From positions 2,859-66,858 of the forward strand of contig JBEEJY010000006.1 in assembly GCA_041168925.1 (NCBI GenBank): DNA of 64,000 bases, read 5' to 3'. This stretch comes from Candidatus Parcubacteria bacterium (GTDB taxonomy: Bacteria; Patescibacteriota; Minisyncoccia; Phycocordibacterales; UBA2100). The translations under genes were made by a program, and so were the position numbers. Positions 1 through 64,000 of this stretch are shown here, one piece after another. Under the pieces are notes generated by a model, which was not told the origin of the DNA, searched no databases, and saw only the letters and a program-made list of their open reading frames with translations. How positions within the stretch are numbered: the stretch's first letter is position 1; the number at the start of each line of letters is the position of its first letter.

Positions 1-356
1 TCGCTCGGCTTGCTTTCCGGCGGCTTCGGAGGCTCCGGCATCTTCGGCGGCTCGCCGCCCTTCTGCGGTTCCCCTTTGCACTTCATCGGCGCCTGGCATT
101 TGCCGGGAGTCGGGTTGCCGTTGGTGACATCGGTGCACGGCATATCCTTGCCGCCTTGCTTTTTCGTCTTCGGATTCATCTGCGGAAACGGGTAGCTGTA
201 GTCTTTGTCCGGCGTGCATTGCATGTCGGCTTCGTTGTCGACTGCGCGCGAGAAAAGCGGTACCAAGAAAAAGGAAGCGAGAACAATTATCAACACGACA
301 TCGAGAGCTTTTTGTCCCTTTGTCAACGTATCCCACGAGCGCTCCATGGCGGTCAT
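1..356 (-). CDS. Partial hypothetical secreted or membrane-anchored Pro/Cys-rich protein; the gene runs off the window start
   Basis: Hand translation of the minus strand from the ATG at 354-356 gives MTAMERSWDTLTKGQKALDVVLIIVLASFFLV (a signal anchor). A Cys- and Pro-rich stretch (CTPDKDYSYPFPQMNPKTKKQGGKDMPCTDVTNGNPTPGKCQAPMKCKGEPQKGGEPPKMPEPPKPPE) follows, with no stop before position 1. It is absent from the ORF track because it is truncated by the window edge. Confidence 0.3.
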   Translation of the reverse strand, partial: MTAMERSWDTLTKGQKALDVVLIIVLASFFLVPLFSRAVDNEADMQCTPDKDYSYPFPQMNPKTKKQGGKDMPCTDVTNGNPTPGKCQAPMKCKGEPQKGGEPPKMPEPPKPPESKPS

Positions 357-388
357 GGGGGTATTATAGCCTCAGTTTTGATGCCAAC

Positions 389-2035
389 TCAGTCGATATC
401 CCCCATGCCGGGAGCGCCTCCCATCGGGGCTTTCTTGTCTTCGGGAATATCCGCGACGGCAGCTTCCGTCGTGAGCAAGACCGCCGCCGCAGAGGCCGCG
501 TTCTCGACGCAGAGCCGCGTCACCTTCACCGGATCGATGACTCCCGCTTCGAACATGTCCGTTATCGCCTCTTCTTCCGACTCGGCGGAAGCATCGAATC
601 CGAAAGCGCCGCCTCGCTTCACGACTTCCTGCAGCACGACCGCGGCATCCTGTCTCCCTGCGTTTTCCGCAATTTGCAAAAGCGGCGCGGAAAGCGCGCT
701 CAAGAGAATGCGATAGCCGACGGTGTACTCATCGTGCGCTTTCGGGTCGAGTTTTTTGGAGAGCTTCGCCGCGACTTTCGCGAACGCCGCTCCGCCGCCG
801 GGAACGATTCCCTCGGCTAGAGCCGCTTTCGTCGCATTGACCGCGTCTTCGATCTTGTCTTTGAGATACTTCATCTCGGTTTCCGTAGCGGCACCGACAC
901 GAATGACGGCAACGCCGCCAGTCAATTTCGCAATGCGTTCTTCGAGCTTCTCACGGTCGAATTTCGAATCAGTCGAATCGACTTGCGTGCGAAGCTGCGC
1001 GACGCGATCATCGATCGCGCTTTTCTTGCCCTTGCCGCCGACGATGACGGTCGAGTCTTTGGTTGCGACGACTCTGTTCGCCCGTCCGAGCATCGAGAGC
1101 TCGGCTTTCTCGAGCGATACGCCGAGATCGTCGGAAACGACCTCCGCGCCGACGGTAATCGCGATGTCCGCGAGCATTTCTTTCTTGCGGTCGCCGTAGC
1201 CAGGCGCTTTGACCGCGAGCACGTTGAAGACCCCTTTCAGTTTGTTAAGGACGAATGTCGCGAGCGCCTCGCCTTCCACGTCGTCGGCGATTATGACAAG
1301 ATCGCGTTTCCCTGCCTGGGCGATTTTCTCGAGAAGCGGGACGATGTCTTTCACCGTCGAGATTTTCTTGTCGGTGATGAGGATCGGCGCATCCTTCGCC
1401 TCGGCCTCCATGCGTTCGGCATTGGTGATCATGTACGCGGAGACGTAGCCTTTGTCGAATTCCATGCCCTCCACGTATTCGGAATCGATGCCGGTCGCTT
1501 GCGATTCTTCGACCGTGACGACCCCGTCCTTTCCCACTTTGCCGACGACCTCCGCGATCTTTTCGCCGAGCTCCGCCGATTCAGCCGAGATCGACGCGAC
1601 TTGCTTGATATCGTTTTTGCCCTTCACTTCGCGCGCCATCTTTTTCAGTTCTTCGACGGTGTCCGAGGCGGCCGCTTCGATGCCGCGACGCACCATCATT
1701 GCGTTAGCGCCGAGCGCGGTGCGCTTCAGTCCCTCGTGGACGATCGCCTGGGTGAGCACGACCGCGGTCGTCGTGCCGTCGCCCGCCTTGTCATTGGTCT
1801 TTGTAGCGACTTCTTTCACGATTTGCGCACCCATGTTTTCGAATTTATCGGCAAGCTCTATTTCTTTGGCGATCGAAACGCCGTCGTTGGTGATCGTCGG
1901 ACCGCCCCAGGATTTGGAGAGGGCGACGTTGCGCCCCTTGGGGCCGAGCGTCACCTTCACGGCGCTGGCGACGATGTCGACGCCGCGCTTGAGCGCGGTG
2001 CGAACATCCTGATCAAATATGACTTGTTTTGCCAT
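389..2035 (-). CDS. groEL: Chaperonin GroEL (60 kDa chaperonin)
   Basis: 548 aa with the N-terminus MAKQVIFDQDVRTALKRGVDIV and the DGTTTA and GGGAAF motifs. It ends in the GGM-like tail PMGGAPGMGDID and lies directly downstream of groES. Confidence 0.95.
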   Translation of the reverse strand: MAKQVIFDQDVRTALKRGVDIVASAVKVTLGPKGRNVALSKSWGGPTITNDGVSIAKEIELADKFENMGAQIVKEVATKTNDKAGDGTTTAVVLTQAIVHEGLKRTALGANAMMVRRGIEAAASDTVEELKKMAREVKGKNDIKQVASISAESAELGEKIAEVVGKVGKDGVVTVEESQATGIDSEYVEGMEFDKGYVSAYMITNAERMEAEAKDAPILITDKKISTVKDIVPLLEKIAQAGKRDLVIIADDVEGEALATFVLNKLKGVFNVLAVKAPGYGDRKKEMLADIAITVGAEVVSDDLGVSLEKAELSMLGRANRVVATKDSTVIVGGKGKKSAIDDRVAQLRTQVDSTDSKFDREKLEERIAKLTGGVAVIRVGAATETEMKYLKDKIEDAVNATKAALAEGIVPGGGAAFAKVAAKLSKKLDPKAHDEYTVGYRILLSALSAPLLQIAENAGRQDAAVVLQEVVKRGGAFGFDASAESEEEAITDMFEAGVIDPVKVTRLCVENAASAAAVLLTTEAAVADIPEDKKAPMGGAPGMGDID

Positions 2036-2043
2036 GGTGGTAT

Positions 2044-2358
2044 TTATTTAATGACGGCTAAAATCGCCGATTCTTCGACGAGAAAAAGATTTTCATCCTT
2101 GTGTCCGACCTCATTGTCCCATCCGGCGTTGAAGATGACCTTCGAGCCGACTTTGACCTGCACCGGTATGAGCTTGCCTTCTTTCGACATCTTGCCGGGA
2201 CCGATGGCGAGTACCGTGCCCGTTTTCGATTTCTCTTTTGAAGCGGTGTCCGGAATTATGATCCCGGCGGGAGATTTTTCAACCGTTTCTTCGCGCTTCA
2301 CGAGTACGCGATCGGCAAGCGGCTGAATCTTGCGAGATGAGTCGGTTTCTTTTTTCAT
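2044..2358 (-). CDS. groES: Co-chaperonin GroES
   Basis: 104 aa containing the IQPLADRVLVKREE...PAGIIIPDTA...GTVLAIGPG pattern of the Cpn10 family, immediately upstream of groEL. Confidence 0.9.
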   Translation of the reverse strand: MKKETDSSRKIQPLADRVLVKREETVEKSPAGIIIPDTASKEKSKTGTVLAIGPGKMSKEGKLIPVQVKVGSKVIFNAGWDNEVGHKDENLFLVEESAILAVIK

Positions 2359-2453
2359 AGAATTATTGATTAGCTGCTAACTCGTGGCCACAATATAAGG
2401 GAATGTCTTCGCAGGAGCAACTTGACAATAAGTGGAGGATAAGATAAAGTTGT

Positions 2454-2723
2454 TTGACGTCTGGTGCCCCTAGTGCTACTGTGCGCGGAATGGTTTTTCT
2501 CCAGCAAACCCTGCCCTACGCGCAGATCGGGCTTTCTGCTCTTCTTATTGTATGCGTGCTTTTGCAGCGGACGGGTGCGTCGCTCGGAGGCGCATTCGGC
2601 GCCGACAACTTCGGCTCCGGCTTTCACACTCGCCGCGGTTTGGAGAAGACCCTCTTTTACACGACGATAATCCTTGGTATACTCTTCGCACTGTCCGCTC
2701 TCGTCAATCTTTTTATCAGCTAA
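2454..2723 (+). CDS. secG: Probable preprotein translocase subunit SecG-like small membrane protein
   Basis: An 89-aa ORF with two transmembrane segments flanking LLQRTGASLGGAFGADNFGSGFHTRRG, which resembles the SecG core (LLQ.GKG..G.AFGGG..FG..G). The true start may be the internal Met (MVFLQQTL). Confidence 0.4.
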   Translation: MTSGAPSATVRGMVFLQQTLPYAQIGLSALLIVCVLLQRTGASLGGAFGADNFGSGFHTRRGLEKTLFYTTIILGILFALSALVNLFIS

Positions 2724-2786
2724 CGCGGCGCGCTCTTTGTTGAGCGATGCCCGCGCTTCGCGCGAGCGTTCACCTGTACTGCCGGT

Positions 2787-4628
2787 ATGGCATTCGACTC
2801 CTTCTCGTACACAACTCCAGAAAAGCTTTCCGTGAAACTGACGCGGCGCCGCGCGGTGCCTTCACTCGCGGCGCTTGAGCGGCTCTTGCGCGCTTTCAGT
2901 CCGGGCGAGCGACTTGCGCTTTACCTCGTCTCGGCGGTGCTCGGGCTGTCGACTTTCGCGCTTCTTGCGGGTTTGAATGCCGCGATATCGACAAACGTGC
3001 CGGCGCGCGGAGGGTCGCTCACCGAAGGCGAGGTCGGCTCCGTTCGGTTTATCAATCCCGTGCTCGCGCTCTCGCAAGCAGATACCGATCTCGCATCGCT
3101 CGTGTATTCAGGCCTCATGCGCGCCATGCCCGACGGTTCGATCGCGCCGGATCTCGCCGAAAGCTACGAGATCTCGCAAGACGGCACGGTCTACACCTTT
3201 CACTTGCGGCCCGATGCGACATTCCACGATGGCTCCCGCGTGACATCGGCCGACGTCATCTACACCGTACAGGCGACGCAAAACATCGAGATCAAAAGCC
3301 CGCGCCGCGCGGATTGGGACGGTGTCGCGGCGGCGGCCCCTGATGAGCGCACGGTCGTTTTCACCCTCCCGCACCCCTACGCTCCGTTTCTCGAGAACAC
3401 GACGCTGGGCATATTGCCCAAGTCGATTTGGCAGAGCGTGCAACCGGAAGAATTTCCCTTCAGCCCCGCCAACACGCGACCGATCGGAAGCGGCCCTTTC
3501 AAGGTAGGTAACATAACGACGGATTCAACCGGTTCGATCACGCGATACGAGCTCACGCCTTTCAACCACTTCACGCTCGGCGCGCCTCACCTGTTTCACT
3601 TGTATTTCTTATATTATCCGAACGAAGATGCGATGATCGCGGCATGGAAGAGCGGCGCGATCGATTCGATGGCGGGTATCTCGCCCTCGAATCTGTCGGC
3701 TCTCGCGCGAACAGACGAGCAGATCGTCCGCGCGACGCTGCCCCGCGTCTTCGGAGTCTTTTTCAACCAGAGCCATGCTCCGGTTCTTGCCGACGCGTCG
3801 GTGCGCGAGGCGCTGGATGCCGCAACCGATCGAGAGGTCATAGTCGATTCGATACTCGGCGGATACGGATCAGCGCTCTCCGGGCCGATCCCGTCTGGAG
3901 TCACCGGTTTCATTGCTCCGGCGCGCGCTCAACCCTTCCTTGCGGCGGCATCCTCGACAATGCGGATCAAGCCGGATGAAAAAGCAATCGCGGCGGCGCG
4001 CGCAATACTTGAGCGGGGCGGCTGGGAGTTCTCGGAGGCTTCGAGTACGAAAGGATCGACTGGTCTCTGGCAAAAGAAGCAAGGGAAAGGCAAGGGCGCG
4101 CAGACGCTTTCGTTTACGCTCTCGACCGCGGACGAGCTGGAACTGGTGGCGACGGCCAACGCGCTCGCGGAGAGTTGGCGAGCGCTCGGCGTAGATGTGG
4201 ATGTGCGGATCTATCCGATCTCCGAGCTTAATTCGAGCGTCATCCGACCGCGCGCTTACGACGCGATTCTCTTCGGCGAGGTTGTGGGGCGCACGCTCGA
4301 CCTATTCGCCTTCTGGCACTCGAGCCAGCGCAATGATCCGGGTCTCAACCTTGCGATGTACGCCAACTCAAAGGCCGATTCGCTCCTGATCCAGGCACGC
4401 GCTACGAAGAATCGCGCCGAGCGAGAAAAGTTGTACGAACGCTTTAGTGAAATGGTTAAAAGCGATACGCCCGCAATCTTTCTCTATGCGCCCGATTTCG
4501 TCTACCTCGTTCCCGACTCGCTCCACGGGGTTTCGCTCGGAGCGCTTACCACTCCAGCCGAGCGTTTCCTGAACGCGTATCAATGGTACATCTATACCGA
4601 GCGCGTATGGAGCGTATTCGCGCGATAA
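2787..4628 (+). CDS. ABC transporter substrate-binding protein, family 5 (peptide/nickel type), membrane-anchored
   Basis: 613 aa with an N-terminal TM helix (LALYLVSAVLGLSTFALLAGL) followed by a length and composition typical of the SBP_bac_5 fold. This is a family-level call made by eye. Confidence 0.7.
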   Translation: MAFDSFSYTTPEKLSVKLTRRRAVPSLAALERLLRAFSPGERLALYLVSAVLGLSTFALLAGLNAAISTNVPARGGSLTEGEVGSVRFINPVLALSQADTDLASLVYSGLMRAMPDGSIAPDLAESYEISQDGTVYTFHLRPDATFHDGSRVTSADVIYTVQATQNIEIKSPRRADWDGVAAAAPDERTVVFTLPHPYAPFLENTTLGILPKSIWQSVQPEEFPFSPANTRPIGSGPFKVGNITTDSTGSITRYELTPFNHFTLGAPHLFHLYFLYYPNEDAMIAAWKSGAIDSMAGISPSNLSALARTDEQIVRATLPRVFGVFFNQSHAPVLADASVREALDAATDREVIVDSILGGYGSALSGPIPSGVTGFIAPARAQPFLAAASSTMRIKPDEKAIAAARAILERGGWEFSEASSTKGSTGLWQKKQGKGKGAQTLSFTLSTADELELVATANALAESWRALGVDVDVRIYPISELNSSVIRPRAYDAILFGEVVGRTLDLFAFWHSSQRNDPGLNLAMYANSKADSLLIQARATKNRAEREKLYERFSEMVKSDTPAIFLYAPDFVYLVPDSLHGVSLGALTTPAERFLNAYQWYIYTERVWSVFAR

Positions 4629-4648
4629 CTCATCAATCAATAAACCGT

Positions 4649-6535
4649 ATGGAACCACAATCGCCCATGAATCACGGCCGAGGCGCAGGCTCGCGCCCTC
4701 ACGCGGCACGCCCGGGAGGGCGCGATGGATCGCCTTCTCGCCGGCCGCGGCGCTTCCCCGGACGCGCGGGCGGTTTTGGCAATCGTCCGCCTCGTCGGGG
4801 TCGCGCGAGAGTCGAACACCAAACGGCCGCCGTACGCAAACAAAACGCAATCATCGCTCCGCCGAGCGAGAAGACGGTGCGCATCATCCCGCTCGGCGGC
4901 GTCGAAGAAATCGGCCGCAACATGACCGCCGTCGAGGTCGGTAATGATATTTTCATTCTCGATTGCGGCTTCCAGTTCAGCGAAGACGAAACGCCGGGCG
5001 TCGACTACATCTTGCCCAATACGGGCTACCTAGAAGAGCGTCGCGAGAAGATACGCGGACTTCTCATTTCGCACGGCCACCTCGACCACATCGGCGGCAT
5101 TCCGTATATCATCGATCGCATCGGCAACCCGATTATTTACACGCGCAAGCTCACGGGCAAAATGATCCAGAAGCGGCAAGAGGAATTCGCATCCGCGCAG
5201 CCCGTACAGATCCGCGAAGTCGAGAAGGACGAGGCGATCAAGCTTGGTGCGGCGACTATCCGCTTCTTCGGCGTGACGCACACCGTGCCCGATTCGATGG
5301 GCATCATTATCGAAACGCCCTGGGGCGACGTCGTTTTCACCGGCGACATCAAACTCAATCACGAAAACGGCGAGCCTTCCGAAGAAGAGAAACGGGAATT
5401 CGGTATTTTCAAGGAGCGAAAGGTGCTCGCGCTCCTCATGGACTCGACCAACGTCTGGCAGCCGGGCTTCTCGATACCCGAGAGCAACGTGTACCGCACG
5501 CTTGAAAACATCATCAAAGACTCAAAGGGCCGTCTCATCATCGCGATGTTCGCTTCGCACCTCGAGCGCTTGATCAGAGTCATTCACTTCGCGGAAAAGT
5601 ACGGCAAGAAAGTCGTCATCGACGGACGCTCAATGCGCACCAATATCGAAATCGCCCGCGAGCTCGGCTTGGTCAAATACAAAGACGAGACCGTAGTACA
5701 GGTCGAAGATATCGACCGCGTTCCGCCCGATAAGATGCTGATCCTCGCGACGGGCGCGCAGGGCGACGAGTTCGCCTCGCTCGCGCGCATCGGCAACAAG
5801 ACGCATAAGAATATCCGTCTGCAGCCGACGGATACGGTCGTGCTCTCTTCTTCGGTCATTCCGGGCAACGAGCGCGCGGTGCAAAAACTCAAAGACAACC
5901 TCTCGCGCCAAGGCGCGCATATCATCACGTATCATGCCTCCGACGTGCATGCTTCCGGCCACGGCAATCGCGAGGAAGCGGCATGGATACACAAACAGGT
6001 CCGTCCGAAATTCTTCATCCCCGTGCACGGCTATCATTACATGCTGCGCGTGCACGCCGATCTCGCGGTCGAGATGGGAGTCGATCAGAAAAACATCGCG
6101 ATTCCCGACAACAGCTCGATCATCGAAATCCACGGGGGTGAAAAGATCGACAAGCATCCGGTGAAAGCGCCGGCGGAATTGCGCGTCGTCGAAGGTCATG
6201 TCGTGTCCGAACTCTCGGAAGTCTTGATGCGGGATCGCTTGGCGCTCGGTAAAGAAGGTTTTTGCGTCGTCGTTGCCACCGTGGATCGCCGCACCGGCAA
6301 ACTCCATAAGTCACCCGACATCATCTCCCGCGGATTCGTCTATCTGCGCGACAACAAGGACTTGATGGACCAGACGCGCCTCATCATCCGCAAATCGGTC
6401 GAGACGTCGCTGCGTAATCCGCGCGCGGCCGACCTCGATGCCGCCCGTGACGATCTCGCCGAATCCGTCTCCCGCTTTCTCTTGCAGCGCACGATGAAAC
6501 GCCCGATCGTCATTCCGGTGATCGTGAGTATATAA
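4649..6535 (+). CDS. rnj: Ribonuclease J (metallo-beta-lactamase / beta-CASP RNase) with an Arg/Gly/Pro-rich N-terminal extension
   Basis: The core starts at RIIPLGGVEEIGRNMTAVEV and includes the HGHLDHIGG zinc motif and beta-CASP region, matching the length of the RNase J family. The ORF opens at 4583, but the upstream gene ends at 4628, so the first non-overlapping ATG is 4649. A GTG at about 4877 is an alternative start. Confidence 0.8.
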   Translation: MEPQSPMNHGRGAGSRPHAARPGGRDGSPSRRPRRFPGRAGGFGNRPPRRGRARVEHQTAAVRKQNAIIAPPSEKTVRIIPLGGVEEIGRNMTAVEVGNDIFILDCGFQFSEDETPGVDYILPNTGYLEERREKIRGLLISHGHLDHIGGIPYIIDRIGNPIIYTRKLTGKMIQKRQEEFASAQPVQIREVEKDEAIKLGAATIRFFGVTHTVPDSMGIIIETPWGDVVFTGDIKLNHENGEPSEEEKREFGIFKERKVLALLMDSTNVWQPGFSIPESNVYRTLENIIKDSKGRLIIAMFASHLERLIRVIHFAEKYGKKVVIDGRSMRTNIEIARELGLVKYKDETVVQVEDIDRVPPDKMLILATGAQGDEFASLARIGNKTHKNIRLQPTDTVVLSSSVIPGNERAVQKLKDNLSRQGAHIITYHASDVHASGHGNREEAAWIHKQVRPKFFIPVHGYHYMLRVHADLAVEMGVDQKNIAIPDNSSIIEIHGGEKIDKHPVKAPAELRVVEGHVVSELSEVLMRDRLALGKEGFCVVVATVDRRTGKLHKSPDIISRGFVYLRDNKDLMDQTRLIIRKSVETSLRNPRAADLDAARDDLAESVSRFLLQRTMKRPIVIPVIVSI

Positions 6536-6628
6536 ATAGGCGGGATGGAGATTGGTCAGACCGGATTGTTATAAATGTTTTGCGCGACAAGGCGGCGAGT
6601 CGCCTTGTCGATTTATTTTACGAATACC

Positions 6629-7432
6629 CTACGCAATCCGCCACTTGCCTTTTTGGCGGACGATGAGTCCGTCGCGCGCAAGACTGGAGAGCGCGCGAGT
6701 CATACGTTCGTCCCCACGAGGTTGTTTGCCCGCATGCAACTGGCGGAGAATCTCTCCGCGCATTTGCCTGAGAGATCCTTCAAATTTCGATTGCTTTACA
6801 TAGTGAACACTGCGGCTGTTGTTGCGCACGCCCGTTTTTTTCAAATACGCTCCGTAGTCCATGAGCGCCCAGTGCCACTTCCGTGGATCCTGCTTTTTTG
6901 CAATCTTTCTTGCGTATACTAAAAGCGTGCTGTCGCTCACCTTTAGCGTACTCCGCGCAAAGTGACGCATGAGCGCGGTTCGAATATTGGTCTCGATGAG
7001 GATGTCGCGCTCATTGAACGAGAATATGCGTACCGCCGATCTGGTATATGGTCCGATTCCCGGCAACGAATGACGTAATGCTTCCCTGAAATCGCCCGCG
7101 TGCATTGTAACTATTTCTTTTGCGGAATCGTGCAGATACTTGCCCCGCCTGTTGTATCCTAGCCCGCTCCATTGCCTCAAAACATCTTTGAGTTCCGCTC
7201 TTGCGAGCGCTCTGATGGTCGGGAATCTCTCGATGAATGATTCGTATCTACCGACGACGCGCGACACTGGAGTTTGCTGCAGCATCACTTCGGAGACGAG
7301 AATTTTGTACGGGTCTGTCGTCTTTCTCCATGGCAAATCATGCCTGCCGTCCTCTTTCCAATGACGCCAGACAAGCCTTAGGAACGCTGCGATCTCTCTA
7401 GAGTTCGTAGACGACATCTTTCCGTTCGACAA
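6629..7432 (-). CDS. HhH-GPD DNA glycosylase, MutY-like (A/G-specific adenine glycosylase family)
   Basis: Contains LPWRKTTDPYKILVSEVMLQQTPVSRVV, matching the MutY N-terminal signature (LPWR....PY.V..SE.MLQQT.V..V), plus the helix-hairpin-helix GIGPYT. At 267 aa it is short and lacks the C-terminal NUDIX-like domain. Confidence 0.7.
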   Translation of the reverse strand: MSNGKMSSTNSREIAAFLRLVWRHWKEDGRHDLPWRKTTDPYKILVSEVMLQQTPVSRVVGRYESFIERFPTIRALARAELKDVLRQWSGLGYNRRGKYLHDSAKEIVTMHAGDFREALRHSLPGIGPYTRSAVRIFSFNERDILIETNIRTALMRHFARSTLKVSDSTLLVYARKIAKKQDPRKWHWALMDYGAYLKKTGVRNNSRSVHYVKQSKFEGSLRQMRGEILRQLHAGKQPRGDERMTRALSSLARDGLIVRQKGKWRIA

Positions 7433-8093
7433 CCACGTTCCAGCCGAGCCGCTTCGCCGTCTTGTAGAGTTTCATGTTTGGATTAAAACAAATGGGTTTT
7501 GCGACAAGTTCGAGAAATGGAATATCGCTCTCCGTGTCGCCCACTCCGATCGAATGCGCGAGTGTCAGATTCTCGCGCTCGACGGCGCGCCTGACAATGG
7601 CCGCTTTGTTGAGAATTAGGTGCTCATCGATCACCTTGCCGGTAAAAAGTTCTTGCGGGCCAGTTTCATAGAGCATGCCGTAGGTCTTGTCGAATCCCAA
7701 CCGCGGACAGAACTTATCGAGCACCGTTTTTGGAGAGTGCGAGACGGCGAGCAAGAAATAATCGCGCTTCTTGAGATCTTTGATGAGGTCGCGCGTGTAG
7801 CGATAAACGCGCCGCCACTGTTCATCGACAATTTCCCGTGCCGCATCGGCAAGCGCGGAGTAGTGAATACCTTTCAAATGTCCGACGAAGGCTTCGACGA
7901 CCGCGCCGATGTACTCTTCATAATCGCCTTCGCGATTGAGCCAGCGTTCGTAATCGCGTTCGTATACGTCGCGCGTTTCTTTCGGAAATGTACCGTTCTC
8001 GATCAGTCGATTTACGACCTGGATCAGAAGCGAGGAGCGAAAGATCGTACCGTCGACGTCGAATATCGCGACTTTCCGCTTCGCATTGGCCAT
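7398..8093 (-). CDS. HAD-superfamily hydrolase (HAD-IB / SerB-like phosphatase fold)
   Basis: The N-terminal motif I VAIFDVDGTIF carries the DxDGT nucleophile, and a later GVGDTESDIPF contains the GDxxxD motif IV. Confidence 0.7.
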   Translation of the reverse strand: MANAKRKVAIFDVDGTIFRSSLLIQVVNRLIENGTFPKETRDVYERDYERWLNREGDYEEYIGAVVEAFVGHLKGIHYSALADAAREIVDEQWRRVYRYTRDLIKDLKKRDYFLLAVSHSPKTVLDKFCPRLGFDKTYGMLYETGPQELFTGKVIDEHLILNKAAIVRRAVERENLTLAHSIGVGDTESDIPFLELVAKPICFNPNMKLYKTAKRLGWNVVVERKDVVYEL

Positions 8094-9387
8094 GTCGACA
8101 TACTACCAAAGCCTGAAAAATTTAGTATTCTGGGCTCTAATGGTGCGAAAAATCAAGAATATCCTCTATTTTTTCGTCGCGTCATACTTCGCCTTCTTCG
8201 CGCGCCTCAAGCTCAAGCGCTGGAAGCCTCGGGTTGTCGCGGTAACAGGCTCCAACGGGAAAACAACGACGCTCCACCTTATCGAAGCGGCGCTTGGCGA
8301 CCTGGCGCGCTACTCGCACGGCGCAAACTCGAGCTTTGGCATCCCTTTCGACATCCTGGGCTTGAAGCGTCGGACATTTTCACCCGTCGAGTGGTTTTGG
8401 CTCGTGCTTGCGGCTCCTTTTTGCGTTCTGAAGCGCCCATATCGAGAACGTATCTACGTCGCCGAGGCCGATTGCGACCGACCGGGCGAGGGTGGATTTC
8501 TGAGCGCGCTTCTGAGACCGGAGATCGTGCTGTGGCTTTCTTCGGCGCGAACGCACAGCATGAATTTTGATAAGAGCGTGCGTGCGGGAGCGTTTCCAAA
8601 CGTCGAGGAGGCGATCGCGCATGAGTTTGGTTATTTCCCCGAATATGCCGCGCGGCTCGTCATCGTCAACGGCGATATCCCGCTCATTGAGGCGCAGCTT
8701 CCGAGAACGAAGACGGTCGTGCATCGCATTCGCGAGAGTGCGCTCGGGCAATACGAAATCGCCGCAAGCGGCACGAGCTTCACGATTCACGGGCGATCGT
8801 ATCGGTTCCCCTATTTGCTGCCAAGAGAAACGTTCTATTCGATCGCGGCCGTGCTCGAACTTGCCGCGTATCTCGACGTTTCTCGACACGTTGATTTTTC
8901 GACGTACGCGATGCCGCCCGGCCGCAGCTCGATATTCAAAGGCACGCAAGGGACGACCATAATCGACAGCACGTACAACGCGAACGCGTCGTCAACTACC
9001 GCGCTGCTTGGCATGGTAGAGCGACTGCCGGGCGAGCAATGGCTCGTCTTTGGGGACATGATCGAGCAGGGTGAAGAAGAAAAGGAAGAGCACGAGAAAG
9101 TCGCGCTGCGTATCGCATCCGGCAACTTCGCAAAAGTATTATTGGTCGGCCCGCGGACAAGACGCTTCGCGCAGCCGCACATTCCAAACGCCATCGCCTA
9201 CGATGCGCCGCGCGACGCGCTTGCATATCTGCTGCGCACCATCAAAGGCGGCGAGACGCTCATTTTCAAAGGTGCTCGATTCCTGGAAGGAATCGTCGAG
9301 CACCTGCTCGCCGACAAGAAAGACGTCGAGAAGCTCTGCCGCCGAGAGGCGATCTGGCGCAAGCGGCGCGCGCAATGGGGATTATGA
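8086..9387 (+). CDS. Mur ligase family protein (MurF-like UDP-MurNAc-peptide ligase)
   Basis: The P-loop VVAVTGSNGKTTT is typical of Mur ligases, followed by the expected central and C-terminal domain lengths. The C-terminal region fits a Mur ligase C-terminal domain. Confidence 0.65.
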   Translation: MAMSTYYQSLKNLVFWALMVRKIKNILYFFVASYFAFFARLKLKRWKPRVVAVTGSNGKTTTLHLIEAALGDLARYSHGANSSFGIPFDILGLKRRTFSPVEWFWLVLAAPFCVLKRPYRERIYVAEADCDRPGEGGFLSALLRPEIVLWLSSARTHSMNFDKSVRAGAFPNVEEAIAHEFGYFPEYAARLVIVNGDIPLIEAQLPRTKTVVHRIRESALGQYEIAASGTSFTIHGRSYRFPYLLPRETFYSIAAVLELAAYLDVSRHVDFSTYAMPPGRSSIFKGTQGTTIIDSTYNANASSTTALLGMVERLPGEQWLVFGDMIEQGEEEKEEHEKVALRIASGNFAKVLLVGPRTRRFAQPHIPNAIAYDAPRDALAYLLRTIKGGETLIFKGARFLEGIVEHLLADKKDVEKLCRREAIWRKRRAQWGL

Positions 9388-10067
9388 AACTTTTCATTCT
9401 TCACGGATGGACCTACCAGACGGCGACTTGGGATGCGCTGCTCGGCGAATTGCGTAAGCGCGGGATCGAGTACGAATTCCTGCTCTTGCCGGGTCTCACC
9501 GACGGTACGAATCCGGTCTGGAACATCGACGACTACATTGACTGGCTCAAATCGAAAATCGGCAACGAACGCGTCGTTCTCTACGGCCACTCGGCAGGCG
9601 GTCGCCTCTCGCTCGCATTTGCGCTCAAGTACCCGACTCAAGTCGAACGACTCATTCTCGAAGACAGCGCGGGCATTCCGCCGCGAGGGTTACGTAAGCT
9701 AAAACGCGACTTTTTCCGCGTGTTTTCCCCGCTGAATAAGATTCTTATGCCGCCGGAGGCGCTCCGTCGCGCGTTCTACAGGCTTATCCGCGAGAACGAC
9801 TACGGCCGCGCAACGCCCGAAATGCGCAAAACGCTCGCAAATCTCGTGTCTATAGACTTACGAAACGGACTCAAGAACATCCGCTGTCCGACCCTGATCA
9901 TCTGGGGCAAGGGAGACAAAACGACTCCGCTCATCGACGGGCAGTTGATGCATGAAGAAATCGCCGGCTCGCGCTTGCAAGTCATCCCGGATGCCCGCCA
10001 TTCCCCGCACATAACCCATCCGAAAGAAGTGGCGGGACTTGTCGCGAGCGAACTGCGAAATACATGA
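9375..10067 (+). CDS. Alpha/beta-fold hydrolase
   Basis: The nucleophile elbow G-H-S-A-G-G (LYGHSAGGRLS) and a C-terminal His motif (DARHSPH) match this fold. The start overlaps the upstream gene by 13 nt. Confidence 0.7.
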   Translation: MGIMKLFILHGWTYQTATWDALLGELRKRGIEYEFLLLPGLTDGTNPVWNIDDYIDWLKSKIGNERVVLYGHSAGGRLSLAFALKYPTQVERLILEDSAGIPPRGLRKLKRDFFRVFSPLNKILMPPEALRRAFYRLIRENDYGRATPEMRKTLANLVSIDLRNGLKNIRCPTLIIWGKGDKTTPLIDGQLMHEEIAGSRLQVIPDARHSPHITHPKEVAGLVASELRNT

Positions 10068-12286
10068 ATATATTCAACTCCCTCGGCTCAAATTACGATC
10101 TTTCGACTGCCATGCGGATCCTCTTCGCCGTCGGGAGCGCCGGCGCGAAGCGACGACTCATCAAGGGGCTTGAAAGTCGGTACGGCGGAAAGGCTATACT
10201 GACGTACAAAGGTCGCGAGGCGCTCCTGCTTGCCCTTCGCGCGCTCCCTGAAAAAGGCGCGGTCGTCATGAACGGCTTCACCTGTCTCGCGGTGTACGAG
10301 GCGATCGTCGCGAGCGGGCATGAGGTGTGTTACGTCGACGTGCCCGCGCACGAACTCGAATTCTCTCCGGAATCGCTGCGCGAGGTGCTTGCGACGCGCA
10401 ACGACATCAAAGCGGTCATCGTGCAAAATACGCTCGGCATTCCCTGCGATATGCGGCAGATTCACGCGCTCTGCCGCGAACATGGCGTCGTTCTCATCGA
10501 AGATCTCGCGCACTCGATCGGAGCACGGTATGCTTCGGGAGAAGAAACCGGCACGATCGGGGATTTTGTGGTTCTTTCATTCGGCCAGGACAAAGTGGTA
10601 GACGCGGTCGCCGGGGGCGTCCTTATCGTTCGCGCTTCTTCTTTTGCGAGCGCCGTCCGAAAACCCGAGCAACACGTCTCGCTCGTGCGGCAGCTGAAAG
10701 ATCGTTTGTATCCGCTCCTCTCTATCAGCGTGCGCGCCGCGTATAAGCTCGGTTTCGGCCCGATCTACCATGCTTGCATCAGGTCGCTTCGATTGCTTTC
10801 CACGCCCCTCGGCGAGCCCAGCGAGAAAGTACGATCCCTTCCCGGATGGTATTGCTCGAATATTCTCCGTCAGATGGACTACCTTCCCGCGATCGCGAAA
10901 CATCGGGAAGAAATCGCGAAAATATACGCCGTGCACTTGGAAGGGAGCCTTCTGCCTCACCGCGTATTCCGGCACATCCCGCATTCGTCGAATGTACGCT
11001 TCCCCATTTTCATACAGGGTCGAAATAGGTTGTGCGCGCATATGAAAACGCATGGCATCCGTATCGCCGATACATGGTACGACGCGCCGGTCGCGCCGAA
11101 AAAGTATCTTCGAAGGACGAACTACCGCAGCGGTACGTGTCCGCATGCGGAACATCTCGCGGAGCGCATCGTGAACCTTCCCACGCACGTCAACGTCTCG
11201 CAAGACGACGCCCGTGCTATCGCATCGCTCATCAACGAATGGGCGCGGGCGGATCTCGCACTTCCCTACCACGTCCGCGCAGCGAACGAATCTGCATGGG
11301 AAGATTTCATACGGCGGCAAAAACCGCACAGTTTTCTGCACTCGTGGAAATGGGGCTTGCTGCAGGAAGAAACAGGCTCGCGCGTGTTTCGACTCGGCGC
11401 GTACAAAGGCGGGAATCTCGTTGCAATAGCGCTCTTGATACGAACGCAAGCGCGGCGCGGGACGTTTTTGCTCTGTCCACACGGACCTTTGATGGCAGCG
11501 GGAGAAGATTCAGCGCCGATCTTCAACTTGTTGGTCGAAGAGTGTACGCGACTCGGCCGCGCTGAAGGCTGCGATTTCTTGCGTTTCTGTCCGCTCGCGG
11601 AGGATTCGGAGCGCGATCGCGCGCTGTATCGCAATGCCGGATTCAGAGACGCTCCGATCCACATGCATCCGGAACTGGCTTGGATGCTCGATATCACAAG
11701 ATCGGAAGACGAGCTCTTGAGAGAGATGCGAAAAACGACCCGGTACCTTGTGCGCAAGATGGAAAAGGATGGCGTCGAAATCGCGCGAAGCAACGACCCA
11801 GCCGACATCGAGAAATTCTGGCCGATTTATGAAGCGACGGCGGCGCGGCAGCATTTTACGACCTTCAAAAAATCCGACTTGCGAAAAGAGTTCGAGCTTT
11901 ATGCAAAAGACGATCAGGCGCTTTTCTTTTTCGGATCCCAACGCGGTTCCCTTGTCGCAGCTGCCATCATCATTTTTTACGGCGGACAGGCTTTCTATCA
12001 TCATTCCGGTTCGGCATCATATGACGCCGGAGGCGCGAATGTCTCATATCTATTGCAATGGCGCGTGATACAAGAGGCAAAACGCCGCGGCTGCACGCTC
12101 TACAATCTCTGGGGTATCGCACCCGATGACCGGCCGGACCATCCGTGGGCGGGATTGTCGCTTTTCAAGAAAGGCTTCGGGGGGTTCGCGGAACGTTACG
12201 TCCATGCGCAAGACAAGCCGCTCTCCGCAAAGTACGGCCTCAACTACCTCGTCGAAACCGCGCGCCGGATCAAGCGCGGATTTTAA
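10064..12286 (+). CDS. Fusion protein: N-terminal DegT/DnrJ/EryC1/StrS-family PLP-dependent sugar aminotransferase joined to a C-terminal FemABX-family (aminoacyl-tRNA-dependent) peptidyltransferase
   Basis: Residues 1-390 show the DegT-family fold markers, including the PLP lysine (VVLSFGQDKVVDAVAGGVL), CDMRQIHALCREHGVVLIEDLAHSIG, and a C-terminal NLPTHVNVS motif. Residues 400-740 carry the FemAB signatures FLHSWKWGLLQEE (F-QS-W-W), FYHHSGSASYDAGGANVSYLLQWRVIQEAKRRGCTLYNLWGI and LFKKGFGGF. The whole forms one continuous 740-aa ORF. Confidence 0.75.
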   Translation: MNIFNSLGSNYDLSTAMRILFAVGSAGAKRRLIKGLESRYGGKAILTYKGREALLLALRALPEKGAVVMNGFTCLAVYEAIVASGHEVCYVDVPAHELEFSPESLREVLATRNDIKAVIVQNTLGIPCDMRQIHALCREHGVVLIEDLAHSIGARYASGEETGTIGDFVVLSFGQDKVVDAVAGGVLIVRASSFASAVRKPEQHVSLVRQLKDRLYPLLSISVRAAYKLGFGPIYHACIRSLRLLSTPLGEPSEKVRSLPGWYCSNILRQMDYLPAIAKHREEIAKIYAVHLEGSLLPHRVFRHIPHSSNVRFPIFIQGRNRLCAHMKTHGIRIADTWYDAPVAPKKYLRRTNYRSGTCPHAEHLAERIVNLPTHVNVSQDDARAIASLINEWARADLALPYHVRAANESAWEDFIRRQKPHSFLHSWKWGLLQEETGSRVFRLGAYKGGNLVAIALLIRTQARRGTFLLCPHGPLMAAGEDSAPIFNLLVEECTRLGRAEGCDFLRFCPLAEDSERDRALYRNAGFRDAPIHMHPELAWMLDITRSEDELLREMRKTTRYLVRKMEKDGVEIARSNDPADIEKFWPIYEATAARQHFTTFKKSDLRKEFELYAKDDQALFFFGSQRGSLVAAAIIIFYGGQAFYHHSGSASYDAGGANVSYLLQWRVIQEAKRRGCTLYNLWGIAPDDRPDHPWAGLSLFKKGFGGFAERYVHAQDKPLSAKYGLNYLVETARRIKRGF

Positions 12287-12941
12287 ACCAGCGATTTGCC
12301 GCTTGTGGCCAGATCGCGGTGAGCGCATGTTTTGAGCAGTCGTGCGGACGCGCGGGGCAGATGTAACGGCCATAGAGGACGAGACCGTTGTTGACATACT
12401 TCCAGTCTTTTTTCGGGATAAGGCGCTCGAGGTCGTGCGAAATTTTCTTGAGATCATCGTTATCTGAAAGATCGAAACGTTTAACGAATCGCTTTACGTG
12501 CGTGTCGGTCGGAATCCCTTCCCATGCGTCGTAGAGCTCGCCGAGAATCACGTGGGCAGTCTTATACCCGACACCCGGCAGAGTTTGAAGCTCTTTCGCA
12601 GTACGTGGTACCCGCCCGTTAAAATCGGCGGAGACTTTCTTCGCGGCCGCAATGATGTGCCTGGCTTTATTCCGAAAAAATGAGACCGACGAGATTTCTC
12701 GCTCGAAAACTCGAGGGTTCGCATCCGCAAAACAAGACGGTTTTTTATATTTCTTAAAAAGACCCGCGGTCACCTTATTCACTTGCTTATCGGTCGTCTG
12801 TGCTGACAGGACGACTGCAACGAGAAACTGGAACGGGGTTTTGTATGCTAGTTCGCTTTTAGGCAGAGGGTACGCTTTTTTAAGGTACGCGACGATACGA
12901 CGCGCTCGCGCCTGTCTCTCCTGTCCTTGCGATGCGTTCAT
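12270..12941 (-). CDS. nth: Endonuclease III (DNA-(apurinic or apyrimidinic site) lyase)
   Basis: Contains the helix-hairpin-helix LPGVGYKTAHVILGE, the catalytic Lys/Asp region, and the C-terminal 4Fe-4S ligand pattern C-x6-C-x2-C-x5-C (CPARPHDCSKHALTAIWPQ is partially visible). Confidence 0.85.
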   Translation of the reverse strand: MNASQGQERQARARRIVAYLKKAYPLPKSELAYKTPFQFLVAVVLSAQTTDKQVNKVTAGLFKKYKKPSCFADANPRVFEREISSVSFFRNKARHIIAAAKKVSADFNGRVPRTAKELQTLPGVGYKTAHVILGELYDAWEGIPTDTHVKRFVKRFDLSDNDDLKKISHDLERLIPKKDWKYVNNGLVLYGRYICPARPHDCSKHALTAIWPQAANRWFKIRA

Positions 12942-13684
12942 TAGCGAATGAAAAACGTCGCGCGAGCCGTGACCATCACCTGCTTGTCGATGGTCGAGGT
13001 GTCGTACGAGCCGTAGTCGGAAATATCGACGGAATTCGGCTGCATCACTTGCACGACTCCGCTTGAAGCGGACTTGAGCGCTCCGACGCTTTGGCCGGTC
13101 GATTTCGCGATCGATTCGGCGCGTGCTTTCGCATCTTCTACCGCTTTTCCGATAAGCGCCACGCGAACGCTGGGAAGCGAAGAAACGTAATATTCGGGCT
13201 GGCCGGCGGACACGAGAATCCCCTGCGCGGCAAGCTCTCCGATATCCTTCGATAAGGATTCAATTTGCGACGGGTCGTCCGATGAGACCGTGATCTGCTC
13301 GCGAATTGTGTAGCGACGCGGCGCGTTGGAATCGTTCGAGTATGAATAGTCCTGGTCGACCGAAACGGGAGTCGTGCTGATGCGGCCTTCAGGAATGCCG
13401 CCCTTCGAAAAAAAGGTAAGAACAGCTTGCGCATCGCGTGCGACCCGGCTTTGAGCGGACGGCACTTCCGATTCGTAGGCGGATCGACTGACCGACACGC
13501 TCCATTTTGCGGAATCGGCCTTCAGAGCCTGCGTCGCGGAGCCGGTCACCGAAAGCGTGTTGTCCATAGAACGGACATTGTAGAAGGTGAGGGAACCGAT
13601 AAGGGCGGCGATAACGATGCCGAGCCCCAAGACCCCCGCCGCTGCCACCATGTCTTTCTGCATCATGGGAATCACTATACGCAC
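12941..13684 (-). CDS. SIMPL/DUF541-family periplasmic protein (YggE-like), membrane-anchored
   Basis: 247 aa with an N-terminal TM helix, then a repeat-like SVTGSA...RDAQAV / KAVEDAKARAESIAKSTGQSVGAL region resembling the SIMPL domain. This is a weak family-level call made by eye. Confidence 0.45.
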   Translation of the reverse strand: MRIVIPMMQKDMVAAAGVLGLGIVIAALIGSLTFYNVRSMDNTLSVTGSATQALKADSAKWSVSVSRSAYESEVPSAQSRVARDAQAVLTFFSKGGIPEGRISTTPVSVDQDYSYSNDSNAPRRYTIREQITVSSDDPSQIESLSKDIGELAAQGILVSAGQPEYYVSSLPSVRVALIGKAVEDAKARAESIAKSTGQSVGALKSASSGVVQVMQPNSVDISDYGSYDTSTIDKQVMVTARATFFIR

Positions 13685-13704
13685 GGTTTTGTCCAGCGCA
13701 ACTG

Positions 13705-14169
13705 CTACTGTATGACGACCGGTATTTCGACCGAATCGTCATTTTCAGGCAGACCTGACGGATTGTCTTTCATGAGCACGAGCGTGGCAGGGCCTCTGTA
13801 CCCCGAAACGGTGACGGCCGCTTCGAACGGGACGAATGATTCGGTCATCCAGTCGCCTTGCGCCTGCGCGATGCCCTGCCCTACTTTATTGTTGTTTGCG
13901 TCTCGCACTTGAACCGGAAAGGAGGCTTCGAAATACCACGCGCCTCTCGCTTCACCGGTAACGGTGAATGTTTTGCCGACAGTAGCGTGCGGGAGCGGGT
14001 TCGAGATTGTCACCTTGTCGGACATGAATGGCGTCTCGATTGAGCGAGGCGTCGAAGTGGATGTCGTCGGCGCAAGCACAGGTGCGGGCGTTGCAAAAAG
14101 TATCCAAGCGAGCACGATAACGACGAGCGTCGCGACGAGCAGTATTGTCCACATCACTCCCCTGTTCAT
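13705..14169 (-). CDS. Secreted Ig-like (Gmad2-type) domain protein, N-terminal signal anchor
   Basis: The ORF extends to 14256, but that overlaps the upstream gene, so the ATG at 14169 (MNRGVMWTILLVATLVVIVLAWILF) is more likely. A beta-rich domain follows (TVGKTFTVTGEARGAWYFEASFPVQVRD...VSGYRGPATLVLMKDNPSG). Confidence 0.4.
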   Translation of the reverse strand: MNRGVMWTILLVATLVVIVLAWILFATPAPVLAPTTSTSTPRSIETPFMSDKVTISNPLPHATVGKTFTVTGEARGAWYFEASFPVQVRDANNNKVGQGIAQAQGDWMTESFVPFEAAVTVSGYRGPATLVLMKDNPSGLPENDDSVEIPVVIQ

Positions 14170-14179
14170 ACCCACCAGC

Positions 14180-15145
14180 CTACAGCTGCGCGATGATCTT
14201 GGCAATCTTCGCCGAATCGTGCCGCGCTTTGTCGCTTCGCGAAGCCAGATTTTCAACGACTACGTGTTTCGCGCACTCTTTGAGAGCCGCGTCGCACACC
14301 ATCGGATACTTCTTTTCCTTTTCATACGCTTCGAGAAGCTTCGAGTCCATGGACGCCCCGTTGCAGATGACGTAATCGAATGTCTTCAGTCCGCTATAGC
14401 GTAATAGCTCGCGGACCATATCGGACGCCTTGAATCCGTGCGTCTCTCCCCACTTCGTCATGAGATTGCATACGACGACGGTCTTGCCGCGCGACGCCTT
14501 GAGCGCGCGTGGCATGCCATTTGTCAGCAGCGTCGGAATCAGCGATGAGTAGAGATCTCCCGGTCCGATTACGATCGTATCCGCGAGATGAATCGCGTCC
14601 GCGGTTTCTTTATAGATTTTTGCCGGCGGATCTAAAAAGACTTTGGCGATACGCAACGCGCCGTCGTGCTTCGGGATATCGATATTGGTTTCGCCCACGA
14701 TCTCCTGCCCGTTCTCAAGGATCGCATGCACGTGGGAGTGATCGAGCGAGACGGGGAGGATTTTGCCGGTAATGTTGAGCAGTTCGGACGCCTTGCGAAT
14801 TCCCTGGATTTCGCCGCCATAAATCGAAGCGAGTGCGACGAGAAAGAGATTACCGAAACTATGGCCGTCGAGCGAGCCGCCACCGTTTTCAAACCGATAC
14901 TCAAAAAGCTCCCGAAGAATCGCAGCCTTCTTCTCATCGGCGAGTGCGAGCATTCCGCGACGCACATCGCCCGGCGGCAGTATGCCGAACTCGTCGCGCA
15001 ATTTCCCGGCCGAACCGCCGGAATCAAAGGAGGTAAAAACCGCCGTGATATCGAGCGGAAACTCCTTGAGCCCGCGCAAAAGCGTGTAGCCGCCGCTCCC
15101 TCCGCCTATTCGGACCACCCGTTTTCGAGCCATTCCGGACAGCAT
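14180..15145 (-). CDS. YvcK/CofD-family protein (UPF0052; gluconeogenesis factor / 2-phospho-L-lactate transferase-like)
   Basis: N-terminus VVRIGGGSGGYTLLRGLKEF with ITAVFTSFDSGGSAGKLRDE, and 321 aa, are characteristic of the CofD/YvcK family. Confidence 0.8.
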   Translation of the reverse strand: MLSGMARKRVVRIGGGSGGYTLLRGLKEFPLDITAVFTSFDSGGSAGKLRDEFGILPPGDVRRGMLALADEKKAAILRELFEYRFENGGGSLDGHSFGNLFLVALASIYGGEIQGIRKASELLNITGKILPVSLDHSHVHAILENGQEIVGETNIDIPKHDGALRIAKVFLDPPAKIYKETADAIHLADTIVIGPGDLYSSLIPTLLTNGMPRALKASRGKTVVVCNLMTKWGETHGFKASDMVRELLRYSGLKTFDYVICNGASMDSKLLEAYEKEKKYPMVCDAALKECAKHVVVENLASRSDKARHDSAKIAKIIAQL

Positions 15146-15185
15146 TGCACAAATCGGCGAAGCTTGCTACCATCGCGTTACAACT

Positions 15186-15300
15186 GAATATCGTATCAAG
15201 AGCGTGGGGAGAGTTCCGGCTCGACGAACCACCGGCAGCGTGCTCCGAGTAGCATCGAGGAGTAATGTGCCTCTTCCGGCCCTCCGGGAAGATACACATT
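15186..15300 (+). promoter_or_regulatory. Candidate SAM-I (S-box) riboswitch in the metK leader
   Basis: TATCAAGAGCGTGGGGAGAGTTCCGGCTCGACGAACCACCGGCAGC resembles the S-box consensus AUCAAGAG-GG-GGAGGGA-CUGGCCC-GAUGAA-CC-GGCAACC. A possible P1 closing segment GATAC lies near 15292 opposite CGTATC near 15192. The element is on the same strand as metK and immediately upstream of it. Coordinates are approximate. Confidence 0.45.
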
Positions 15301-15308
15301 ATCCATAA

Positions 15309-15333
15309 TCTCCCGTCGGGAGATATTTTGTTG
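15309..15333 (+). terminator. Intrinsic terminator-like hairpin plus U-tract between the riboswitch candidate and the metK start; putative expression platform
   Basis: TCTCCC-GTC-GGGAGA is a perfect 6-bp stem with a 3-nt loop, followed by TATTTTGTTG, about 18 nt before the metK ATG at 15351. Confidence 0.45.
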
Positions 15334-15350
15334 CTAGAACGATATACCGT

Positions 15351-16403
15351 ATGTTCCATTCACTAGAACGATACACGACGGAATCAGTCACCTCTGGGCA
15401 TCCGGACAAAGTGTGCGATCAGATATCGGATGCGATCCTCGATGCGTGCCTCGCTCAGGATCCGTACTCGCGCGTTGCCGTCGAGAGTTTCGGCAGCCAC
15501 GGCACGCTGATGCTCGGGGGCGAAGTAAAGACAAAGGCGAAAGTCGATTTCAAAAGAATAGCGCTGGGCGTGTATCGCGATATCGGTTACACCGACAAGC
15601 TCAAAGTTTTCAATACGATCGCGAAGCAATCTCCCGACATCGCAATGGGAGTTGATACCGGAGGCGCGGGCGATCAGGGCATCATGTACGGTTACGCAAC
15701 GAACGAGACGAAAGAGTATCTTCCGAAGGGAGTCGTGCTCGCGCACGCGCTCGCTCGGCGTCTCGAGAGACTGCGCCGCAACGGCACGCTGAAGTGGCTG
15801 AAGCCGGACGGCAAAACCCAAGTGACGATCTCGAAAGGCAAGGTAATCACCGCGTTGTGCTCCACTCAGCACGACAAGAAGGTTTCGCAGGAAGAAATCC
15901 GCAAGCAGCTCATCAAACATCTCTTCATTCCCATACTCGGCTCCGTGAAAGACGTCGAGATTCTTGTAAATCCTACCGGGCAGTTCATTCTCGGCGGTTT
16001 TGCCGCTGATGCCGGATTGACGGGCCGCAAGATCATGGTCGACACCTACGGCGGCGTCATGCCTCATGGAGGCGGCGCATTTTCCGGCAAGGATGCGACG
16101 AAGGTGGATCGCTCCGCGGCATACATGTGTCGATTCGTCGCCAAAAATCTCGTCGCCAACGGTTACGCGAAAAAGGCGCTCGTGTCGGTCGCCTATGCGA
16201 TCGGGCGGGTCGATCCCGTGATGGTGGAAGCATTCGACGAGAAGGGTCGCGATCTCACGTCGATCGTCAAGAAGCATTTCGATTTCCGACCTCGCGCTAT
16301 CATCGAACGCCTTGTATTGAACCGCCCGATCTACCGTGAGACCGCAGCCTACGGGCATTTCGGCGTCCAGGGTCGCCCGTGGGAGAAGATTATCAAGATA
16401 TAA
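15351..16403 (+). CDS. metK: S-adenosylmethionine synthetase
   Basis: N-terminus ...[26 protein letters not shown] is the bacterial MetK signature, followed by [19 protein letters not shown]. At 350 aa it is a little short. Confidence 0.95.
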   Translation: [350 protein letters not shown]

Positions 16404-16479
16404 AAAGTGGTAATGAAATGCCGAGGCGTGCCGTCATGTATACTGTAGGTATGTCATTATCGGCTAATTACCATACAAT

Positions 16480-17409
16480 ATGAACGCTATTAGCAGAACT
16501 GTGGCGACTGCGTTTGTCGCTGCCGCCGTCGTAATGCCCCTTGCGGCATCGGCGCAATCGACCGACCTGCAAAACCAGATCCAGTCGCTCTTAAATCAAA
16601 TCAAGGCGCTGCAAGAGCAGTTGCGAGCGCTTGTTGCCTCGAGCTCGGCTGCGGGAAGCGGCATCTGGATGATGGGCTCGACTACTCCGCCGTGGGGTAC
16701 GCCGCCCGGACAAATCGCGAAGGCTGCGTGCATTCGCCTCAACAGAAACCTGGACATCGGCTCTCAAGGCGACGACGTGAAAAAACTTCAGGAGATACTC
16801 GCGGAAGATTCGGACAACGATTATCATGCCGGCATTACGGGATTTTTCGGTCCGCGCACGGCGCAGGCGATGATGCGATTTCAAATGCGGTTCAACATCG
16901 CCTCGTCGAGCAATGGAAGTGTCGGACCGATGACACGCGGGTTCTTCGAACGCGCGTGCGGCGAGGGTATGGGTGACGACGAAAAGGACGCGCGCTCCAT
17001 CGTCGGAAACATCAGCTCCGTCGGCTCATCTTCGTTCGTGGTTACCATCAACGCAAACACGTCACGGACAATCAACTTCACCGCCTCGACCACGATCGAG
17101 ATCGTACCGAGCGCGACGTCTTCGCCTATAACCGGGTCATCGGCAGATCTCGCGGTGGGCAAAGTGATACACGCAATCGGGACGCCGAATGCGGATGGCA
17201 GTTTGACGGCGACTTTGATCAGAATCGGCGTGCCGCTTCCGCCGCCGCGCCCCCAGAAACCGATCTTCGAGTTTGACAAACTCGGGCGCAAGATCGTCAA
17301 CACCGTCATGGACGACCTTCGCGGCAGAGATAATCGCTTGCCGAACCGTCCTCCCAAACCTGGAATGATGCCCATCAACGGCGGGCCGAACACCGGTCGA
17401 GGATTGTAA
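16480..17409 (+). CDS. Secreted protein with a peptidoglycan-binding (PG_binding_1-like) domain
   Basis: A signal peptide MNAISRTVATAFVAAAVVMPLAASAQS is followed by a coiled-coil-like QNQIQSLLNQIKALQEQLRAL. A domain DIGSQGDDVKKLQEILA...GITGFFGPRTAQAMMRFQ matches the PG-binding pattern (G..G.dV..LQ..L....DG.FG..T..AV..FQ). The C-terminus is Pro/Gly-rich. Confidence 0.6.
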   Translation: MNAISRTVATAFVAAAVVMPLAASAQSTDLQNQIQSLLNQIKALQEQLRALVASSSAAGSGIWMMGSTTPPWGTPPGQIAKAACIRLNRNLDIGSQGDDVKKLQEILAEDSDNDYHAGITGFFGPRTAQAMMRFQMRFNIASSSNGSVGPMTRGFFERACGEGMGDDEKDARSIVGNISSVGSSSFVVTINANTSRTINFTASTTIEIVPSATSSPITGSSADLAVGKVIHAIGTPNADGSLTATLIRIGVPLPPPRPQKPIFEFDKLGRKIVNTVMDDLRGRDNRLPNRPPKPGMMPINGGPNTGRGL

Positions 17410-17463
17410 GGCCACGAGCTGGCAAGGCTGATAACGCCGATTTAATCGTTGAGTAAAACAAAA

Positions 17464-19314
17464 CTACTCGACTGTAACCGATTTCGCGAGATTACGCGGG
17501 CGATCCACGTTGAGGCCTTTTCCTTTGGCGAAGTAGTAGGCAAAAAGCTGTAGGGGTACGACGTTGAGAATCGGCGAGAGCATCTCGAGAGTCTTGGGGA
17601 CGTACATCACGTCATCGGCAACTGTTCGAATTTCCTCGTCCCCTTCGCTCGCAAGCGCGATAACGGGCCCTTTGCGCGCCCTGATTTCGTGAATGTTCGA
17701 AATCATTTTTTCGTACATCGAATCTTTCGGGACGATCGCGAGCGTCGGGAATCGCTCATCGATCATGGCGATCGGGCCATGCTTCATCTCACCGGCTCCG
17801 CAGCCCTCCGCGTGAATGTAGGAGATCTCTTTGAGTTTGAGCGCGCCTTCGTATGCGACCGGATAGTTGTATTTGCGCCCGAGGTAGAGAAAATCACGGA
17901 CGTTTGCATACTTTTTCGCAAGTGCTTGTATGTGATCCTTCGTGTCGAGCACGCGCTGCAATTTCGATGGAAGCTGTTTCAGCTCATCGGCTATTTCTTT
18001 TCCTTGTTTTTCAGTCATCGTGCGCTGGCGACCGAGGAAAAGCGTCAATAGCGCGAGCGCGCTCAACTGCGAAACGAACGCCTTGGTCGAAGCAACGCCG
18101 ATCTCCGGTCCCGCGTGATTGTACACGCCTGCATCGGTCTCGCGTGCGATCGTGGAGCCTACGGTATTGACGATGCCAAGCGTGAGAGCGCCGCGCCGCT
18201 TCCCTTCGCGTACGGCTTCGAGCGTATCGAGCGTCTCTCCGCTTTGAGATATCGCAAGCACAGCCGTGCGCTCGTTGATGACCGGCGCGCGATAGCGAAA
18301 CTCGCTGCCAAGTTCGACTTCGACCGGAATGCCCGCATGACCTTCGAGCATGTACTCGCCCACCAGCCCGGCATAGTAGGCAGTGCCGCACGCGACGATA
18401 ATGATTCGATCGATCTTCTCAAGCTGTTTCGCGACGCTCTCCAGCCCGCCGAGTTTCGCTGTGCCCGTCTCGACGCGCAAGCGACCGCGCAGCGTGTCTT
18501 CGACAACCTGCGGACCCTCCATAATCTCCTTCAACATGAAGTGTTCGTAGCCGCCCTTTTGCGCTTGTTCCGGACTCCAGTCGATCTCGGTCGGCGAACG
18601 ATGTACTTTCTTCGCATCAAGCTTGAAGACGGAATGTTTCTCCGGGGTGATAACCGCGATCTCGCCGTCTTCAAGGAAAACCACCTTCTTGGTGTGCGGC
18701 AAAATAGGCGAGGGATCTGATGCGATGAAATGCTCGCCGTCTCCGAGTCCGAGCACGATGGGAGAACCCATTCGCGCGGCGATGATCTTGTCCGGCTCGC
18801 CGCGATACTGAAGCGCAATACCGTACGTGCCGTGAATGTCGTTCAGCGCTTTGAGTGCGGCTTTTTCGAACTGCTTCTCGGTCTTCAAATGCTCTTCGAC
18901 GAGATGCGCCAAGACTTCCGTATCGGAATCCGATCTGAACGTGTGACCTTGTTTCTCAAGCTTGCGTTTCAGCTCCTGGAAATTTTCGATGATGCCGTTG
19001 TGTACGATCCAGAGTTCGCCTTTGCAATCAGAGTGTGGATGAGCGTTTTTTTCGTTCGGTTCGCCATGTGTTGCCCAGCGCAAGTGCGCAATCCCGCTTC
19101 TTCCCGCATAATCCTTGGGCAATCGCTTGCGAAGTTCGGCGACAGCACCGGGCGTTTTGATACCGCCGCCTTCGGGCGTGAACACCCCGGCGGAATCGTA
19201 TCCGCGATACTCAAGGCTCAACAGTCCGTCGAGAAGAACCCTGCCCGCCTCTTTTCCCTTGTTGCCTGTGTAGGCAAAGATGCCGCACATACCGTAAGAG
19301 GAACACTGTAGCAC
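17464..19314 (-). CDS. glmS: Glutamine--fructose-6-phosphate aminotransferase (isomerizing)
   Basis: N-terminal MCGIFAYTG (Cys2 nucleophile of the Ntn amidotransferase), 616 aa, two SIS domains, and the C-terminal ...KSVTVE. Confidence 0.95.
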   Translation of the reverse strand: MLQCSSYGMCGIFAYTGNKGKEAGRVLLDGLLSLEYRGYDSAGVFTPEGGGIKTPGAVAELRKRLPKDYAGRSGIAHLRWATHGEPNEKNAHPHSDCKGELWIVHNGIIENFQELKRKLEKQGHTFRSDSDTEVLAHLVEEHLKTEKQFEKAALKALNDIHGTYGIALQYRGEPDKIIAARMGSPIVLGLGDGEHFIASDPSPILPHTKKVVFLEDGEIAVITPEKHSVFKLDAKKVHRSPTEIDWSPEQAQKGGYEHFMLKEIMEGPQVVEDTLRGRLRVETGTAKLGGLESVAKQLEKIDRIIIVACGTAYYAGLVGEYMLEGHAGIPVEVELGSEFRYRAPVINERTAVLAISQSGETLDTLEAVREGKRRGALTLGIVNTVGSTIARETDAGVYNHAGPEIGVASTKAFVSQLSALALLTLFLGRQRTMTEKQGKEIADELKQLPSKLQRVLDTKDHIQALAKKYANVRDFLYLGRKYNYPVAYEGALKLKEISYIHAEGCGAGEMKHGPIAMIDERFPTLAIVPKDSMYEKMISNIHEIRARKGPVIALASEGDEEIRTVADDVMYVPKTLEMLSPILNVVPLQLFAYYFAKGKGLNVDRPRNLAKSVTVE

Positions 19315-19330
19315 GATTCTTGATGACTGT

Positions 19331-20326
19331 TTAATGAATATCGGCCAGCACGGAATCGGCTATCGACGCGCGGAAGCGATTGATCGCGGAGTCTACCGAA
19401 TACGCATCGGCCGGTCGTTTTGGATAGGTCCGATTCGATAGGATGACGAGCCCCGCACTGCGTCCCGCATCGACGATAAGCGACGTGCCCGTGAACCCGG
19501 TCTTTCCGAACGTATCTTTCGCACACCGTACTCCCATGAACCATGGCTGCGCGACTTGCCAGCCAAGCCCTTTTCGAGCTCCCGCGAAGATCGCCGGAAA
19601 CCGCCCCGAGAGAAGCGCGCTTAGGAAATTGAGCACGTCGGGTGCCGTCGAGAACAATCCCGCGTGGCCGACGGCGCTGTGTGCGCGCGCGAAGACCCGC
19701 GCGCTCTCGTCGTGCACGATACCGCGCACTTCCTTACCATCAAATACCTCCGTCGGCGCGCAGCGCTTTATGTCGCCGGGGAAAAAAGTAGTATCGCGCA
19801 TGCCAAGCGGTCCGAAAAAATACGCATCGGCAAGATCGGGTATAATCTTCCCGCTCACTCTCTCAAGCGCTGCCCCCAGTACGTATGCGGGAATATTGGA
19901 GTACAGTCCCTCTCCGGGCGGGCCGTCAAAACCTCGCTCGAATATATAGGCACGCATCGCTTCAAACGTCGAGTAGCGCAATTTCGAGAGTTGCGGCCCG
20001 CGCACCCGGTAGCGCAAAAGGTCCTCGACGGTCGCTCCATGATCATGCTGCAATTCCGGAACGTATTGCTTGATCGGATCGCTCAAACGCAGCTTCTTTT
20101 CTTCGATCATCTGCAGAGCGAGGCTCACAAGCGGTATTGACTTCGTGACCGACGCCATGTCGTAGATCGTATCCGCTCTAATTTCGGCCGAATCACTCTC
20201 GTATGTGAACCGTCCGAAAGGGTGCACCGTTTTCTCCTCGCCGGGCCGAATGATTCCGATCACGCAACCGGGAAAGACTTGTTCTTCGATCGCGCGTCTT
20301 GCGATCTGTGCGATTTTCTTATGCAT
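19331..20326 (-). CDS. Serine hydrolase of the beta-lactamase/transpeptidase family (class C beta-lactamase-related)
   Basis: The S-x-x-K active-site motif (MASVTKSIPL) lies in an N-terminal region typical of the Beta-lactamase family, in a 331-aa protein. Confidence 0.7.
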   Translation of the reverse strand: MHKKIAQIARRAIEEQVFPGCVIGIIRPGEEKTVHPFGRFTYESDSAEIRADTIYDMASVTKSIPLVSLALQMIEEKKLRLSDPIKQYVPELQHDHGATVEDLLRYRVRGPQLSKLRYSTFEAMRAYIFERGFDGPPGEGLYSNIPAYVLGAALERVSGKIIPDLADAYFFGPLGMRDTTFFPGDIKRCAPTEVFDGKEVRGIVHDESARVFARAHSAVGHAGLFSTAPDVLNFLSALLSGRFPAIFAGARKGLGWQVAQPWFMGVRCAKDTFGKTGFTGTSLIVDAGRSAGLVILSNRTYPKRPADAYSVDSAINRFRASIADSVLADIH

Positions 20327-21467
20327 CCGGATACGCTTCTTTGATTTCTTTCGCGAGATACGGGTTCCACATGGCTCCGGTCGCGCTCATGACGACATCG
20401 GCTCCCGCATCGCGATACTCCTTAAAATCGCTCGGCGTCGTGACGCCGCCACAGCCGACGATATCGAAGCGTAAGCCGAATTCTTCGCGCAGTTTTTTCA
20501 ATCGCTTCACCATCTCAAGCCCCGCCCACTTCACTGGTGCGCCGCAAATGCCGCTCTTGAGCCTCCATTCTCCTCCCGGAAGCGCCTGTGTGCCGTCTTC
20601 TTTGCGAACTGCGGCGGAGATCGTGTTGATGGCGGATATGCCGTTTACTATCGAACCGACTCTCCGCACGAAACTTCGTAATTCTTCCTCATTCTCAAAA
20701 TACGATACCTTCGCAATGAGCGGCATGTCGCCTATTTCGCGCTTGACGGCTTCGGCTATCGTTCGCGATTTCTCTATATCGTAGCAAAGGAGGCGCTTTA
20801 CGAGGTCGCCCTCGTTGGGACAGGAAAAATTGACTTCGATACCATGAACCCCGGTTTCCCTCATGAGTCGGCCCGCAAGTATCCAGTCGTTGACCACATC
20901 CTCTTCCGTATCCTCTCGACTCCATCGCGTACCTTCTATCATGCCGAGTACGAGCTGTCCCTTGCGTGATTTCGCCCATCGCACCAGATCGATGATATCG
21001 TTTTGCCAGATCTCAACCGGGTAAGATGGATTGCCGAATGAGTTCGTGATCGCGAGCGGTTCACTATACTCAGACTTGATCGTAAGCCCCGCCTTCGCTT
21101 TTTCGAGGGTAAGCTTCCCCTCGACCTTCACCGGCAGCACGTTTGGCCATTCATTGCACTTCTTTTCTCTTGTTCGCACGGTTTTATAAACAGGAATGTC
21201 AAAACCTTTCTCCATCGCCGCGCGCACATACTTGCTGTTGAGGAGCGGGCCGGCGGGAATCCCGAGCGGATAGCTTATTTTGTAACCCAAAAAATCGAAT
21301 CGCGGCTCTTCTTGGGGTAACACGACGCCATCGGTAAAACCGTTGAACGGACCTTGTTCCCAATTTTCGTAGTAGGTTTTTTGCGGATCAAAAAAAGGCG
21401 GGCGCAACATGGGTGCAGTATACGCTCCTCGGATAAGAGCGGCTAGTTGCCAGTAGGCGACACGCAT
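20319..21467 (-). CDS. Dihydroorotate dehydrogenase-family (DHO_dh / dihydropyrimidine dehydrogenase-like) TIM-barrel flavoenzyme
   Basis: Contains the N-SCPN motif (VNFSCPNEGD), GLPNxG-like glycine motifs, the FMN-binding C-terminus (IVGCGGVTTPSDFKEYRDAGADVVMSATG), and an N-terminal extension of about 60 aa. Confidence 0.6.
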   Translation of the reverse strand: MRVAYWQLAALIRGAYTAPMLRPPFFDPQKTYYENWEQGPFNGFTDGVVLPQEEPRFDFLGYKISYPLGIPAGPLLNSKYVRAAMEKGFDIPVYKTVRTREKKCNEWPNVLPVKVEGKLTLEKAKAGLTIKSEYSEPLAITNSFGNPSYPVEIWQNDIIDLVRWAKSRKGQLVLGMIEGTRWSREDTEEDVVNDWILAGRLMRETGVHGIEVNFSCPNEGDLVKRLLCYDIEKSRTIAEAVKREIGDMPLIAKVSYFENEEELRSFVRRVGSIVNGISAINTISAAVRKEDGTQALPGGEWRLKSGICGAPVKWAGLEMVKRLKKLREEFGLRFDIVGCGGVTTPSDFKEYRDAGADVVMSATGAMWNPYLAKEIKEAYPDA

Positions 21468-21724
21468 GCGCCGTCACGAAAAAGCGCCCATTCTTCGCAC
21501 ACGCGACCATCCGTCAAATGACAGTAGCCGATCTGGCTTCCATTGCCGATTTTTGCGATCTCGACGTCTCCTCCGATGTCCGTACAGTGCACCGCCGCAG
21601 GATTTGCGATCCCCATCCGTCCGGCACTCTCCGAATCCGACGTTACGATCTGACCTTGGTACCAATACGCTGCCGCGACCGCAATCGCCGCGAAAAGAAT
21701 CACCCCGATCGAAATCGTGCGCAT
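21443..21724 (-). CDS. Small secreted Cys-containing protein, DUF333-like (putative hemolysin domain)
   Basis: A signal peptide (MRTISIGVILFAAIAVAAA) is followed by NPAAVHCTDIGG...GYCHLTDGRVCEEWALFRDGACV, which resembles the DUF333 pattern. Confidence 0.4.
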   Translation of the reverse strand: MRTISIGVILFAAIAVAAAYWYQGQIVTSDSESAGRMGIANPAAVHCTDIGGDVEIAKIGNGSQIGYCHLTDGRVCEEWALFRDGACVSPTGN

Positions 21725-21752
21725 GCCCCTATCCTAACACGCGCTGCTTCTA

Positions 21753-21920
21753 TTTCATCCGAACCCCTTTCCACGCTCTTCCCTTTTTCGCCATTTGGTC
21801 CATAAACTTTCCCGTGCGTTTGTTGACCTTCGTCCAGCGCTTGTTGCGCCCGCTTAAGACTTGCGTGCGGTTTGTTATCTTGCCCATCCTTCCATGCCCT
21901 CGCGGGCCGTTCTTTGCCAT
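21753..21920 (-). CDS. Small basic 56-aa protein with a ribosomal-protein bL34-like core (possible divergent rpmH-like gene)
   Basis: Hand translation gives MAKNGPRGHGRMGKITNRTQVLSGRNKRWTKVNKRTGKFMDQMAKKGRAWKGVRMK, with stop TAG at 21750-21752. The segment HG-RM-K-NR-QVL--R-K resembles E. coli L34 ([25 protein letters not shown]). It lies in an otherwise empty gap of about 300 bp and is absent from the ORF track because it is shorter than 60 aa. Confidence 0.3.
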
Positions 21921-22028
21921 GAAAAAAGAATAGCACCGACTTCCCGACCTTCAAGTCGCAATCCACAGCCGCGGGTCTTGATTGATATCCTCGCGTTATA
22001 CTGTCCGCATTATCATAATGCCTCTCTT

Positions 22029-22349
22029 ATGTCTCACCCAAAACCGGCGCACCAGAAACTCATGGGCGTTCTTGCGTATCTCGGTATTTTTCTCGTCATT
22101 CCCTTTCTCATGGCCAAAGATGATCCGACCGTAAAGTTTCATCTCAAACAGGGCTGCGTCTTACTCGTCATCGAGGTGGCGCTCTGGGTTCTCGGTATGA
22201 CGATGCTCGGGTGGCAGCTGATGCCACTCCTGCAGTTAGCAAATCTCGGTGTCGTGGTACTCGCGGTTGTCGGCATCGTCAACGCGCTCCAGGGTAAGGA
22301 AAAAGAGCTCCCGCTCGTCGGCTCCTACAGCAGGTACTTTACTTTTTAG
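22029..22349 (+). CDS. Small integral membrane protein (DUF4870-like)
   Basis: The internal ATG at 22029 (MSHPKPAHQKLMGVLAYLGIFLVIPFLMAKDD...) is preferred over the ORF-track start at 21861, whose N-terminus is low-complexity. It has two or three TM helices. Confidence 0.45.
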   Translation: MSHPKPAHQKLMGVLAYLGIFLVIPFLMAKDDPTVKFHLKQGCVLLVIEVALWVLGMTMLGWQLMPLLQLANLGVVVLAVVGIVNALQGKEKELPLVGSYSRYFTF

Positions 22350-22383
22350 CGCCTGCCGGGAATTTTCGCGTCGCTTCGCCCCT

Positions 22384-23010
22384 CTATATCGCCGGAGTAG
22401 TCGTGCCCGCGGGCGTGAACGAGAGAGAGTCGCGGATCTGATCGAACGTGCTCATCAGCGCTCCATGATCGAACTCGCTTACGACGCCCGGTTCGAAATT
22501 GCCTATGTTCATGGAATGAATGAAATACCGTACCGCCGTGCAGGGCCTGCTGTCTTTGATCGCATACACCCACTCTTCGTAGAGATTGCCTGCGGCCGCA
22601 CCAGTCGACGATGCGGTCGAATACGTCGTGGAGCTGATCGTCATATCACGAGGTTTCACGTTCGCCGCGAGATAAATATCGCCGGTGCAATTTTTCGCGC
22701 GGGGCAGCCATTCCACCGATACGTAGCTGTCGTTCGAAAGATTCGTTCCCGTCGCGATCGTAAGCGGGATCGTAAATTTCACCCCGCTGATCGGCTTTTT
22801 CGGATCCACTTGATCGTAAGCATACGCTTCATCCGCGGCGTACCCGTCGGGATAGACGACGGAGAATGTCGAGGTTGCGTATGTGTGCGTCGTCGGAGTT
22901 TGCGGGGTCGGCTCGGGTACCGGAGAAGCCGTACCGCTCGTTTTCCACCAGTAATAGCCGCCAATGCCAAGAATAATAATAACCAGAATCCCAACAATGT
23001 ATTTTGCCAT
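22384..23010 (-). CDS. Hypothetical secreted protein with N-terminal signal anchor
   Basis: Start reassigned to the ATG at 23010 (MAKYIVGILVIIILGIGGYYWWK), followed by a Thr/Pro-rich linker and a beta-rich domain. The upstream 42 codons of the ORF-track call carry no signal. Confidence 0.5.
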   Translation of the reverse strand: MAKYIVGILVIIILGIGGYYWWKTSGTASPVPEPTPQTPTTHTYATSTFSVVYPDGYAADEAYAYDQVDPKKPISGVKFTIPLTIATGTNLSNDSYVSVEWLPRAKNCTGDIYLAANVKPRDMTISSTTYSTASSTGAAAGNLYEEWVYAIKDSRPCTAVRYFIHSMNIGNFEPGVVSEFDHGALMSTFDQIRDSLSFTPAGTTTPAI

Positions 23011-23066
23011 GCAGGCATGATGCCATTCCTGGCATGAATTGCAAATCGGATCGAAAAACCCTCGAT

Positions 23067-23366
23067 TTATGGGCTTTTTCCGTCCCCGCCCATGAAATCC
23101 TTGGTCTGGATCGGACTTTGTACTCCGGGGACCCACTCGGCGTTAATAGCCCCGAATTTTTTCTCATACTCGGCTACCTGGTGCGTCACATACTGCTGTA
23201 GGCGCTTCATGTGCTGCGGCGTGAGCGCATACGTAAGCGCGTTCTCCCCCGTCAGCATGCTCATCACGAAATATTCTTGCGAGAACGCTACCGAAATATT
23301 TTCGCAGAACTGTTTCGGCACTCTGTTGAGATCGAGGTTGGGCATGAGTACATTATACATGCTCAA
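23067..23366 (-). CDS. Small cytoplasmic protein, DUF3467-like
   Basis: A 99-aa ORF with coding-like composition. Weak resemblance to DUF3467 (..QFCENISVAFSQEYFVMSML..). Confidence 0.35.
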   Translation of the reverse strand: MSMYNVLMPNLDLNRVPKQFCENISVAFSQEYFVMSMLTGENALTYALTPQHMKRLQQYVTHQVAEYEKKFGAINAEWVPGVQSPIQTKDFMGGDGKSP

Positions 23367-23370
23367 GACA

Positions 23371-23404
23371 CGCGCCCCGCATGCGCGGGGCGCTTTTGTT
23401 CGGG
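23371..23404. terminator. GC-rich hairpin flanked by an A-tract and a T-tract; candidate bidirectional intrinsic terminator
   Basis: GCGCCCCGC-atgc-GCGGGGCGC is a 9-bp GC stem, followed on the plus strand by TTTTGTT and preceded by an A-tract (AACAAAA in the minus sense). It sits between two minus-strand genes. Confidence 0.4.
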
Positions 23405-23407
23405 CGT

Positions 23408-23905
23408 TTATTGCACCCTTGAAAAATCAAGCTCACTGCCACGGTCCAGATAGGTCAGCTGGAGCGTATCGCCTGCGGCGGTAATGATGGAGAAAAACAT
23501 CGGCGCGCCGCCTTCGACGATTTTGAGGTAAACGACGCCAGGTGCCGCGGCTCCGGAAAACTCCGCGTCTTTCTCGGGGGCGCTAAAAACGCTCCATGAG
23601 CCGTGCGCAGTCGCGTTCGGATCACCTTCATACATATCGATGACCGTGCCATCGTCGCTGAATTGCCGGGTGAATTTCTGGTCATCCGAAGAACGCCATG
23701 TGCCGATTATAGCTTGTGAGACGACGGTCATCGCATCATGCGAGCGATCCGTCTCCTGCAGACTTTTTTCGCCGGTGCCGGCGATCGGGTTTGACGTGCT
23801 ATCCTCCGGAATCACGCTCGCGAAATAATACCCAAGCAAGATAATCGCGAATACGATGATGACCCACAGCCACGGATGCCCTTCGTTTTTTTCCGCCATA
23901 GGCAC
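23408..23905 (-). CDS. Hypothetical membrane-anchored protein
   Basis: An N-terminal TM helix (HPWLWVIIVFAIILLGYYFASVI) is followed by a soluble domain of about 130 aa. Confidence 0.5.
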   Translation of the reverse strand: MPMAEKNEGHPWLWVIIVFAIILLGYYFASVIPEDSTSNPIAGTGEKSLQETDRSHDAMTVVSQAIIGTWRSSDDQKFTRQFSDDGTVIDMYEGDPNATAHGSWSVFSAPEKDAEFSGAAAPGVVYLKIVEGGAPMFFSIITAAGDTLQLTYLDRGSELDFSRVQ

Positions 23906-23911
23906 ACAATA

Positions 23912-24304
23912 CTACGTTTGCTCAAGACCTAAACACACCGAGTTGATGCAGTAGCGCTTGCCGGTAGAGGTCGGGCCGTCATCAAACACGTGCCCGAGAT
24001 GCGATCCGCACCGCGCACAGGTAATTTCAGTGCGCCGCAGATCGTGAGACGTATCCAGGCGCTGCTCGATCGCGTCGGGCAGCGCTTTGTCGAAGCTTGG
24101 CCAGCCCGTACCGGAATCGAATTTCGCATCCGAGGAAAAAAGCGGGTTGCCGCACGCTTTGCACTCATAGGTGCCATCCGTCTTTTCGTGCACATACGCG
24201 CCTGAGAAAGGCGCTTCGGTCCCTTTTTCGCGTAACACGACGTATTCTTCCGGCGTGAGGATTTTCTTGTAATCTTCTTCGGTCTCCGGCATCGGCCGCT
24301 TCAT
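23912..24304 (-). CDS. msrB: Peptide-methionine (R)-S-oxide reductase
   Basis: SelR-domain signatures are present: CxxC...GWPSF...RTEITCARCGSHLGHVFDDGP, with the catalytic Cys and zinc-binding CxxC pairs. Confidence 0.9.
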   Translation of the reverse strand: MKRPMPETEEDYKKILTPEEYVVLREKGTEAPFSGAYVHEKTDGTYECKACGNPLFSSDAKFDSGTGWPSFDKALPDAIEQRLDTSHDLRRTEITCARCGSHLGHVFDDGPTSTGKRYCINSVCLGLEQT

Positions 24305-24324
24305 GCGCGTAGTATAGCAAAACG

Positions 24325-26109
24325 TTACTTGCGTTTGGCCTTCGCCCGCTCTACTTCGGTCAGGAGCTGTTTGCGCAATCGAACGTTCGCGGGCGTAATT
24401 TCCAGGTATTCGTCTTCGGCCATGACTTCGAGCCCGCGCTCAATCGATAGAAAAAAGGGCGGAATGAGCTGGATCGCGTCGTCGGAGGCGGAGGCGCGCA
24501 CATTGGTGAGATTCTTGCCTTTCGTCGGATTCACCGCCATTTCCTCGCCCTTCGACGTATTGCCGATCACTTCTCCCTCATACACTTCTGTCGCTGGAGC
24601 GATATAGAGCACGCCGCGCTCCTGCAAATTCCATAGCGAGTAACCGAGCGCTTTCCCGCCCGCCATCGATATCATCGAGCCGACCTGCCGCTTTTTTATC
24701 TCGCCGACGTATGGCCGAAATCCGATGACGCGGCTCGACATGATTCCTTCGCCTTTCGTGTCGAGGACGAATTGGCTGCGATAGCCAAGAAGCCCGCGCG
24801 TCGGCCCTTCAAAAGTGAGCCGCACTTGGTTCTCATGGACTTTGAGATCCTTCATGACGAACTTGCGCGTACCGAGCCGCTCGATGATGGCGCCCTGATA
24901 TTCCTGCGGGGTATCGATCACGACTTCTTCGAACGGCTCCCGTTTCTCGCCGTCCTGTTCATGCAAAATCACTTGCGGCTGCGACACCTGCATTTCGTAC
25001 CCTTCCCGGCGCATATTCTCGAGTAGGATCGCGATGTGGAGCTCTCCGCGGCCCGATACTTCGAACACATCGGCTCCGAATTCGATGCGCAGGCCAACGT
25101 TGACCTCAAGCTCGCGTTCGAGCCGCTCGCGCAACTGGCGCGAGGTGACGAATCTCCCTTCGCGACCCGCAAATGGCGAGTTATTGACGAGGAAGTCGAG
25201 CGTGATCGTCGGCTCATCAATTGCGATCGCGGGAAGCGCCGGAGCGTCTTCTTTCGTCGTGATCGTCTCGCCGATATAAATTTCGGGAATCCCGGCGATC
25301 ATCGCGATATCCCCCGCCTGAACCTCGTTCGCGTCCACCTTCTGCAATCCGCGGAACGTGAACATCTTCGTGATTTTCGCCGAATGAGTCTCCCCGTCGA
25401 GTTTCTTGACGAAGACCGCGTCCCCGGTATTCAAGATTCCTTCGTATGCGCGCACGATCGCGAGGCGTCCGAGAAAATTGTCATAGCCGAGATTGAACGG
25501 CTGAAGACGCACGGGTCTGCTGATCGCATCGGCACTTGAAGCGACCGGTACATGACGCAGTATCGTCTCGAGAAGAGGCGTCAAGTCTTTAGACGAATCT
25601 GCGAGCGAGGTTTTCGCGATTCCTTGCTTGCCGATAGCGTATACGATCGGAAAGGTCGCTTGTTCGTCGGAAGCTCCGAGTTCCAAAAAGAGCTCGAGCA
25701 CTTGCTCCTCGCACCGCTTCGGATCGGCGGCGGGTTTGTCGATCTTGTTGATCACCACGATGGGGCGTAATCCGAGTTCGAGTGATTTCTTCAAAACGAA
25801 ACGCGTCTGCGGCATCGGGCCTTCCTGGGCATCGACGACGAGCAAGACGGAATCGATGGATCGAAGCACGCGTTCGACTTCGCTGCCAAAATCCGCATGG
25901 CCGGGCGTGTCGACGAGATTGATTTTGGTGTTTTTATAGAAAATCGCGGCATTCTTGGAATAGATTGTGATGCCGCGTTCACGTTCGAGCGAATTCGAAT
26001 CCATCGAGATCCCCTCTTCGGCAACTCCCGTTTGACGCAGCAGGGCGTCCGTCAGCGTCGTTTTGCCGTGGTCGACATGCGCGATGATTGCGATATTGCG
26101 AATTTCCAT
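24325..26109 (-). CDS. typA: Translational GTPase TypA/BipA
   Basis: Start [22 protein letters not shown], with the G-domain motifs DTPGHADF and NKID. The 594-aa length and C-terminal domain fit BipA rather than EF-G or LepA. Confidence 0.9.
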
Positions 26110-26169
26110 GCTCTAAACAAAATGCCCCGCTGCCGAGGCATGTGCTTGCATGATACACCACGACGCTCG

Positions 26170-26919
26170 TTACTTCAATTGCGCATCTATTGCGCTGACG
26201 AAGGCTGAGAGCGGTTGCGCGCCGTCGATCAATGTCTTGCCCGTAATGAATCCCGGCGTGCCCTGGATGCCGAATTTCGTACCCTCATCCCGATCAGCGG
26301 TCATTGCTGAATCGTACTTTGCCTTATTCGTCGCGACCGCTTCTTTGATCTTCCCAAGATCGAACTGCGGAAATTTATTCTTGATGAGCTTGTCGACCGA
26401 TGCGGCATCTCCGAATCCCTGATCCCCTTCCTCGTCTTGCGCTTCATAGAGCGCGCTGCGAAACGCGAAATATTGCGACTTGTACAGATCCCATACCGCA
26501 CGCGCATACTCGCCATCCGTAATCGAGTCCTCGCCGAGAAACGGGTAGTCCTTGAAAACGATTTTCAGCTTCCCGGTATCGACGTACTGTTTGATGAGAT
26601 CCGGGACAGCCGGGGGTGTCTGAATCTGCGGATGGCCGATCTCGACTGCCCGACAAAACGGACACTGATAATCTGCCCAAAAAGCGAGAACAACCGGCGC
26701 GTCTTGTTTGCCGACGTACGGATTCCCGTCGATATTGACGTCTTTTATATTGACCGCTTTGGCCACTGGAGCGCCGCTCCCTCCCGTGCGCGAAAGACCG
26801 AGAAAAAGTCCGCCGCCGATGAGAATCCCCGCTATGACGATTGCCGCGGGAACATACAGGGGCGTCCAATCTCGAACACGCGGTCGGGATGGCGTTTCTT
26901 CTTGTCGTTCGTCCGGCAT
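26170..26919 (-). CDS. Thioredoxin-fold thiol:disulfide oxidoreductase (DsbA-family), membrane-anchored
   Basis: An N-terminal TM helix (LYVPAAIVIAGILIGGGLFL) is followed by a CPFC active site (YQCPFCRAVE) in a DsbA-like domain. Confidence 0.75.
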   Translation of the reverse strand: MPDERQEETPSRPRVRDWTPLYVPAAIVIAGILIGGGLFLGLSRTGGSGAPVAKAVNIKDVNIDGNPYVGKQDAPVVLAFWADYQCPFCRAVEIGHPQIQTPPAVPDLIKQYVDTGKLKIVFKDYPFLGEDSITDGEYARAVWDLYKSQYFAFRSALYEAQDEEGDQGFGDAASVDKLIKNKFPQFDLGKIKEAVATNKAKYDSAMTADRDEGTKFGIQGTPGFITGKTLIDGAQPLSAFVSAIDAQLK

Positions 26920-26955
26920 CGACCTATTCTACACCATTTTTCTAATCCGCAATGG

Positions 26956-28164
26956 TTATTTCGTGACTTCGCGCAGCATTGCCCACATATTCGGATCTTC
27001 GCCGCCGTCAAGCTTGAATATCGCGACTCCCCGTATCCCAAGACGTTGGGCAAGCTGCGTCTTGCCCGCTATCGAGATCGCATCGGGCCAATCCATGAGT
27101 CTGAAATTCGTGTGCGAATTCGTCGCGTCCGCAAATGCCGCGGCGGCAGTTGCCGCTATCATCGCCCCGAATCCCGATGCCTGCGGGAGAGTCGAACTTC
27201 CCGCCGGAGTGTAGGTGAAGTACATCTCTCCGGCCATGTTTCGCGCGGGCGTCACTGCGTATTGGGCGGCGATGGGAAGCGCGTAGCCCGGATTGAAGCT
27301 CCAAAGAATATCGTAGGCATACTCGCCGCCAGCGTACGCGGTGACTTCGTACTCATAGCCGTAGGTCGGGACGCCGATCACGATTTTGCTCTTCTTGATG
27401 TCTTTCGCGGCGAGCTTCACGACCTTCTCGACCCAGAATGGATCGGCTACCGGCGCATAGAGCGCCGACGAGGATGCGGCCTTGGCGGAAAGCGCGAGAT
27501 CGATTCCCTGCTGGTCATACGCCATGATGCGTACACGGTCGCAGTATTTGTTGATCGCTTTGAAATCGTTCGCATACATACCGGCATCTTCTGGTATTTG
27601 CGTCCCGTAGTATCGGCTATCAATCGGCGTGCGCGCTTCGATATCGCACATCACCCACTTTGGTCCCATGCGCATATAAAGTCCTTTCAGAAAGGTCGAG
27701 AAGTAATTCCTATCCTCGGCGCGCTTGCCTTCAAAATCGATGTCGACGCCGTCATACCCCTTTTCTTTGACAAGCGCCGCGATTCTGTCCTCAAGCGCGA
27801 TGCGGGACGTTTGGTTGGAAAGTAGCGAATGCAGGAGCTCGCCGTTCGACGTCATGATAGTCGGGATGATTCGTACTTTTTTTCCTTTTGCGGCCGCGAT
27901 GAAACTCCTCCACGGCTCTTCGTCGAGCTTGCCGTTGTCAAGAAGCGTCCCGTCGCTTTTGAGCGTATAGACGAAAGGATTCACTTCGGTCAATTGATCG
28001 AGGTGCGATAATGCGTCCGCCGTGCCGGTCGCCGCACGCCAGTACGGAATCCAGCCTGAAACTTCGAATTTTGGAGTCGAAGCGGCCGCAGCCGAAAACG
28101 GCATGCAAAAACACGCCGCAACAGCAATAAAGCGCAAATATCGCATGCTCATAAGACGAATCAT
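26956..28164 (-). CDS. Secreted glycoside hydrolase family 18-like protein (chitinase / peptidoglycan-hydrolase-like)
   Basis: A signal peptide (MRYLRFIAVAACFCMPFSAAAAS) is followed by the catalytic-motif variant YDGVDIDFEG (DxxDxDxE of GH18, with F in place of W). Confidence 0.6.
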   Translation of the reverse strand: MIRLMSMRYLRFIAVAACFCMPFSAAAASTPKFEVSGWIPYWRAATGTADALSHLDQLTEVNPFVYTLKSDGTLLDNGKLDEEPWRSFIAAAKGKKVRIIPTIMTSNGELLHSLLSNQTSRIALEDRIAALVKEKGYDGVDIDFEGKRAEDRNYFSTFLKGLYMRMGPKWVMCDIEARTPIDSRYYGTQIPEDAGMYANDFKAINKYCDRVRIMAYDQQGIDLALSAKAASSSALYAPVADPFWVEKVVKLAAKDIKKSKIVIGVPTYGYEYEVTAYAGGEYAYDILWSFNPGYALPIAAQYAVTPARNMAGEMYFTYTPAGSSTLPQASGFGAMIAATAAAAFADATNSHTNFRLMDWPDAISIAGKTQLAQRLGIRGVAIFKLDGGEDPNMWAMLREVTK

Positions 28165-28185
28165 TGTACCAAACGTTACCGATTA

Positions 28186-28986
28186 TTACGGGCCCTCGGC
28201 TTCGAATCGCGCGATCAGGCCTTTTCGTACGACCGTGCGGTAAGTCATGCCGAAAAAAAAGTACGAGGCGGCAATGTAGAAAATCGCCAAGATAAAGGCC
28301 GCCGCAAGTGGGCGGAGCGAAAGCTGACCGGAAAGTATCGCCGCGCGCATCCCTTCAAATACATACGAGGGCGGCAGTGCGTGCGATACCCACTGCATCC
28401 ATGGCGGCAGCGTCGTCACGGGATAAAAGACGCCGACGAACGGATTGAGGAGCGCGGGAATCGGCCACACGAGCCATTCTGCGGATGGTCCGATGCGCAA
28501 TACGATTGCGACACCGAATATTCCGAGGGCGATCCCGAAGAGAAACAGTATGAATAGAAACGGTATGATCTTTAGCCCCAGGGCGAAAAACGAAAATCCG
28601 AAGGCGACATAGGCAAGAAGCAAAACTCCCGCGATTACGACCGAGCTCGTAAGAATACTGGTAGCGACGAGCCCGCTTATGTACTCTGCGATTTTAAGCG
28701 GCGAAGCGAAGAGGTTTAGGAAGTTCTTTGACCATACATCTTCGAGAAACGAAGTTGTCATTCCTTGCATGACGCGCAACAAAAAACCCCACAAGATGAC
28801 TGCGCCGAGAAAGAACGTCACAACGCCAAAGGTGGGCGGTACGACACTCGAGAGATACTTCGTGATGAAACCCCATATCACAAGATCTACCGTGACCCAT
28901 ACGAACAGCTGGAACGTGCGGGTGGGGTTGTCGCGCAAAAGATAGAGCTGCCGGAGCACTATCGCATATATGCGTCGGGCATTCAT
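28186..28986 (-). CDS. ABC-2 type transporter permease
   Basis: 266 aa with six predicted TM helices. It is translationally coupled (4-nt overlap) to the upstream ABC ATPase. Confidence 0.7.
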   Translation of the reverse strand: MNARRIYAIVLRQLYLLRDNPTRTFQLFVWVTVDLVIWGFITKYLSSVVPPTFGVVTFFLGAVILWGFLLRVMQGMTTSFLEDVWSKNFLNLFASPLKIAEYISGLVATSILTSSVVIAGVLLLAYVAFGFSFFALGLKIIPFLFILFLFGIALGIFGVAIVLRIGPSAEWLVWPIPALLNPFVGVFYPVTTLPPWMQWVSHALPPSYVFEGMRAAILSGQLSLRPLAAAFILAIFYIAASYFFFGMTYRTVVRKGLIARFEAEGP

Positions 28987-29729
28987 ATGGTTTCAAGTTC
29001 GAGAGAGAGCGGTTCGCGCGCGACCGAAATAAACAGTTCTTCCAGGTTTTTCTTTCCGTACTCGCGCGGAAGTGCGGCCGGATCTCCTTCGAGCAAGACG
29101 GTGCCGTGTGAGAGAAAAAAGACCCGGTCGCACATCGCCTCGACTTCATGCATATTGTGCGATGTCCACAGCACGCCACCGATACCGGAGCGAGCAAACG
29201 TGCGAATTTGTTCTCGAATTATCTGCGCCGTCGACGGATCGAGCGAAGCGGTCGGCTCATCGAGCAGCAAGAGCGCAGGCGTGTTGAGCATCGCTTTGGC
29301 GAGCGACACTCTCGTTTGTTCGCCGGATGAAAGTAATCCGCACTTCACATGCGAAAACCTCTCCAGATCAAACTGCGCGAGGAGCTCGGCAATGCGTCGT
29401 TGTAAATCCGGCACGCCGTAAATGAGGCCGAAAATCCGCAGATTCTGCGCGACCGTCATATTGCCCGGCAATTGCGCGTAGACCGCGGCAAAATTCGTTT
29501 GACGCATAGCTTCGCTGCGATGCGTCTTGAGATCTATGCCGTCGATTCCGATTGTGCCGCCACTCGGCTCCAAAACGCCCAAAACCATGCTGATCGTCGT
29601 TGTTTTTCCTGCGCCATTGGGTCCGAGGAGTCCGACAATCTCGCCGCGCTCAAGAGAAAATGTGATATCGTTCACCGCGACTATTTCCTGATAGGTTTTA
29701 CGCAATGCGCTGACTTCGAGTACCGACAT
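28983..29729 (-). CDS. ABC transporter ATP-binding protein (ABC-2 exporter type)
   Basis: Walker A GPNGAGKTT, signature LSSGEQ, Walker B LLLLDEP. The start is trimmed to the ATG at 29729 (MSVLEVSALRKTYQ), which follows the usual ABC ATPase N-terminus. Confidence 0.85.
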   Translation of the reverse strand: MSVLEVSALRKTYQEIVAVNDITFSLERGEIVGLLGPNGAGKTTTISMVLGVLEPSGGTIGIDGIDLKTHRSEAMRQTNFAAVYAQLPGNMTVAQNLRIFGLIYGVPDLQRRIAELLAQFDLERFSHVKCGLLSSGEQTRVSLAKAMLNTPALLLLDEPTASLDPSTAQIIREQIRTFARSGIGGVLWTSHNMHEVEAMCDRVFFLSHGTVLLEGDPAALPREYGKKNLEELFISVAREPLSLELETI

Positions 29730-29751
29730 CGCGCCAGTATAACAAAGGGGC

Positions 29752-30543
29752 GTGTATGATGGGTGGATGCGACCCGCACCGCAGATCACGCTCAATAATG
29801 GCGTCGAGATGCCGATTTTCGGATTAGGCACGTGGAAGATGTCCGATGGAACGCAGTGCTACGAAGCGGTCCGAAGGGCGCTCGATATCGGCTACCGGCT
29901 CATCGATACGGCGACACTCTATGGCAACGAGAGGAGCGTCGGGAAGGCGGTGCGCGAGAGCGGCGTCCCGCGCGAAGAGATATTCGTGACGACGAAGCTC
30001 TGGCCGACCGATTTTTTCTCTCCGGAGAAAGCCTTCGAAGCGAGTTTTGAACGGCTCGCGATCGAGTACGTCGATCTTTACCTCGTCCACTGGCCGATAC
30101 CGCTCATACCTCATTCAGTGTGGTTCGCGATGGAGAAACTCTACGAAAGCAAGCGGGTGCGGGCGATCGGCGTGTCGAATTACCACATCGGAGACATCGA
30201 GAAATTACTCGAGTACGCGCACGTCGTCCCGGCGGTCAACCAAGTCAAATTCAGCCCGTTCGACTACGAAGAAGAAGTGTTGAAGTGCTGCCGCTCTCAT
30301 TGCATCAGGCTCGAGGCCTACTCTCCGCTCACGCGCGGCGCGCACTTGGATGACGCGGTGGTTGCGGCGATCGCGAAAAAACACCGCAAAACTCCGGCGC
30401 AAATCATGATTCGATGGTGTATCGAGCACGAAGTCGCGGTGATACCAAAATCATCCTCGCCGCGGCATCTTGCGGAAAATGCCGAGGTGTTCGACTTCTC
30501 CCTCGACGGGGAAGATATGCAAACTCTCAACGCCTTAAGCTGA
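29752..30543 (+). CDS. Aldo/keto reductase (2,5-diketo-D-gluconate reductase-like)
   Basis: ITLNNGVEMPIFGLGTWKM, the catalytic DTA..YGNE and LWPTD segments, and IPKSSSPRHLAENAEV are typical of AKR family members. Confidence 0.85.
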   Translation: MYDGWMRPAPQITLNNGVEMPIFGLGTWKMSDGTQCYEAVRRALDIGYRLIDTATLYGNERSVGKAVRESGVPREEIFVTTKLWPTDFFSPEKAFEASFERLAIEYVDLYLVHWPIPLIPHSVWFAMEKLYESKRVRAIGVSNYHIGDIEKLLEYAHVVPAVNQVKFSPFDYEEEVLKCCRSHCIRLEAYSPLTRGAHLDDAVVAAIAKKHRKTPAQIMIRWCIEHEVAVIPKSSSPRHLAENAEVFDFSLDGEDMQTLNALS

Positions 30544-30912
30544 TCACTGAATCACGACTACCGCCCTGAAGTGATCGTCGGAGAGGATGCAGCTGCCGGC
30601 CGCAGCGGCCTCGAACGTGACCGCATAGAGAGGCAAAGTGACCCGTAGCGCGTCCGGTATTTCCCCGATAACGCCTTGAGGGATGCACGAGAGCTTCGCG
30701 CGCGGATTCTCCCGCTCATCGAGAAATACGCTGAAACGAGTTGCGACGCCGTACAGGAGCGTCTTTCCGGAATCGCTTTGATGAAGCTTGAGCGGACACT
30801 CCCCGAGCACGCAGGCTGTTTGCGTATGGCTCAGGCTCGAGAGTGATAGCGCCCCCCAGATCAGACCGACGATGAGGAGCGACGGCACGAGGATAAGAAG
30901 CGAGGTGCGCAC
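30544..30912 (-). CDS. Hypothetical small secreted or membrane protein
   Basis: The ORF-track call 30544..31020 overlaps the upstream gene. The TM helix SLLILVPSLLIVGLIWGALSL is followed by a Cys-containing domain. The start is uncertain. Confidence 0.3.
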   Translation of the reverse strand: MRTSLLILVPSLLIVGLIWGALSLSSLSHTQTACVLGECPLKLHQSDSGKTLLYGVATRFSVFLDERENPRAKLSCIPQGVIGEIPDALRVTLPLYAVTFEAAAAGSCILSDDHFRAVVVIQ

Positions 30913-30934
30913 GCTTTTTATAATACCATCTGGG

Positions 30935-31606
30935 CTAGTACCATGTTGACTCGCCGTCTTGCGATAGCGAAATCGGAGGTCCGAGATACCGAGGCTCGCG
31001 CTTTGCGACAATATCAACAATCGCTTTCAGCGATGCGGGTATCTCGCGGGCATAATCCGCAAGAGACCCTTCGCCGCCTTCTGCGGGAATGCCATACGCT
31101 TCGATTCCTGAATGTCGCGCGATCCAAAGCGCACGCGGGAGATGGAAATCCTGCGTCACGATCGTCATTGAATGCACGAGAAATACGGAGCGGGCCCGAT
31201 ACATGCTCGAGTAGGTGTCGAATCCCGCATGATCGAGGAATATGTCCGCCGCCGGAACTCCCGCGGCGAGCAGGTAGTTGCGGACCGGGGTCACTTCGTC
31301 GTGCGTGAGCGCGCCGTTGTCACCCGTCACGAGTATCTTCGAAACTTTCCGCGCCCGATAGAGGGCGATGGCGAGATCGGCTCGTTTCGCGAGTATGGCC
31401 GACGGTTCTCCGCGGACGACCGACGCGCCAAGCACAAGCGCAACCTCAGTCTGAGGGACGGCATCGATCGACTGTCTCAAAAAAGCATCGACGTCGGCCC
31501 GCATGCCGATCGGTATCGAGAGAAAAACCACGAGTAAAAGAAGTCCGGCGATGAGCCACGACTCGACTCGATGGCGCACGCTCCGCCACGGTTGCATATC
31601 GGGCAT
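30935..31606 (-). CDS. DUF218 (YdcF/SanA/ElyC-like) domain protein, membrane-anchored
   Basis: An N-terminal TM helix is followed by ALVLGASV...LAKRADLAIALYRARKVSKILVTGDN and AGVPAADIFLDHAGFDTYSS, which are typical DUF218 blocks. Confidence 0.7.
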   Translation of the reverse strand: MPDMQPWRSVRHRVESWLIAGLLLLVVFLSIPIGMRADVDAFLRQSIDAVPQTEVALVLGASVVRGEPSAILAKRADLAIALYRARKVSKILVTGDNGALTHDEVTPVRNYLLAAGVPAADIFLDHAGFDTYSSMYRARSVFLVHSMTIVTQDFHLPRALWIARHSGIEAYGIPAEGGEGSLADYAREIPASLKAIVDIVAKREPRYLGPPISLSQDGESTWY

Positions 31607-31685
31607 TATGCATGAGCGAAGCGATTTGTCGCCAGTGACGAAAACACCCGCGCCGACCTTCGGTCGGCGCGGGTGTTTCGCGCGA

Positions 31686-33494
31686 TTAGTAGTTAACCTG
31701 GAAAGTCAGTTGTTGAGTCGCTCCGGCGCTGTTGGTGATGTAGACCGGATATGAACCCGGAAGAACCGGCTGGAGATACTGCGCGCACACGCCGCCCTGC
31801 GGGGTAACGTCGCACGGCGAGAGGTAGGAAGGCACCGTGTAGTAGAGCGTTGTGCCGTTTTGCGAATAGGCGTGCATCATCCCTCCCGTACCGAAGTGGA
31901 TCGTGTTGTCGCTCGTAAACCCGCTGCCGCTCAAGATGATCTGCGTCCCGACATGGCCCGAAGTAGGCGCGATCGAGGAGAGCGTGACCGAGCCCGCGCT
32001 CGTCCCACCGACGCTTATCGTCGCGGTCGCAGAATTCTGCTGACCGCTCTGGTTGCTCGCCGTGAAGGTGATCGTGTACGTGCCTTGATTCTGGTACACG
32101 TGGGTGAAGGTGATCGTTTGCGCTCCGGCACCGGTAACGATCTGCGGCGTGCCTGCTCCCATGTATCCGAATCCTGTATCTCCCCAATCGACCGAGACCG
32201 AGGTAAACGAGCTGCCGCCCACGTTGAGCGTGAGCGACCACGTGCCGCCTTGTCCAACCCCGAGCGAGGTCGGGCCGGTGACATTGGTGATCGAAGGCGC
32301 ATTCGAGCCGGAGAGGGCCGTGATCGTGAATGGCACTGGATTGCTCGTCGAGCCCCATCCGTTCGTCACGGAAACGTTGTACGTCCCGAGACCGATTGGC
32401 TGATAGCCAAAACCCGAGAGCGTGCTCGGCACCGAGAACGAAAGCGAGGTGCCGTCGAAGGAGCGCAGGTTGGCGATAATGCCGTTGCCGAAATGGACCG
32501 TGTTGTTCGATGACGTGAAGCCGTAACCGAAGATCGTCACATTGGTGCCGACCGCGCCGGATTGCGGCGTGAGATAGTTGATCGACATCTGCCCCTGCGG
32601 ACAATTATACGGAGTGGCGCATGGTTGGGTCGGCGGATACGTAGGCGGATAGGTCGGATACGTGCAATTCTCATACGGATAAGCGCCACACGGGCCAGGA
32701 ACCCCGATCACGTTGAATGTAAGCGCATTCGAGGTGCCGCGCGAGTTGCCGACGGAGATCGAGACCGCGCCGCCGGTCACTGACGGAAGATTGAACGTCA
32801 GCATCGAGCCGTTCGCCGAGGGAACATTCGAGAGTGTCGTGCCGCCGACGTATACGCTGTTGCTGATAGCGTCGAAACCGGACCCGTAGACGGTAATCGG
32901 CGTGCCAGGTGTTCCGGAGGTTGCGGAAAGCGACGAGAGGGTCGGTGCCGAGTTGTAGTTTTGGCATGAGTAGAAGTACGGAAAGGTGCCGCAGGAGCCG
33001 TAGCCGAAACCGCCGGCGACCTGTCCGTAATAATTGGACGGGTATGAGGGAAACGCGCCGTAGTTCGGATAGGTCGGCGTGTACGCATTCCAATTCCAAT
33101 TGTATGCATTCCCCTGCCCGAGCAGCGTTCCAGGCATACGGCAGCTTGCGTTTGAGATCGCGGCACGAGTCCCGGCATCAACAATGCCGGTTGTCGGTAA
33201 GCCTTGTGTTTGCTGAAAATCGCGCACCGCGGCAAGCGTCGCTTGGCCGAAGTATCCGGTAACCATCCACGAGCCGGAACCCGGATAATTTTGCGCGACG
33301 AGGAAGTTCTGGAGATGAGTAACCTGCGAGCCTTTCGCGCCGAACGCGAGATCACCCGTGAGATTCACGCAACCTCCCGAATACGTGCTCATCGGCGAGA
33401 TTCCGTACGAGGGACCATAATAGCTTTGTGCCGAAGCGGCCGAGGCGCTTGCGAGGGTAAGCGCGATAACCGACGAAGCGAGGAGTTTGTTCAT
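31686..33494 (-). CDS. Large secreted surface protein: N-terminal peptidoglycan-binding domain followed by repeated IPT/TIG-like and PKD-like beta-sandwich domains
   Basis: A signal peptide MNKLLASSVIALTLASASAASAQS is followed by the PG-binding pattern LAFGAKGSQVTHLQNFL...TGYFGQATLAAVRDFQ...GLPTTGIVDAGT. Three repeat units have the form LSS.SATSG.PGT.ITV.GSGF...N.V.FG (IPT-like). A PKD-like FTHVYQNQGTYTITFTASN is also present. 602 aa. Confidence 0.65.
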   Translation of the reverse strand: MNKLLASSVIALTLASASAASAQSYYGPSYGISPMSTYSGGCVNLTGDLAFGAKGSQVTHLQNFLVAQNYPGSGSWMVTGYFGQATLAAVRDFQQTQGLPTTGIVDAGTRAAISNASCRMPGTLLGQGNAYNWNWNAYTPTYPNYGAFPSYPSNYYGQVAGGFGYGSCGTFPYFYSCQNYNSAPTLSSLSATSGTPGTPITVYGSGFDAISNSVYVGGTTLSNVPSANGSMLTFNLPSVTGGAVSISVGNSRGTSNALTFNVIGVPGPCGAYPYENCTYPTYPPTYPPTQPCATPYNCPQGQMSINYLTPQSGAVGTNVTIFGYGFTSSNNTVHFGNGIIANLRSFDGTSLSFSVPSTLSGFGYQPIGLGTYNVSVTNGWGSTSNPVPFTITALSGSNAPSITNVTGPTSLGVGQGGTWSLTLNVGGSSFTSVSVDWGDTGFGYMGAGTPQIVTGAGAQTITFTHVYQNQGTYTITFTASNQSGQQNSATATISVGGTSAGSVTLSSIAPTSGHVGTQIILSGSGFTSDNTIHFGTGGMMHAYSQNGTTLYYTVPSYLSPCDVTPQGGVCAQYLQPVLPGSYPVYITNSAGATQQLTFQVNY

Positions 33495-33684
33495 AAGATG
33501 CCTATAAATAAGGCTATTTACCTTGACCTTTTAGTGATTTCAATGGCTAATGCGTGCACTATAGCGGCTAGCGAGCGGAATCGCAAGCCTCGGCTTTGAG
33601 ACTTACGGTCCGCGAGCGAAGACGCCAAACGAGCGGAGCGACTATGCACCAGGGCCTTTTTTTATGCAAGTCTCGAGCATGCCG

Positions 33685-34941
33685 CTAATGCCGCCTCGGA
33701 AAGAAAAGCAGTACCGACCAGGCGCATACGATGACGAAGCCGCCAGCGATAAAGGGCGCGCGCACGCCGAGTGCTCCCGAGCCGAAACCTGCAAGGAGCG
33801 GAATGATGCCCTGTGAAAGCGCGATGAGAGATCCGTTGATGCCAAGCGCCGCTCCTTGGCGCTCCGCGGATACGCTTTTCGAAACAAGCGAGGTCAAATT
33901 AGCCATCGTGAGCCCCTGCGGCACCGCAAGGAGCGGCATTGTCGCATACAGTGCTGCAGGAGAGGGCATGAAGGGATAGGCAAGCATCGTCACGCCCATG
34001 ATCGGCATCGTGTAGCGCACGATCTGACGCTCCCCGTATTTGTTCGCGATGACGCGCAGGATGAATAATTGCGTGATGACGACCCATGCGCCGATCACTC
34101 CGAAGAAAGTACCGATTCCCGCTTCGTCAAATGAAAATCGCTGCACCAAGAGCACGCCCATGAACGAGGTCAGAAATGAAAAGCCCGACATGTAGAGGAA
34201 CGTCGCGAGGTAGACAGGCCGTGCATGGACATCTCGGATAGCCGCGCGGATATTGTGAACACCCTTCAAAAGCGTGAAGCGGCGGCTCGCAAGCGGGTTC
34301 TTGTTCGTCTCCGATAGAAAATAGGTGATGAAAAGCAGATTGATGACACCCAAAATCCCCGCAAGCCAGAAAGGCGAGGCGGGATTGTGGGTAAGACCGG
34401 CAACCCATCCGCCGAGCACGGGGCCGATGATGAATCCGATACCGAAAGCCGCTCCGACGAGGCCGAAATTTTTCGCGCGTTCGCGTGGCTCGGTCACGTC
34501 GGCGATCGCGGCCTGTGCGATCGAGAAATTCGCAGCCGCAAGCCCCGCGATTGCGCGAGAAAAGAGAATGAGCCCGACCGACGCGATCTCGATGCCGAAT
34601 CCGAAAAGCACCTGCGAGATGGCGAGGACGCCCACGCCGAACGTTAGCAGGCGTTTACGGCCGTACACATCGGAGAATTCGCCGAGCAATGGCGCCGCGA
34701 TGAATTGCATGATCCCGAAGAGCGAGGTCACGAGGCCCGCGACGATAAACTGCATGCTCTGCGAATAACCGTGCAAGAGGAACGAGGATGACGCCGGATC
34801 GGTAAAGATAACGGGAATGATCGGAAACACCATACCCGTCCCCACCATGTCGAGGAGAAGCGTCCCGAAAAGGATGGGCAATATTTTCTTCTGCTGTTCG
34901 CTCATGTGAATGGCGGGCATGTCAGCCCGCGACGCGCTCAT
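33685..34941 (-). CDS. MFS transporter
   Basis: 418 aa with 12 predicted TM helices and the G-x-L-x-D-x-x-G-R-K/R-like motif ([13 protein letters not shown]) in loop 2-3. Confidence 0.85.
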
Positions 34942-34975
34942 GCTATCACGCCGGACTGGGAGACTTGGAGTCGAA

Positions 34976-35046
34976 CCAAGATTAACTGATCCAGAGTCAG
35001 TTGTCCTACCATTAGACGATCTCCCAATGCGGGTTAAGGATAACTG
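34976..35046 (-). tRNA. tRNA-Gln (anticodon CUG)
   Basis: Reverse complement TGGGAGA-TC-GTCT-AATGGTA-GGAC-A-ACTGA-CTCTGGA-TCAGT-TAAT-CTTGG-TTCGACT-CCAAG-TCTCCCA-G folds as a 71-nt cloverleaf. The anticodon loop is CU-CUG-GA. CCA is not encoded. Confidence 0.8.
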
Positions 35047-35253
35047 AAAAGGTACGCTGCTTCAATCTCCGACTGCGCTCGCGTCGATCGATGAGTTGGA
35101 GGCGTCGGTAATATTCACGCTACCAGGACCGCACGCCTTGGCAGCCGTTTTGAATTGCGACCATGCCGTTTGCTGGGCGCTTTTCCAATTTCTATGCGCA
35201 CTGCGCAACGATACCCATCTTGTATCTTGCTATATAGCGGGTGAGATATGAAG

Positions 35254-36177
35254 TCACGATGAAAGACAAGTGCGTCTGTCGCGCATGAGCTCGATAGGAA
35301 TTTCGCGCGTTGATCGCACGCCTTCGCGTCCGAACATGACGTCCAGTAAAAGACCGTGACTCACGGCGTCGTTCCAATACTGGTCAAAAATGAAATTGCC
35401 GAGTGAGTAGTAAATATCTTTCTCCCGATAGACTTCGCGTTCCTGAACGATGTGGGGATGCGAACCGATGACTATCGAAGCGCCCGCATCGATAAATTGA
35501 TGCGCGAGTGCGCGCACGCGCGGCAGAGGCTCGACATATTCTTCTCCCCAATGCGCGTATACGACCACCACTCTTCCTTCGCGCGCCTCGACACTGACTT
35601 GCGCGACCGTGTGATCGGGCTTGTCCGATGTCCAATCGCTCCAATTGACGAATGAAAGTGGCACGCCGCCTACTTCGAGGCGCGCAACCCGCTCGCCCTC
35701 AAGAGCGTCTGGATCGCCGAAAAATGCGATCCCCGCTTCACTCAGATGCTGCTTCGTTTCGCGAAGCCCGGCTCTACTGAAATTCAGTATGTGGTTGTTC
35801 CCGATCGAGACAAGGCGAATGTTGTGGGCGAAGAGCAATGGCGCAGTCGAAGTCGGGAAAGTGAAGATGTAGTTGTCGGGTACTCCTACCCCGCTCCCAA
35901 CGCTGCGGGAGAGATTGACGGTTATGGGTCCTTCGAGATTCGCAACAACAAGATCGGCATCGGCAAGAAAATCACCGATGCAGGAAAATAGATATTCGCC
36001 TCCTTGCGCCGCCATCGCGGTGCGAATGGAGCGATCGAACATCATGTCGCCGCCAAAGATGATTCTGGCTTCAGGTTCCCGTGGAAGCGAGACCGGAGCG
36101 AAATACGCGACGGCATGAGAAGGAAGCAGTCCGGCGAAGAGTGCCGAGAGTGTCGCAAGGAATTCCGCGAGTCCCAT
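35254..36177 (-). CDS. CapA/PgsA-family (PGA_cap) metallophosphoesterase-fold protein
   Basis: IIFGGDMMFDR, VVANLEGPIT, IVIGSHPHIVQ and YSLGNFIFDQ are the conserved blocks of the CapA family (poly-gamma-glutamate capsule biosynthesis-like). An N-terminal TM helix is present. Confidence 0.75.
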   Translation of the reverse strand: MGLAEFLATLSALFAGLLPSHAVAYFAPVSLPREPEARIIFGGDMMFDRSIRTAMAAQGGEYLFSCIGDFLADADLVVANLEGPITVNLSRSVGSGVGVPDNYIFTFPTSTAPLLFAHNIRLVSIGNNHILNFSRAGLRETKQHLSEAGIAFFGDPDALEGERVARLEVGGVPLSFVNWSDWTSDKPDHTVAQVSVEAREGRVVVVYAHWGEEYVEPLPRVRALAHQFIDAGASIVIGSHPHIVQEREVYREKDIYYSLGNFIFDQYWNDAVSHGLLLDVMFGREGVRSTREIPIELMRDRRTCLSS

Positions 36178-37223
36178 TATCGAATGATACCAGCGAGTGA
36201 GTGCGGCTTCCCTTCCGCAATCGCCGCATGGGTGATGCGGATGAATTGCGCTTTCTGTTCGAATTCGGGGATCGTTTTCGCCCCGACATAACCCATGCCG
36301 ACCTGTACGCCGGAGGCGAGAGTCGCCACGATGTCACCGACAGGACCTTTGTATGGGACCATCGCCTCGACGCCTTCGGGCACGGCTTTGCGACCGTGCG
36401 TGAAATACCGCTCGCTCCCCGAAGCGCTCCTGATAACCGCTTCGGATCCCATGCCGCGGTATTCTTTGAATTTCTTCCCCTCTTTTTCGACAATATTGCC
36501 CGGCGCCTCATCGGTGCCAGCAAAAAGGTTGCCGAGCATGACAGCCGACGCTCCGGCGGCAAGAGCTTTGGCGATATCCCCGGATGTGCGAATGCCGCCA
36601 TCGGCAACGACCGGTATTTTTTTCTTTTTTGCGACCGCAACAACTTCAAGCACGGCAGAGAGCTGAGGTACGCCTACGCCCGAAATGAGGCGAGTTGTAC
36701 AAATTGAGCCGGGTCCCACCCCCACCTTCACGGCATCGGCGAATTCACACGCGGCTTTTGCGGCATCTCCCGTTGCGATATTGCCGAAGATTACTTTCGC
36801 ATGATTCAGGCTCTTTTTGATCTTCTTTGCGCTCGCGACGACATTGAGATTATGTCCGTGCGCGCAATCGATGACGATCGCATCCGCTCCGGCCCTATCG
36901 AGTGATCGAGCCCGATCGACCGCGAACGGTCCGCACGCCGCGGCGACTTTTACTCCCGCGGCTTTCACTTCCCGTACCATCGCGACCTGCTCCTCGACGG
37001 AGCAGTTGCGGTGCAATACGCCCAAACCGCCGAGTTTGCCGAGCGCGATTGCCATGGCGCTTTCCGTCACGCGATCCATTGCGGCGCTCAGAAACGGCAT
37101 CAAGAGTTCGATGCCTGCAATTTTTGTCTTGAGAGACGCCTCCGCAGGCTCCATGGAACTCGCCCCAGGGCGGATAAGCACGTCGTCGAAGGTAAACCCT
37201 TCTTTGAGAATTTTGACACCCAT
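36177..37223 (-). CDS. IMP dehydrogenase / GMP reductase family protein lacking the CBS subdomain
   Basis: The catalytic loop [11 protein letters not shown] with its Cys, the phosphate-binding [23 protein letters not shown], and the 348-aa length (no CBS pair) fit either GuaC-like or CBS-less GuaB. Confidence 0.8.
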
Positions 37224-37252
37224 GCGCTATTATACTTTCTCGAACGAAAAAG

Positions 37253-37987
37253 TCAACTTTTTTTACTGACGACCGCGACTATCGCCTTGTGATCGGACAC
37301 TCCTTCAACGAGCTCGACGTCGTCGACAACGTAATCGGGAGTTGAAAAGATGCCGTCTACCATGCGCTGCAGATATCCGGCGCGATGCAGCTTCGGATCG
37401 AGACTCGAGGTGTAATGTTGCGGGATATTGTCTTTATACCGCGCAGCCAGTTCGTTCCATATCTCTCCTCCCCGCGGTGCGTTGAAATCTCCCGTCAGTA
37501 TGAGGCTGCTTTCTCTTTTAAGCGCGGCAAACAGGGCCGCGAGGTCAGTCCGCTGCTTTTCGGATACGGCGCCATCGGATGTCCACGTGAAGTGGGTCGT
37601 ACCGACCGTGAATACTTCACCACCTTTTTCTATCTCGCACAGCGCGACTACTAGATTCTTTGCATTGAAAGTCGCGGGGTCTTTCGGATCCATCGTCGGT
37701 ACATGTTCGGGAGTGCCGCCGTAGTAGAGAATCTCGGAGCGCTTGAATGGCTCACGTGAGAATATGCCAACACCCATCGGCTGTGGCGGCGTTTCAGTCG
37801 CGTGTCGCGTCATCGCGATATACATGCGTGAAGCGCATTCCAATGCGTTCGCGGCGCGCTCGAAATCGCGCTCGTAGAGCTCCTGCAGACAAACGACGTC
37901 AGAGGCAACTCTCTCCAAAAACCGCAGGGACGAATCGATATGCTTCGCGTGCTCAACGTTAAGCGAGACAAGCTTGAATCCGGCCAT
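37253..37987 (-). CDS. Endonuclease/exonuclease/phosphatase (EEP) family protein
   Basis: The N-terminal LVSLNVEH...VVCLQEL and C-terminal SDHKAIVAVV motifs are characteristic of the EEP fold. Confidence 0.7.
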   Translation of the reverse strand: MAGFKLVSLNVEHAKHIDSSLRFLERVASDVVCLQELYERDFERAANALECASRMYIAMTRHATETPPQPMGVGIFSREPFKRSEILYYGGTPEHVPTMDPKDPATFNAKNLVVALCEIEKGGEVFTVGTTHFTWTSDGAVSEKQRTDLAALFAALKRESSLILTGDFNAPRGGEIWNELAARYKDNIPQHYTSSLDPKLHRAGYLQRMVDGIFSTPDYVVDDVELVEGVSDHKAIVAVVSKKS

Positions 37988-37990
37988 GTC

Positions 37991-39640
37991 TCATTTTCTC
38001 TCCACGGCGGCCTTGATGAACGCGTTGAAAAGCGGGTGCGGCGAGAGCGGACGAGCCTTGAGTTCCGGGTGGAATTGAGTGCCAAGCATGAACGGATGCT
38101 CGCTTTTTGGCAATTCCGCGATCTCCATGAGACGCCCGTCGGGAGAACGACCCGAAAAAATGAGTCCGGCACGCTCCAGCTTCTCGATGTATTCAGGGTT
38201 CACCTCGAAACGATGCCGGTGACGCTCCGATATCGCGTTTGCTCCATACGCCTCCCCCGCGATCGTCCCTGCCGTAAGTTCGCACGGATACGCTCCGAGG
38301 CGCATGGTGCCGCCATACTGTTTCTTGGCCAATTTCTCCACCTGCTCGGGCAGGATCGCGATGACGGGATGCGGCGTATGCGGATCGATCTCGGTCGTGT
38401 GCGCGCCTTTCAATCCGGCGACGTTTCGCGCATATTCGACCGTCATGAGCTGCATGCCGTAGCAGAGCCCGAAGTAGGGGATCTTGTGTTCGCGCGCGAA
38501 CCGCACCGCCACGATCTTTCCTTCGATTCCCGTCTCGCCGAATCCTCCCGGCACGATGATTCCTTCGTATCCTTCAAGTTCTGCAATCGTCTCCGGCTTA
38601 TCTTGATATGATTTGGCATTCAGCCAGTGGATCTCGGGTTTGACGCCATGCAGATAGGCCGAGAATTTAATCGCCTCGATGACCGAGATGTACGCATCGG
38701 AAAGCACGAAATCTCCCGTGTCGAAATATTTGCCCACGATGCCGATCTTGACGGTACCATTGCCGTTATGCGCATGTTCGGCGAATTCTTTCCATTCCGA
38801 AAAATCCGGAGTTCGCTTCGGTTCTTTGTCGAGAAGTTCCATGAGAATGTCGGAGAGCTTGTCGCGCTCGAAATTGAGCGGAACGTCGTAGATCGAATCG
38901 ACATCGGGCGCCGAGATGATGCGGTCGGGCACGACATTGCAAGAGACGGCGAGCTTCTCCTTTCGCTTGTGATCGAGCTCGTGAGTCGAACGCGCGATGA
39001 TGATGTCGGGCTGCACGCCGTACGAATTTAGTTCGCGCACGGCGCTTTGCGTCGGCTTCGTCTTCATCTCGCCGACGGTGCCCGGCACCGGAAGGTACGA
39101 GACCATCACGAAGATGACGTCGCCCGGATTGAAAAGGTGCATCACGCGCGCCGCATCGAGGTAAAGGGCGTTTTGAAAATCTCCCACGGTCCCGCCTATC
39201 TCGATCACGGAGACATCCGACCCGCTTACAGAGGCCGCGTGTCGGAGGCGCTCGATCACTTCATCGCGAACATGTGGAATCGTTTCCACGCATTTGCCGC
39301 CGTATTCAAGATTCCGCTCTTTGCGGATGACGGACTGATAAACCATTCCGCTCGTCATGTAATCGTCTGCCCCCAAATCGCGTCCCAAGAAGCGCTCGTA
39401 GTTGCCCATATCCTGATCCGTTTCGAGTCCGGAGTCGAGTACGAAAACTTCGCCGTGCTCGATCGGATTCATGGTACCCGCGTCAACATTGAGATACGGG
39501 TCGATTTTGACGAGGTTGACCGAGAGCCCTCGCGCGGTGAGTAGTTTTCCGATCGACGCGGTCGCGATTCCTTTGCCGACGGCCGACATGACACCGCCAA
39601 CGACGAAGATATACTTGTGTTCACCCCGCGCACGCTTCAT
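37991..39640 (-). CDS. pyrG: CTP synthase
   Basis: N-terminus KYIFVVGGVMSAVGKGIATASIGKLL. The C-terminal glutamine amidotransferase domain carries GLCYGMQ (catalytic Cys). 549 aa. Confidence 0.95.
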   Translation of the reverse strand: MKRARGEHKYIFVVGGVMSAVGKGIATASIGKLLTARGLSVNLVKIDPYLNVDAGTMNPIEHGEVFVLDSGLETDQDMGNYERFLGRDLGADDYMTSGMVYQSVIRKERNLEYGGKCVETIPHVRDEVIERLRHAASVSGSDVSVIEIGGTVGDFQNALYLDAARVMHLFNPGDVIFVMVSYLPVPGTVGEMKTKPTQSAVRELNSYGVQPDIIIARSTHELDHKRKEKLAVSCNVVPDRIISAPDVDSIYDVPLNFERDKLSDILMELLDKEPKRTPDFSEWKEFAEHAHNGNGTVKIGIVGKYFDTGDFVLSDAYISVIEAIKFSAYLHGVKPEIHWLNAKSYQDKPETIAELEGYEGIIVPGGFGETGIEGKIVAVRFAREHKIPYFGLCYGMQLMTVEYARNVAGLKGAHTTEIDPHTPHPVIAILPEQVEKLAKKQYGGTMRLGAYPCELTAGTIAGEAYGANAISERHRHRFEVNPEYIEKLERAGLIFSGRSPDGRLMEIAELPKSEHPFMLGTQFHPELKARPLSPHPLFNAFIKAAVERK

Positions 39641-39652
39641 CCCCCTACAATA

Positions 39653-40591
39653 TCACGCGCGCAAGTATCGACGCACCGCCAAGAAGCTGGATAACGCGCC
39701 GAGCGCTATGCCCGCGCTCATCACGACGAAGGAAAGGTACGGAAATGCCGAGGCATAGTAGGAAAATACATTGAATGAGCCAAAAAATCGCTCGCTTCCT
39801 GGCCCGAGCCACGCAAGGAGCGGATAGAGTACGATAAGAACGATGATCGCCGAAATGACGCCGTATAGGACTCCGGCGATCACGAACGGGCCGCGTACGA
39901 ACCAATGCGATGCGCCGACCAGATTCATGACCCCGATTTCGTCTCGCGAGGTGTAGATCGCGAGACGGATCGTGTTGAATGCGATGAGTAGCGAGGCCAG
40001 CCCGAGAATGAGTGCGATCCCGCCGCCGAGACTCTTCGATGTTTGAATGATGTTGGTGAGTCGATCTATCGCGGTTTTGTTTTGATAGAAATTGACTTTG
40101 TCGATCGAAGCGCCGAGATCTCCGCCGCTTCCCTGCTCGGTCTCAAGATACTTCGCGATCGATTCATACTGGGACGTGTCTTTGGCTCTGATGCTGAGCG
40201 ACGCGCCGAGCGGATTGTCCCCAAGCTCTTGCAGTGCTTGCATCGTGAGCTGATCGTTTTTGTGGCGCTCTTCAAATGCGGCGAGTGCATCCGTTCGGGA
40301 GGTGTAGGAAACCGCAGCGACTTCCGGCAACGCTTCGAGCGCTCTTTTCACCTGCATGATCTGGCTCTCGCTCGCGCTCGTAATAAAATACACGCTGACG
40401 TCCACTTTATCGGTGAGCTGCTTCAACACCGAATTGAGCGCGGCGCCTGAAATGAGAAGCGCCGCGACGACGAAAAGCGTGATCGTCATGATGAGCACTG
40501 CCGCGAGCGAAACGAACCCATTGCGGATAAATCCGACAAGCCCATACCTCGCGACACGTTTGGTAGTTACCCACAATGACATAACTTTCAT
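39653..40591 (-). CDS. ftsX: Cell division ABC transporter permease FtsX
   Basis: 312 aa with an N-terminal cytoplasmic segment plus TM1, a large periplasmic loop, and three C-terminal TM helices. It lies immediately downstream of ftsE with a 2-nt gap. Confidence 0.85.
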   Translation of the reverse strand: MKVMSLWVTTKRVARYGLVGFIRNGFVSLAAVLIMTITLFVVAALLISGAALNSVLKQLTDKVDVSVYFITSASESQIMQVKRALEALPEVAAVSYTSRTDALAAFEERHKNDQLTMQALQELGDNPLGASLSIRAKDTSQYESIAKYLETEQGSGGDLGASIDKVNFYQNKTAIDRLTNIIQTSKSLGGGIALILGLASLLIAFNTIRLAIYTSRDEIGVMNLVGASHWFVRGPFVIAGVLYGVISAIIVLIVLYPLLAWLGPGSERFFGSFNVFSYYASAFPYLSFVVMSAGIALGALSSFLAVRRYLRA

Positions 40592-40592
40592 T

Positions 40593-41276
40593 TTACAATA
40601 CGTACTTACCCTGCCTGTCGTCGCGAACGACTCTGCCTTGATCCATCGTCACGACTCGCCTGCCCACGGAGTCGACGACCGACTTGTTGTGTGTCGTGAG
40701 GATGACGGTGGTACCCAGGTCGTTGATCTTCTTTAATATCTCGACGACATCATGCGTGTTGATGGGATCGAGATTGCCTGTCGGCTCATCCGCGATCAAG
40801 ACGTCGGGCTGATTGACTATCGCGCGCGCGATCGCGACGCGTTGCTGCTCTCCTCCCGAAAGTTCATGCGGGAAACTCCACGTTTTGTCGGCCAGGCCTA
40901 CAAGCTCGAGCACGTGCGGCACGTCTCCCTCGATGTCTTCGTCGCTCTTGCCGCCGACTTCGAGCGCGAAGGCTATGTTTTCATAGACGTTTTTCGTCGG
41001 CAGCAAGCGGAAGTCTTGAAAAATCGTGCCGATGTTGCGGCGTAGTTTCAGGAGCTCTTTGGGCGCGAGTTTGCCGATATCGCGCTCGCCGAAATAGACG
41101 GAGCCCTCGGTCGGCTGCACCTCGGCGAAGAGCATCTTGAGAAGCGTCGTCTTTCCCGCTCCCGAGTGCCCGACGATCGAAACAAACTCGCTCGGCTCGA
41201 TGCTGAGCGTTATATCGTACACGGCCGGCGGGCCGCCGATGACGTATGTTTTCGTGACCTTATCGAAATAGATCAT
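40593..41276 (-). CDS. ftsE: Cell division ATP-binding protein FtsE
   Basis: Walker A GHSGAGKTT, signature LSGGEQQR, Walker B VLIADEP. It is 227 aa and paired with ftsX. Confidence 0.9.
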   Translation of the reverse strand: MIYFDKVTKTYVIGGPPAVYDITLSIEPSEFVSIVGHSGAGKTTLLKMLFAEVQPTEGSVYFGERDIGKLAPKELLKLRRNIGTIFQDFRLLPTKNVYENIAFALEVGGKSDEDIEGDVPHVLELVGLADKTWSFPHELSGGEQQRVAIARAIVNQPDVLIADEPTGNLDPINTHDVVEILKKINDLGTTVILTTHNKSVVDSVGRRVVTMDQGRVVRDDRQGKYVL

Positions 41277-41293
41277 GGCACGTTATCGCGCCA

Positions 41294-42175
41294 TTATACC
41301 GTACTCTCCCGTCCGGCAATATCTTTCTCCGAGTCGATGAAAGATTGAATGTCTCCTTCGAGCACATGCTCGACGTCGCGGCGCTCGTGTTCGGTGCGGT
41401 GATCTTTGACGAGCTGGTACGGATGGAGCACGTATGAGCGTATCTGACTTCCCCACTCGATCTTCGTCGAGGCGCCGGCAGATAGCCCGCGTGACTGATT
41501 GATCTGTGCGGTTTCCTTGAGCTGAAATAATTTTCCGCGAATCATCTCGAGCGCTTTTTCTCTATTTTGCGCCTGGCTCCTCTCGCTTGTAACGTGCACG
41601 GTGATGCCCGATGGCTTGTGCGTCATCCGTACCGCAGTATCGCGTTTGTTGACGTTTTGCCCGCCCGGGCCGCCAGAACGGGCGACCGTGATCTCAAGCT
41701 CGCTTTCTGGAACGTGCGTGTCGTCGACATCGGGAAGCCTCGGCAGTACCTCGACGAGCGAGAAGCTCGTTTGTCGCTTGCCGGCCGCGTTGAAAGGCGA
41801 CATGCGCACCAGCCGGTGCACCCCCGCTTCTTTTTTCAAACTGCCGTACGCGTCACGTCCGACCACTTCAAACGAAACACTTCGGTATCCGCCCAGCGAA
41901 TTCGCGTTCGAAGAAAGCAGCACTGTTCGCCAGTCGCGCGAGGCGGCGTATTTCCCGTACATTTCAAAAAGCATTCGTGAAAAATCTTCGGCGTCGTCGC
42001 CGCCTGCGCCGGAAATTATCGAGACAATGGCGTCTCCTTTGTCGTATTGCCCTACACCTGCGATCTTTGCCTTCAGCTCTTGGTACTCTTTCACGGCGGT
42101 CTGTGCCTTCTCCTTATCATTCCAAAAATCCGCGGAACCCATAGCAGCTTCTATCTCCGCGATTCTAATTTCCAT
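41294..42175 (-). CDS. prfB: Peptide chain release factor 2 (N-terminally short form)
   Basis: Contains the GGQ motif ([20 protein letters not shown]) and the SPF tripeptide (RMSPFNAAG), which marks RF2 rather than RF1. The ORF-track start at 42190 lies 1 nt from the tRNA-Thr 3' end, so the ATG at 42175 (MEIRIAEIE) is preferred. No +1 frameshift site is visible. Confidence 0.8.
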
Positions 42176-42191
42176 TTTTACTTTATCCATG

Positions 42192-42263
42192 AGCCGACCC
42201 GGGGAGTTGAACCCCGAACCTACGGTTTACGATACCGTTGCTCTACCATTGAGCTAGGTCGGC
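42192..42263 (-). tRNA. tRNA-Thr (anticodon CGU)
   Basis: Reverse complement GCCGACC-TA-GCTC-AATGGTA-GAGC-A-ACGGT-ATCGTAA-ACCGT-AGGTT-CGGGG-TTCAACT-CCCCG-GGTCGGC-T folds as a cloverleaf with anticodon CGT. CCA is not encoded. Confidence 0.8.
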
Positions 42264-42365
42264 AACAGTGCGAATATATCATATTTTTGGTTCTGTGAGA
42301 CGCATTCGTTTCAGCATTCGTTTCAATAATTCCCGGCGGCGAAACCCTGTTGGGTTTGATTCTTG

Positions 42366-42607
42366 AGCCGATGGCCGGAATTGAACCGGCGACCTACTCC
42401 TTCATTGCTACCTCCGTTTATGTATTATCGGAGGATTAGACTGTATATCCGACTCAACGAGTCGCTCTTGTCAGTCGTTCGGGCGCAAGCGCCACGGTCT
42501 GAACCTCGTACAGGCCTTTGACCGTTATTCGAGCGTGCAACAACAGATTGCTCTGTTGCGGGCAGTTGTCTACCATGGAGTTGCTCTACCAACTGAGCTA
42601 CATCGGC
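42366..42607 (-). tRNA. tRNA-Thr (anticodon GGU) interrupted by a 169-nt intron (42403..42571) in the anticodon loop between nt 36 and 37; candidate group I intron
   Basis: The 5' exon (42572..42607 reverse complement) is GCCGATG-TA-GCTC-AGTTGGTA-GAGC-A-ACTCC-ATGGT. The 3' exon (42366..42402 reverse complement) is AA-GGAGT-AGGTC-GCCGG-TTCAATT-CCGGC-CATCGGC-T. All four stems pair, and the variable loop AGGTC matches E. coli tRNA-Thr(GGU). The 5' exon ends in U and the insert ends in G, as group I splicing requires. The insert contains GGATATACAGTC, reminiscent of the P7 3' strand (GAUAUAGUC). Confidence 0.6.
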
Positions 42608-42609
42608 TT

Positions 42610-43260
42610 CTATGTACTTCCTTTGGCCACCCCTTCGATGGCATTGCAGAGAATATCACGAAGCTTCTTATTATTGAAATACACCGTGAGTATGCCGTAT
42701 CTGGTCTTCCGGCGGTAGTTGCCGATGCCGCGATGCGGCGTCACAACAATCGTGGGAAGAAATTGTTGGCGAGGAGCGCGAAGCAGGCGCATCCAATATC
42801 GTATGGCTTCAGTTTTGTTCATATCTCCGAAAATCTGAAGGCCGAAACGTAACTTCTTTGTTTGTATCCCATAACACTTCACCAAAAATTGTATGAATAT
42901 GCTAATAAGTTTCGGATCGCTATTCCCCAACCGAATCGAGCCTCTGTTCGCTTTAGTACCTTCACCCCAGTACAAGCCTATACCAATGCCGTACAAGATT
43001 GCTTCATTAATGGTTCGCGGAAAACTGACCTTGAAGGGGTCGCCGGCCGGATTCCACATTTCATATAAAGCATCGCTTATTGACCGTTTGGGAATCTTGA
43101 ACTTCGAGAGCCAGTAGTTCACCTGATGCTGCGAACATTTGAGTTGCTTCGCAATAGTTGATACCGACAATTTCTTTTCTTGATATAGCTTTAACAGCGT
43201 CCCCCTCCCAATCATTAGAGTAATATACCACGCTGTACCTAATCTACTGGATACTCCCAT
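42610..43260 (-). CDS. Low-GC ORF encoding an N-terminal helix-turn-helix plus a LAGLIDADG-like single-motif domain; candidate free-standing homing endonuclease
   Basis: The 216-aa ORF ends 2 nt upstream of the intron-containing tRNA-Thr 5' end. LSVSTIAKQLKCSQHQVNYWLSKFKI is HTH-like. EAILYGIGIGLYWGEGTKANRGSIRLGNSDPKLISIFIQFLVKCYGI resembles the LAGLIDADG helix plus the following beta strand (L.G..DGDGS.........I..). The segment is about 45% GC against about 60% for its flanks. Confidence 0.4.
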   Translation of the reverse strand: MGVSSRLGTAWYITLMIGRGTLLKLYQEKKLSVSTIAKQLKCSQHQVNYWLSKFKIPKRSISDALYEMWNPAGDPFKVSFPRTINEAILYGIGIGLYWGEGTKANRGSIRLGNSDPKLISIFIQFLVKCYGIQTKKLRFGLQIFGDMNKTEAIRYWMRLLRAPRQQFLPTIVVTPHRGIGNYRRKTRYGILTVYFNNKKLRDILCNAIEGVAKGST

Positions 43261-43922
43261 AATTCCTCGATAACCGGCGCAACCGCTTCATCGGTGATGT
43301 CTTCGGGCTTTATGGACGCATGCGCAAATATTTGCCGCTCCAGCTCATGACCGAGTTCCACGAGCGTTTCATAATCGTCCGGCGCAGCAATGACTCCACT
43401 CGCGAACGACACACCGACCTTACCATTGTTTTCCATACGAGCGAGGTATCTTTTCCGACCATCTTCCCAGCGCTCCCGCATCGAGCGCACGCCGTATGGT
43501 GTCACACGGGAGTCCGCATATTCGAGGATCTTTAGTTCGTAGGATCGACTTTCGACTATCCGCTGCATCTTTGCAAATCCGGTATCGCCAATGTATGCGA
43601 CAACTTGCTGCGGTAGCCCAATCTCTGCCGCGATCTTCATGCTCGCATGATGTTGCTCCTTGCCGTATTTTTTTTTGAAATCCATCTTCACGTGCTCCCA
43701 ATATTCACGCCCTTCTGGTTCAAGTGCCTCCGGGAATTTCGACAGGTCGAATTTCAAGATGTTGCCCATGTCGTGGAAAAGACATGCGAGCACTATTTCA
43801 TCGATATCAACGCTTCGCATGCTCTCGGCAATGATCTTTCCCACCGCAGCCACTCGCAGCTGATGTAGCCGCAGATTCGGCATGATGTCGTACGCTTCGT
43901 ATATCTCGCGCGCGGTGCGCAT
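43239..43922 (-). CDS. HD-domain phosphohydrolase
   Basis: The H...HD motif (LRLHQLRVAAVG...ACLFHDMGN) and later His/Asp residues fit this family. 227 aa. Confidence 0.75.
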   Translation of the reverse strand: MRTAREIYEAYDIMPNLRLHQLRVAAVGKIIAESMRSVDIDEIVLACLFHDMGNILKFDLSKFPEALEPEGREYWEHVKMDFKKKYGKEQHHASMKIAAEIGLPQQVVAYIGDTGFAKMQRIVESRSYELKILEYADSRVTPYGVRSMRERWEDGRKRYLARMENNGKVGVSFASGVIAAPDDYETLVELGHELERQIFAHASIKPEDITDEAVAPVIEELWEYPVD

Positions 43923-43948
43923 GCGGCGATTTTAGCACGCAATGCTTC

Positions 43949-44464
43949 TTAGTGATCTCCGGCCTCGAGAGAGAAAAAATGTCGCATTCCGACTCCGGCG
44001 CTATGGTATACGCGCCGAAGTTCCTCGCTCGGGTGCGGAGCCTTCAATACTGCGCTGTCGCACCGTACAAAACCATTCAAAAGATGTTCTTGGGCCGAGG
44101 CGAGCAGCGTTTCGATGACTCGTTCTTGGTGATGCGCGTCGCGAAGCCATATATCGTCAATGATTCCGACTCCATTTCCACGATTCAACGTGAGTACGCC
44201 GACAATCTTCTCCCCGTCGCGAGCGACGATGACTGCGCCGTGACTGCTTTGTTTAAGGTGCTGCGAGCGCAACCTTTCGCTCTTCATCGACTCCCGACGC
44301 TCGGCAATGTTTCTTTTCTTGGACGTATCGAGTGCGCTGAAATCCAACTCTACGAGCAGGTCTTCTCCGAGTTGAGAGAGTCCCTCGGCGTCAATAAGCT
44401 CGGCATGAACGCCTTCTCGCTGCTTTGGCTTCTCGGGTATCGCTCCTTCGCGCGACATGTCCAT
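43949..44464 (-). CDS. Putative GNAT-fold acetyltransferase (weak)
   Basis: The segment HGAVIVARDGEKIVGVLTLNRGNGVGIIDDIWLRDAHHQERVIETLL resembles GNAT motifs C, D and A by eye only. Confidence 0.3.
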   Translation of the reverse strand: MDMSREGAIPEKPKQREGVHAELIDAEGLSQLGEDLLVELDFSALDTSKKRNIAERRESMKSERLRSQHLKQSSHGAVIVARDGEKIVGVLTLNRGNGVGIIDDIWLRDAHHQERVIETLLASAQEHLLNGFVRCDSAVLKAPHPSEELRRVYHSAGVGMRHFFSLEAGDH

Positions 44465-44641
44465 ACGTTTACTATATCACCCGACGCCGAGCGCGTGCAT
44501 AATGCTGCGAAAAAGTACGAGAAAAAACGAGAGAATCGTTACGATCAACTCGATAAAAAGGGAGAACGCCTTCCATGCGATCGACAGAAGCGTGTTCACT
44601 AGCGCCGTAAAAGAATCCACCGCTTCATGCTAACACAAGTG

Positions 44642-44715
44642 CGCGAGTGACGGGACTCGAACCCGCAACCTCGTCCGTGACAGGGACGCGCTCTAACCAA
44701 TTGAGCTACACCCGC
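44642..44715 (-). tRNA. tRNA-Asp (anticodon GUC)
   Basis: Reverse complement GCGGGTG-TA-GCTC-AATTGGTTA-GAGC-G-CGTCC-CTGTCAC-GGACG-AGGTT-GCGGG-TTCGAGT-CCCGT-CACTCGC-G folds as a cloverleaf. CCA is not encoded. Confidence 0.8.
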
Positions 44716-44823
44716 AAGTGAGGAATAAAGAACGCGTCAGCATGTTCTTTTTCCGAGTGCCGCGGATGTATGAGTACGCGATTACATCCGCAACAGCACC
44801 ACAATACTTGAAATTCCCATCAC

Positions 44824-44897
44824 TTTCAATCCATGCCGGGAGACAGATTCGAACTGTCGACCTAGCGCTTATGAAACGCTCGCTCTAACCGACTGAG
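44824..44897 (-). tRNA. tRNA-Met (anticodon CAU); elongator Met or lysidine-modified Ile2 cannot be distinguished
   Basis: Reverse complement GCCGGGA-TA-GCTC-AGTCGGTTA-GAGC-G-AGCGT-TTCATAA-GCGCT-AGGTC-GACAG-TTCGAAT-CTGTC-TCCCGGC-A folds as a cloverleaf. It has a paired G1-C72 and no run of three G-C pairs in the anticodon stem, so it is not an initiator. Confidence 0.75.
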
Positions 44898-45178
44898 CTA
44901 TCCCGGCCTCACGGGAAATATAGTTGATTTGGGTAAAAACTGCCAGTACACTTTCACTATGTGGGGGATTATGCTGCAGATCAATTCGGCCTGTTTCATC
45001 ATAACGAGCGTCTACCTCGTCTATTCGTTTGGCACTGCGATCATGATGTGGGCGTGGAAGCCGTTTGGCGTAGCGCTCGTGCTCTTTATTTTCTTTGCAC
45101 TTGCCGAAATCGCGCTCGCCGCGATCGCGGAGCCGTGAATTTCATTGCGCCGCTTCTGCGCGTGTAGTACAGTACGAA

Positions 45179-45249
45179 TAGCGGGGTGGAGCAGTAGTAG
45201 CTCGCAAGGCTCATAACCTTGAGGTCGCGGGTGCAAGTCCCGCCCCCGC
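45179..45249 (+). tRNA. Initiator-type tRNA-fMet (anticodon CAU)
   Basis: AGCGGGG-TG-GAGC-AGTAGTA-GCTC-G-CAAGG-CTCATAA-CCTTG-AGGTC-GCGGG-TGCAAGT-CCCGC-CCCCGCA-A matches the E. coli tRNA-fMet framework (CGCGGGGTGGAGCAG...CTCATAA...CCCCCGCAACCA). Positions 1 and 72 are mismatched (A:A). Two of the three initiator G-C pairs at the base of the anticodon stem are retained. CCA is not encoded. Confidence 0.7.
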
Positions 45250-45257
45250 AACAACAA

Positions 45258-45968
45258 TCAGCTGATGAATCTGAATTCTTTGAAAACGCTCTCGTAGAGC
45301 GAAATGACGCGGCGCACCTCGCGCGGGCTCAAGAGATTCGCGTCGGGTTGATGAACGACGCGATTGCGCACACGATGCGCCTCCCACGCGCGATCGAGCG
45401 TCTGGAATGTCGTTCGATCGGCATTGCGCATTTTGTCGGCCATCGTTTCCCCTTTCAATCCAAGCACGTCGAGCAGTTCGTTGAGCATGATGTCTGCTTC
45501 GAGAATTGCCACGCGCCTGCTTTGTTCGGAATCCGACGCCGCTTGTTCGATTATGCGCTGCCAGCGCAGGTGTGTTTTCGGGACATCGCGGGCAGCGACA
45601 GAGCGCTGTGCGTGCGAGAAGCGGCGACGCTCCAGTTGCCGCACCTGGAACATTCGGATCGTGCAATAGAGGATAAGCGTGGTGAGTGCCAGGGAAATGA
45701 GGAGCGAAAACGCCACGAAACCGCTCCACCTCTGGAACAGTGCATCATACGCTCCGGGCGGCGAGGCGGTTTGCAGGTACTGTACGACCTGCGGCGCCGT
45801 TACAGGATTCGCGAGCGTCATTGAGAGCGCGGGTGACACGTCGGAAGGCGCTGGAGCGCCGGTGCCGACTGCGGTTTCGACGGCACCCGGCACCCATTTG
45901 AACGCGACTTCGCTCAAAAACCAAAGCGCCCACCCGAGATTGGTGCCTGCCGAGGCGTCCGGACTCAT
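45258..45968 (-). CDS. Hypothetical membrane protein
   Basis: 236 aa with a Pro/Ala-rich N-terminus, one central TM helix (FVAFSLLISLALTTLILYCTI), and a charged C-terminal domain. Confidence 0.5.
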   Translation of the reverse strand: MSPDASAGTNLGWALWFLSEVAFKWVPGAVETAVGTGAPAPSDVSPALSMTLANPVTAPQVVQYLQTASPPGAYDALFQRWSGFVAFSLLISLALTTLILYCTIRMFQVRQLERRRFSHAQRSVAARDVPKTHLRWQRIIEQAASDSEQSRRVAILEADIMLNELLDVLGLKGETMADKMRNADRTTFQTLDRAWEAHRVRNRVVHQPDANLLSPREVRRVISLYESVFKEFRFIS

Positions 45969-45980
45969 TGGAAAAGTATA

Positions 45981-47396
45981 CTACGCGTTTTCTATCTCTT
46001 TCCCGATTCTGAACAGCACATCCTCGCTCTGATTCGCGCCGATGATCTGCAAACCGACCGGCAGCTTCAAGCCGTCGCGCTCGACGCTTCCCATCGGGAT
46101 CGCAAGGGCCGGGATCCCCGCGAGGTTAACCGGCACCGAAAAGATATCCTCCGCATACATCGCGAGCGGATCGCTCGCTTTTTCTCCGATTTTAAACGCC
46201 GGCGACGGCGTCGTCGGCAACGCAATCGCGTCTACGCTCTCGAATGCGCGCGAGAATTCTTCCGTAATGAGCGAACGAACGGCGCGAGCCTTGCGGTAGT
46301 AGGCATCGGCGTATCCCGCGGAGAGGACGAACGTGCCGACGAGAATCCGACGACGAGTCTCTCTGCCAAAACCCCGCGCCCGCGTTTTCGCGTAGGAATC
46401 CATCATTGTCTCGGCCGGCACGGAGAGCCCGTAGCGCACGCCGTCAAGCCGCGCAAGGTTCGTGGAAACTTCCGCGGGCATGACGATGTAATAGACAGCG
46501 AGTCCGTACGGCAAGGTGGGCAGCTCGATATCGCGCACTTCGTACCCGGCGTTCTCCAATACGCGAAGAGAGCGTTCAAATGCTTCGAGCAAATCCGCGT
46601 CTATGCCGCTTTTGAGAAATGCGCGCGGCACACCGATCCTCTTGCGCTCGGGATCTTTCTTTCCGACGCCATCAGGCAAAGAGGTGCTGTCGTTCGCGTC
46701 GTGTCCGCGGACGGCATCGAAAAGAATTTTCGCATCTTCGACCGTTTTTGCGAGCGGGCCGATTTGATCGAGGCTCGAGCCCATCGCGATAAGACCGGAA
46801 CGGGAGACGGCACCATAGGTGGGCTTGAGCCCGACCAAGCCGCAGTGCGCCGCGGGCTGGCGGATTGAGCCTCCCGTATCGCTTCCAAGCGCCGCAAGCG
46901 CGAGGTCGGCGGCGACAGCGGCCGCCGAACCGCCGGAAGAACCGCCCGGCACCCGCGCGCGGTCGTGCGGATTCTTGGTCGGACCGAATGCGGAATTCTC
47001 CGTCGAACTCCCCATCGCGAATTCGTCCATATTGGTACGACCGAGAAATATCGCGCCGTGTTCTTTCAGCTTCTGTATGACGTTTGCATCGTAGCTCGCG
47101 CGATAGTTTTCGAGCATTTTCGAAGCGGCCGACGCGATGCGTCCCTCGATGAGAATGTTGTCCTTGATCGCAAGAGGGATGCCCGTAAGCGGACGAGACG
47201 TTGCCGATGCAATCATCGCGTCGGCCGCTTTCGCCTCCGCGCGCGCGGAATCAGCCCACACTTCGAGGTACGCGCGTATCTCCACGTCTTTTTCCGCGAT
47301 AGCGTCGAGATACGCGTTCGTGAGTTCAAGCGCGGAATATTCTTTCGCATCCAACGATCTTCGCGCCGCCGCAATCGTGAGCCTCGAAAGATCCAT
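45981..47396 (-). CDS. gatA: Glutamyl-tRNA(Gln) / Asp-tRNA(Asn) amidotransferase subunit A
   Basis: The amidase signature GGSSGGSAAAVAA and Ser-cisSer-Lys triad context are present. It is 471 aa and follows gatC. Confidence 0.95.
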   Translation of the reverse strand: MDLSRLTIAAARRSLDAKEYSALELTNAYLDAIAEKDVEIRAYLEVWADSARAEAKAADAMIASATSRPLTGIPLAIKDNILIEGRIASAASKMLENYRASYDANVIQKLKEHGAIFLGRTNMDEFAMGSSTENSAFGPTKNPHDRARVPGGSSGGSAAAVAADLALAALGSDTGGSIRQPAAHCGLVGLKPTYGAVSRSGLIAMGSSLDQIGPLAKTVEDAKILFDAVRGHDANDSTSLPDGVGKKDPERKRIGVPRAFLKSGIDADLLEAFERSLRVLENAGYEVRDIELPTLPYGLAVYYIVMPAEVSTNLARLDGVRYGLSVPAETMMDSYAKTRARGFGRETRRRILVGTFVLSAGYADAYYRKARAVRSLITEEFSRAFESVDAIALPTTPSPAFKIGEKASDPLAMYAEDIFSVPVNLAGIPALAIPMGSVERDGLKLPVGLQIIGANQSEDVLFRIGKEIENA

Positions 47397-47398
47397 GG

Positions 47399-50329
<2,931 letters not shown>

Positions 50330-50332
50330 ACG

Positions 50333-50989
50333 CTACGAAGAGGTGCCGGCTCCGTCATTGACCCAGCGATAGAGATTCTCGGAGATCGTGAAGTTCTTGA
50401 TCTCAAATGCGCCTGTTCGCCAGGTGATCGTCACGGATACCCGTATCTCGTTGTGACCGCTGTCGACGTAGGCGGCCCGCACCATGCGAGTGAAATTCGT
50501 GTTCGTCCATCCGGTTCCGTATCCGTACAAGGTCCCATCGGTTTGAAGCGGAGGACAGGCGCTCTGCGGACATTCGGCTATCGAAGTAGAGGAATCGCCC
50601 GTATGGGCGTCGACGGTGAAGGGTCTTGCGCTCGCAAGCGATGTGCCGATCAGTCCCCTGTCCTCAAGAGGGCCGAAAATACTGACCGACGAAGCGTTTG
50701 CCGTGAGCGCGATCGTCAGTATTTGCGAATCTCGGATGCTTCGCAGCGCCTCGATCGCCTCCTGCGCCATGTAGAAAGCGGTGATCTGATCGCGCGCGTA
50801 ATAGGCAGACGCGAGGCTTTGCGCCGTGAGCGACATCGGAGCGACGATCGCTACGGTGAGAAGCGAGATGGCCACCAAGGTCTCGATGAGAGTGAATCCG
50901 GCGTTTTCCGCATATTTGAAAAACGTGGTCTTCTTTCCTTCGCCATCAGGACGGATTCGAGAAGGTCGATTTTTTAGGTGCCGGGTCAT
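50333..50989 (-). CDS. Type IV pilin-like protein (minor pilin)
   Basis: The class III signal AGFTLIETLVAISLLTVAIVAPMS has Gly-1, Phe+1 and Glu+5. Confidence 0.7.
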   Translation of the reverse strand: MTRHLKNRPSRIRPDGEGKKTTFFKYAENAGFTLIETLVAISLLTVAIVAPMSLTAQSLASAYYARDQITAFYMAQEAIEALRSIRDSQILTIALTANASSVSIFGPLEDRGLIGTSLASARPFTVDAHTGDSSTSIAECPQSACPPLQTDGTLYGYGTGWTNTNFTRMVRAAYVDSGHNEIRVSVTITWRTGAFEIKNFTISENLYRWVNDGAGTSS

Positions 50990-51585
50990 AGATCGAGAAC
51001 ACGCTGCACAGCGGTCGCTTCGATATGGAACGTCGTGACGGCCGAGGAACCGGCGGCACCTGCGCTTCCCCGTATCACAATGACGACTTTGGGCTGAACG
51101 GTGTCCGTCTTTTGCGTGCCGACCACATAGAATTGCATGTCGTCGATCGTGACTTCTGGAGCGGTAATCGCCACCGCGGTCTGATTGTTTTCGGATTTCT
51201 CAATTTGATGCGTCGAGCTATTGAAACTGTAGGTCCATTTCTGCGAACCGCAGCTTCCCGACAAGCAATACGGACGAAATGAAAGGGTGGCCGATCCGTG
51301 CGAGCAATCCGTCGCATACTCGCTCGAGTGATTGTTGCAGTTTATGGATGCGTCGTAGTTGCTACCCATGCGGATCGAGCGCACCAGGCCGTCGAGGGTG
51401 ATGTTCAGGTTGTTCATGACGGACTGCAGCGCGTGAGCCTTGCGATTCGCATTGACGAGAGCCAGAAGCGTGCTTACGCATACGAGTATGACGACCGCGA
51501 ACAATGCGATGGCGACGATCATCTCAACGAGCGTGAAGCCACTCGAGCCATTTTTTATTTTCTTTCGCGACGTCTCGTTTCTCAT
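50986..51585 (-). CDS. Type IV pilin-like protein (minor pilin)
   Basis: Start set to the ATG at 51585 (MRNETSRKKIKNGSSGFTLVEMIVAIALFAVV) rather than the long ORF-track extension. The leader carries the G/FTLVE signal. The Cys-containing C-terminal domain and the 4-nt overlap with the downstream pilin suggest coupling. Confidence 0.65.
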   Translation of the reverse strand: MRNETSRKKIKNGSSGFTLVEMIVAIALFAVVILVCVSTLLALVNANRKAHALQSVMNNLNITLDGLVRSIRMGSNYDASINCNNHSSEYATDCSHGSATLSFRPYCLSGSCGSQKWTYSFNSSTHQIEKSENNQTAVAITAPEVTIDDMQFYVVGTQKTDTVQPKVVIVIRGSAGAAGSSAVTTFHIEATAVQRVLDL

Positions 51586-51589
51586 GGCG

Positions 51590-52186
51590 CTACGAACTGG
51601 TACGGCGTACCGAGATTTGGCCGTTAGCCTCGACGACGATGTCCATGCGCTCTCCTCGAGGAGAGACCACGGTGATGCGCAGGGCTCTCTGACAGAGACT
51701 GGTGTCGACCACGCAGGAGGCTCCCGCATTACTGATCCACGCATCAGGTTCGGGACGCACGAAAATAACATCCACGCTGCCGACGCCGCAAATCTCGCTT
51801 GCCCCGGTTTGGGGCGGCGTGACGCAGAGATCCGAAATTTTGTATCCTTGCGCGATGGTCGTTTGCTGTACGATTTCACTCGCATTCTGCGCCGGATCGA
51901 ATATGCCCGTCCCGGCCGAGTCGGCAAACAGAACATAGGTATTCGGGCTCGAAAGCGCGAAGTGCATGCCGTACCCCGCGCTGAATGTTGATGAGCCGAA
52001 GCGCTGTACCGATATTCCGTACACCTGCGCTTGGCGGATGGAAAGACCGATGTCGTAGGCAAGACTCTCGAGCTGGACGATGCCTCCGAAGCGGTTGTTG
52101 TTCGCAAGAACGACGCTCGTCACGACGACGATGATGGCCGTTACGACAAGAAGTTCCACCAGCGTAAAACCCCGAGTACCTCTCAC
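51590..52186 (-). CDS. Type IV pilin-like protein (minor pilin)
   Basis: The leader ...VRGTRGFTLVELLVVTAIIVVV is read from a candidate GTG start at 52184..52186. This GTG overlaps the TGA stop of the upstream prepilin peptidase as GTGA. The alternative ATG at 52258 would give a 30-aa leader that overlaps pilD by 75 nt. Confidence 0.55.
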   Translation of the reverse strand: MRGTRGFTLVELLVVTAIIVVVTSVVLANNNRFGGIVQLESLAYDIGLSIRQAQVYGISVQRFGSSTFSAGYGMHFALSSPNTYVLFADSAGTGIFDPAQNASEIVQQTTIAQGYKISDLCVTPPQTGASEICGVGSVDVIFVRPEPDAWISNAGASCVVDTSLCQRALRITVVSPRGERMDIVVEANGQISVRRTSS

Positions 52187-53088
52187 TGGAGCGGAAACAG
52201 ACGGGCGAGCAAATCGAAACCGTACAACATTGAGTACCAAAGAATGAAGCAGCTGCATATGAGAAAAGGCCCGAATGGGATCTCGCTTTTCATTGTAAAC
52301 CCCGGCCCGTCGTTCGAAATGGCTTTTCCCCACGGTGAGACGGGGAGCGGGATATCTCGCATAAATGAACGCCAGCGTTCTGATGAGACGACCAGCAAGG
52401 GTATGCTTACGACGCCCCCGATTATGAATGCAAGGACGATCGACGCAAGGCCATGCACCGGACCAAGCAGCCAACCGATCCCGAGAGCGAGCTTCACGTC
52501 GCCAAATCCCATCCAAGCGCCGCGGGAAAACATCCAGAGCGCGAAGAGCGGCAGCGCCGAGAGCGGGCCGGCGAGGAGGTACGGGAGCATTGATTGGTCG
52601 GATTGCAATAGTGCGCCAAACGGAGGAAAAATAGAGAGAAACGCGAGCGCGTCGAAAGTGTATACCCATGCGTCGGGAATGATCGTATGATACAGATCAT
52701 AGACGGCGATCGCGATGAGAAGCGCCGCGATGGCGCAGAAGATCGCTCGATACTCGTATCCGGGAAAGGGGGCGCCCCCGATCAGCGCGAACGCGACGGC
52801 AGTGAAGAGTTCGACGAGCGGATACTGGATCGATATCCTTTCTTTGCAGCCGCCGCAACGGCCGCGCAAGAAGATCCACGAGAACACCGGTATCATTTCG
52901 TACCACCGCAACTGGCGGGCGCAGCGGGGACACTGGCTCCTGCCACGCAACGTGCGCGCGTCGTATCGCAAGATAAGCACGTTGAGAAAGCTGCCGATGA
53001 TGAGACCGAAAAGGCCGAACACGAGCGCGATCACGATATGAGTATACCCGAAAAACCCGCCGTTCGGCGGGTTTTTATCACTTTTCAA
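52183..53088 (-). CDS. pilD: Prepilin peptidase (A24 family, PilD-type) with N-terminal zinc-ribbon domain
   Basis: CPRCARQLRWYEMIPVFSWIFLRGRCGGCKE (tetra-Cys N-terminal domain) is followed by the A24 membrane domain with conserved Asp residues. 301 aa. Confidence 0.85.
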   Translation of the reverse strand: MKSDKNPPNGGFFGYTHIVIALVFGLFGLIIGSFLNVLILRYDARTLRGRSQCPRCARQLRWYEMIPVFSWIFLRGRCGGCKERISIQYPLVELFTAVAFALIGGAPFPGYEYRAIFCAIAALLIAIAVYDLYHTIIPDAWVYTFDALAFLSIFPPFGALLQSDQSMLPYLLAGPLSALPLFALWMFSRGAWMGFGDVKLALGIGWLLGPVHGLASIVLAFIIGGVVSIPLLVVSSERWRSFMRDIPLPVSPWGKAISNDGPGFTMKSEIPFGPFLICSCFILWYSMLYGFDLLARLFPLQ

Positions 53089-53094
53089 ACTGAA

Positions 53095-53595
53095 TCACGG
53101 TTTGACGCAGTAGACGACCTCGCTCGATAAGCCCGCGTTCGCGCTGCAATCGGTCGCTGAACCGTTGATCGTGATCGCTTGGGCCGCATCGCTATCACTC
53201 GACAGAGCGCTGTGGCCCGCAGTCTCAAGAATCGCGCCGAGCGCATAGCTCGAACAGATCGTGGCGCTGTTGTCGCAGCTGGCCGGAAGCGCCACAAAGC
53301 CGTATGAATTGCTTCCGCCGCTCGGATCGTTCGGAATCGTGGAAATGTAGCCAGGGGTAACGAGGTTCGCGGTGGTAACACCGGCGGCGAACGTGCCGCC
53401 CGAAGGATACTTGCCATTCGCATCGTAGTAGAGCTCGAGCGCGAGCTGGAGTTGCTTGATGTCCGCGACGCGTCGGGCGTCACGGCCCTTTTTTCGAGCA
53501 CTGTTGAGTGATGCGAGGACAATCGATGAAAGAATCCCTATGATGGCGATGACCACCAGAAGCTCGATAAGGGTGAAGCCGCGTCGTGTATTCAT
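53095..53595 (-). CDS. pilA: Type IV major pilin-like protein (PilA-type)
   Basis: MNTRRGFTLIELLVVIAIIGILSSIVLASLNSARKKG is a canonical short-leader class III signal with a hydrophobic helix. 166 aa with a C-terminal Cys pair. Confidence 0.8.
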   Translation of the reverse strand: MNTRRGFTLIELLVVIAIIGILSSIVLASLNSARKKGRDARRVADIKQLQLALELYYDANGKYPSGGTFAAGVTTANLVTPGYISTIPNDPSGGSNSYGFVALPASCDNSATICSSYALGAILETAGHSALSSDSDAAQAITINGSATDCSANAGLSSEVVYCVKP

Positions 53596-53649
53596 ATGGG
53601 CTCATTATACTGTAGTCGCGCTCCCCTGTCGCCCCTCTGTGGATATCCG

Positions 53650-54858
53650 CTAGAAGGATGAGGCGATGTTATAAATCGGAAGCAAGACAGACGCAAGAAG
53701 GACGGCGACGCCGACTGCCAGAACGACGATCATGAGGGGCTCGATCAAACTGACGAGCGTGTCCACCGCGTTGTTGACCTCGCGGCGATAGAATCGCGCC
53801 ATCGTCTCGAGAATGGTGCCCATGTTGCCCGTTTCTTCGCCGATCTTGATCATAGCAACGACGATGCCGGGAATTTCCGTATGTTTGCGCAGCGCCTCCG
53901 AAAGCGGCAGCCCGCCCTTCACATCGTTCGCCGCTTCCGCGAGGATTTTCTCGTAGACCGCATCGCCGACGACCGAGCCGGTAATCTCGAGACCGCGCAG
54001 GATTTGGATTCCGCTTTTGAGCATGGTCGAAAGGTTGTCGGAGACGCGCGAAAGGAATATCTTTTTATAGATATTGCCGACTGCGGGCATCTCAAGCCGC
54101 GCCCGGGAAAGCATCTCCCGCCCGCGCTCCGTGCGCGAGAATCGGAAAAGGAACCCGACGCCGACAACGAGCAGGATGATGATAAGCAGGATGTAATGCG
54201 CCACGAATGACGACATGGCGATGACGACCTTGGTGTAGATCGGGATATCTTGTCCGACTTCCGCCAACATGTCCGCGAGTTTCGGAATGACGAGCGTCAT
54301 CATGAGCGTCATCACGACAAGAAATGTAAGAATGATGAACGCGGGATACACGAGTGCATTGCGGGCTTTTTGCGTGATCTCGTAGTTGCGATCGAGATAG
54401 TCCGCGAGAAAGGAGAAGGTCTCGTCGAGCTTGCCCGATTCTTCCCCGGCGCGCACCATGTTGACGTAAAAGGCGGAAAACACCTCCGGGTGCCGCGCGA
54501 GCGCCGCGGAGATCGAGCTGCCGCTTTGAAGGTCGTTGGCGACGGCGGTCAGCTTATCGGCGAGCGCAGGCGTGCGCGCTTCCGCCGCAAGGAGCCGAAA
54601 GGCGCGCAGCGCCGACACCTGCGCTTCAAAGAGCGTCGTGATCTGGCGCGAAAGCATGACGATGTCGGCGTTGGTCACGCGGTCGAAAAGCGCGAGGCGC
54701 CGCCCGAGCATCGAGGCGCTCTCGGATGGATCGATACCGGAAATGATGAGGCCGCGGCGCTGCAGTGCGCCGATCGCGACGTCCATGTTGACCGCATCAA
54801 TCGTGCCGTGCCGCTCGTTTCCGTCGACATCGAGCGCGGTGTATTTGAAAAGACTCAT
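53650..54858 (-). CDS. pilC: Type IV pilus platform protein PilC (GspF family)
   Basis: 402 aa with a duplicated T2SSF domain pattern (two cytoplasmic domains each followed by a TM segment); for example ...GLPLSEALRKHTEIPGIVVAMIKIGEETGNMGTILETMARFY. Confidence 0.9.
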   Translation of the reverse strand: MSLFKYTALDVDGNERHGTIDAVNMDVAIGALQRRGLIISGIDPSESASMLGRRLALFDRVTNADIVMLSRQITTLFEAQVSALRAFRLLAAEARTPALADKLTAVANDLQSGSSISAALARHPEVFSAFYVNMVRAGEESGKLDETFSFLADYLDRNYEITQKARNALVYPAFIILTFLVVMTLMMTLVIPKLADMLAEVGQDIPIYTKVVIAMSSFVAHYILLIIILLVVGVGFLFRFSRTERGREMLSRARLEMPAVGNIYKKIFLSRVSDNLSTMLKSGIQILRGLEITGSVVGDAVYEKILAEAANDVKGGLPLSEALRKHTEIPGIVVAMIKIGEETGNMGTILETMARFYRREVNNAVDTLVSLIEPLMIVVLAVGVAVLLASVLLPIYNIASSF

Positions 54859-54874
54859 ACCTCAACCGCGAAGA

Positions 54875-55939
54875 TCATAGCAATTTCTGCAGCACCGCAG
54901 GATTGAGCGAGTATTCGTAGGCCGTTTCGGGAGTGATCTCTCCGCGCGCGACGAGCTCAGCGAGCGAACGGTTCATGTCGATCATGCCTTCGGTCGACCC
55001 GGTCTCGATAACGGTATTTATCTCGTGCGTACGCTTCTCCCGGATCAGGTTCGAGACCGCTTTGTTGTTGATGAGAAGCTCGTACGCGGGAATGAGACCG
55101 CCGGAAATGCGCGGCAAGAGACGCTGTGAAAAAATGCCGGCAAGCGAGGCGGCGAGTTGCAGTCGGATCTGGTCTTGCTGCGAACCCGGAAAAGTATCTA
55201 TGACGCGATCGATCGTCTGGGCCGCGTTGTTGGTGTGCAAGGTCGAAAAGACGAGATGGCCGGTTTCGGCGGCCGTCACGGCGGCCGACATCGTTTCCGG
55301 TCCCCGCATTTCCCCGACCAGAAGCACGTCGACATCCTCGCGAAACGCCGAGACGAGCGCCGAGGCGAAATCTTTGGTGTCGATCCCGACCTCGCGCTGA
55401 TCAATGAGGCTTTGCTTCGGTTCGAAAATATACTCGATCGGATCCTCTATCGTGATGATGTGCTCCATGCGCTCCGTATTGATGAGTTCGATCAGCGAAG
55501 CGAGCGTCGTCGTTTTCCCCTGTCCGACCGGCCCGACGACGAGAAAAAACCCTTGCGATTTGCGCGCGAAGGATTGCAGCACTTCCGGCAGATTGAGTTC
55601 CTGCACCGTTCGAATCGTCTTCGGGATGAGTCGAAGCGCGATGCCGACCGCTCCGCGCTGGAAAAAGGCGTTGCCGCGAAACCGCGTGCTGTCGGCGCTC
55701 TCGAAGGCGAAGTCGAATTCTTGGCGCTCCTCGAAGCGCTTCTCCTGTTCCGGCGTCAGAAGCGCTTTCAGAAACCCGCGCGTGTCTTCCGGCGTCAAGA
55801 CGGGCTCTTTGAGCATCGGCGTCAAGTTGCCCGCGACGCGAATCGTCGGGTGCGCGCCGGTCGAGAAATGCATATCGCTTCCGCCTTCATGGGCGACGAC
55901 ATTGATGTATTTTTTCAGTAATGCGGGATAATCGTTCAT
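54875..55939 (-). CDS. pilT: Type IV pilus retraction ATPase PilT
   Basis: Walker A GPVGQGKTTT, an Asp box, Walker B, and His box HLVFSTLHTNNA. It is 354 aa, with no N-terminal GSPII domain. Confidence 0.9.
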   Translation of the reverse strand: MNDYPALLKKYINVVAHEGGSDMHFSTGAHPTIRVAGNLTPMLKEPVLTPEDTRGFLKALLTPEQEKRFEERQEFDFAFESADSTRFRGNAFFQRGAVGIALRLIPKTIRTVQELNLPEVLQSFARKSQGFFLVVGPVGQGKTTTLASLIELINTERMEHIITIEDPIEYIFEPKQSLIDQREVGIDTKDFASALVSAFREDVDVLLVGEMRGPETMSAAVTAAETGHLVFSTLHTNNAAQTIDRVIDTFPGSQQDQIRLQLAASLAGIFSQRLLPRISGGLIPAYELLINNKAVSNLIREKRTHEINTVIETGSTEGMIDMNRSLAELVARGEITPETAYEYSLNPAVLQKLL

Positions 55940-55951
55940 AGATGAATACTA

Positions 55952-56359
55952 TCAGCCCGCGCGGCCGCGTTTTTGCAGCGCGTCGGAAACCGTGTTGACA
56001 ACTTCCGAGGGGATCATGCTCGCTTTCACGATGTATTGGGACGCGCCGAGATCGGTCGCTTGCTTGCGCTCGTTGTCGTCACTCTGATTGGTGAGCGAGA
56101 TCTTGAGCGCGTCCTCGGCGAGGTGCTCGTCTTTGATCGCTTTCAAAAAAGCGAAACCGTCGAGCTCCGGCATGGTGAGGTCGAAAAGAATGACATCCGG
56201 CTTGAAACCGCCGCGCAGCACGCGGAGCGCCTCATTTCCCGAAATACACGCCTCGACGACGAACCCCGCCTGGGCGAACTTGAGACCGTACATGTTGAGC
56301 AGGAACTTATCGTCATCGAGTAGGAGCACGCTTCCCTTCTGTGCGGTCGCGTCGCTCAT
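55952..56359 (-). CDS. Single-domain response regulator (CheY-like receiver), embedded in the pilus locus
   Basis: The acidic pocket (LLLDDDKFL), the phospho-acceptor Asp in DVILFDLTMPELDG, and the conserved Lys region (SLTNQ...K) are present. 135 aa with no output domain. Confidence 0.8.
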   Translation of the reverse strand: MSDATAQKGSVLLLDDDKFLLNMYGLKFAQAGFVVEACISGNEALRVLRGGFKPDVILFDLTMPELDGFAFLKAIKDEHLAEDALKISLTNQSDDNERKQATDLGASQYIVKASMIPSEVVNTVSDALQKRGRAG

Positions 56360-58062
56360 ACGGTGTTATCTTGCGCGGCTTCTTGACTCGCGGGAGGGCT
56401 CTCAGCGCTTTCTTCGCCGCCCATGAGGAGGGTCGAGAGCGTGCTCACCTCGGAAAACGGAACTAATTTGGCGAAGGCTTTTTGCATGGCGTCTTCCTGC
56501 ATGGTGAGCATCCCCTGTTTGCGCGCGGCCTCCCAGAGTCTTGATTCGACTGGATTATCGAGCACGATGCGCTCGATGTCGGACGACATTTCGAGCACTT
56601 CGAATACGGCCATGCGTCCTCGCAAACCGGTGGGACACGTCGGGGTCCGCTGCGGCTCGTACACGGTCGAGGGAATCGCGAACCGGTACTCGGACGGAAG
56701 CGTTTCAAGCTGCGCTTCGATATTTTTTTTGTCGGACGCGCTCAATGCGGTTTCTTTGGCGCCATCCGGACAAAATGTGCGGACGAGGCGCTGCGCTATC
56801 GCGAGAATAAGCACGGGCGGGATAAGATAGGGCTCGACTCCCATGTCGACGAGGCGCGGAATGACGCCGACGGCATCGTTGGTGTGGATGGTCGAGAGCA
56901 CGAGATGGCCCGTGAGCGCGGCCTGGATCGCGAGCTTGGCAGTCTCGCCGTCGCGAATCTCGCCTACCATGATGACATCCGGATCTTGACGCAGCGTCGT
57001 GCGCAACCCGGTCGCGAAGTTATAGCCGATCTCGGGATGCACTTGCGATTGGATGACGCCGTCGACATAGTATTCGATCGGATCCTCGAGCGAAAGCACG
57101 TTTTTGTGCTCGCGATCGACCTCGGTTAGCATCGAATAGAGCGTCGTCGACTTTCCGCTCCCCGTCGGGCCAGAGATGAGGATGAGGCCGTGCGGCGCGC
57201 TCGCCGCTTTGCGGATCAGTTTTACATTGCGCTCCGTCAGCCCGATCTGGTCGATCGGAATGAAACCTTGCTGGCGATCGAGGATGCGGATCACGACCTT
57301 CTCTCCGTTGTATGACGGGAAGGTAGAGACGCGGAAATCGATCTGGCGATTGTCGATCGAGGCGCTGAAGCGGCCGTCCTGCGGCTTGCGCATTTCGTCG
57401 AGACGGATCGAGGCGAGCACCTTCACGCGCGCGACGAGCGCGCGGTGCGTGTTGATCGGCAGAACGACGCTCGTGTGCAATTCTCCATCGACGCGGTAGC
57501 GCACGCGCACGCCTGACGGTTGCGGCTCGATATGCACGTCGGAGGCCTTGCCGTCGACCGCATAACGCAAAATGGTCGAAACGATCTTGATCGTCGGCGC
57601 GTCTTCCTGAATTTTCGGAGCCGTCTCCCCTGGCCCGCGCCCGATCGAAGGATCGTTGAGATCGATCGGCGCCGCTTCGGCATTCTCGCGAAGTTTTGTT
57701 TTATTGCCGCCTTGTTCTGTTTCAAGATCGCTCACGGCCCGCTGCACTTCCCCGCCCAGACCGCGGTACATGCCGAGCACGCGGTCAAAATCCTCTCGCG
57801 AGATCTGAAAGATTTTGAACGGCATGCCCGATGTGCGCGCGATGAAGTTGAGCGCATCCACGGCCTGAATGTCGTCCGGATCAACCATCCCGACTTCAAG
57901 CACCCCTTCGGCAACGCCGATCGGGACAATGCGGTAGTGCGTCGCCGATTCTTCCGGAATGTATCGAAGCGTCTCGAACGGGATCTTCGTATCGGCGACC
58001 GGGCGCAGGGGGGTGCTTGGAGGAGATACCGGGGCGCTCGCCGCAACTGTCTGCTGAGGCAT
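56356..58062 (-). CDS. pilB: Type IV pilus assembly ATPase PilB (GspE family)
   Basis: Walker A GPTGSGKSTT, a tetra-Cys-less C-terminal domain, an N-terminal GSPII-like domain, and His box HLVLSTIHTNDA. 568 aa. Confidence 0.9.
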   Translation of the reverse strand: MPQQTVAASAPVSPPSTPLRPVADTKIPFETLRYIPEESATHYRIVPIGVAEGVLEVGMVDPDDIQAVDALNFIARTSGMPFKIFQISREDFDRVLGMYRGLGGEVQRAVSDLETEQGGNKTKLRENAEAAPIDLNDPSIGRGPGETAPKIQEDAPTIKIVSTILRYAVDGKASDVHIEPQPSGVRVRYRVDGELHTSVVLPINTHRALVARVKVLASIRLDEMRKPQDGRFSASIDNRQIDFRVSTFPSYNGEKVVIRILDRQQGFIPIDQIGLTERNVKLIRKAASAPHGLILISGPTGSGKSTTLYSMLTEVDREHKNVLSLEDPIEYYVDGVIQSQVHPEIGYNFATGLRTTLRQDPDVIMVGEIRDGETAKLAIQAALTGHLVLSTIHTNDAVGVIPRLVDMGVEPYLIPPVLILAIAQRLVRTFCPDGAKETALSASDKKNIEAQLETLPSEYRFAIPSTVYEPQRTPTCPTGLRGRMAVFEVLEMSSDIERIVLDNPVESRLWEAARKQGMLTMQEDAMQKAFAKLVPFSEVSTLSTLLMGGEESAESPPASQEAAQDNTV

Positions 58063-58065
58063 ATA

Positions 58066-58452
58066 TTATCGCCGAGGCGTGAATATCTGGTCGGTCTTTT
58101 TATTGTTGCTCTCGGCTGCTTGATCAGGGTTCGGAGAAGCCATGCGCGTTTCGAGCGGCGCAAAGGGATTCGGACGGCCGACCGGTTCCTGCACGATTTC
58201 CGTGGAGAAATCTTTGAGGCTCAAGAACGATGGGTCTCCAAATATCCCGCCATCGAGCTTCACCGCCCGGAGTGCAAGGAGCGTAGAGACAAGTTCCTGT
58301 TCCGACTTGCTCGTCACGCCGCCCGAAGGCGCAGAGGTCACAAGCGCGGGCTCGGGTGCCGAGGATGAGGATAGCCCATACCACGCCCCGCCCGCTACAA
58401 GCAGCGCGATCACGATAAGAAGTATTTTGTTGTGGAGAAGGCTTTGCATCAT
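58066..58452 (-). CDS. Hypothetical bitopic protein (possible PilP-like pilus assembly accessory)
   Basis: An N-terminal TM helix (ILLIVIALLVAGGAWYGL) is followed by a Ser/Pro-rich linker and a small C-terminal domain. Function is inferred only from position between pilO and pilB. Confidence 0.35.
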   Translation of the reverse strand: MMQSLLHNKILLIVIALLVAGGAWYGLSSSSAPEPALVTSAPSGGVTSKSEQELVSTLLALRAVKLDGGIFGDPSFLSLKDFSTEIVQEPVGRPNPFAPLETRMASPNPDQAAESNNKKTDQIFTPRR

Positions 58453-58456
58453 AGTA

Positions 58457-59074
58457 TTACTTGAGCCAGTAGGTGCGGAGCGTAATATTGTAAGCGTAGA
58501 TCGGTTCGGGTGTTTGGACCGGCTCGCCTTTCTTCCCTGCAGGAGCAGCTACTGGGGAGCGCGATTCGGGAGTGAGAGAGAGCGACGCGAGATCGACGAT
58601 GCGCAGTGACGATTCGAGATCGCTCAAGAATTGATAGAAGTTTGCATAGGTGCCGCGCGTTGAGAATGTCAGCGTGAGCGAGTCGTATTTTTGACTCGAC
58701 GCACCGATCGCTCCGATCGCGGTCTGGCTTTTCTTGTCTTGTGCGGCGGAACTCGAGATATCGACGTTTTGCAGCGAGAGTCCGTATCGATTCGCGAGAT
58801 TATCAAGATCGAGAATGAGTCGGACGTTGTCGACATGATCGGGAAGGAGTTTTTGGAGACGGTCGAGATTGGCCGGATCGAAGGCATTGAAGCGCGAGAG
58901 CAGCGTTTGTTTGAGCTGTTGCAACTCCCGCGCCTTGTCGAGCGCTGCATTGTAGCCGACGATCTCTACCTGCGAAGCCTGCACGTTATCGTACGCCGGC
59001 CGCGTGTAGAATATAAAGATGCCTCCCGCCAAGATAAGTCCGACCAGTGCGAAAAGAAGACGCGTCATACTCAA
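58457..59074 (-). CDS. pilO: PilO-like type IV pilus biogenesis protein
   Basis: An N-terminal TM helix, then a coiled coil (ALDKARELQQLKQTLLSRF), then a ferredoxin-like C-terminal domain. It has a 4-nt overlap with pilN upstream. Confidence 0.55.
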   Translation of the reverse strand: MSMTRLLFALVGLILAGGIFIFYTRPAYDNVQASQVEIVGYNAALDKARELQQLKQTLLSRFNAFDPANLDRLQKLLPDHVDNVRLILDLDNLANRYGLSLQNVDISSSAAQDKKSQTAIGAIGASSQKYDSLTLTFSTRGTYANFYQFLSDLESSLRIVDLASLSLTPESRSPVAAPAGKKGEPVQTPEPIYAYNITLRTYWLK

Positions 59075-59820
59075 TTGCTGTATGTCGGCACGCGCGGGAG
59101 CGAATTGCCCTGCCCTTGCGATGGCGCGGCTGGCGATTGATTCGATTCCGGATTCTCAAACGGCGATGGAGCTGCGGGGGCTGGAGATTGCTGCGGCTGC
59201 TGCCCTTGCGGATTAGAATTCATGGCACCCGTTAAGACGGACGCGTAGTTCACCGTCCCGGGATTGACGACCGCGGTAAGATCGAAGTGCACCCCGTCTT
59301 CTTGCCGCGCGATATTCGAAAATATCGGTCCGGTGATGACGCCGTTTTTTGAAAAGATGTCCGCCTGAAGCGCAATCGCATTGACGCTTTCGGCGACTCC
59401 TGCCATTTTCACGGCCATATGCTGCACGTCGGGGGCTTCGAAATCGAGCGTCTGGAATGCGACAGTTTGCAGCGTCGCTTGTTCAAGCGCGCGAAAGAAC
59501 GCGGTCGGAGCGACATGCGCGCCGAGAATCAGATCGCCCGCATGCATGCGGTCGTCGAGACGGGTCAGCTGCTGTATGAGCGACGGTTCGAATGCGGCTT
59601 TCGCGCGCTGCAGTTGATCTACCTTTGATTTTTTCTCCGTCGTCAAGAACTGCGCATAGAGAAATACGCCGATCGCAAGCGCGACCGACGCGACAAGAAG
59701 CACGATGGCACTCAAAAGCAAGAGATCGTTGAGACCGCCTTTATGCTTCGGTTTCGCAACAGCGGTAGTAACCGCCGTGTCGTGCGGTATGAAAGATCCT
59801 GGTACGACTTTATCTGCCAT
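59071..59820 (-). CDS. pilN: PilN-like type IV pilus biogenesis protein
   Basis: A short cytoplasmic N-terminus, a TM helix (LLLLSAIVLLVASVALAIGVFLY), a coiled coil, a periplasmic domain, and a Gln/Pro-rich tail. It follows pilM. Confidence 0.55.
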   Translation of the reverse strand: MADKVVPGSFIPHDTAVTTAVAKPKHKGGLNDLLLLSAIVLLVASVALAIGVFLYAQFLTTEKKSKVDQLQRAKAAFEPSLIQQLTRLDDRMHAGDLILGAHVAPTAFFRALEQATLQTVAFQTLDFEAPDVQHMAVKMAGVAESVNAIALQADIFSKNGVITGPIFSNIARQEDGVHFDLTAVVNPGTVNYASVLTGAMNSNPQGQQPQQSPAPAAPSPFENPESNQSPAAPSQGQGNSLPRVPTYSN

Positions 59821-59973
59821 ATTCTTTCATACAGAACGCGTCGCCGCGACAATGGATCGAAAATCTTTTGCGGTTCTCGTACCACAATCTAGACCGGGGT
59901 ATTTTGCAAAAATTGGCTGATGATGGAACATATATTGTTTGATCCAGGGGCATATTTCGCTGCGGAGCATAGC

Positions 59974-61119
59974 CTACGAATTTCGAAGCTTTCGGAGCGC
60001 GACGCCGACTGCGACCGCAAAACCCGGTCCGATCTCTCGCAGTACCTGCTCGAGAAACGCGGGAGCTTCCGTGCGAGAAAACGGATTCGCGATCTCGACT
60101 TCCGTCGAGAGCGAACTTCTTGCCACCTCCGAAAGTCCGGGTAGCGACGCGCCGCCCCCCGTCAGGACTACGCGCGACACATTTTTATTGTATCGCTGAC
60201 CGTAGCTCAATAGTACCCGATTCACCTCGGAAAACACGCGTGAGAGTGTGGATAGGAGCGCTTGCCTGATGCGGTCGTTCTCGTCGGGGCTATAAGCGGT
60301 CGAATCGACGAGGCCGCGTTCGCGTTTGATGCGCTCCGCTTTGTCGAACTCCCAATTGAGGGAACGCGCGAGGCCTTCCGTCATATGCTGCCCGCCCACC
60401 GAGGTGAGGTGCGAGAGACGGACGACGCCGCGCTCTACGACGTAGATTTTTGTCGTCGCGGCGCCAAAATCAACGACGAGGATCGGCGCGATTCCGTGGC
60501 CGACGGACGAGCGCACCGCACTAAAGATTTCGATCTCATAAAAATTGACTGTTAGGCCGGCGTTGGTCGCCACCGTCTGGTAACTCTGCAAAATATTGTT
60601 GTGTATCGCGACGAGCAGCACCTCTTGGCCCTTGGCTTGCATCACGGTTTTTGGCTGTATGCGATCAAAGGCGCTCTGCTCGCCTTCCTCCTTTGGGATC
60701 ACGAACCAATCGAGCGTGACCTCATTGACCGGTATCGGAATATACTTGCGCGCCTCGATCGGGATCATGCGCTTCAGCTGCTCCGGCTCGGCGTTTGGAA
60801 GATCGAGCACCGAGACGAGGCTCGACGCAAACGGGATCGAGAGTCCGCCAGAGCGTGCCGTCACGTTGGCCTCGCGCATGACATCGGTGAGCGCTTCGGC
60901 GATCTTTTCCGGGGCGAGCTTCACGGCTTTACCGATCGGCTGGCCGCCGTATGGGCCGAGCGCGATCTCGCCGTACGTTTCCAGTATCGCCGCGCCGCGC
61001 GAGGAGCGCAGCTGCACTATCTTCGCGCTCGATGCGCCGATATCGATGCCGAGCACGCTTCCCTCCGCGCTCTTCCCGAGTCCGATATTCTTAAATATAC
61101 CGCTGAGCGAGAACGCCAT
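59974..61119 (-). CDS. pilM: Type IV pilus assembly protein PilM (actin-like ATPase fold)
   Basis: VLGIDIGASSAKIVQL (phosphate-1-like) and ILVVDFGAATTKIYVV (second ASKHA repeat) fit this fold. 381 aa. Confidence 0.8.
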   Translation of the reverse strand: MAFSLSGIFKNIGLGKSAEGSVLGIDIGASSAKIVQLRSSRGAAILETYGEIALGPYGGQPIGKAVKLAPEKIAEALTDVMREANVTARSGGLSIPFASSLVSVLDLPNAEPEQLKRMIPIEARKYIPIPVNEVTLDWFVIPKEEGEQSAFDRIQPKTVMQAKGQEVLLVAIHNNILQSYQTVATNAGLTVNFYEIEIFSAVRSSVGHGIAPILVVDFGAATTKIYVVERGVVRLSHLTSVGGQHMTEGLARSLNWEFDKAERIKRERGLVDSTAYSPDENDRIRQALLSTLSRVFSEVNRVLLSYGQRYNKNVSRVVLTGGGASLPGLSEVARSSLSTEVEIANPFSRTEAPAFLEQVLREIGPGFAVAVGVALRKLRNS

Positions 61120-61140
61120 CCAAAAATTATACCACCTCGA

Positions 61141-61470
61141 TCATACGAGCTTGTCTATTTTTGCGGCGAGGATGAAATCACTCTCGGAAAGACCTTTGAT
61201 GGCGTGCGTCGTAAGCTCGGCGGTCGTCTTGCCCCATGAGATCTGCAGATCGGGATGATGTCCTTCTTTTTCCGCGATGTCGGCTATCTTTTTCGCGAAC
61301 GTGAAGGCCTCGGCGAAGTCTTTGAATTTGAATTCTTTCGATATCCAGCGCGCGTCGCCGGAGAGCGTCCAGCCGATTAGCTGCTTCATGAGCGCTTCCG
61401 CTTCATCGCGCGAGAGGGGCGACTGACCGCTTTTGCATGCGACGCAGTTCTTCGCGGCAAGATCTTGCAT
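61141..61470 (-). CDS. Pterin-4-alpha-carbinolamine dehydratase (DCoH/PCD family)
   Basis: Start set to the ATG at 61470 (MQDLAAKNCVACKSG...), not the ORF-track 61716. The EGHHPD motif (AEKEGHHPDLQISW) is diagnostic of PCD. 110 aa. Confidence 0.75.
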   Translation of the reverse strand: MQDLAAKNCVACKSGQSPLSRDEAEALMKQLIGWTLSGDARWISKEFKFKDFAEAFTFAKKIADIAEKEGHHPDLQISWGKTTAELTTHAIKGLSESDFILAAKIDKLV

Positions 61471-61509
61471 CGCCGAAGTGTACCACGTACGCGCGTTAGA
61501 ATTAACACG

Positions 61510-62154
61510 ATGTGGAACATTTTGGAAACGATAATCGATGTTATCTTGCCGCTGCGCGAGAGAAGCGCTCGCACAAAAAAGCGTTCGCTCGAAGACATCC
61601 CGCTGCAACCTGTCACTCACGAACTCCTTGGCGCGCGAATCACGACTCTGATGGATTACCGCGATCCCGCCGTACAAGATCTCATCAGATCCTTGAAGTA
61701 CGACCGCTCCGCGCATGCGGCGCGCCTGGCGGCGGAGTTGCTTGCCGATTATCTGAAAGAAGAGATCGCGTCATCGCGCGCGTTTTCGGCCAGGGAGTTT
61801 CTCATCATGCCCGTGCCGCTGCACAAAGCGCGCGTGCGCGAGCGTGGCTACAATCAAATCGAGTTTGTCTTGCGAGCGCTCTCGATCGAATTTCGAGACG
61901 GCACGATCGCGAGGCTCGTATGCGATGCGCTCGCGCGCACGCGAAACACGCAGCCGCAGACGCGACTGCCGCGCTCGCAGAGGCTCTCGAACGTCGCCGG
62001 TGCTTTCGACGTGCCGCTCCCTTATCGCGTGGAAAAAAAGAGAATATTTCTTATTGATGACGTCACGACGACCGGTGCCACGCTCGTCAACGCTGGCAAC
62101 GCGCTGCGACGCGCGAATGCCGAAGTTGATTTGATCGCGCTTGCCCGTGCGTAG
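61510..62154 (+). CDS. comFC: ComF-family protein (ComFC-like phosphoribosyltransferase domain)
   Basis: The PRTase-fold PRPP-binding loop IFLIDDVTTTGATL sits in a context typical of ComFC/GntX-like proteins. Start set to the ATG at 61510 (MWNILETI). Confidence 0.7.
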   Translation: MWNILETIIDVILPLRERSARTKKRSLEDIPLQPVTHELLGARITTLMDYRDPAVQDLIRSLKYDRSAHAARLAAELLADYLKEEIASSRAFSAREFLIMPVPLHKARVRERGYNQIEFVLRALSIEFRDGTIARLVCDALARTRNTQPQTRLPRSQRLSNVAGAFDVPLPYRVEKKRIFLIDDVTTTGATLVNAGNALRRANAEVDLIALARA

Positions 62155-62222
62155 ATTTCGGCAAGCGGCGCTTGTCCGGACAAGGCGGGGCGTGCAATGG
62201 CTGCGCGGCGATTGCGTACGAC

Positions 62223-62660
62223 TCAGGAGATTTCATCTCGCAACAATCTCCCCCGTTGAGAGCGGGCGTTTTTTGCGCTCATCCGTTTGGTCACTTCCGC
62301 GACGAGCTCTGAGGGAGTGTAATTGGCCTTGAGTAAATGCGCGTCAGCGCCGAGATCAGCGAGACGCGATTTTTCCGCGTCCTGGCCTTCGTTGGTGAGC
62401 GCAAGTTTCAAACTGCGCTTCGCCAATCGCTCGGCCTGCACCGCCTCGATAAATTCGTATCCGCTTCTGCTATCCGGCATCGTGATGTCGAAAAGTATTA
62501 CGTCGGGCGTAAAGCCGCTTCGCAGCACCTGCAGCGCGTCGTCCGTCGAATAATACGTGGAAACCTGGTATCCGCTCTTCTCGAATTTCAATCTATAGAT
62601 CGTGAGCAAAAATTTCTCATCGTCCAGCATGAGCACCGTCGGTTTTCGTTCGGCCTTCAT
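62223..62660 (-). CDS. Single-domain response regulator (CheY-like receiver); paralog of 55952..56359
   Basis: VLMLDDEKFLLTIYRLKFEKSGYQVSTYYSTDDALQVLRSGFTPDVILFDITMPD aligns closely with the regulator inside the pilus locus. 145 aa with no output domain. Confidence 0.8.
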   Translation of the reverse strand: MKAERKPTVLMLDDEKFLLTIYRLKFEKSGYQVSTYYSTDDALQVLRSGFTPDVILFDITMPDSRSGYEFIEAVQAERLAKRSLKLALTNEGQDAEKSRLADLGADAHLLKANYTPSELVAEVTKRMSAKNARSQRGRLLRDEIS

Positions 62661-62726
62661 AGGCTTGCCTCCATTCTATATCGCGCCGTGAAAATAAGTA
62701 GCCGATGTGGTATTTTGAGCATTCAA

Positions 62727-62814
62727 GGAGAGGTGGCAGAGCGGTCGAATGCAGCACACTGCTAATGTGTTGAGCCTCAAAAGGGCTCCGAGGGTTCGAA
62801 TCCCTCCCTCTCCG
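62727..62814 (+). tRNA. tRNA-Ser (anticodon GCU)
   Basis: GGAGAGG-TG-GCAGAGC...-GCACA-CTGCTAA-TGTGT with a long variable arm (TGAGCCTCAAAAGGGCTCCG), then GAGGG-TTCGAAT-CCCTC-CCTCTCC-G. The 88-nt class II structure carries anticodon GCT. Confidence 0.8.
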
Positions 62815-62816
62815 AA

Positions 62817-63302
62817 ATGACTCTCACCGCTCATGCAATTGTAGGCGCGGTTTTGGTGAGTCTGGTGCCGGAGCACCCGGCGCTTGGCGTGTCGGCGGCA
62901 TTCGCAAGCCATTTTTTAGTGGATGCGATACCTCATCTCGACTACAAGATATTCTCCGCTTCGGTACACCCTAATGGCGGTGCGCCGATGAAATACGATC
63001 GAGCGCTCTTGCTCGATGCAATTCGCATCTGCGCCGACGGGCTGATCGGGATGGCGCTCTCATTTGCGCTCTTCGCGACACGGGATACCTGGCTTCTGAT
63101 CATGATCGGGGCGACCGCCGGTATTCTTCCCGATTCACTGCAATTCGCCTATGCGCGTCTGCGCAAAGAGCCATTGGCGTCTCTCCAGCGATTTCACGAG
63201 TGGATGCACACGCGTCATCATTTTCGCGAACATCAGGTACTGGGCGTCGTGTCCCAAGTGATGTTCGTCGTTGCGGTAGCGGGTGTTGCGCTCTACCTTT
63301 GA
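62817..63302 (+). CDS. Hypothetical integral membrane protein (possibly a YdjM-like membrane-bound metal-dependent hydrolase)
   Basis: 161 aa with four hydrophobic segments. His/Asp residues sit at the helix ends (HAIVGA..., HFLVDAIPH). It starts 3 nt after the tRNA-Ser. Confidence 0.4.
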   Translation: MTLTAHAIVGAVLVSLVPEHPALGVSAAFASHFLVDAIPHLDYKIFSASVHPNGGAPMKYDRALLLDAIRICADGLIGMALSFALFATRDTWLLIMIGATAGILPDSLQFAYARLRKEPLASLQRFHEWMHTRHHFREHQVLGVVSQVMFVVAVAGVALYL

Positions 63303-63353
63303 CTCTGGCTCTGACTCTGGCGCAGGACAGTTTATCGGTTATACTATTTATCG

Positions 63354-63629
63354 ATGCATCCATTCGGCATGTGGGACGGGATGGGCTGGGGCTATATGCC
63401 ATCCGGTGTTGGGACGCTATTTCTGGCAGTCATCGCGTGGAGCATTCTTTGGAAGGGACTGGCATTATGGAGAGCGGCGAAACGCGGCGAAAAAATTTGG
63501 TTCATTGTCTTTCTCTTTGTAAATACCGCGGGCATTCTTGAAATTATTTACCTCTTCCTCATCACGGGCGCAAAACTCTCCGACTTTTCGCCATCGGGAA
63601 AAAGACACGAACACCAAGGCCAACACTAA
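63354..63629 (+). CDS. Small membrane protein (2 TM helices)
   Basis: 91 aa: MHPFGMWDGMGWGYMPSGVGTLFLAVIAWSILWKGLALW...IWFIVFLFVNTAGILEIIYLFLITGAKL. Confidence 0.4.
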   Translation: MHPFGMWDGMGWGYMPSGVGTLFLAVIAWSILWKGLALWRAAKRGEKIWFIVFLFVNTAGILEIIYLFLITGAKLSDFSPSGKRHEHQGQH

Positions 63630-63997
63630 AGAATCTGGTAAATGAGCCAGGTGATGACGGAAAGCGCGAGTGCGCCGAAAAAGGCGGCGAGAAATCCGCT
63701 TACGACGAATCCGGGAACGATCGCCGACATGAGCCAGAAAAGAAGCGCGTTTAATATGAGAGAAAACAAACCGAAGGTGAGGATGGTGATCGGGAGCGTG
63801 AGGAGCGAGAGCACGGGCTTGATGACTAGCGAGAGCACCGACCACACGAGCGCGACGATGAGAATCGTTTGCCATCCCCCGGCCACCGAAACCCCCGGCA
63901 CGAGCGAGACGGTAAGATACACTGCCGCGGCGGTCCCCAGATACCGAAGAATGGTGTGCATATGGCCAGTGTAGCACTTCATTCCCTCCTCTTTCAA
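63626..63997 (-). CDS. DUF360 / phage-holin-4-like family membrane protein
   Basis: 123 aa with four TM segments. The pattern ...LIVALVWSVLSLVIKPVLSLLTLPITILTFGLFSLILNALLFWLMSAIVPGF resembles DUF360 (mycobacterial 4-TMS holin superfamily) proteins. Confidence 0.45.
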   Translation of the reverse strand: MKEEGMKCYTGHMHTILRYLGTAAAVYLTVSLVPGVSVAGGWQTILIVALVWSVLSLVIKPVLSLLTLPITILTFGLFSLILNALLFWLMSAIVPGFVVSGFLAAFFGALALSVITWLIYQIL

Positions 63998-64000
63998 ACC

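Follow-up and report, generated by a model that had tools for sequence, protein, structure and literature searches.

Organization of the operon and integrity of the fusion

The window, by which we mean the whole 64-kb stretch of Candidatus Parcubacteria DNA analyzed here, carries on its + strand an operon composed of a MurF-like ligase, an esterase-like alpha/beta hydrolase, a DegT-like enzyme and a Fem transferase, in that order. Gene 1 (8086..9387, + strand; ORF of 433 aa, 415 aa in the public call, which starts from M19 at nt 8140) matches Pfam Mur_ligase_M and Mur_ligase_C and is 100 % identical to P0268 (RLZZ416_218). Its P-loop, GSNGKTT, is found ~35 residues after the annotated start, so it lacks the N-terminal domain of ~100 residues that standard Mur ligases have; in the module ligases as a whole the P-loop lies at residue ~32-52, compared with ~100-120 in standard Mur ligases, and the three-domain Mur architecture with an N-terminal domain is not seen. 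The best NCBIfam match is murF (TIGR01143) with 129 bits, under the cut-off of 288.6, and the relatives' ligases (120-147 bits) also fall below it, MurF being the best NCBIfam match of all the module ligases. In the mur clusters that house such ligases, stand-alone MurC, MurD and MurE pass their cut-offs, the MurC-MurB fusion of locus L067 scores 301.9 bits against 335.1, and the divergence of the ligase far exceeds that of MurC, MurD and MurE. The operon ligase therefore resembles MurF in its middle and C-terminal domains and in filling the MurF slot of mur clusters, but given its missing N-terminal domain and a score short of the MurF cut-off, its label is drawn from position and best hit.

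Gene 2 (9375..10067, + strand; 230 aa) overlaps both neighbors by a few nt and matches Pfam Abhydrolase_1/6 and Hydrolase_4, so that both neighbors named in the initial annotation of this locus were recovered by Pfam. Alignment revealed a GHSxGG nucleophile elbow with invariant G71-H72-S73-x-G75-G76, D181 and H209, and the best PDB matches of its AlphaFold2 model (pLDDT 86.9) are small carboxylesterases and BioH.

Genes 3 and 4 form one ORF (10064..12286, + strand) that starts with ATG, encodes 740 aa and has no internal stops in the ORF list of the window. It comprises a DegT-like fold-type-I PLP domain (aa 1-399, 10064..11260, + strand; Pfam PF01041) and a FemX-type double-GNAT aminoacyl-tRNA transferase domain (aa 401-740, 11264..12286, + strand; Pfam FemAB); the suggested architecture of DegT_DnrJ_EryC1 plus FemAB was thus found by Pfam, each match above its cut-off. 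The Schiff-base lysine (K177, within LSFGQDKV at 171-178) and the Fem hallmark blocks (FLHSWKWG at 424, AFYHHSGS at 643 and LFKKGFGG at 700) are real and conserved in homologues. The AlphaFold2 model of the fusion (pLDDT 93.7, pTM 0.83) has no disordered linker, the DegT part ending with a helix at 380-398 and the Fem part opening with a strand at 402; by Foldseek, the N-terminal half matches DesI, ArnB and PseC and the C-terminal half FemX.

In unfused relatives the DegT and Fem genes overlap in different frames, so a one-base sequencing or assembly error could merge two separate genes into an apparent fusion, and one public contig (L089) shows a 414-aa call only. However, that call is a contig-edge artefact: L089 is collinear with the window, with open reading across the DegT-Fem junction, and a JGI contig (L087) and a Logan SRA assembly (L088) both carry the 2223-nt ORF with 100 % identity. 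With a junction sequence that is the same in three independent assemblies, a model that is confident through it, and a ~735-aa DegT-Fem architecture kept at the same length by ~58 diverged protein clusters (53-63 % identity), a frameshift artefact is extremely improbable. The single uninterrupted ORF described at the outset is borne out, as is its expected presence in related genomes, and the 740-aa ORF represents a true fusion of operon genes 3 and 4 that evolution has maintained.

Conservation and peptidoglycan context

The four-gene operon is Patescibacteria-wide: its order and strand are kept in nearly all of ~85 Patescibacteria loci, relatives are present in 263 species genomes, and no further gene family is conserved around the module in the ~85 loci. 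Fully unfused operons account for 41 of these loci, more than 20 carry the DegT-Fem fusion, one has Abh-DegT (P0110/L003) and one Ligase-DegT-Fem; the ligase is fused to the module in P0063, and, besides the arrangement seen here, the parts of the module are joined in at least four further ways. In unfused relatives DegT and Fem genes overlap by 4-29 nt, and since the stop codon of the first overlaps the start codon of the second, a one-base indel is enough to fuse them. Parsimony on the DegT tree gave 5 state changes, one of them being a truncated contig, with an unfused ancestor and at least 4 independent fusions, a recurrence that the gene overlap would explain.

The initial annotation had referred to two normally separate enzymes; they are not unrelated, being adjacent, overlapping members of one operon. 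Functional coupling of the two halves, as it had proposed, is strongly supported by the conserved adjacency and the recurrent independent fusions. Because these adjacent, overlapping genes are headed by a MurF-like ligase, the unit of function would be the operon and the pathway peptidoglycan precursor synthesis.

The same context is indicated by nine mur clusters in which the operon ligase is the sole MurF-like gene. In L067 the order is MurE, MurC-MurB, MurD and then the module, and a comparable setting is found in L003, L041, L042, L049, L051, L057 and L074; L067, L042, L049, L041, L074 and L003 have MurC, MurD, sometimes MurE, and only this MurF-like gene. Overall, 12 of the ~85 loci lie beside core peptidoglycan or division genes, and in the majority, about 73 of 85, the module has no other peptidoglycan genes next to it. 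Locus L002 has a weak POTRA_1 (FtsQ-like) gene downstream of the module, and MreC and PBP2 within 8 kb upstream. In the window itself, profile scans found the envelope genes mentioned by the initial annotation, namely PGA_cap/CapA (35254-36177) and two PG_binding_1 proteins (16480-17409 and 31686-33494), whereas the GH18 protein that it listed elsewhere in the window was not found.

Fem genes and a MurF-type ligase are essential in the cultivated Southlakia epibionticum, according to the gene table of that study, where DegT-like and Abh partners were not found (PMC10633639). The DegT and Abh genes are thus accessory, and nothing in the model presented below is weaker than the role assigned to them. 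The module is present in oral Saccharibacteria of the Nanosynbacter type and absent from Southlakia.

The DegT-like and FemX-type domains

The DegT family is built for nucleotide-sugar binding, and the first half of the fusion matches Pfam DegT_DnrJ_EryC1 with an E-value of 4.4e-42 (145 bits, cut-off 19.8). Schiff-base Lys177 (codon 10592-10594) and the PLP-N1 Asp147 (codon 10502-10504) align with the corresponding residues of DesI, and all 61 stand-alone homologues have K177, D147, S172, R51, C74, D92, Q121, Y216, R312, W338 and Y339. The two-domain fold-type-I (AAT-like) fold is shared with DesI (2PO3), ArnB (1MDO), PseC (2FNU) and WbpE at Foldseek TM values of 0.70-0.79 (target-normalised), and the lysine and PLP-binding aspartate lie in the same motifs. 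In contrast, the module DegT scores ~55 bits to any solved member, has K-G-R in place of their usual SGT phosphate loop, and its family has invariants of its own (Cys74, Arg312, Trp338-Tyr339). Scores against characterised sugar aminotransferases are ~55-110 bits, compared with 200-480 bits among members of its own 519-cluster family; the best NCBIfam equivalog is PseC (109.7 bits, cut-off 423.5), the rest score lower, and no equivalog cut-off (PseC, LegC, WecE, DesI, ArnB) is approached. Judged by these scores, the domain is a separate, CPR-centred subfamily.

The initial annotation had the DegT domain making an NDP-amino-sugar whose amine the Fem domain would aminoacylate, yielding an aminoacyl-amino-sugar in wall or surface glycan. 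Family, PLP residues and fold are indeed all as in sugar aminotransferases, the PLP-then-Fem domain order reads as "make amine, then acylate", and Fem-like enzymes are able to acylate small-molecule amines (PMC12945691). However, unlike other DegT/DnrJ/EryC1/StrS aminotransferases, the module has no keto-sugar-forming partner: no such dehydratase (4,6-dehydratase) or oxidoreductase is found among the conserved neighbors in ~85 loci, nor by profile scans near the operon in the 64-kb window, whereas the canonical DegT of a cultivated Saccharibacterium adjoins a Gfo/Idh/MocA oxidoreductase. The conserved partners are instead a MurF-like ligase and an esterase, with the module inside mur clusters, and the distance to the best equivalog (110 against 423 bits) and the separate 519-cluster family also speak against this proposal, which we consider unlikely.

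The second half is genuinely Fem, as had been claimed: Pfam FemAB (PF02388) matches in three stretches with an E-value of 1.8e-30 (106.5 bits, cut-off 24), Acetyltransf_6 reaches 42.2 bits (cut-off 22), and the double-GNAT fold superposes on Weissella viridescens FemX (1NE9, 4II9, 7Z6A) with Foldseek TM 0.76-0.79 and on S. aureus FemX (6SNR) with TM 0.70. The domain, of 340 aa and without a coiled-coil insertion, has the same compact ~335-aa fold with no coiled-coil arm as the Weissella enzyme (1NE9, 4II9) and aligns to its residues 14-310 (E 1.5e-14), a near full-length match, yet with an identity of ~20 %. F701-K702 (codons 12164-12169) align with the catalytic F304-K305 of the Weissella enzyme and Y645 (codon 11996-11998) with Y254, and 63-64 of the 64 stand-alone homologues keep these residues. 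By alignment, then, both domains of the fusion keep their catalytic residues, and from family membership and the conserved lysine we infer that aminoacyl-tRNA would be the acyl donor of the Fem domain.

The acceptor side is different. In place of the acceptor-binding K36, R211 and D108 the window protein has Q, K and C, the alignment around K36 being uncertain, and the module family has mostly H, S and R; since these residues are not conserved, the acceptor may differ from UDP-MurNAc-pentapeptide. The module Fem also differs from the Weissella enzyme in having a PLP enzyme and an esterase as fused or coupled partners. Weissella FemX (UDP-MurNAc-pentapeptide:L-alanine transferase) uses a soluble nucleotide precursor at the step just after MurF, a position consistent with the operon and with the ligase's part in the triple fusion.

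As the initial annotation had supposed, no characterised DegT::Fem fusion was found in the searchable literature, and neither was a PLP enzyme or an esterase at the MurF/FemX steps of peptidoglycan precursor synthesis. DhpH, of dehydrophos synthesis in Streptomyces luridus, likened here by its description, comes nearest as a precedent for the architecture and its logic of making an amine and then acylating it: it too is a single chain with a C-terminal Fem-like tRNA-dependent transferase, and its fused N-terminal domain is reportedly (Bougioukou et al. 2013) a PLP enzyme making the L-Ala(P) amine. DhpH-C, the Fem-like C-terminal domain, acylates that amine (PMC12945691). Nevertheless, DhpH is a secondary-metabolite enzyme that acts on a phosphonate amino-acid analogue, has no link to a Mur ligase or an esterase, and differs from the module in taxonomic range and pathway. 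Fusions of consecutive or co-working peptidoglycan enzymes are common (MurE-MurF, MurC-Ddl, MurC-MurB), and a Mur ligase joined to DegT and Fem lies outside the chimera types given in that survey (PMC10214165).

Proposed role in precursor synthesis

We infer that the operon acts in the final cytoplasmic steps by which the peptidoglycan precursor is made. In the reading we prefer, to which we give about an even chance, the Fem domain would add a tRNA-borne amino acid to the UDP-MurNAc-peptide and the PLP domain would make or modify an amine on the same precursor. The ligase would be the divergent MurF-type enzyme of the lineage; the Fem domain would pass the aminoacyl-tRNA residue to a free amine of the UDP-MurNAc-peptide, where a side branch begins, and the DegT-like domain would carry out PLP chemistry on this UDP-linked precursor without belonging to any free-standing amino-sugar pathway. 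Its contribution could be to create the acceptor amine by transamination, following the logic of DhpH, or to epimerise or transaminate the residue just added, at its free alpha-amino group. We know of no precedent for a DegT-family PLP enzyme acting on a peptide amine.

By analogy with the hydrolases encoded beside tRNA-dependent lipid aminoacylases, the esterase probably has an aminoacyl ester as its target, which it would cleave or edit. Partnerships of tRNA-dependent GNAT aminoacylases with esterases or hydrolases are known, as in MprF-type aaPGS systems with AhyD, VirJ or PesT, where a GNAT-fold aminoacyl transferase is likewise encoded beside an esterase/hydrolase and the hydrolase acts on the aminoacyl product (PMC6103681). 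The aaPGS systems differ from the module in that their substrates are membrane lipids, they rely on a membrane protein from another GNAT subfamily as transferase, and they have no PLP enzyme or Mur ligase.

A PLP domain fused to a tRNA-using domain could also modify the amino acid while still on the tRNA, in the manner of SepCysS, SepSecS and SelA, before Fem transfers it. Physical fusion would favor such a hand-over, the esterase could edit aminoacyl-tRNA, L002 has aminoacyl-tRNA synthetase genes directly upstream, and fold-type-I PLP enzymes working on aminoacyl-tRNA are described (PMC5688128, PMC2275076). Nonetheless, the synthetase neighborhood is not conserved, the match to SepCysS is insignificant (E 0.006, 15.6 bits) and the domain is clearly DegT-type. 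To our knowledge no DegT member binds tRNA, and we regard donor modification as very unlikely.

MurF is the only dipeptide-taking Mur ligase, and a further reading, improbable in our estimate, has the PLP domain making or epimerising an amino acid or a dipeptide's N-terminal residue, in a DhpH-like manner, Fem forming a dipeptide out of aminoacyl-tRNA and a free amino acid and the MurF-like ligase adding it to UDP-MurNAc-tripeptide, so replacing alanine racemase and Ddl. MurF is also the ligase that accompanies the module in 78 loci, and P0063 has the two fused; its sequence has diverged far more than those of MurC, MurD and MurE from the clusters concerned. Searched with an approximate query, ~1.7 Mb of module neighborhoods (the nine mur clusters included) and the 64-kb window contain no Ddl-like ORF; this search covers neighborhoods rather than whole genomes. 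Aminoacyl-tRNA gives L-residues or Gly and DD-transpeptidases, which are present (e.g. PBP2 in L002), require a D-residue at position 4, so N-terminal epimerisation must be assumed. DhpH-C does acylate a free amino-acid analogue (PMC12945691), but the Fem domain of the module is closest to FemX enzymes, which bind whole precursors. The Southlakia gene table names no product as Ddl or racemase (PMC10633639); nevertheless, as that table also shows no DegT/Abh genes, the absence of Ddl there is not explained by the module.

Taken to its full extent, this reading would have the whole operon supply the terminal dipeptide of the peptidoglycan stem by a tRNA-dependent route needing neither Ddl nor racemase, which appears to us a long shot. 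Fem would condense aminoacyl-tRNA with a free amino acid, one residue being epimerised or made by the PLP domain; attachment of the product would fall to the MurF-like ligase with its truncated N-terminus, and editing to the esterase. If true, a large part of bacterial diversity would make its wall precursor by chemistry unseen in model bacteria.

The ultrasmall Patescibacteria (CPR) represent a large share of bacterial diversity and their wall chemistry is essentially unstudied. The link of a PLP enzyme and an esterase with the MurF and FemX steps is established by gene order, gene overlap and four different fusions found in nature, and under the preferred reading, of an amine made or modified on the UDP-linked precursor, the rare PLP-plus-Fem-like architecture, so far seen in the antibiotic enzyme DhpH, would be extended into primary envelope metabolism. 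The module yields concrete, testable targets, and its presence in Nanosynbacter-type Saccharibacteria and absence from Southlakia provide a comparable pair. If the coupling is functional, it would point to an unknown modification in the synthesis of the peptidoglycan precursor in these bacteria, or to a different route by which it is made.

Integrity and architecture of the DegT-Fem fusion

The open reading frame at 10064..12286 (+ strand) begins with ATG and encodes 740 amino acids with no interruption, as the initial annotation had read it, and all the motifs quoted there are present in the protein. Its assignment of two enzyme families to the same chain also held when analyzed with Pfam, which placed DegT_DnrJ_EryC1 on the N-terminal half (E 4e-42) and FemAB, together with Acetyltransf_6, on the C-terminal half (E 2e-30), all of them far over the curated cut-offs. 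The AlphaFold2 model, built from an alignment of 92 sequences, is confident over the whole length (pLDDT 93.7, pTM 0.83) and displays no flexible linker, the last helix of the PLP domain spanning residues 380-398 and the first strand of the Fem domain lying at 402. In a Foldseek comparison against the PDB the N-terminal half matched the sugar aminotransferases DesI, ArnB, PseC and WbpE, and the C-terminal half matched FemX of Weissella viridescens (FemX_Wv) and of Staphylococcus aureus.

Residue comparison indicates that the catalytic residues of both domains are intact. In the alignment with DesI, Lys177 (Schiff base) and Asp147 (ring nitrogen) match their counterparts, and both are invariant among 61 stand-alone DegT-like homologues, as are the family-specific R51, C74, D92, Q121, Y216, R312, W338 and Y339. 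In the Fem domain, which like FemX_Wv is of the compact 340-aa type without a coiled-coil arm, F701-K702 (F304-K305 in FemX_Wv) and Y645 (Y254) are invariant, and the equivalents of the acceptor-binding K36, D108 and R211 of FemX_Wv are unconserved.

Two further sequences, L087 from a JGI metagenome and L088 from an independent Logan assembly of SRA data, contain the 2223-nt fusion ORF without any difference. Contig L089 likewise runs collinear with the window and stays open across the DegT-Fem junction; the 414-aa gene called on it is an effect of the contig edge. Moreover, the same fusion was found in related genomes, a ~735-aa architecture being kept in ~58 protein clusters at 53-63 % identity, mainly from Kaiserbacteria and other Parcubacteria. 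Since three independent assemblies are open across the junction and the ~58 diverged homologues are also fused, it is practically impossible that a frameshift or misassembly produced the fusion, and the junction is not that of a frameshifted gene pair.

L089 comes from another metagenome and represents a strain nearly identical to that of the window (1 mismatch in 2.9 kb); an 88-nt deletion in its SIMPL/DUF541 gene (window 13456-13543) truncates that gene. Elsewhere in the window, ARAGORN with introns allowed detected a tRNA-Thr(GGT) whose anticodon loop is split at position 36/37 by an intron of 169 nt (42365-42607, -). GC content dips to 0.494 in this region (42-44 kb), and no group I intron family matched there; the adjacent intron-less tRNA-Thr(CGT) (42191-42263, -) is the sole tRNA reported there by default ARAGORN and Rfam (E ≤ 0.01). 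At 41294-42190 (-) lies a short gene for a peptide chain release factor (298 aa), whose PCRF match starts from profile position 95; either its N-terminal domain is reduced or the upstream part lies in another frame. A type IV pilus cluster occupies 50986-61119 (-), with genes for a pilin-like protein bearing the N_methyl motif, the prepilin peptidase PilD, PilC, PilT-like and PilB ATPases, PilO and PilM.

The four-gene operon and its distribution

In the window a Mur-type ligase gene (8086-9387) overlaps by a few bases that of a 230-aa alpha/beta hydrolase (9375-10067), which in turn overlaps the fusion ORF by a few bases. The hydrolase retains Asp, His and the nucleophile elbow GHSxGG; its model (pLDDT 86.9) has small carboxylesterases and BioH as closest folds, generic matches from which the fold search gave no specific function.

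This ligase, hydrolase, DegT, Fem order on one strand was near-universal in a survey of 80 loci plus a few others (~85 in all): the four genes are separate in 41, and DegT is joined to Fem in more than 20. No conserved gene family beyond these four was found around the module. Locus L001 repeats the arrangement of the window; L002 has the hydrolase followed by ligase-DegT-Fem as one 1293-aa protein, L003 has the ligase, a hydrolase-DegT fusion and then Fem, and L004 and L005 keep all four as separate genes. Relatives occur in 263 genomes (scan with one genome per species), ranging by record name over Kaiser-, Nomura-, Levy-, Davies-, Gottesman-, Roizman-, Collier-, Doudna-, Berkel- and Kerfeldbacteria and Saccharibacteria. 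The fusion is real and recurrent, and lies within a conserved, self-contained operon.

An exhaustive representative search showed the DegT-like domain to be a family of its own, with 519 clusters at E ≤ 1e-30; fused members, 706-743 aa long, occur at several levels of divergence. On the neighbour-joining tree of this domain Fitch parsimony gave five state changes, one of them a truncated contig; thus the DegT-Fem fusion arose at least four times independently, from an unfused ancestor. Where the genes are unfused, the DegT stop codon and the Fem start codon overlap by 4-29 nt, so a one-base indel is enough to fuse them, which explains the repeated fusion. JGI product names suggested the reverse, Fem-DegT order for one homologous protein (P0059); the Pfam order on its contig is DegT-Fem, like that of the window.

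Eight Saccharibacteria/Nanosynbacter loci (L061-L063, L066, L069, L072, L075 and L083; about 10001-13168) carry a 715-aa DegT-Fem followed by a stand-alone 342-aa Fem gene, and so have two Fem domains per operon, as expected for a two-residue branch.

Many module contigs (TPA MAGs: L021, L024, L025, L043, L044, L047, L049, L054, L057, L064, L067, L071, L073, L074, L077 and L080) bear the record title "uncultured Gammaproteobacteria", "Pseudomonadales" or "Alphaproteobacteria". Their DegT falls among sequences from Levy- and Daviesbacteria, and they carry a gene set like that of Patescibacteria (CPR), these titles being probable taxonomic mislabels.

The module ligase among mur genes

The module is repeatedly associated with mur genes, adjoining core peptidoglycan or division genes in 12 of the ~85 loci. 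The gene order in L067 is MurE(-GlmU-N), MurC-MurB, MurD and the module, and L003, L041, L042, L049, L051, L057 and L074 hold similar clusters. MurF was the best match of the module ligase in every NCBIfam comparison, yet at 120-147 bits against a cut-off of 288.6; the same clusters encode stand-alone MurC, MurD and MurE that exceed the cut-offs for their families, with the fused MurC-MurB of L067 slightly under its own. The module ligases (window 8086-8250) lack the N-terminal domain of ~100 residues that Mur ligases usually have, as seen from a P-loop only ~35 residues from the N-terminus instead of the ~100-120 of standard Mur ligases, immediately preceded by a conserved aromatic-rich segment, YFxxxxYFxFFAxxKLKxW, which may serve as a docking element or as a helix that associates with the membrane.

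In clusters holding MurC, MurD and MurE the module ligase is the sole MurF-like gene. A paralogue beside a canonical MurF was considered and rejected: a second MurF-like gene was found only in L079, also N-terminally short and inside the module ligase family's own diversity. With reservations, the ligase may therefore be taken as the divergent MurF-type enzyme of the lineage, and its position in mur clusters together with its MurF-best match leads us to read the operon as serving the cytoplasmic synthesis of peptidoglycan precursors. The MurE motif in these clusters is EDPR, in which the Arg typical of DAP-type enzymes is kept and which leaves the third residue undecided.

The mur clusters of L067 (1421-5609) and L049 (571-5937) contain two kinds of natural chimera, one of MurE with the uridyltransferase (N-terminal) portion of GlmU, the other of MurC with MurB; Mur-enzyme chimeras are already known (PMC10214165).

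Proposed role and significance

We propose that the Fem domain would use aminoacyl-tRNA as donor and attach its amino acid to an amine on the UDP-MurNAc-peptide, mirroring the action of FemX_Wv just after MurF. The DegT-like domain, whose parent family binds nucleotide-sugars, would carry out a PLP-dependent step on the same precursor, either creating the acceptor amine or converting the alpha-amine left free on the newly attached residue; that it acts on the aminoacyl-tRNA is very improbable. The esterase might cleave or edit an aminoacyl ester, in parallel with the hydrolases encoded together with tRNA-dependent lipid aminoacylases (PMC6103681). Taken jointly, these steps have about an even chance of being right.

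The nearest architectural precedent for the fusion is DhpH of dehydrophos biosynthesis, whose fused N-terminal domain is reportedly a PLP enzyme making the amine L-Ala(P). The Fem-like C-terminal domain acylates this amine (PMC12945691).

The initial annotation had read the fusion as making an amino sugar and then aminoacylating it. Both domains it named stand; however, no keto-sugar supplier was found near the module in the ~85 loci and the DegT-like domain is remote from every characterised sugar aminotransferase, which makes this reading unlikely. Distinctly unlikely, too, is that the module makes the dipeptide substrate of MurF by a tRNA-dependent route replacing Alr and Ddl. Its tie to an unusually divergent MurF would fit, as would the result that ~1.7 Mb of module neighbourhoods plus the window contained no Ddl-like ORF (phmmer, approximate E. 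coli DdlB query), but that search covered module neighbourhoods only and the stereochemistry demands an additional assumption.

Tn-seq data for the cultivated Saccharibacterium Southlakia epibionticum (supplement of PMC10633639) score as essential its MurC-F-type ligases, among them MurE and the MurF-type enzyme, along with MurT/GatD and its two Fem genes. A canonical DegT adjoining a Gfo/Idh/MocA oxidoreductase is non-essential there; no counterpart of the module DegT or hydrolase appears in the genome, and the gene table names no product as D-alanine-D-alanine ligase or racemase. The source of D-amino acids for its wall is not evident from annotation.

Both domain families and a PLP-plus-Fem-like enzyme are already known. 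No description of the DegT-Fem fusion or of the four-gene operon was found in the searchable literature, where the phylum-wide murF-like/esterase/PLP/femX operon with its Rosetta-stone fusions thus appears undescribed. The association of the module is solid and testable, its function putative; operon and fusions point to an unknown chemistry in the closing steps of making the peptidoglycan precursor, across a very large radiation of bacteria.

Follow-up and report, generated by a model that had tools for sequence, protein, structure and literature searches.

The gene metK is a classic target of the S-box, or SAM-I, riboswitch. In characterized SAM-I RNAs, A24 and A61/A62 form base triples that flank the pseudoknot. 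The nucleotides in contact with SAM are A6, U7, G11, C44, A45, U57, G58, A87, and U88 (PDB 2GIS, T. tengcongensis numbering); the A45-U57 pair reads the adenine, G11 and the C44-G58 pair read the methionine moiety, and U7 and U88 read the sulfonium. The SAM pocket has been located at the interface of P1, P3, and J1/2, and A46 has been described as part of this pocket (PMC3064774). The same article describes the competition between antiterminator and aptamer as well as the role of the pseudoknot in SAM-I, and reports that the ligand-induced collapse is weakened in the A24U mutant, termed M3 (PMC3064774). Furthermore, A62-G23-C29 is listed as a base triple (PMC3764141). The searchable literature contains no description of native riboswitches in CPR, Patescibacteria, or Parcubacteria, and in one Parcubacteria paper, a riboflavin (FMN) riboswitch was not found. 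Here, we analyzed the metK leader in a stretch of 64,000 nucleotides of Parcubacteria DNA, referred to as the window. We consider it very likely that this leader contains a SAM-I riboswitch that acts as a predicted transcriptional OFF switch of metK.

In the window, metK is divergent from a cofD/yvcK-family gene, and the spacer between both genes comprises 205 nt (Table 1). An initial annotation of this DNA had proposed that a yvcK-like gene and metK flank the leader, and Pfam confirmed both assignments. The N-terminal, central, and C-terminal domains of MetK correspond to PF00438, PF02772, and PF02773, respectively. The metK start codon is the ATG at position 15351, and the end of the aptamer is located 52 nt upstream of it. 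The cofD-like neighbor shares 79% identity with its counterpart in the relative L001, and its linkage to metK is also found in L001, L002, L004, and L008. The suspicion that the DNA comes from a CPR-type organism was borne out as well. Among one-genome-per-species GTDB contigs, the nearest 28 MetK relatives were all (28/28) from Patescibacteria/CPR MAGs, labeled as Kaiserbacteria, Parcubacteria, Moranbacteria, Taylorbacteria, and similar; they share 88 to 56% identity and have the same compact size of ~350 aa. Because the relative L002 has a glmS ribozyme beside metK, we also inspected the glmS leader of the window, for which neither a permissive Rfam scan nor a targeted look revealed a glmS ribozyme.

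To the metK strand, the initial annotation had assigned a sequence with a match to the S-box core. This sequence, ATCAAGAGCGTGGGGAGAGTTCCGGCTCGACGAACCACCGGCAGC, is present at positions 15195 to 15239 (+), running from ATCAAGAG to GGCAGC. The covariance-model search over the leader returned RF00162 at this place and on this strand, with an E value of 5.7e-8 in a permissive Rfam scan of the 301-nt leader. In a permissive scan of the whole 64-kb window, including both strands and 4,227 families, the E value was 1.2e-5, and RF00162 was the only meaningful non-tRNA match. The proposed core match was thus substantiated by a significant E value; its score of 40.2 bits, however, is ~4 bits short of the Rfam gathering score of 44.4 bits. 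This shortfall, and not an absence of the element, is the reason why a default scan of the whole window at the gathering threshold returned six tRNAs and nothing else. The gathering threshold is a convention of annotation rather than a property of the structure, and the match is statistically real though formally subthreshold. No other Rfam family was returned for the leader at E values of up to 10 by permissive cmscan, and of the models in the SAM clan, that of SAM-I gave the best match retained at this site. Furthermore, the clade-specific covariance model R1, built from CPR metK-leader sequences with hand-written SAM-I helices, scored the window aptamer with 73.6 bits. The low Rfam score is explained by altered nucleotides at A24, at the J3/4 adenines, and at A46, together with a short P1 and a 3-bp P4.

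The paired core of the aptamer spans positions 15193 to 15295 (+) and shows the four-way junction of SAM-I, with P1, P2 (a/b), P3, and P4 in canonical order. The GATAC motif, suggested initially as the closing strand of P1, indeed pairs with GUAUC in this helix. In P2a, positions 15202 and 15204 to 15207 pair with 15229 to 15233, whereas P2b is formed by 15211 to 15213 and 15220 to 15222. At the sequence level, the internal loop of P2, GGA/GACGAA, is compatible with a K-turn (tandem sheared G-A pairs and a bulge of 3 nt): it aligns in the covariance-model alignment to the consensus gGA/uaUGAA, and GA is kept on both strands across the clade. The proximal part of P3 consists of GGCA-G-CG paired with UG-UGCC, and its distal stem of GCUCC/GGAGU with a tandem G-A. 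P4 is minimal and contains the pair U15275-A15290 in addition to CCC (15280 to 15282) paired with GGG (15286 to 15288) around a UCC loop. An alternative local hairpin between positions 15274 to 15279 and 15284 to 15289 is predicted thermodynamically and can sequester the J3/4 strand of the pseudoknot. On structural criteria, as far as these can be read from the sequence, the element is a SAM-I riboswitch of an ordinary, well-known kind.

Table 1. Features of the metK leader and of its flanking genes in the window
Feature	Positions	Strand	Characteristics and basis
cofD/yvcK-family gene, neighbor outside the switch	14180..15145	-	PF01933 (CofD), 276.7 bits
Candidate -35 element, TTGCAC	15145..15150	+	Overlaps the divergent cofD-like gene at its start codon
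Candidate -10 element, TACCAT	15168..15173	+	Ends 17 nt before the aptamer, as in relatives; positional conservation
Conserved segment ACAACTGAAT, probable start region	15180..15189	+	Directly 5' of P1
SAM-I (S-box) aptamer, full-length RF00162 match	15190..15298	+	Model positions 1 to 108, 40.2 bits
P1 5' strand, GUAUC	15193..15197	+	Pairs with 15291 to 15295; holds A6 and U7; covariance-model alignment, covariation
J1/2, AAGA	15198..15201	+	Includes G11 at 15200; G11 invariant in 50/50 sequences
P2 (P2a, candidate K-turn-type internal loop, P2b, and loop UUCCGG)	15202..15233	+	Covariance model, covariation
Pseudoknot 5' strand CCGG, in the P2 loop	15216..15219	+	Pairs with 15276 to 15279; covariation of 4/4 pairs
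P3 with the SAM-binding bulge	15234..15271	+	Covariance-model alignment, conservation, covariation
J3/4 pseudoknot 3' strand (CCGG, 15276 to 15279) and minimal P4	15275..15290	+	Covariance-model alignment, covariation
Antiterminator 5' strand, CGGGAAGAU	15285..15293	+	8 bp with 15308 to 15315; hairpin of -7.8 kcal/mol
P1 3' strand, GAUAC	15291..15295	+	Holds A87 and U88; covariance-model alignment, nucleotide conservation
Intrinsic terminator hairpin, AUCUCCC-GUC-GGGAGAU	15308..15324	+	7 bp, 4 G-C; -9.7 kcal/mol
U-tract UUUUGUU, interrupted	15326..15332	+	After the terminator stem; sequence
metK, S-adenosylmethionine synthetase, the regulated gene	15351..16403	+	350 aa, compact CPR form; Pfam

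Of the 26 CPR genome loci with DNA upstream of metK, 22 had an RF00162 match directly in front of this gene, and 18 of these 22 leaders were at or above the gathering score, with 69.8 bits as the best value. The R1 model detected the element in 28 further CPR-like metagenomic metK loci, none of which had been used in its construction. In total, 50 of the 61 CPR metK loci sampled (26 from genomes and 35 from metagenomes) contain a SAM-I element. The initial annotation had recognized the attenuation layout of an OFF switch on metK, which stands, and had considered its retention in a CPR organism to be notable; such retention is less notable since the element is found in most of the sampled CPR metK leaders.

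To count base pairs, we used alignment A3, a model-guided alignment of 52 CPR sequences in which the pseudoknot was added to the structure before counting. In A3, which like A2 is fitted to the model so that its pair statistics are to be read with this caveat, standard pairs accounted for 86.4% of the cells as compared to 77.3% in shuffles (0/500 reached the observed value) and 33 to 49% when the 3' partners were slid. Double-sided changes were present in 26 of the 34 pairs, as compared to 16.9 in shuffles (0/500), and the covariation score was 0.319 as compared to 0.160 (0/500). An alignment of 23 sequences gave the same pairing picture. Alignments A2 and A3 were used in place of the plain MAFFT alignment (A1), which put several sequences, the window among them, out of register at their 3' ends. 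RNAalifold on the plain MAFFT alignment nevertheless recovered P3, P4, and the L2/J3-4 pseudoknot independently, with compensatory changes.

Covariation supports every helix and the pseudoknot of the SAM-I fold. In the 52 sequences, P2a and P2b were 93 to 99% paired, with compensatory changes at every pair, and the pairs of P4 were 96 to 98% paired, again with compensatory changes. P3 was 81% paired overall; its distal part contains four poorly aligned pairs (23 to 77% paired) that were not counted as support. The five inner pairs of P1 were formed in 86 to 100% of the sequences (43 to 50 of the 50 sequences with letters). The three outer pairs of the Rfam model were unpaired in most of the clade, which sets the length of P1 at ~5 bp. 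All four pairs of the pseudoknot covary, 95% of its cells are paired, and 11 fully complementary versions occur in CPR, including CUGG/CCAG, CCGG/CCGG, CUAG/CUAG, UUGG/CCAA, and CUGA/UCAG.

All nine contact nucleotides are present in the window and are conserved at 94 to 100% in the 52 CPR sequences, and C44, A45, U57, and G58 are invariant (52/52). Of the conserved adenines of SAM-I, three to four (A46, A24, and A61/A62) are replaced in the window. The A46 position is occupied by a G (15238), a nucleotide that was found there in only 4 of the 52 sequences (the window, L004, L104, and L093). The A24 equivalent in L2 is a U, and J3/4 reads UCU instead of AAU, which corresponds to the loss of A61/A62. 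The changes at A24 and in J3/4 are common to the window, L001, L004, L008, and L081. As the MetK sequences of these loci are only 71 to 88% identical, the altered nucleotides look maintained rather than the product of random decay.

These altered positions bear on the identity of the ligand. A46 is part of the pocket (PMC3064774) and is a G in only 4/52 CPR elements, and the peripheral triples are altered, so that the subclade might have shifted, via A46G and rewired contacts, to SAH, to another adenosyl compound, or to a much weaker binding of SAM. We regard such a shift as extremely unlikely. SAM is the signal that would be expected for a switch on metK; the close relatives L001, L002, and L008 keep A46 in an element that is otherwise the same; and the nucleotides reading the adenine, the methionine, and the sulfonium are unchanged.

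A different interpretation of the same changes is that the element is a decaying relic, namely, a SAM-I descendant that no longer binds SAM and that serves as a constitutive, partly efficient terminator or as a stabilizing hairpin. The subthreshold Rfam score would fit a relic, as would the loss of A24 and A61/A62, the G at A46, and a minimal P4 with a competing local hairpin. We nevertheless consider a relic very unlikely, as the nine ligand-contact nucleotides are intact, the unusual nucleotides are common to L001, L004, L008, and L081 at the MetK identities given above, and the complementarity that forms the antiterminator is intact and significant (see below). Furthermore, helices are kept paired in the window by compensatory changes that are specific to it. 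This is illustrated by P2a, which is GUGG/CCAC as compared to GCGG/CCGC in close relatives (U-A for C-G), and by the pseudoknot, which is CCGG/CCGG as compared to CUGG/CCAG in the closest relatives and in the majority of sequences.

It is possible, though in our judgment rather unlikely, that the window, L001, L004, L008, and L081 represent a CPR-specific SAM-I subtype, in which the adenine triples are replaced, an all-Watson-Crick pseudoknot of 4 bp compensates for them, and A46G occurs in some members (the window and L004). If such a subtype existed, its folding or its response to the ligand should differ to a measurable extent. Standard Rfam annotation would then miss it systematically, and the riboswitch content of ultra-small genomes would be undercounted.

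The aptamer is followed by a terminator hairpin and then ATTTTGTTG. The initial annotation had described a 6-bp hairpin with a U-tract 18 nt before the metK ATG (15351); the hairpin, the U-tract, and its distance were found as described, but the stem has 7 bp instead of 6. Near-identical terminator hairpins are present in L008, L082, and L081, and the AUUUUGUUG tail is identical in L008 and the window. A hairpin with a U-run is located 3' of the aptamer in ~20 of the 22 relatives, and the U-tracts of L001 and L004 are poor.

The antiterminator anticipated in the initial annotation, in which the P1 3' strand pairs with the terminator 5' arm, was also found. The CGGGAAGAU strand covers the 3' side of P4, J4/1, and the P1 3' strand up to its third nucleotide. 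It is complementary to AUCUCCCG at 15308 to 15315, i.e., the 5' arm of the terminator, with A15290 bulged. Because the terminator 5' arm is complementary to the P4-3'/P1-3' strand, neither P1/P4 nor the terminator can coexist with the antiterminator, and the prediction of alternative folds accordingly contained mutually exclusive terminator and antiterminator structures. In the energy model, the two mutually exclusive states are balanced, with -31.2 kcal/mol for the aptamer plus terminator and -27.8 kcal/mol for P2 plus P3 plus antiterminator, values that include neither pseudoknot nor ligand terms. We also determined duplexes between the 3'-terminal 18 nt of the aptamer and the nascent downstream RNA in 22 CPR leaders. 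The duplex of the window has an energy of -10.6 kcal/mol, a value that was reached by 0 of 300 shuffles (z = -3.96). In 21 of the 22 leaders, it was the 5' arm of the proximal hairpin that took part in the best duplex, so that the antiterminator design is kept in these relatives, and P was <0.05 in 11 of the 22.

Two other pairings emerged from thermodynamic folding. The minimum free energy (MFE) fold of the leader does not contain the aptamer; instead, the hairpin around P4 is extended, and positions 15188 to 15194 pair over a long range with 15339 to 15345. As counterevidence, this fold was rejected, since nearest-neighbor folding takes no account of pseudoknot, tertiary contacts, or ligand; the long-range pairing was set aside because its partner is a window-specific repeat. 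In the MFE fold of the nascent RNA of 125 to 128 nt, the P2 5' strand GGGGAGA (15206 to 15212) pairs with the terminator 5' arm. It was not adopted as a conserved antiterminator, as by-eye reading of L001 and L008 revealed no complementarity.

The long-range pairing raises the question of whether the aptamer binds SAM but has an output other than termination, such as an effect on translation initiation or mRNA stability, for example, by long-range pairing of the P1 5' strand. AUAUCGU (15188 to 15194) can pair in the MFE fold with ACGAUAU (15339 to 15345) beside the ATG, no clear Shine-Dalgarno sequence is visible, and the U-tract is interrupted in the window and poor in L001 and L004. However, ACGAUAU belongs to a repeat that is absent from the relatives, and the long-range pairing has the wrong sign because a P1 strand that is free at low SAM would block the start. 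Considering also that a hairpin with a U-run follows the aptamer in ~20/22 relatives and that the aptamer 3' strand covaries with the 5' arm of this hairpin and not with the start region, a nontermination output appears very unlikely.

Upstream of the aptamer, a scan of the leader with the sigma-70 consensus revealed no strong site. The candidate hexamers are weak, with 8/12 in the best register (TGCACA-16-TACCAT) and 7/12 when read as TTGCAC-17-TACCAT. At the same distance from the aptamer, TTGCA(C/T) and TAnnAT/TATACT, spaced by 16 to 17 nt, are found in L001, L081, L082, L004, L007, L008, and L095. A sequence similar to ACAAYTGAAT is present in L008, L082, L003, L004, L005, L007, L023, L095, and L115. 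This positional conservation is the sole basis on which we place a putative metK leader promoter and a transcription start near 15180.

The match in sequence and structure, the covariation, the conserved contact nucleotides, and the mutually exclusive pairings that are kept across the clade are shown by the analysis, whereas the binding of SAM, termination itself, and the sites of the promoter and of transcription start are inferred. We propose that the switch would operate in the following manner. Transcription probably starts near 15180, and the nascent RNA would fold into the four-helix aptamer (15193 to 15295) with the L2/J3-4 pseudoknot. When SAM is abundant, it would bind to the P1/P3/J1-2 pocket and lock P1 and P4. 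The CGGGAAGAU strand (15285 to 15293) would then be unavailable, the hairpin at 15308 to 15324 would form, and RNA polymerase would terminate at the U-tract, ahead of metK. At low SAM, neither P1 nor P4 would be locked, and CGGGAAGAU would pair with AUCUCCCG (15308 to 15315) once the latter is transcribed; this pairing would prevent the formation of the terminator, and metK would be transcribed. In effect, the synthetase would be under negative feedback by its product SAM. A number of features speak against an OFF switch, namely, the subthreshold score, the P1 of 5 pairs, a P4 that has 3 plus 1 pairs and a loop of 3 nt, the changes at A24, J3/4, and A46, the MFE fold without the aptamer, the competing hairpin, the interrupted U-tract, and a promoter that does not pass the consensus scan.

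The element in the window leaves what is known about SAM-I riboswitches unchanged, and its novelty is modest, residing in a widespread presence of SAM-I on metK in CPR and in a subclade without A24 and A61/A62 and with A46G. With the element in 50/61 metK loci, most of the sampled CPR, which are host dependent and have reduced genomes, carry SAM-I on metK, and only a minority lack it. These bacteria would therefore still monitor and control their SAM pool themselves, though few protein regulators are annotated in them. Above-threshold CPR orthologues are probably picked up by routine Rfam-based annotation. In phyla that have been sampled sparsely, diverged members escape the curated score thresholds. 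The natural variants at A24, at the J3/4 adenines, and at A46, positions to which mutational studies assign importance, could show how much of the tertiary scaffold of SAM-I is dispensable. Native riboswitches could furthermore supply parts for expression control in the emerging genetics of Patescibacteria, the need for which has been raised (PMC11665869). A short survey of CPR riboswitches could fill a small gap in the literature.

When compared to known systems, the element most resembles SAM-I/S-box riboswitches (RF00162) such as those of the Bacillus subtilis yitJ and metK leaders and of T. tengcongensis metF (PDB 2GIS). It has in common with these RNAs the P1-to-P4 four-way junction, the L2/J3-4 pseudoknot, and the location upstream of metK, and the sequence of its P2 internal loop is compatible with a K-turn. 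Likewise, the pocket nucleotides AUCAAGAG, GCA, GUGC, and AGAU are conserved, and a terminator/antiterminator platform that uses the P1 3' strand is predicted by computation. In contrast to curated SAM-I members, P1 has only 5 bp, P4 has 3 bp with a triloop, and the pseudoknot consists of four Watson-Crick pairs (CCGG/CCGG). In contrast to characterized SAM-I RNAs, A24 in L2 is replaced by U, the J3/4 adenines are replaced by pyrimidines, and A46 is replaced by G. Unlike Firmicutes SAM-I, the host is a genome of Patescibacteria (CPR).

SAM-IV (RF00634) and SAM-I/IV (RF01725), which belong to clan CL00012, have a similar pocket core (P1, P3, and J1/2) and the same biological role. Their scaffold has no P4 in the SAM-I position and contains an extra pseudoknot with the 3' tail, whereas the element in the window shows the SAM-I arrangement, with a P4 in the SAM-I position that is backed by covariation. 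The elements in the other CPR metK loci (L001 to L028 and L081 to L116) are orthologous to that of the window, with which they share the position at metK, the helices, the antiterminator design, and a similar promoter spacing; in L008 and L082, the terminator and tail are nearly identical as well. Some CPR elements have P2 insertions of 42 to 76 nt or long extensions of P3/P4. Unlike the element in the window, many of the CPR elements have retained A24 and the AAU of J3/4 and pass the Rfam threshold, the highest score being 69.8 bits.

SAM-I riboswitches proved common, but not universal, on metK in the CPR (Patescibacteria), since nine CPR-like metK loci with upstream DNA present gave no SAM-I match in that DNA: four from related genomes (L012, L013, L021, and L024) and five from metagenome contigs (L089, L092, L098, L100, and L117). 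At L024, a tRNA lies directly 5' of metK in place of SAM-I. The aptamer itself varied among metK leaders. Five metagenome aptamers (L082, L083, L086, L088, and L108) carried insertions of 42 to 76 nt at the usual place of the P2b stem, the loop, and the pseudoknot strand, and the metagenome locus L093 harbored two aptamer-like matches in tandem 5' of a single metK, scoring 40.9 and 23.8 bits with the clade-specific covariance model R1. This pair could be a tandem SAM-I arrangement, or its second copy could be degenerate.

In the window, the J3/4 pseudoknot strand CCGG is also complementary to the CCGG at 15284-87. The resulting alternative hairpin, which dominates the thermodynamic prediction, is a rival to the pseudoknot as well as to P4 in its canonical 3-bp form, and may form part of the ligand-free state. 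The metK start codon is flanked by the two copies of a direct repeat, of which the second encodes metK residues 5 to 9 (LERYT) and the upstream one is able, in the predicted fold, to pair with the P1 5' region of the aptamer. The repeat was found in none of the close relatives, and an 11-mer was shared in the same way in only 3 of 2,124 background windows. It is probably a small lineage-specific duplication.

Coordinates of features in the window and in related metK loci (L-numbers)
Feature	Location	Strand	Remark
Promoter-like segment	window 15145-15189
Alternative 6-bp hairpin	window 15274-15279 with 15284-15289		Thermodynamic prediction
Direct repeat CTAGAACGATAYAC	window 15334-15347 and 15363-15376		Copies 13/14 identical, 29 nt apart
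glmS	window 17464-19314	-	Near metK, opposite strand to metK
Plastid UTR family matches	window 62727-62814 and 44833-44907		Sub-threshold
glmS ribozyme (RF00234)	L002 2689-2882	+	52.6 bits
miRNA-precursor model matches	L003 3840-3912	both	~41-42 bits
Aptamer-like matches	L093 291-394 and 481-560

No glmS ribozyme was detectable in the leader of the window's glmS (19250-19800), even at E values up to 10; in the Kaiserbacteria relative L002, this ribozyme lies just 3' of metK. Downstream of metK in the related genome L003, unrelated miRNA-precursor models matched well under their thresholds and on both strands, which suggests a long, near-perfect palindromic hairpin. The plastid UTR matches, antisense to or overlapping tRNA genes, were rejected as artefacts of tRNA-like sequence in the models.

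Upstream of the aptamer, a promoter-like segment was conserved in the window and in seven relatives (L001, L004, L007, L008, L081, L082, and L095), with TTGCAY and TAnnAT spaced by 16 to 17 nt, TAnnAT ending 17 nt 5' of the aptamer, and a conserved ACAAYTGAAT between the -10 element and P1. Given this positional conservation, the segment is a candidate promoter that could serve as an example of CPR promoters.

What the first reader, a model, noticed from the sequence alone, without database searches (positions are those of the whole stretch)
42366..42607. tRNA-Thr(GGU) gene split by a 169-nt intron in the anticodon loop, with group I intron boundary signatures
The two ends of this 242-nt segment fold into a complete canonical cloverleaf when joined. 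The acceptor pairs 7/7 (GCCGATG with CATCGGC), the D-stem is GCTC/GAGC, the anticodon stem is ACTCC/GGAGT, and the T-arm is GCCGG-TTCAATT-CCGGC. The anticodon loop is A-T-GGT-A-A and the variable loop AGGTC is identical to E. coli tRNA-Thr(GGU). The loop is interrupted between nt 36 and 37 by 169 nt (42403..42571). The base before the insert is U and the last base of the insert is G, which are the 5' and 3' splice-site requirements of group I introns. The insert contains a GGATATACAGTC segment resembling the conserved P7 3' strand, with a potential partner GACTG upstream. Bacterial tRNA group I introns are known for Leu(UAA), fMet, Arg(CCU) and Ile(CAU). A Thr(GGU) host, and a compact 169-nt core, would be unusual. 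A second, intron-less tRNA-Thr(CGU) lies immediately downstream, so the isoacceptor set may depend on self-splicing.
Basis: partly seen in the sequence, partly recalled or inferred. Interest (0 to 1): 0.75.

Follow-up and report, generated by a model that had tools for sequence, protein, structure and literature searches.

The report
Mini group I intron in tRNA-Thr
A threonine tRNA gene of an ultra-small (Patescibacteria) bacterium is interrupted by a real, unusually tiny 169-base self-splicing-type (group I) intron; it belongs to a family already reported but barely studied, and about half of that family's members sit next to a previously unnoticed homing-endonuclease-like gene.

Summary
On the minus strand, 42366..42607 is tRNA-Thr(GGU) split between nt 36 and 37 by a 169-nt insert (42403..42571). 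An intronless tRNA-Thr(GGU) in a related Kaiserbacteria genome matches the in-silico spliced product at 72/73 positions.

The insert is a group I intron. I recovered 168 distinct homologues, all in tRNA-Thr(GGU) at 36/37. On two separately gathered sets, 96-97% of cells pair in P1-P9, against 28-46% in slid registers. Compensatory changes occur in 29-33 of 46 pairs, including the P3 pseudoknot and P9.0 next to the terminal G. The U.G wobble at the 5' splice site is invariant.

Rfam RF00028 misses it. That matches the literature: tRNA-Thr(GGU) 36/37 'divergent group I introns' of Patescibacteria were reported by Castelle 2018, Williams 2020 and Nakagawa 2026, so this is a new member of a known kind. 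Splicing of this family has never been tested.

Two points go beyond those papers. At 169 nt (family range 158-230) the intron is shorter than the 205-nt Azoarcus model. In 47% of loci, including this window, a 200-aa HTH + LAGLIDADG-fold gene lies directly upstream of the tRNA, which suggests a free-standing homing endonuclease.

The parts
42366..42607 (-). Complete interrupted tRNA-Thr(GGU) gene (73-nt mature tRNA plus 169-nt intron; no encoded CCA)
   Evidence: ARAGORN with introns enabled. The spliced product matches the intronless tRNA-Thr(GGU) of L003 at 72/73 positions.
42572..42607 (-). Exon 1 (tRNA nt 1-36), ending in anticodon GGU. The last three nt (42574..42572) form the exon half of P1.
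42403..42571 (-). Group I intron, 169 nt
   Evidence: Family model R1 scores it 158.7 bits, E about 2e-52, and it is the only hit in the window. All 46 family base pairs are standard pairs in this copy.
42561..42574 (-). P1: exon GGU + intron AG (42574..42570) paired with the internal guide sequence CUGCC (42565..42561); loop ACAA. The U36.G wobble (42572 with 42563) marks the 5' splice site.
   Evidence: The U.G pair is invariant (59/59, 100/100). The P1 extension pairs covary (AU/GU/GC/UA).
42540..42559 (-). P2 hairpin, 8 bp, capped by a GCAA (GNRA) tetraloop
   Evidence: All 8 pairs covary. L2 is GNRA in 167/168 family members.
42531..42533 (-). P3 5' strand (CUC). It pairs with 42465..42467 (GAG) to form the pseudoknot with P7.
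   Evidence: 100% and 99.3% of cells paired; 3 of 3 pairs show changes on both sides.
42494..42525 (-). P4 (ACGGUC/GACCGU) enclosing J4/5, P5 (GGCC/GGUU) and J5/4
   Evidence: RNAalifold and pair counts.
42482..42493 (-). P6 minimal hairpin (GGCG-CUUG-CGCC)
   Evidence: 4-5 of its 5 pairs covary in the family.
42472..42476 (-). P7 5' strand GACUG, preceded by J6/7 CGAAC; presumed guanosine-binding helix
   Evidence: Invariant in 59/59 and at least 100/102 sequences. It matches the GACU of the Rfam RF00028 consensus printed.
42465..42467 (-). P3 3' strand (GAG), after J7/3 ACAA
42450..42464 (-). P8 minimal hairpin (CGACUC-GUU-GAGUCG)
   Evidence: 3 of 3 modelled pairs covary. Larger relatives carry an 11-nt-receptor-like motif here, and only when L2 is GAAA.
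42439..42449 (-). J8/7 (GAUAUA) plus the P7 3' strand CAGUC
   Evidence: The family consensus AAGAUACAGUCU differs from the RF00028 consensus AAGAUAUAGUCu at one position.
42404..42436 (-). P9.0 (AU 42436..42435 with AU 42405..42404) enclosing the P9 hairpin (CCUCC/GGAGG)
   Evidence: P9.0 is paired in 100% and 98% of cells, with 9 pair combinations.
42403..42403 (-). Terminal guanosine (omega-G), last base of the intron
   Evidence: G in 59/59 distinct introns of the exon-anchored set (58 metagenomic plus the window's own), which put no constraint on the 3' end.
42366..42402 (-). Exon 2 (tRNA nt 37-73)
42610..43215 (-). Linked gene of 201 aa (216 aa from the first ATG at 43260): N-terminal HTH plus one LAGLIDADG-fold domain. 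Its stop codon lies 2 nt before the tRNA 5' end. Candidate free-standing homing endonuclease.
42191..42263 (-). Intronless tRNA-Thr(CGU), 102 nt downstream (context only, not part of the intron)

Best explanation
The 169-nt insert is a group I intron of the tRNA-Thr(GGU) 36/37 family that is widespread in Patescibacteria. It keeps every core element of a group I ribozyme in near-minimal form.

Inferred mechanism. In the precursor, the tRNA anticodon stem holds the two exons together. The anticodon GGU plus the first two intron bases pair with the guide sequence CUGCC to form P1, which places U36 in a U.G wobble. A free guanosine bound at P7 (GACUG/CAGUC) attacks after U36. The terminal G (42403) is then brought into the same site by the 2-bp P9.0, and the 3'-OH of U36 attacks after it. 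This joins U36 to A37 and restores the loop AUGGUAA of a functional tRNA-Thr(GGU).

Shown here: the precise insertion, the architecture, its covariation, and strong purifying selection on the fold. Inferred: the catalysis itself, and whether it needs a protein.

The intron carries no ORF. The LAGLIDADG-fold gene abutting the tRNA probably provides, or once provided, DNA-level mobility. It would do so as a free-standing homing endonuclease rather than as an obligatory splicing factor.
For: (1) Precise insertion. The spliced product matches an intronless orthologue at 72/73 positions.

(2) Homologues. There are 168 distinct homologues: 58 further introns from an exon-anchored metagenome scan and 110 from a core-anchored scan of species-representative genomes. 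All are in tRNA-Thr(GGU) at 36/37.

(3) Unprompted structure. RNAalifold on a plain MAFFT alignment returns P1, P2, P4-P9 and the anticodon stem.

(4) Pair counts. On the plain MAFFT alignment: 96.9% of cells paired, against 80.6% in shuffles and 28-46% in slid registers; 29/46 pairs changed on both sides; covariation 0.489 vs 0.167; 0/500 shuffles reach it. On the second set, aligned to model R1 and therefore leaning towards its structure: 96.0%, 33/46, 0.531 vs 0.172.

(5) Group I-specific long-range pairings covary. The P3 pseudoknot shows 5 combinations and 58/58 paired. P9.0 next to the terminal G shows 9 combinations and 58/58 paired.

(6) Splice-site marks. The U.G wobble at the 5' splice site is invariant, and the terminal G is present in 59/59.

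(7) Tertiary signal. L2 is GNRA in 167/168. The 11-nt-receptor-like motif in P8 appears only with GAAA loops (23/83 vs 0/85, p=1.5e-8).

(8) Link to certified group I introns. Model R1 detects an RF00028-positive tRNA-Tyr intron (27.8 bits, E=3.6e-7). RF00028 gives a family member a weak but full-length, correct-strand match (14.9 bits, E=0.32).

(9) Fold stability. MFE z-score -3.46.

(10) Literature. The same host, position and phylum, and the same blindness of RF00028, are reported in PMC13011429.
Against: No experimental or transcript evidence of splicing exists for this copy or for any member of the Thr family. Nakagawa et al. tested only the Asn and Asp introns.

Rfam RF00028 does not reach threshold. 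It gives no hit at all on the window and none on 20 relatives.

P3 is only 3 bp in the family consensus. P7 lacks the bulged nucleotide seen in many group I introns (seen directly in the sequence).

P7 and most of P4 never vary, so they are supported by conservation only.

Whether such a pared-down ribozyme folds without help is unknown.

Only 64 kb of the genome is visible, so a second, intronless Thr(GGU) gene cannot be excluded.
Confidence: 0.85

Rival explanations
1. The intron is a genuine group I RNA but is not autonomous. Being so reduced, it needs a protein cofactor to fold, and the adjacent LAGLIDADG-fold protein acts as its maturase, as some mitochondrial LAGLIDADG proteins do.
For: The gene abuts the tRNA (2-nt gap) on the same strand in the window. 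It holds that position in 78/165 loci and in 3 of 4 reverse look-ups. LAGLIDADG maturases are established for some organellar group I introns (general knowledge; the bI3 maturase is mentioned in PMC2813881). The peripheral elements in the window's copy are minimal.
Against: 53% of intron-bearing loci with adequate flank lack the gene. Its presence is unrelated to intron length (medians 195.5 vs 192 nt, p=0.33). It differs between loci whose introns are 97-100% identical. One homologue sits next to an intronless tRNA-Thr(GGU). The invariant acidic residue in GLYWGEG points to a retained nuclease site.
Confidence: 0.1
2. The interrupted gene is a dead copy: a tRNA pseudogene carrying a decayed intron that is never spliced.
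For: No splicing data exist. RF00028 is negative. The whole genome is not available to show that this is the only Thr(GGU) gene.
Against: Exons are 72/73 identical to a functional-looking orthologue. All 46 structural pairs are intact in this copy. The family shows pervasive compensatory change, which is purifying selection on the fold, across 168 variants in many classes of Patescibacteria. No other Thr(GGU) gene lies in the window. Nakagawa et al. treat the same introns as the genomes' tRNA-Thr genes, found by tFind.
Confidence: 0.03
3. The insert is not a group I intron but another kind of element: an archaeal-type bulge-helix-bulge intron at 37/38 cut by a protein endonuclease, a group II fragment, or a small non-autonomous transposon.
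For: In this copy the boundary could formally be 37/38, the canonical archaeal/eukaryal position (seen directly in the sequence). There is no Rfam hit of any kind.
Against: 64 of 110 genome relatives begin with a base other than A, which rules out 37/38 for them. A 37/38 boundary would lose both the U-1 and the terminal G. The covarying structure is P1-P9 with the P3/P7 pseudoknot and P9.0, not a BHB motif. The host is a bacterium. There are no terminal inverted repeats or target duplication; the insertion is exact.
Confidence: 0.02

Closest known systems
tRNA-Thr(GGU) 36/37 'divergent group I introns' of Patescibacteria (Castelle et al. 2018; tFind class of Williams 2020, bioRxiv 10.1101/2020.01.27.920355; Nakagawa et al. 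2026, PMC13011429, Table 1)
   Same: Same host tRNA and anticodon, same insertion site (36/37, U-1 and terminal G), same phylum (classes Paceibacteria and Saccharimonadia are both among my hits), and the same failure of RF00028 and mis-calls by ARAGORN as Arg(GCG).
   Different: Those papers list three genomes and give no structure, covariation or splicing test for the Thr introns. Here the family is shown in at least 119 species-representative genomes, with a covariation-supported structure. This copy (169 nt) lies below the 184-894 nt range they report for 333 tRNA introns. I could not compare sequences with the three published cases directly, because they are not in the held supplement.
[quoted passage not shown]
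   Same: A tRNA anticodon-loop intron after a U. It has a very short exon part of P1, no ORF, and the same element set P2-P9 plus P9.0 (PMC13168695). A tetraloop-receptor signal for L2-P8 appears here; the corresponding contact in Azoarcus is from my own knowledge.
   Different: 36 nt shorter, with a different host tRNA and position. The core sequence differs (J8/7 is AAGAUA-like, as in the RF00028 consensus). Nakagawa's tree groups the Thr introns with IA, not IC. Azoarcus self-splicing is proven; this one is untested.
Patescibacteria tRNA-Tyr/Asn/Asp 35/36 group I introns (Nakagawa 2026; self-splicing shown for Asn and Asp)
   Same: Same phylum, and alignable cores: GAUAACGGUGAAAGC resembles GAAUAACGGUUAAAGG, and AAGAUAUAGUCC resembles AAGAUACAGUCU. 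My Thr model detects the Tyr intron at E=3.6e-7. The two can sit in tandem in one tRNA cluster (L188).
   Different: Those are detected by RF00028 (47 bits in L188), are inserted at 35/36, and some carry HNH endonuclease genes inside the intron. The Thr family has no internal ORF, and the last pair of P7 is changed from A-U to G-C.
Collaborative homing: a free-standing homing endonuclease beside an endonuclease-less group I intron (F-CphI next to psbA of cyanophage S-PM2; mobE / I-TevIII in T4)
   Same: An optional endonuclease-like gene lies immediately beside an intron-containing gene whose intron has no ORF, with sporadic presence among close relatives. The concept is as described in PMC6083498 and PMC2790892.
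   Different: Known cases are in phages, in protein-coding genes, and use Endo VII or HNH enzymes. Here the setting would be a cellular genome, a tRNA gene and a LAGLIDADG-fold protein. Cleavage activity and target are untested, and one homologue sits beside an intronless tRNA.

Membership tests
Group I intron | 5' splice site follows a U that forms a U.G wobble in P1 with an internal guide sequence | tested here: met
   U36 (42572) pairs with G (42563). The pair is invariant in 59/59 and 100/100 sequences, and the flanking P1 pairs covary.
Group I intron | Intron ends in a guanosine (omega-G), positioned by P9.0 | tested here: met
   G in 59/59 distinct introns of the set collected with no 3' constraint. 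P9.0 is 98-100% paired with 9 pair combinations.
Group I intron | Conserved core of P3-P9: a P4-P5-P6 stack and a P3-P7-P8 stack joined by the P3/P7 pseudoknot | tested here: met
   All helices were recovered. 29/46 and 33/46 pairs carry double changes. The P3 pseudoknot is 99-100% paired and 3 of 3 pairs covary.
Group I intron | Conserved P7 / J8/7 sequence forming the guanosine-binding site | tested here: inconclusive
   P7 GACUG/CAGUC and J8/7 AAGAUA are invariant and close to the RF00028 consensus GACUA / AAGAUAUAGUC. Invariance gives no covariation, and G binding cannot be tested in silico.
Group I intron | Match to the curated covariance model Rfam RF00028 at gathering score (50 bits) | tested here: not met
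   No hit at E<=10 on the window or on 20 relatives. One relative scored 14.9 bits, E=0.32. As positive control, the adjacent tRNA-Tyr intron scored 47 bits. The model is a detection tool rather than a definition, and its blindness to this family is published.
Group I intron | Guanosine- and Mg2+-dependent self-splicing by two transesterifications | not testable with these tools
   Needs an in vitro transcript or RNA data. No experiment on any Thr-family member was found in the literature searched.
Patescibacteria tRNA-Thr(GGU) 36/37 divergent group I introns | Host tRNA-Thr(GGU), insertion between nt 36 and 37 | tested here: met
   for the window; 110/110 resolvable genome relatives.
Patescibacteria tRNA-Thr(GGU) 36/37 divergent group I introns | Host organism in phylum Patescibacteria | tested here: met
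   The window's prfB is 100% identical to that of a 'Candidatus Parcubacteria bacterium' MAG, and its relatives are Kaiserbacteria and Paceibacterota. A few family members lie in records labelled otherwise, including the isolate Niastella populi.
Patescibacteria tRNA-Thr(GGU) 36/37 divergent group I introns | Detected by tFind's model gpI_bact_tRNA.cm, and sequence homology to the three published cases | not testable with these tools
A search of the held supplement for the core string found nothing.
Group I subgroup IA | Extra helices P7.1/P7.2 between P7 and P3 (Michel-Westhof classification, from general knowledge) | tested here: not met
   J7/3 is only 4 nt (ACAA) in essentially all members. 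Nakagawa's tree nevertheless places the Thr introns on a long branch within IA. I leave the subgroup open.
LAGLIDADG homing endonuclease (for the linked ORF 42610..43215) | LAGLIDADG helix ending in a conserved acidic residue, packed on an alpha-beta-beta-alpha-beta-beta-alpha core | tested here: met
LAGLIDADG homing endonuclease (for the linked ORF 42610..43215) | Match to curated LAGLIDADG profiles or to solved structures by sequence | tested here: not met
   Pfam LAGLIDADG_3 matches only 9/45 members, with best E 0.038. A profile search against PDB sequences found nothing real. Foldseek gave no hit with E below 0.04.
LAGLIDADG homing endonuclease (for the linked ORF 42610..43215) | Site-specific DNA cleavage of the element-free allele | not testable with these tools
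   Needs the purified protein and the intronless tRNA-Thr(GGU) gene as substrate.

The most novel reading that the evidence does not exclude
The endonuclease-less mini-intron and the LAGLIDADG-fold gene abutting the tRNA form a 'collaborative homing' pair in cellular genomes. The free-standing enzyme cuts the near-palindromic anticodon-arm DNA of intronless tRNA-Thr(GGU) genes. The intron protects its own host gene by splitting that site, and the two elements spread together across Patescibacteria. This would overturn the published inference that tRNA introns lacking internal endonuclease genes have limited mobility. It would also supply a natural 158-169-nt complete group I ribozyme, smaller than the Azoarcus model.
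Probability: 0.35. Interest if true: 0.7.

Novelty: new member of a known kind. Interest (0 to 1): 0.45.

Why it matters
For annotation. This tRNA is invisible to default ARAGORN, to Rfam tRNA and to RF00028, and intron-aware ARAGORN mis-assigns about half of its relatives to Arg, His or Pro. Genomes carrying it will therefore look as if they lack tRNA-Thr(GGU), which distorts completeness scores and codon-capacity inferences for Patescibacteria. The family model and core pattern derived here find it cleanly, at 109-202 bits.

For RNA biology. The family packs a full group I core (P1-P9, the P3/P7 pseudoknot and P9.0) into 158-230 nt, and this copy is 169 nt. The Azoarcus model used for structural and origin-of-life work is 205 nt. 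A smaller natural self-splicing ribozyme, with 168 natural variants to guide design, would be a useful minimal system.

For mobile-element biology. If the linked LAGLIDADG-fold gene is an active free-standing homing endonuclease, 'HEG-less' tRNA introns are not immobile. Collaborative homing, known so far from phages, would then operate on a tRNA gene in cellular genomes.

Tried and rejected
(1) Rfam at gathering threshold on the window, and Rfam in permissive mode on the region, found no group I or group II hit. The permissive scan on 20 relatives was also negative. I treat this as a limit of the model, not as evidence against the intron, because of the positive control and the literature.

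(2) A phage origin for the window is rejected. PHROG and Pfam hits are cellular housekeeping genes: prfB-like, ftsE, ftsX, pyrG, ligA, gatA. The only phage-database DNA hits are short tRNA matches.

(3) Using synteny through prfB to collect relatives was inefficient, because the upstream synteny is not conserved. It did yield the decisive intronless allele in L003.

(4) Raw ARAGORN intron calls on relatives gave Thr, Arg, His, Pro and Leu assignments. I replaced them with boundaries set by U-1, the terminal G and restoration of the anticodon stem, each verified on the spliced product.

(5) A 5-bp P3 for the window (CGCUC/GAGCG) is possible in this copy, but only the inner 3 bp are general; the outer 2 compete with P8.

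(6) A P10 pairing between exon 2 and the guide region reaches 1 bp at most. The anticodon stem probably aligns the exons instead, as shown for the Anabaena pre-tRNA intron (Zaug et al. 1993, cited).

(7) The weak 'HNH endonuclease' PHROG hits of the upstream ORF cover only its HTH and are not evidence for an HNH nuclease.

(9) I tried to link the family directly to the three published genomes through the paper's supplement. The sequences are not in the held text.
Full report
**1. What is there**

Read on the minus strand, window 42366..42607 is GCCGATG-TA-GCTC-AGTTGGTA-GAGC-A-ACTCC-ATGGT | 169 nt | AA-GGAGT-AGGTC-GCCGG-TTCAATT-CCGGC-CATCGGC-T.
- Default ARAGORN and Rfam at gathering threshold do not see a gene here.
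The spliced 73-mer is a canonical cloverleaf.

The surrounding genes are cellular: a prfB-like release factor, ftsE, ftsX, pyrG, gatA and ligA. The release factor is 100% identical to a protein of a 'Candidatus Parcubacteria bacterium' MAG, and its nearest relatives are Kaiserbacteria and Paceibacterota. The host is therefore a patescibacterium (CPR).

**2. The insertion is precise**

A complete Kaiserbacteria genome (GCA_016432285.1, locus L003; release factor 83% identical) carries an intronless tRNA-Thr(GGU) next to prfB. It matches the in-silico spliced product at 72 of 73 positions and is continuous across the junction. The 169 nt is an exact insertion into a conserved, functional-looking tRNA gene.

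**3. It belongs to a large family**

I ran two scans with different anchors.

*Exon-anchored metagenome scan.* The pattern was exon 1 followed by a non-A base after TGGTA. This excludes intronless alleles and assumes nothing about the insert. It returned 83 contigs.
- 72 contigs contained a complete insert before the same exon 2, giving 58 distinct introns, or 59 with the window's own.
- Lengths run from 169 to 229 nt, and the window's copy is the shortest.
- Every intron ends in G.
- Four core blocks are nearly invariant: CCCGAAUAACGGUUAAAG, AGACCGUGGC, CGAACGACUGACAAGGG and AAGAUACAGUCUAAUCC. Between them lie hairpins that vary in sequence and length.

- They span many Patescibacteria lineages: Kaiser-, Wolfe-, Taylor-, Morani-, Komeili-, Doudna-, Yanofsky-, Lipton-, Nomura-, Peregrini-, Ryan-, Uhr-, Jorgensen- and Azambacteria, and many Saccharibacteria.
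- A few MAGs carry other labels, and one hit is an isolate, Niastella populi.
- I set boundaries by U-1, a terminal G and restoration of the anticodon stem, and verified each on the spliced product. By these rules 110 of 119 are tRNA-Thr(GGU) at 36/37.
- The other nine are truncated or have one stem mismatch, but show the same exons.
- Lengths are 158-230 nt.
- Raw ARAGORN calls many of them Arg(GCG) or His(GUG). The Arg(GCG) mis-call is the one already described in the literature.

**4. It has group I architecture, and the architecture covaries**

RNAalifold on the plain MAFFT alignment A1, with no prior, returned the following:
- the tRNA anticodon stem (exon-exon pairing);
- P1, with the exon's GGU paired to GCC and U.G at the splice site;
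- P2, P4, P5, P6, P7, P8 and P9.

I added two pairings seen by eye: the P3 pseudoknot (3 nt before GAAU with 3 nt after GACUG-ACAA) and P9.0 (2 nt after CAGUC-UA with the 2 nt before the terminal G).

| Measure | A1: 58 metagenomic introns + the window | A2: genome-derived set |
|---|---|---|
| Cells forming a standard pair | 96.9% | 96.0% |
| Same measure in column shuffles | 80.6% | 77.5% |
| Same measure in slid registers | 28-46% | 31-45% |
| Pairs changed on both sides | 29/46 | 33/46 |
| Covariation score (observed vs shuffled) | 0.489 vs 0.167 | 0.531 vs 0.172 |
| Shuffles reaching the observed values | 0/500 | 0/500 |

A2 was collected with a different anchor and its members were not used to build the model. 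It was, however, aligned to the family model R1 and so leans towards that structure.

Other details:
- P3 is paired in 99-100% of cells, with combinations CCC/GGG, CCU/GGG, CUC/GAG, CCU/AGG and UUC/GAA.
- P9.0 is paired in 98-100% of cells, with nine combinations.
- The splice-site U.G is invariant (59/59 and 100/100).
- The next two P1 pairs covary (AU/GU/GC/UA; GC/AU).
- P7 (GACUG/CAGUC) and most of P4 never vary.
- The window's own copy forms a standard pair at all 46 positions.
- Its MFE fold alone reproduces the hairpins, with z = -3.46.

There is also a tertiary-contact signal. L2 is a GNRA tetraloop in 167 of 168 unique introns. A CUAAG…UAUG (11-nt-receptor-like) motif in P8 occurs only when L2 is GAAA (23/83 vs 0/85, Fisher p = 1.5e-8).

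**5. Relation to curated group I models**

- RF00028 gives no hit at E<=10 on the window or on 20 relatives.
- As a positive control, locus L188 carries a tRNA-Tyr(GUA) gene with a group I intron 90 nt upstream of its split tRNA-Thr(GGU). RF00028 scores the Tyr intron 47 bits (E = 8e-11) and the Thr intron 14.9 bits (E = 0.32; full length, correct strand).
- Conversely, my family model R1 detects the Tyr intron at 27.8 bits (E = 3.6e-7).
- The cores are visibly alignable. The family's AAGAUACAGUCU differs at one position from the RF00028 consensus AAGAUAUAGUCu.
- The last P7 pair is A-U in the Tyr intron and G-C in the Thr family, which is a compensatory change.
- R1 finds exactly one copy in the window (158.7 bits).

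**6. What is already known**

- Williams (2020 preprint) extended the interrupted bacterial tRNA types from 4 to 21 using tFind and a new model.
- Nakagawa et al. (mSystems 2026) list Thr(GGU) 36/37 in three complete Patescibacteria genomes. tFind found these and RF00028 did not. ARAGORN called two of them Arg(GCG).
- The authors call them 'divergent group I introns' after Castelle et al. 2018, and place them on a long branch with IA introns.
- They tested splicing only for the Asn and Asp introns.
- They report lengths of 184-894 nt for 333 tRNA introns.
- They looked for endonuclease genes only inside introns, and concluded that mobility is limited.

New here:
- the breadth of the family;
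- its covariation-supported structure, including P3, P9.0 and L2-P8;
- its small size.

The Azoarcus model intron is 205 nt with the same element set. This copy is 169 nt because L1, P5, P6, P8 and P9 are all minimal. A 158-nt relative (L138) has lost the P9 hairpin altogether, leaving P9.0 to close a pentaloop.

**7. How it most likely works**

Shown:
- the precise insertion;
- a complete, selected group I fold;
- the U.G and terminal-G marks at the boundaries.

Inferred:
- guanosine-initiated attack after U36;
- docking of the terminal G (42403) through P9.0 into the P7 site;
- exon ligation that restores the loop AUGGUAA.

The anticodon stem, rather than a P10 helix, probably aligns the exons. 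P10 could form at most 1 bp here. [quoted passage not shown] 1993, cited).

Dependence of the cell on splicing is plausible, since no other Thr(GGU) gene lies in the 64 kb. It is unproven.

**8. An unplanned finding: a linked gene**

*Position in the window.* The ORF directly upstream (42610..43215; 201 aa) ends 2 nt before the tRNA.

*Linkage.*
- tblastn shows homologues at 40-63% identity in the same place (immediately 5', same strand, median gap 18 nt) in 78 of the 165 intron loci with enough flank. The other 87 loci lack it.
- In reverse look-ups, three of four homologues on long contigs are followed within 17-28 nt by the family intron.
- The fourth is followed after 14 nt by an intronless tRNA-Thr(GGU).
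- The two intronless loci found through prfB (L003, L009) lack the ORF.

*What the protein is.*
- The family has about 690 members, all annotated as hypothetical.
- It has an N-terminal HTH (Pfam HTH_23 in 33/45 members) and an invariant GLYWGEGxK motif.
- Sequence methods barely see a LAGLIDADG relationship: PF14528 is marginal in 9/45 members, and there is no real PDB hit.
- Six more LAGLIDADG-fold proteins fall in the top 27: I-DmoI, I-Tsp061I, E-DreI, PI-PfuI and WhiA twice.
- Foldseek alone was uninformative.

*Selfish element or cofactor.* Presence of the ORF is unrelated to intron length (p = 0.33), and it differs between loci whose introns are 97-100% identical. I read it as a free-standing, sporadically gained and lost LAGLIDADG-type homing-endonuclease gene tied to the tRNA-Thr(GGU) locus.

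*Possible mechanism.* It may work with the intron by 'collaborative homing', as described for F-CphI and psbA in cyanophage S-PM2. The anticodon-arm DNA is a near-palindrome (ACTCC-ATGGTAA-GGAGT) with the intron site near its centre. That would suit a homodimeric single-motif enzyme, but this is my inference and is untested.

*Alternatives.* A maturase role is the main alternative and looks less likely. A purely regulatory WhiA-like role cannot be excluded, although WhiA proteins lack the catalytic acidic residue that is invariant here (general knowledge).

**9. Verdict**

The feature is a new member of a known, little-studied family, so its novelty as a kind is low. Three things raise the interest to moderate:
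- it is a near-minimal natural group I ribozyme;
- no splicing experiment yet exists for this family;
- the linked LAGLIDADG-fold gene, if active, would change how the mobility of these 'HEG-less' tRNA introns is understood.

Noticed in passing
window 42610..43260 (-): A 201/216-aa gene ends 2 nt before the split tRNA. It has an HTH plus a LAGLIDADG-fold domain with the invariant motif GLYWGEGxK. Homologues occupy the same position in 47% of intron loci across Patescibacteria and in one intronless locus. The family has about 690 members, all annotated as hypothetical. It is a candidate free-standing homing endonuclease.
   Followed up: partly
L188:7162-7436 (-) and L111:7625-7895 (-): tRNA-Tyr(GUA) genes interrupted at 35/36 by a more canonical group I intron (RF00028 47 bits). 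In L188 this gene sits in tandem, about 90 nt upstream of the split tRNA-Thr(GGU), so two adjacent tRNA genes both need splicing. A distant paralogue (29% identity) of the LAGLIDADG-fold ORF lies just upstream of the Tyr gene.
   Followed up: partly
L158:5227-5424 (-) (NZ_LWBP01000002.1, Niastella populi CCTCC AB 208238): A cultured Bacteroidota isolate carries a 181-nt member of the same intron family in its tRNA-Thr(GGU), on a 300-kb contig. The family is therefore not confined to Patescibacteria, and a cultivable organism is available for RT-PCR. Several MAGs labelled Gammaproteobacteria, Bdellovibrionales or Pedobacter also carry it; whether those labels are right was not checked.
   Followed up: no
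L138:5915-6089 (+): The shortest family member, 158 nt. The P9 hairpin is deleted, so P9.0 (GC/GC) closes a CAAAA loop directly before the terminal G, while the rest of the core is intact.
   Followed up: partly
L217:2602-2677 (+), also L218 and L219 (GCA_018817805.1): A homologue of the LAGLIDADG-fold ORF lies 14 nt upstream of an intronless tRNA-Thr(GGU) whose anticodon stem (ACGCA/UGCGU) differs from the usual ACUCC/GGAGU. This could be a case of intron loss or of a cleavage-resistant target.
   Followed up: no
loci L094-L212: Intron-aware ARAGORN assigns only about half of these split tRNA-Thr(GGU) genes correctly. The rest are called Arg(GCG), His(GUG), Pro(GGG), Leu(GAG) and others, because it picks a wrong 3' partner for the anticodon stem. 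This is a systematic annotation hazard for Patescibacteria genomes.
   Followed up: yes
window 41294..42190 (-): The release-factor gene next to the tRNAs encodes only 298 aa. The Pfam PCRF match covers just the C-terminal part of that domain (profile positions 95-194), so the usual N-terminal region appears to be missing. About 8000 similar short homologues exist, so this looks lineage-typical rather than a truncation.
   Followed up: no
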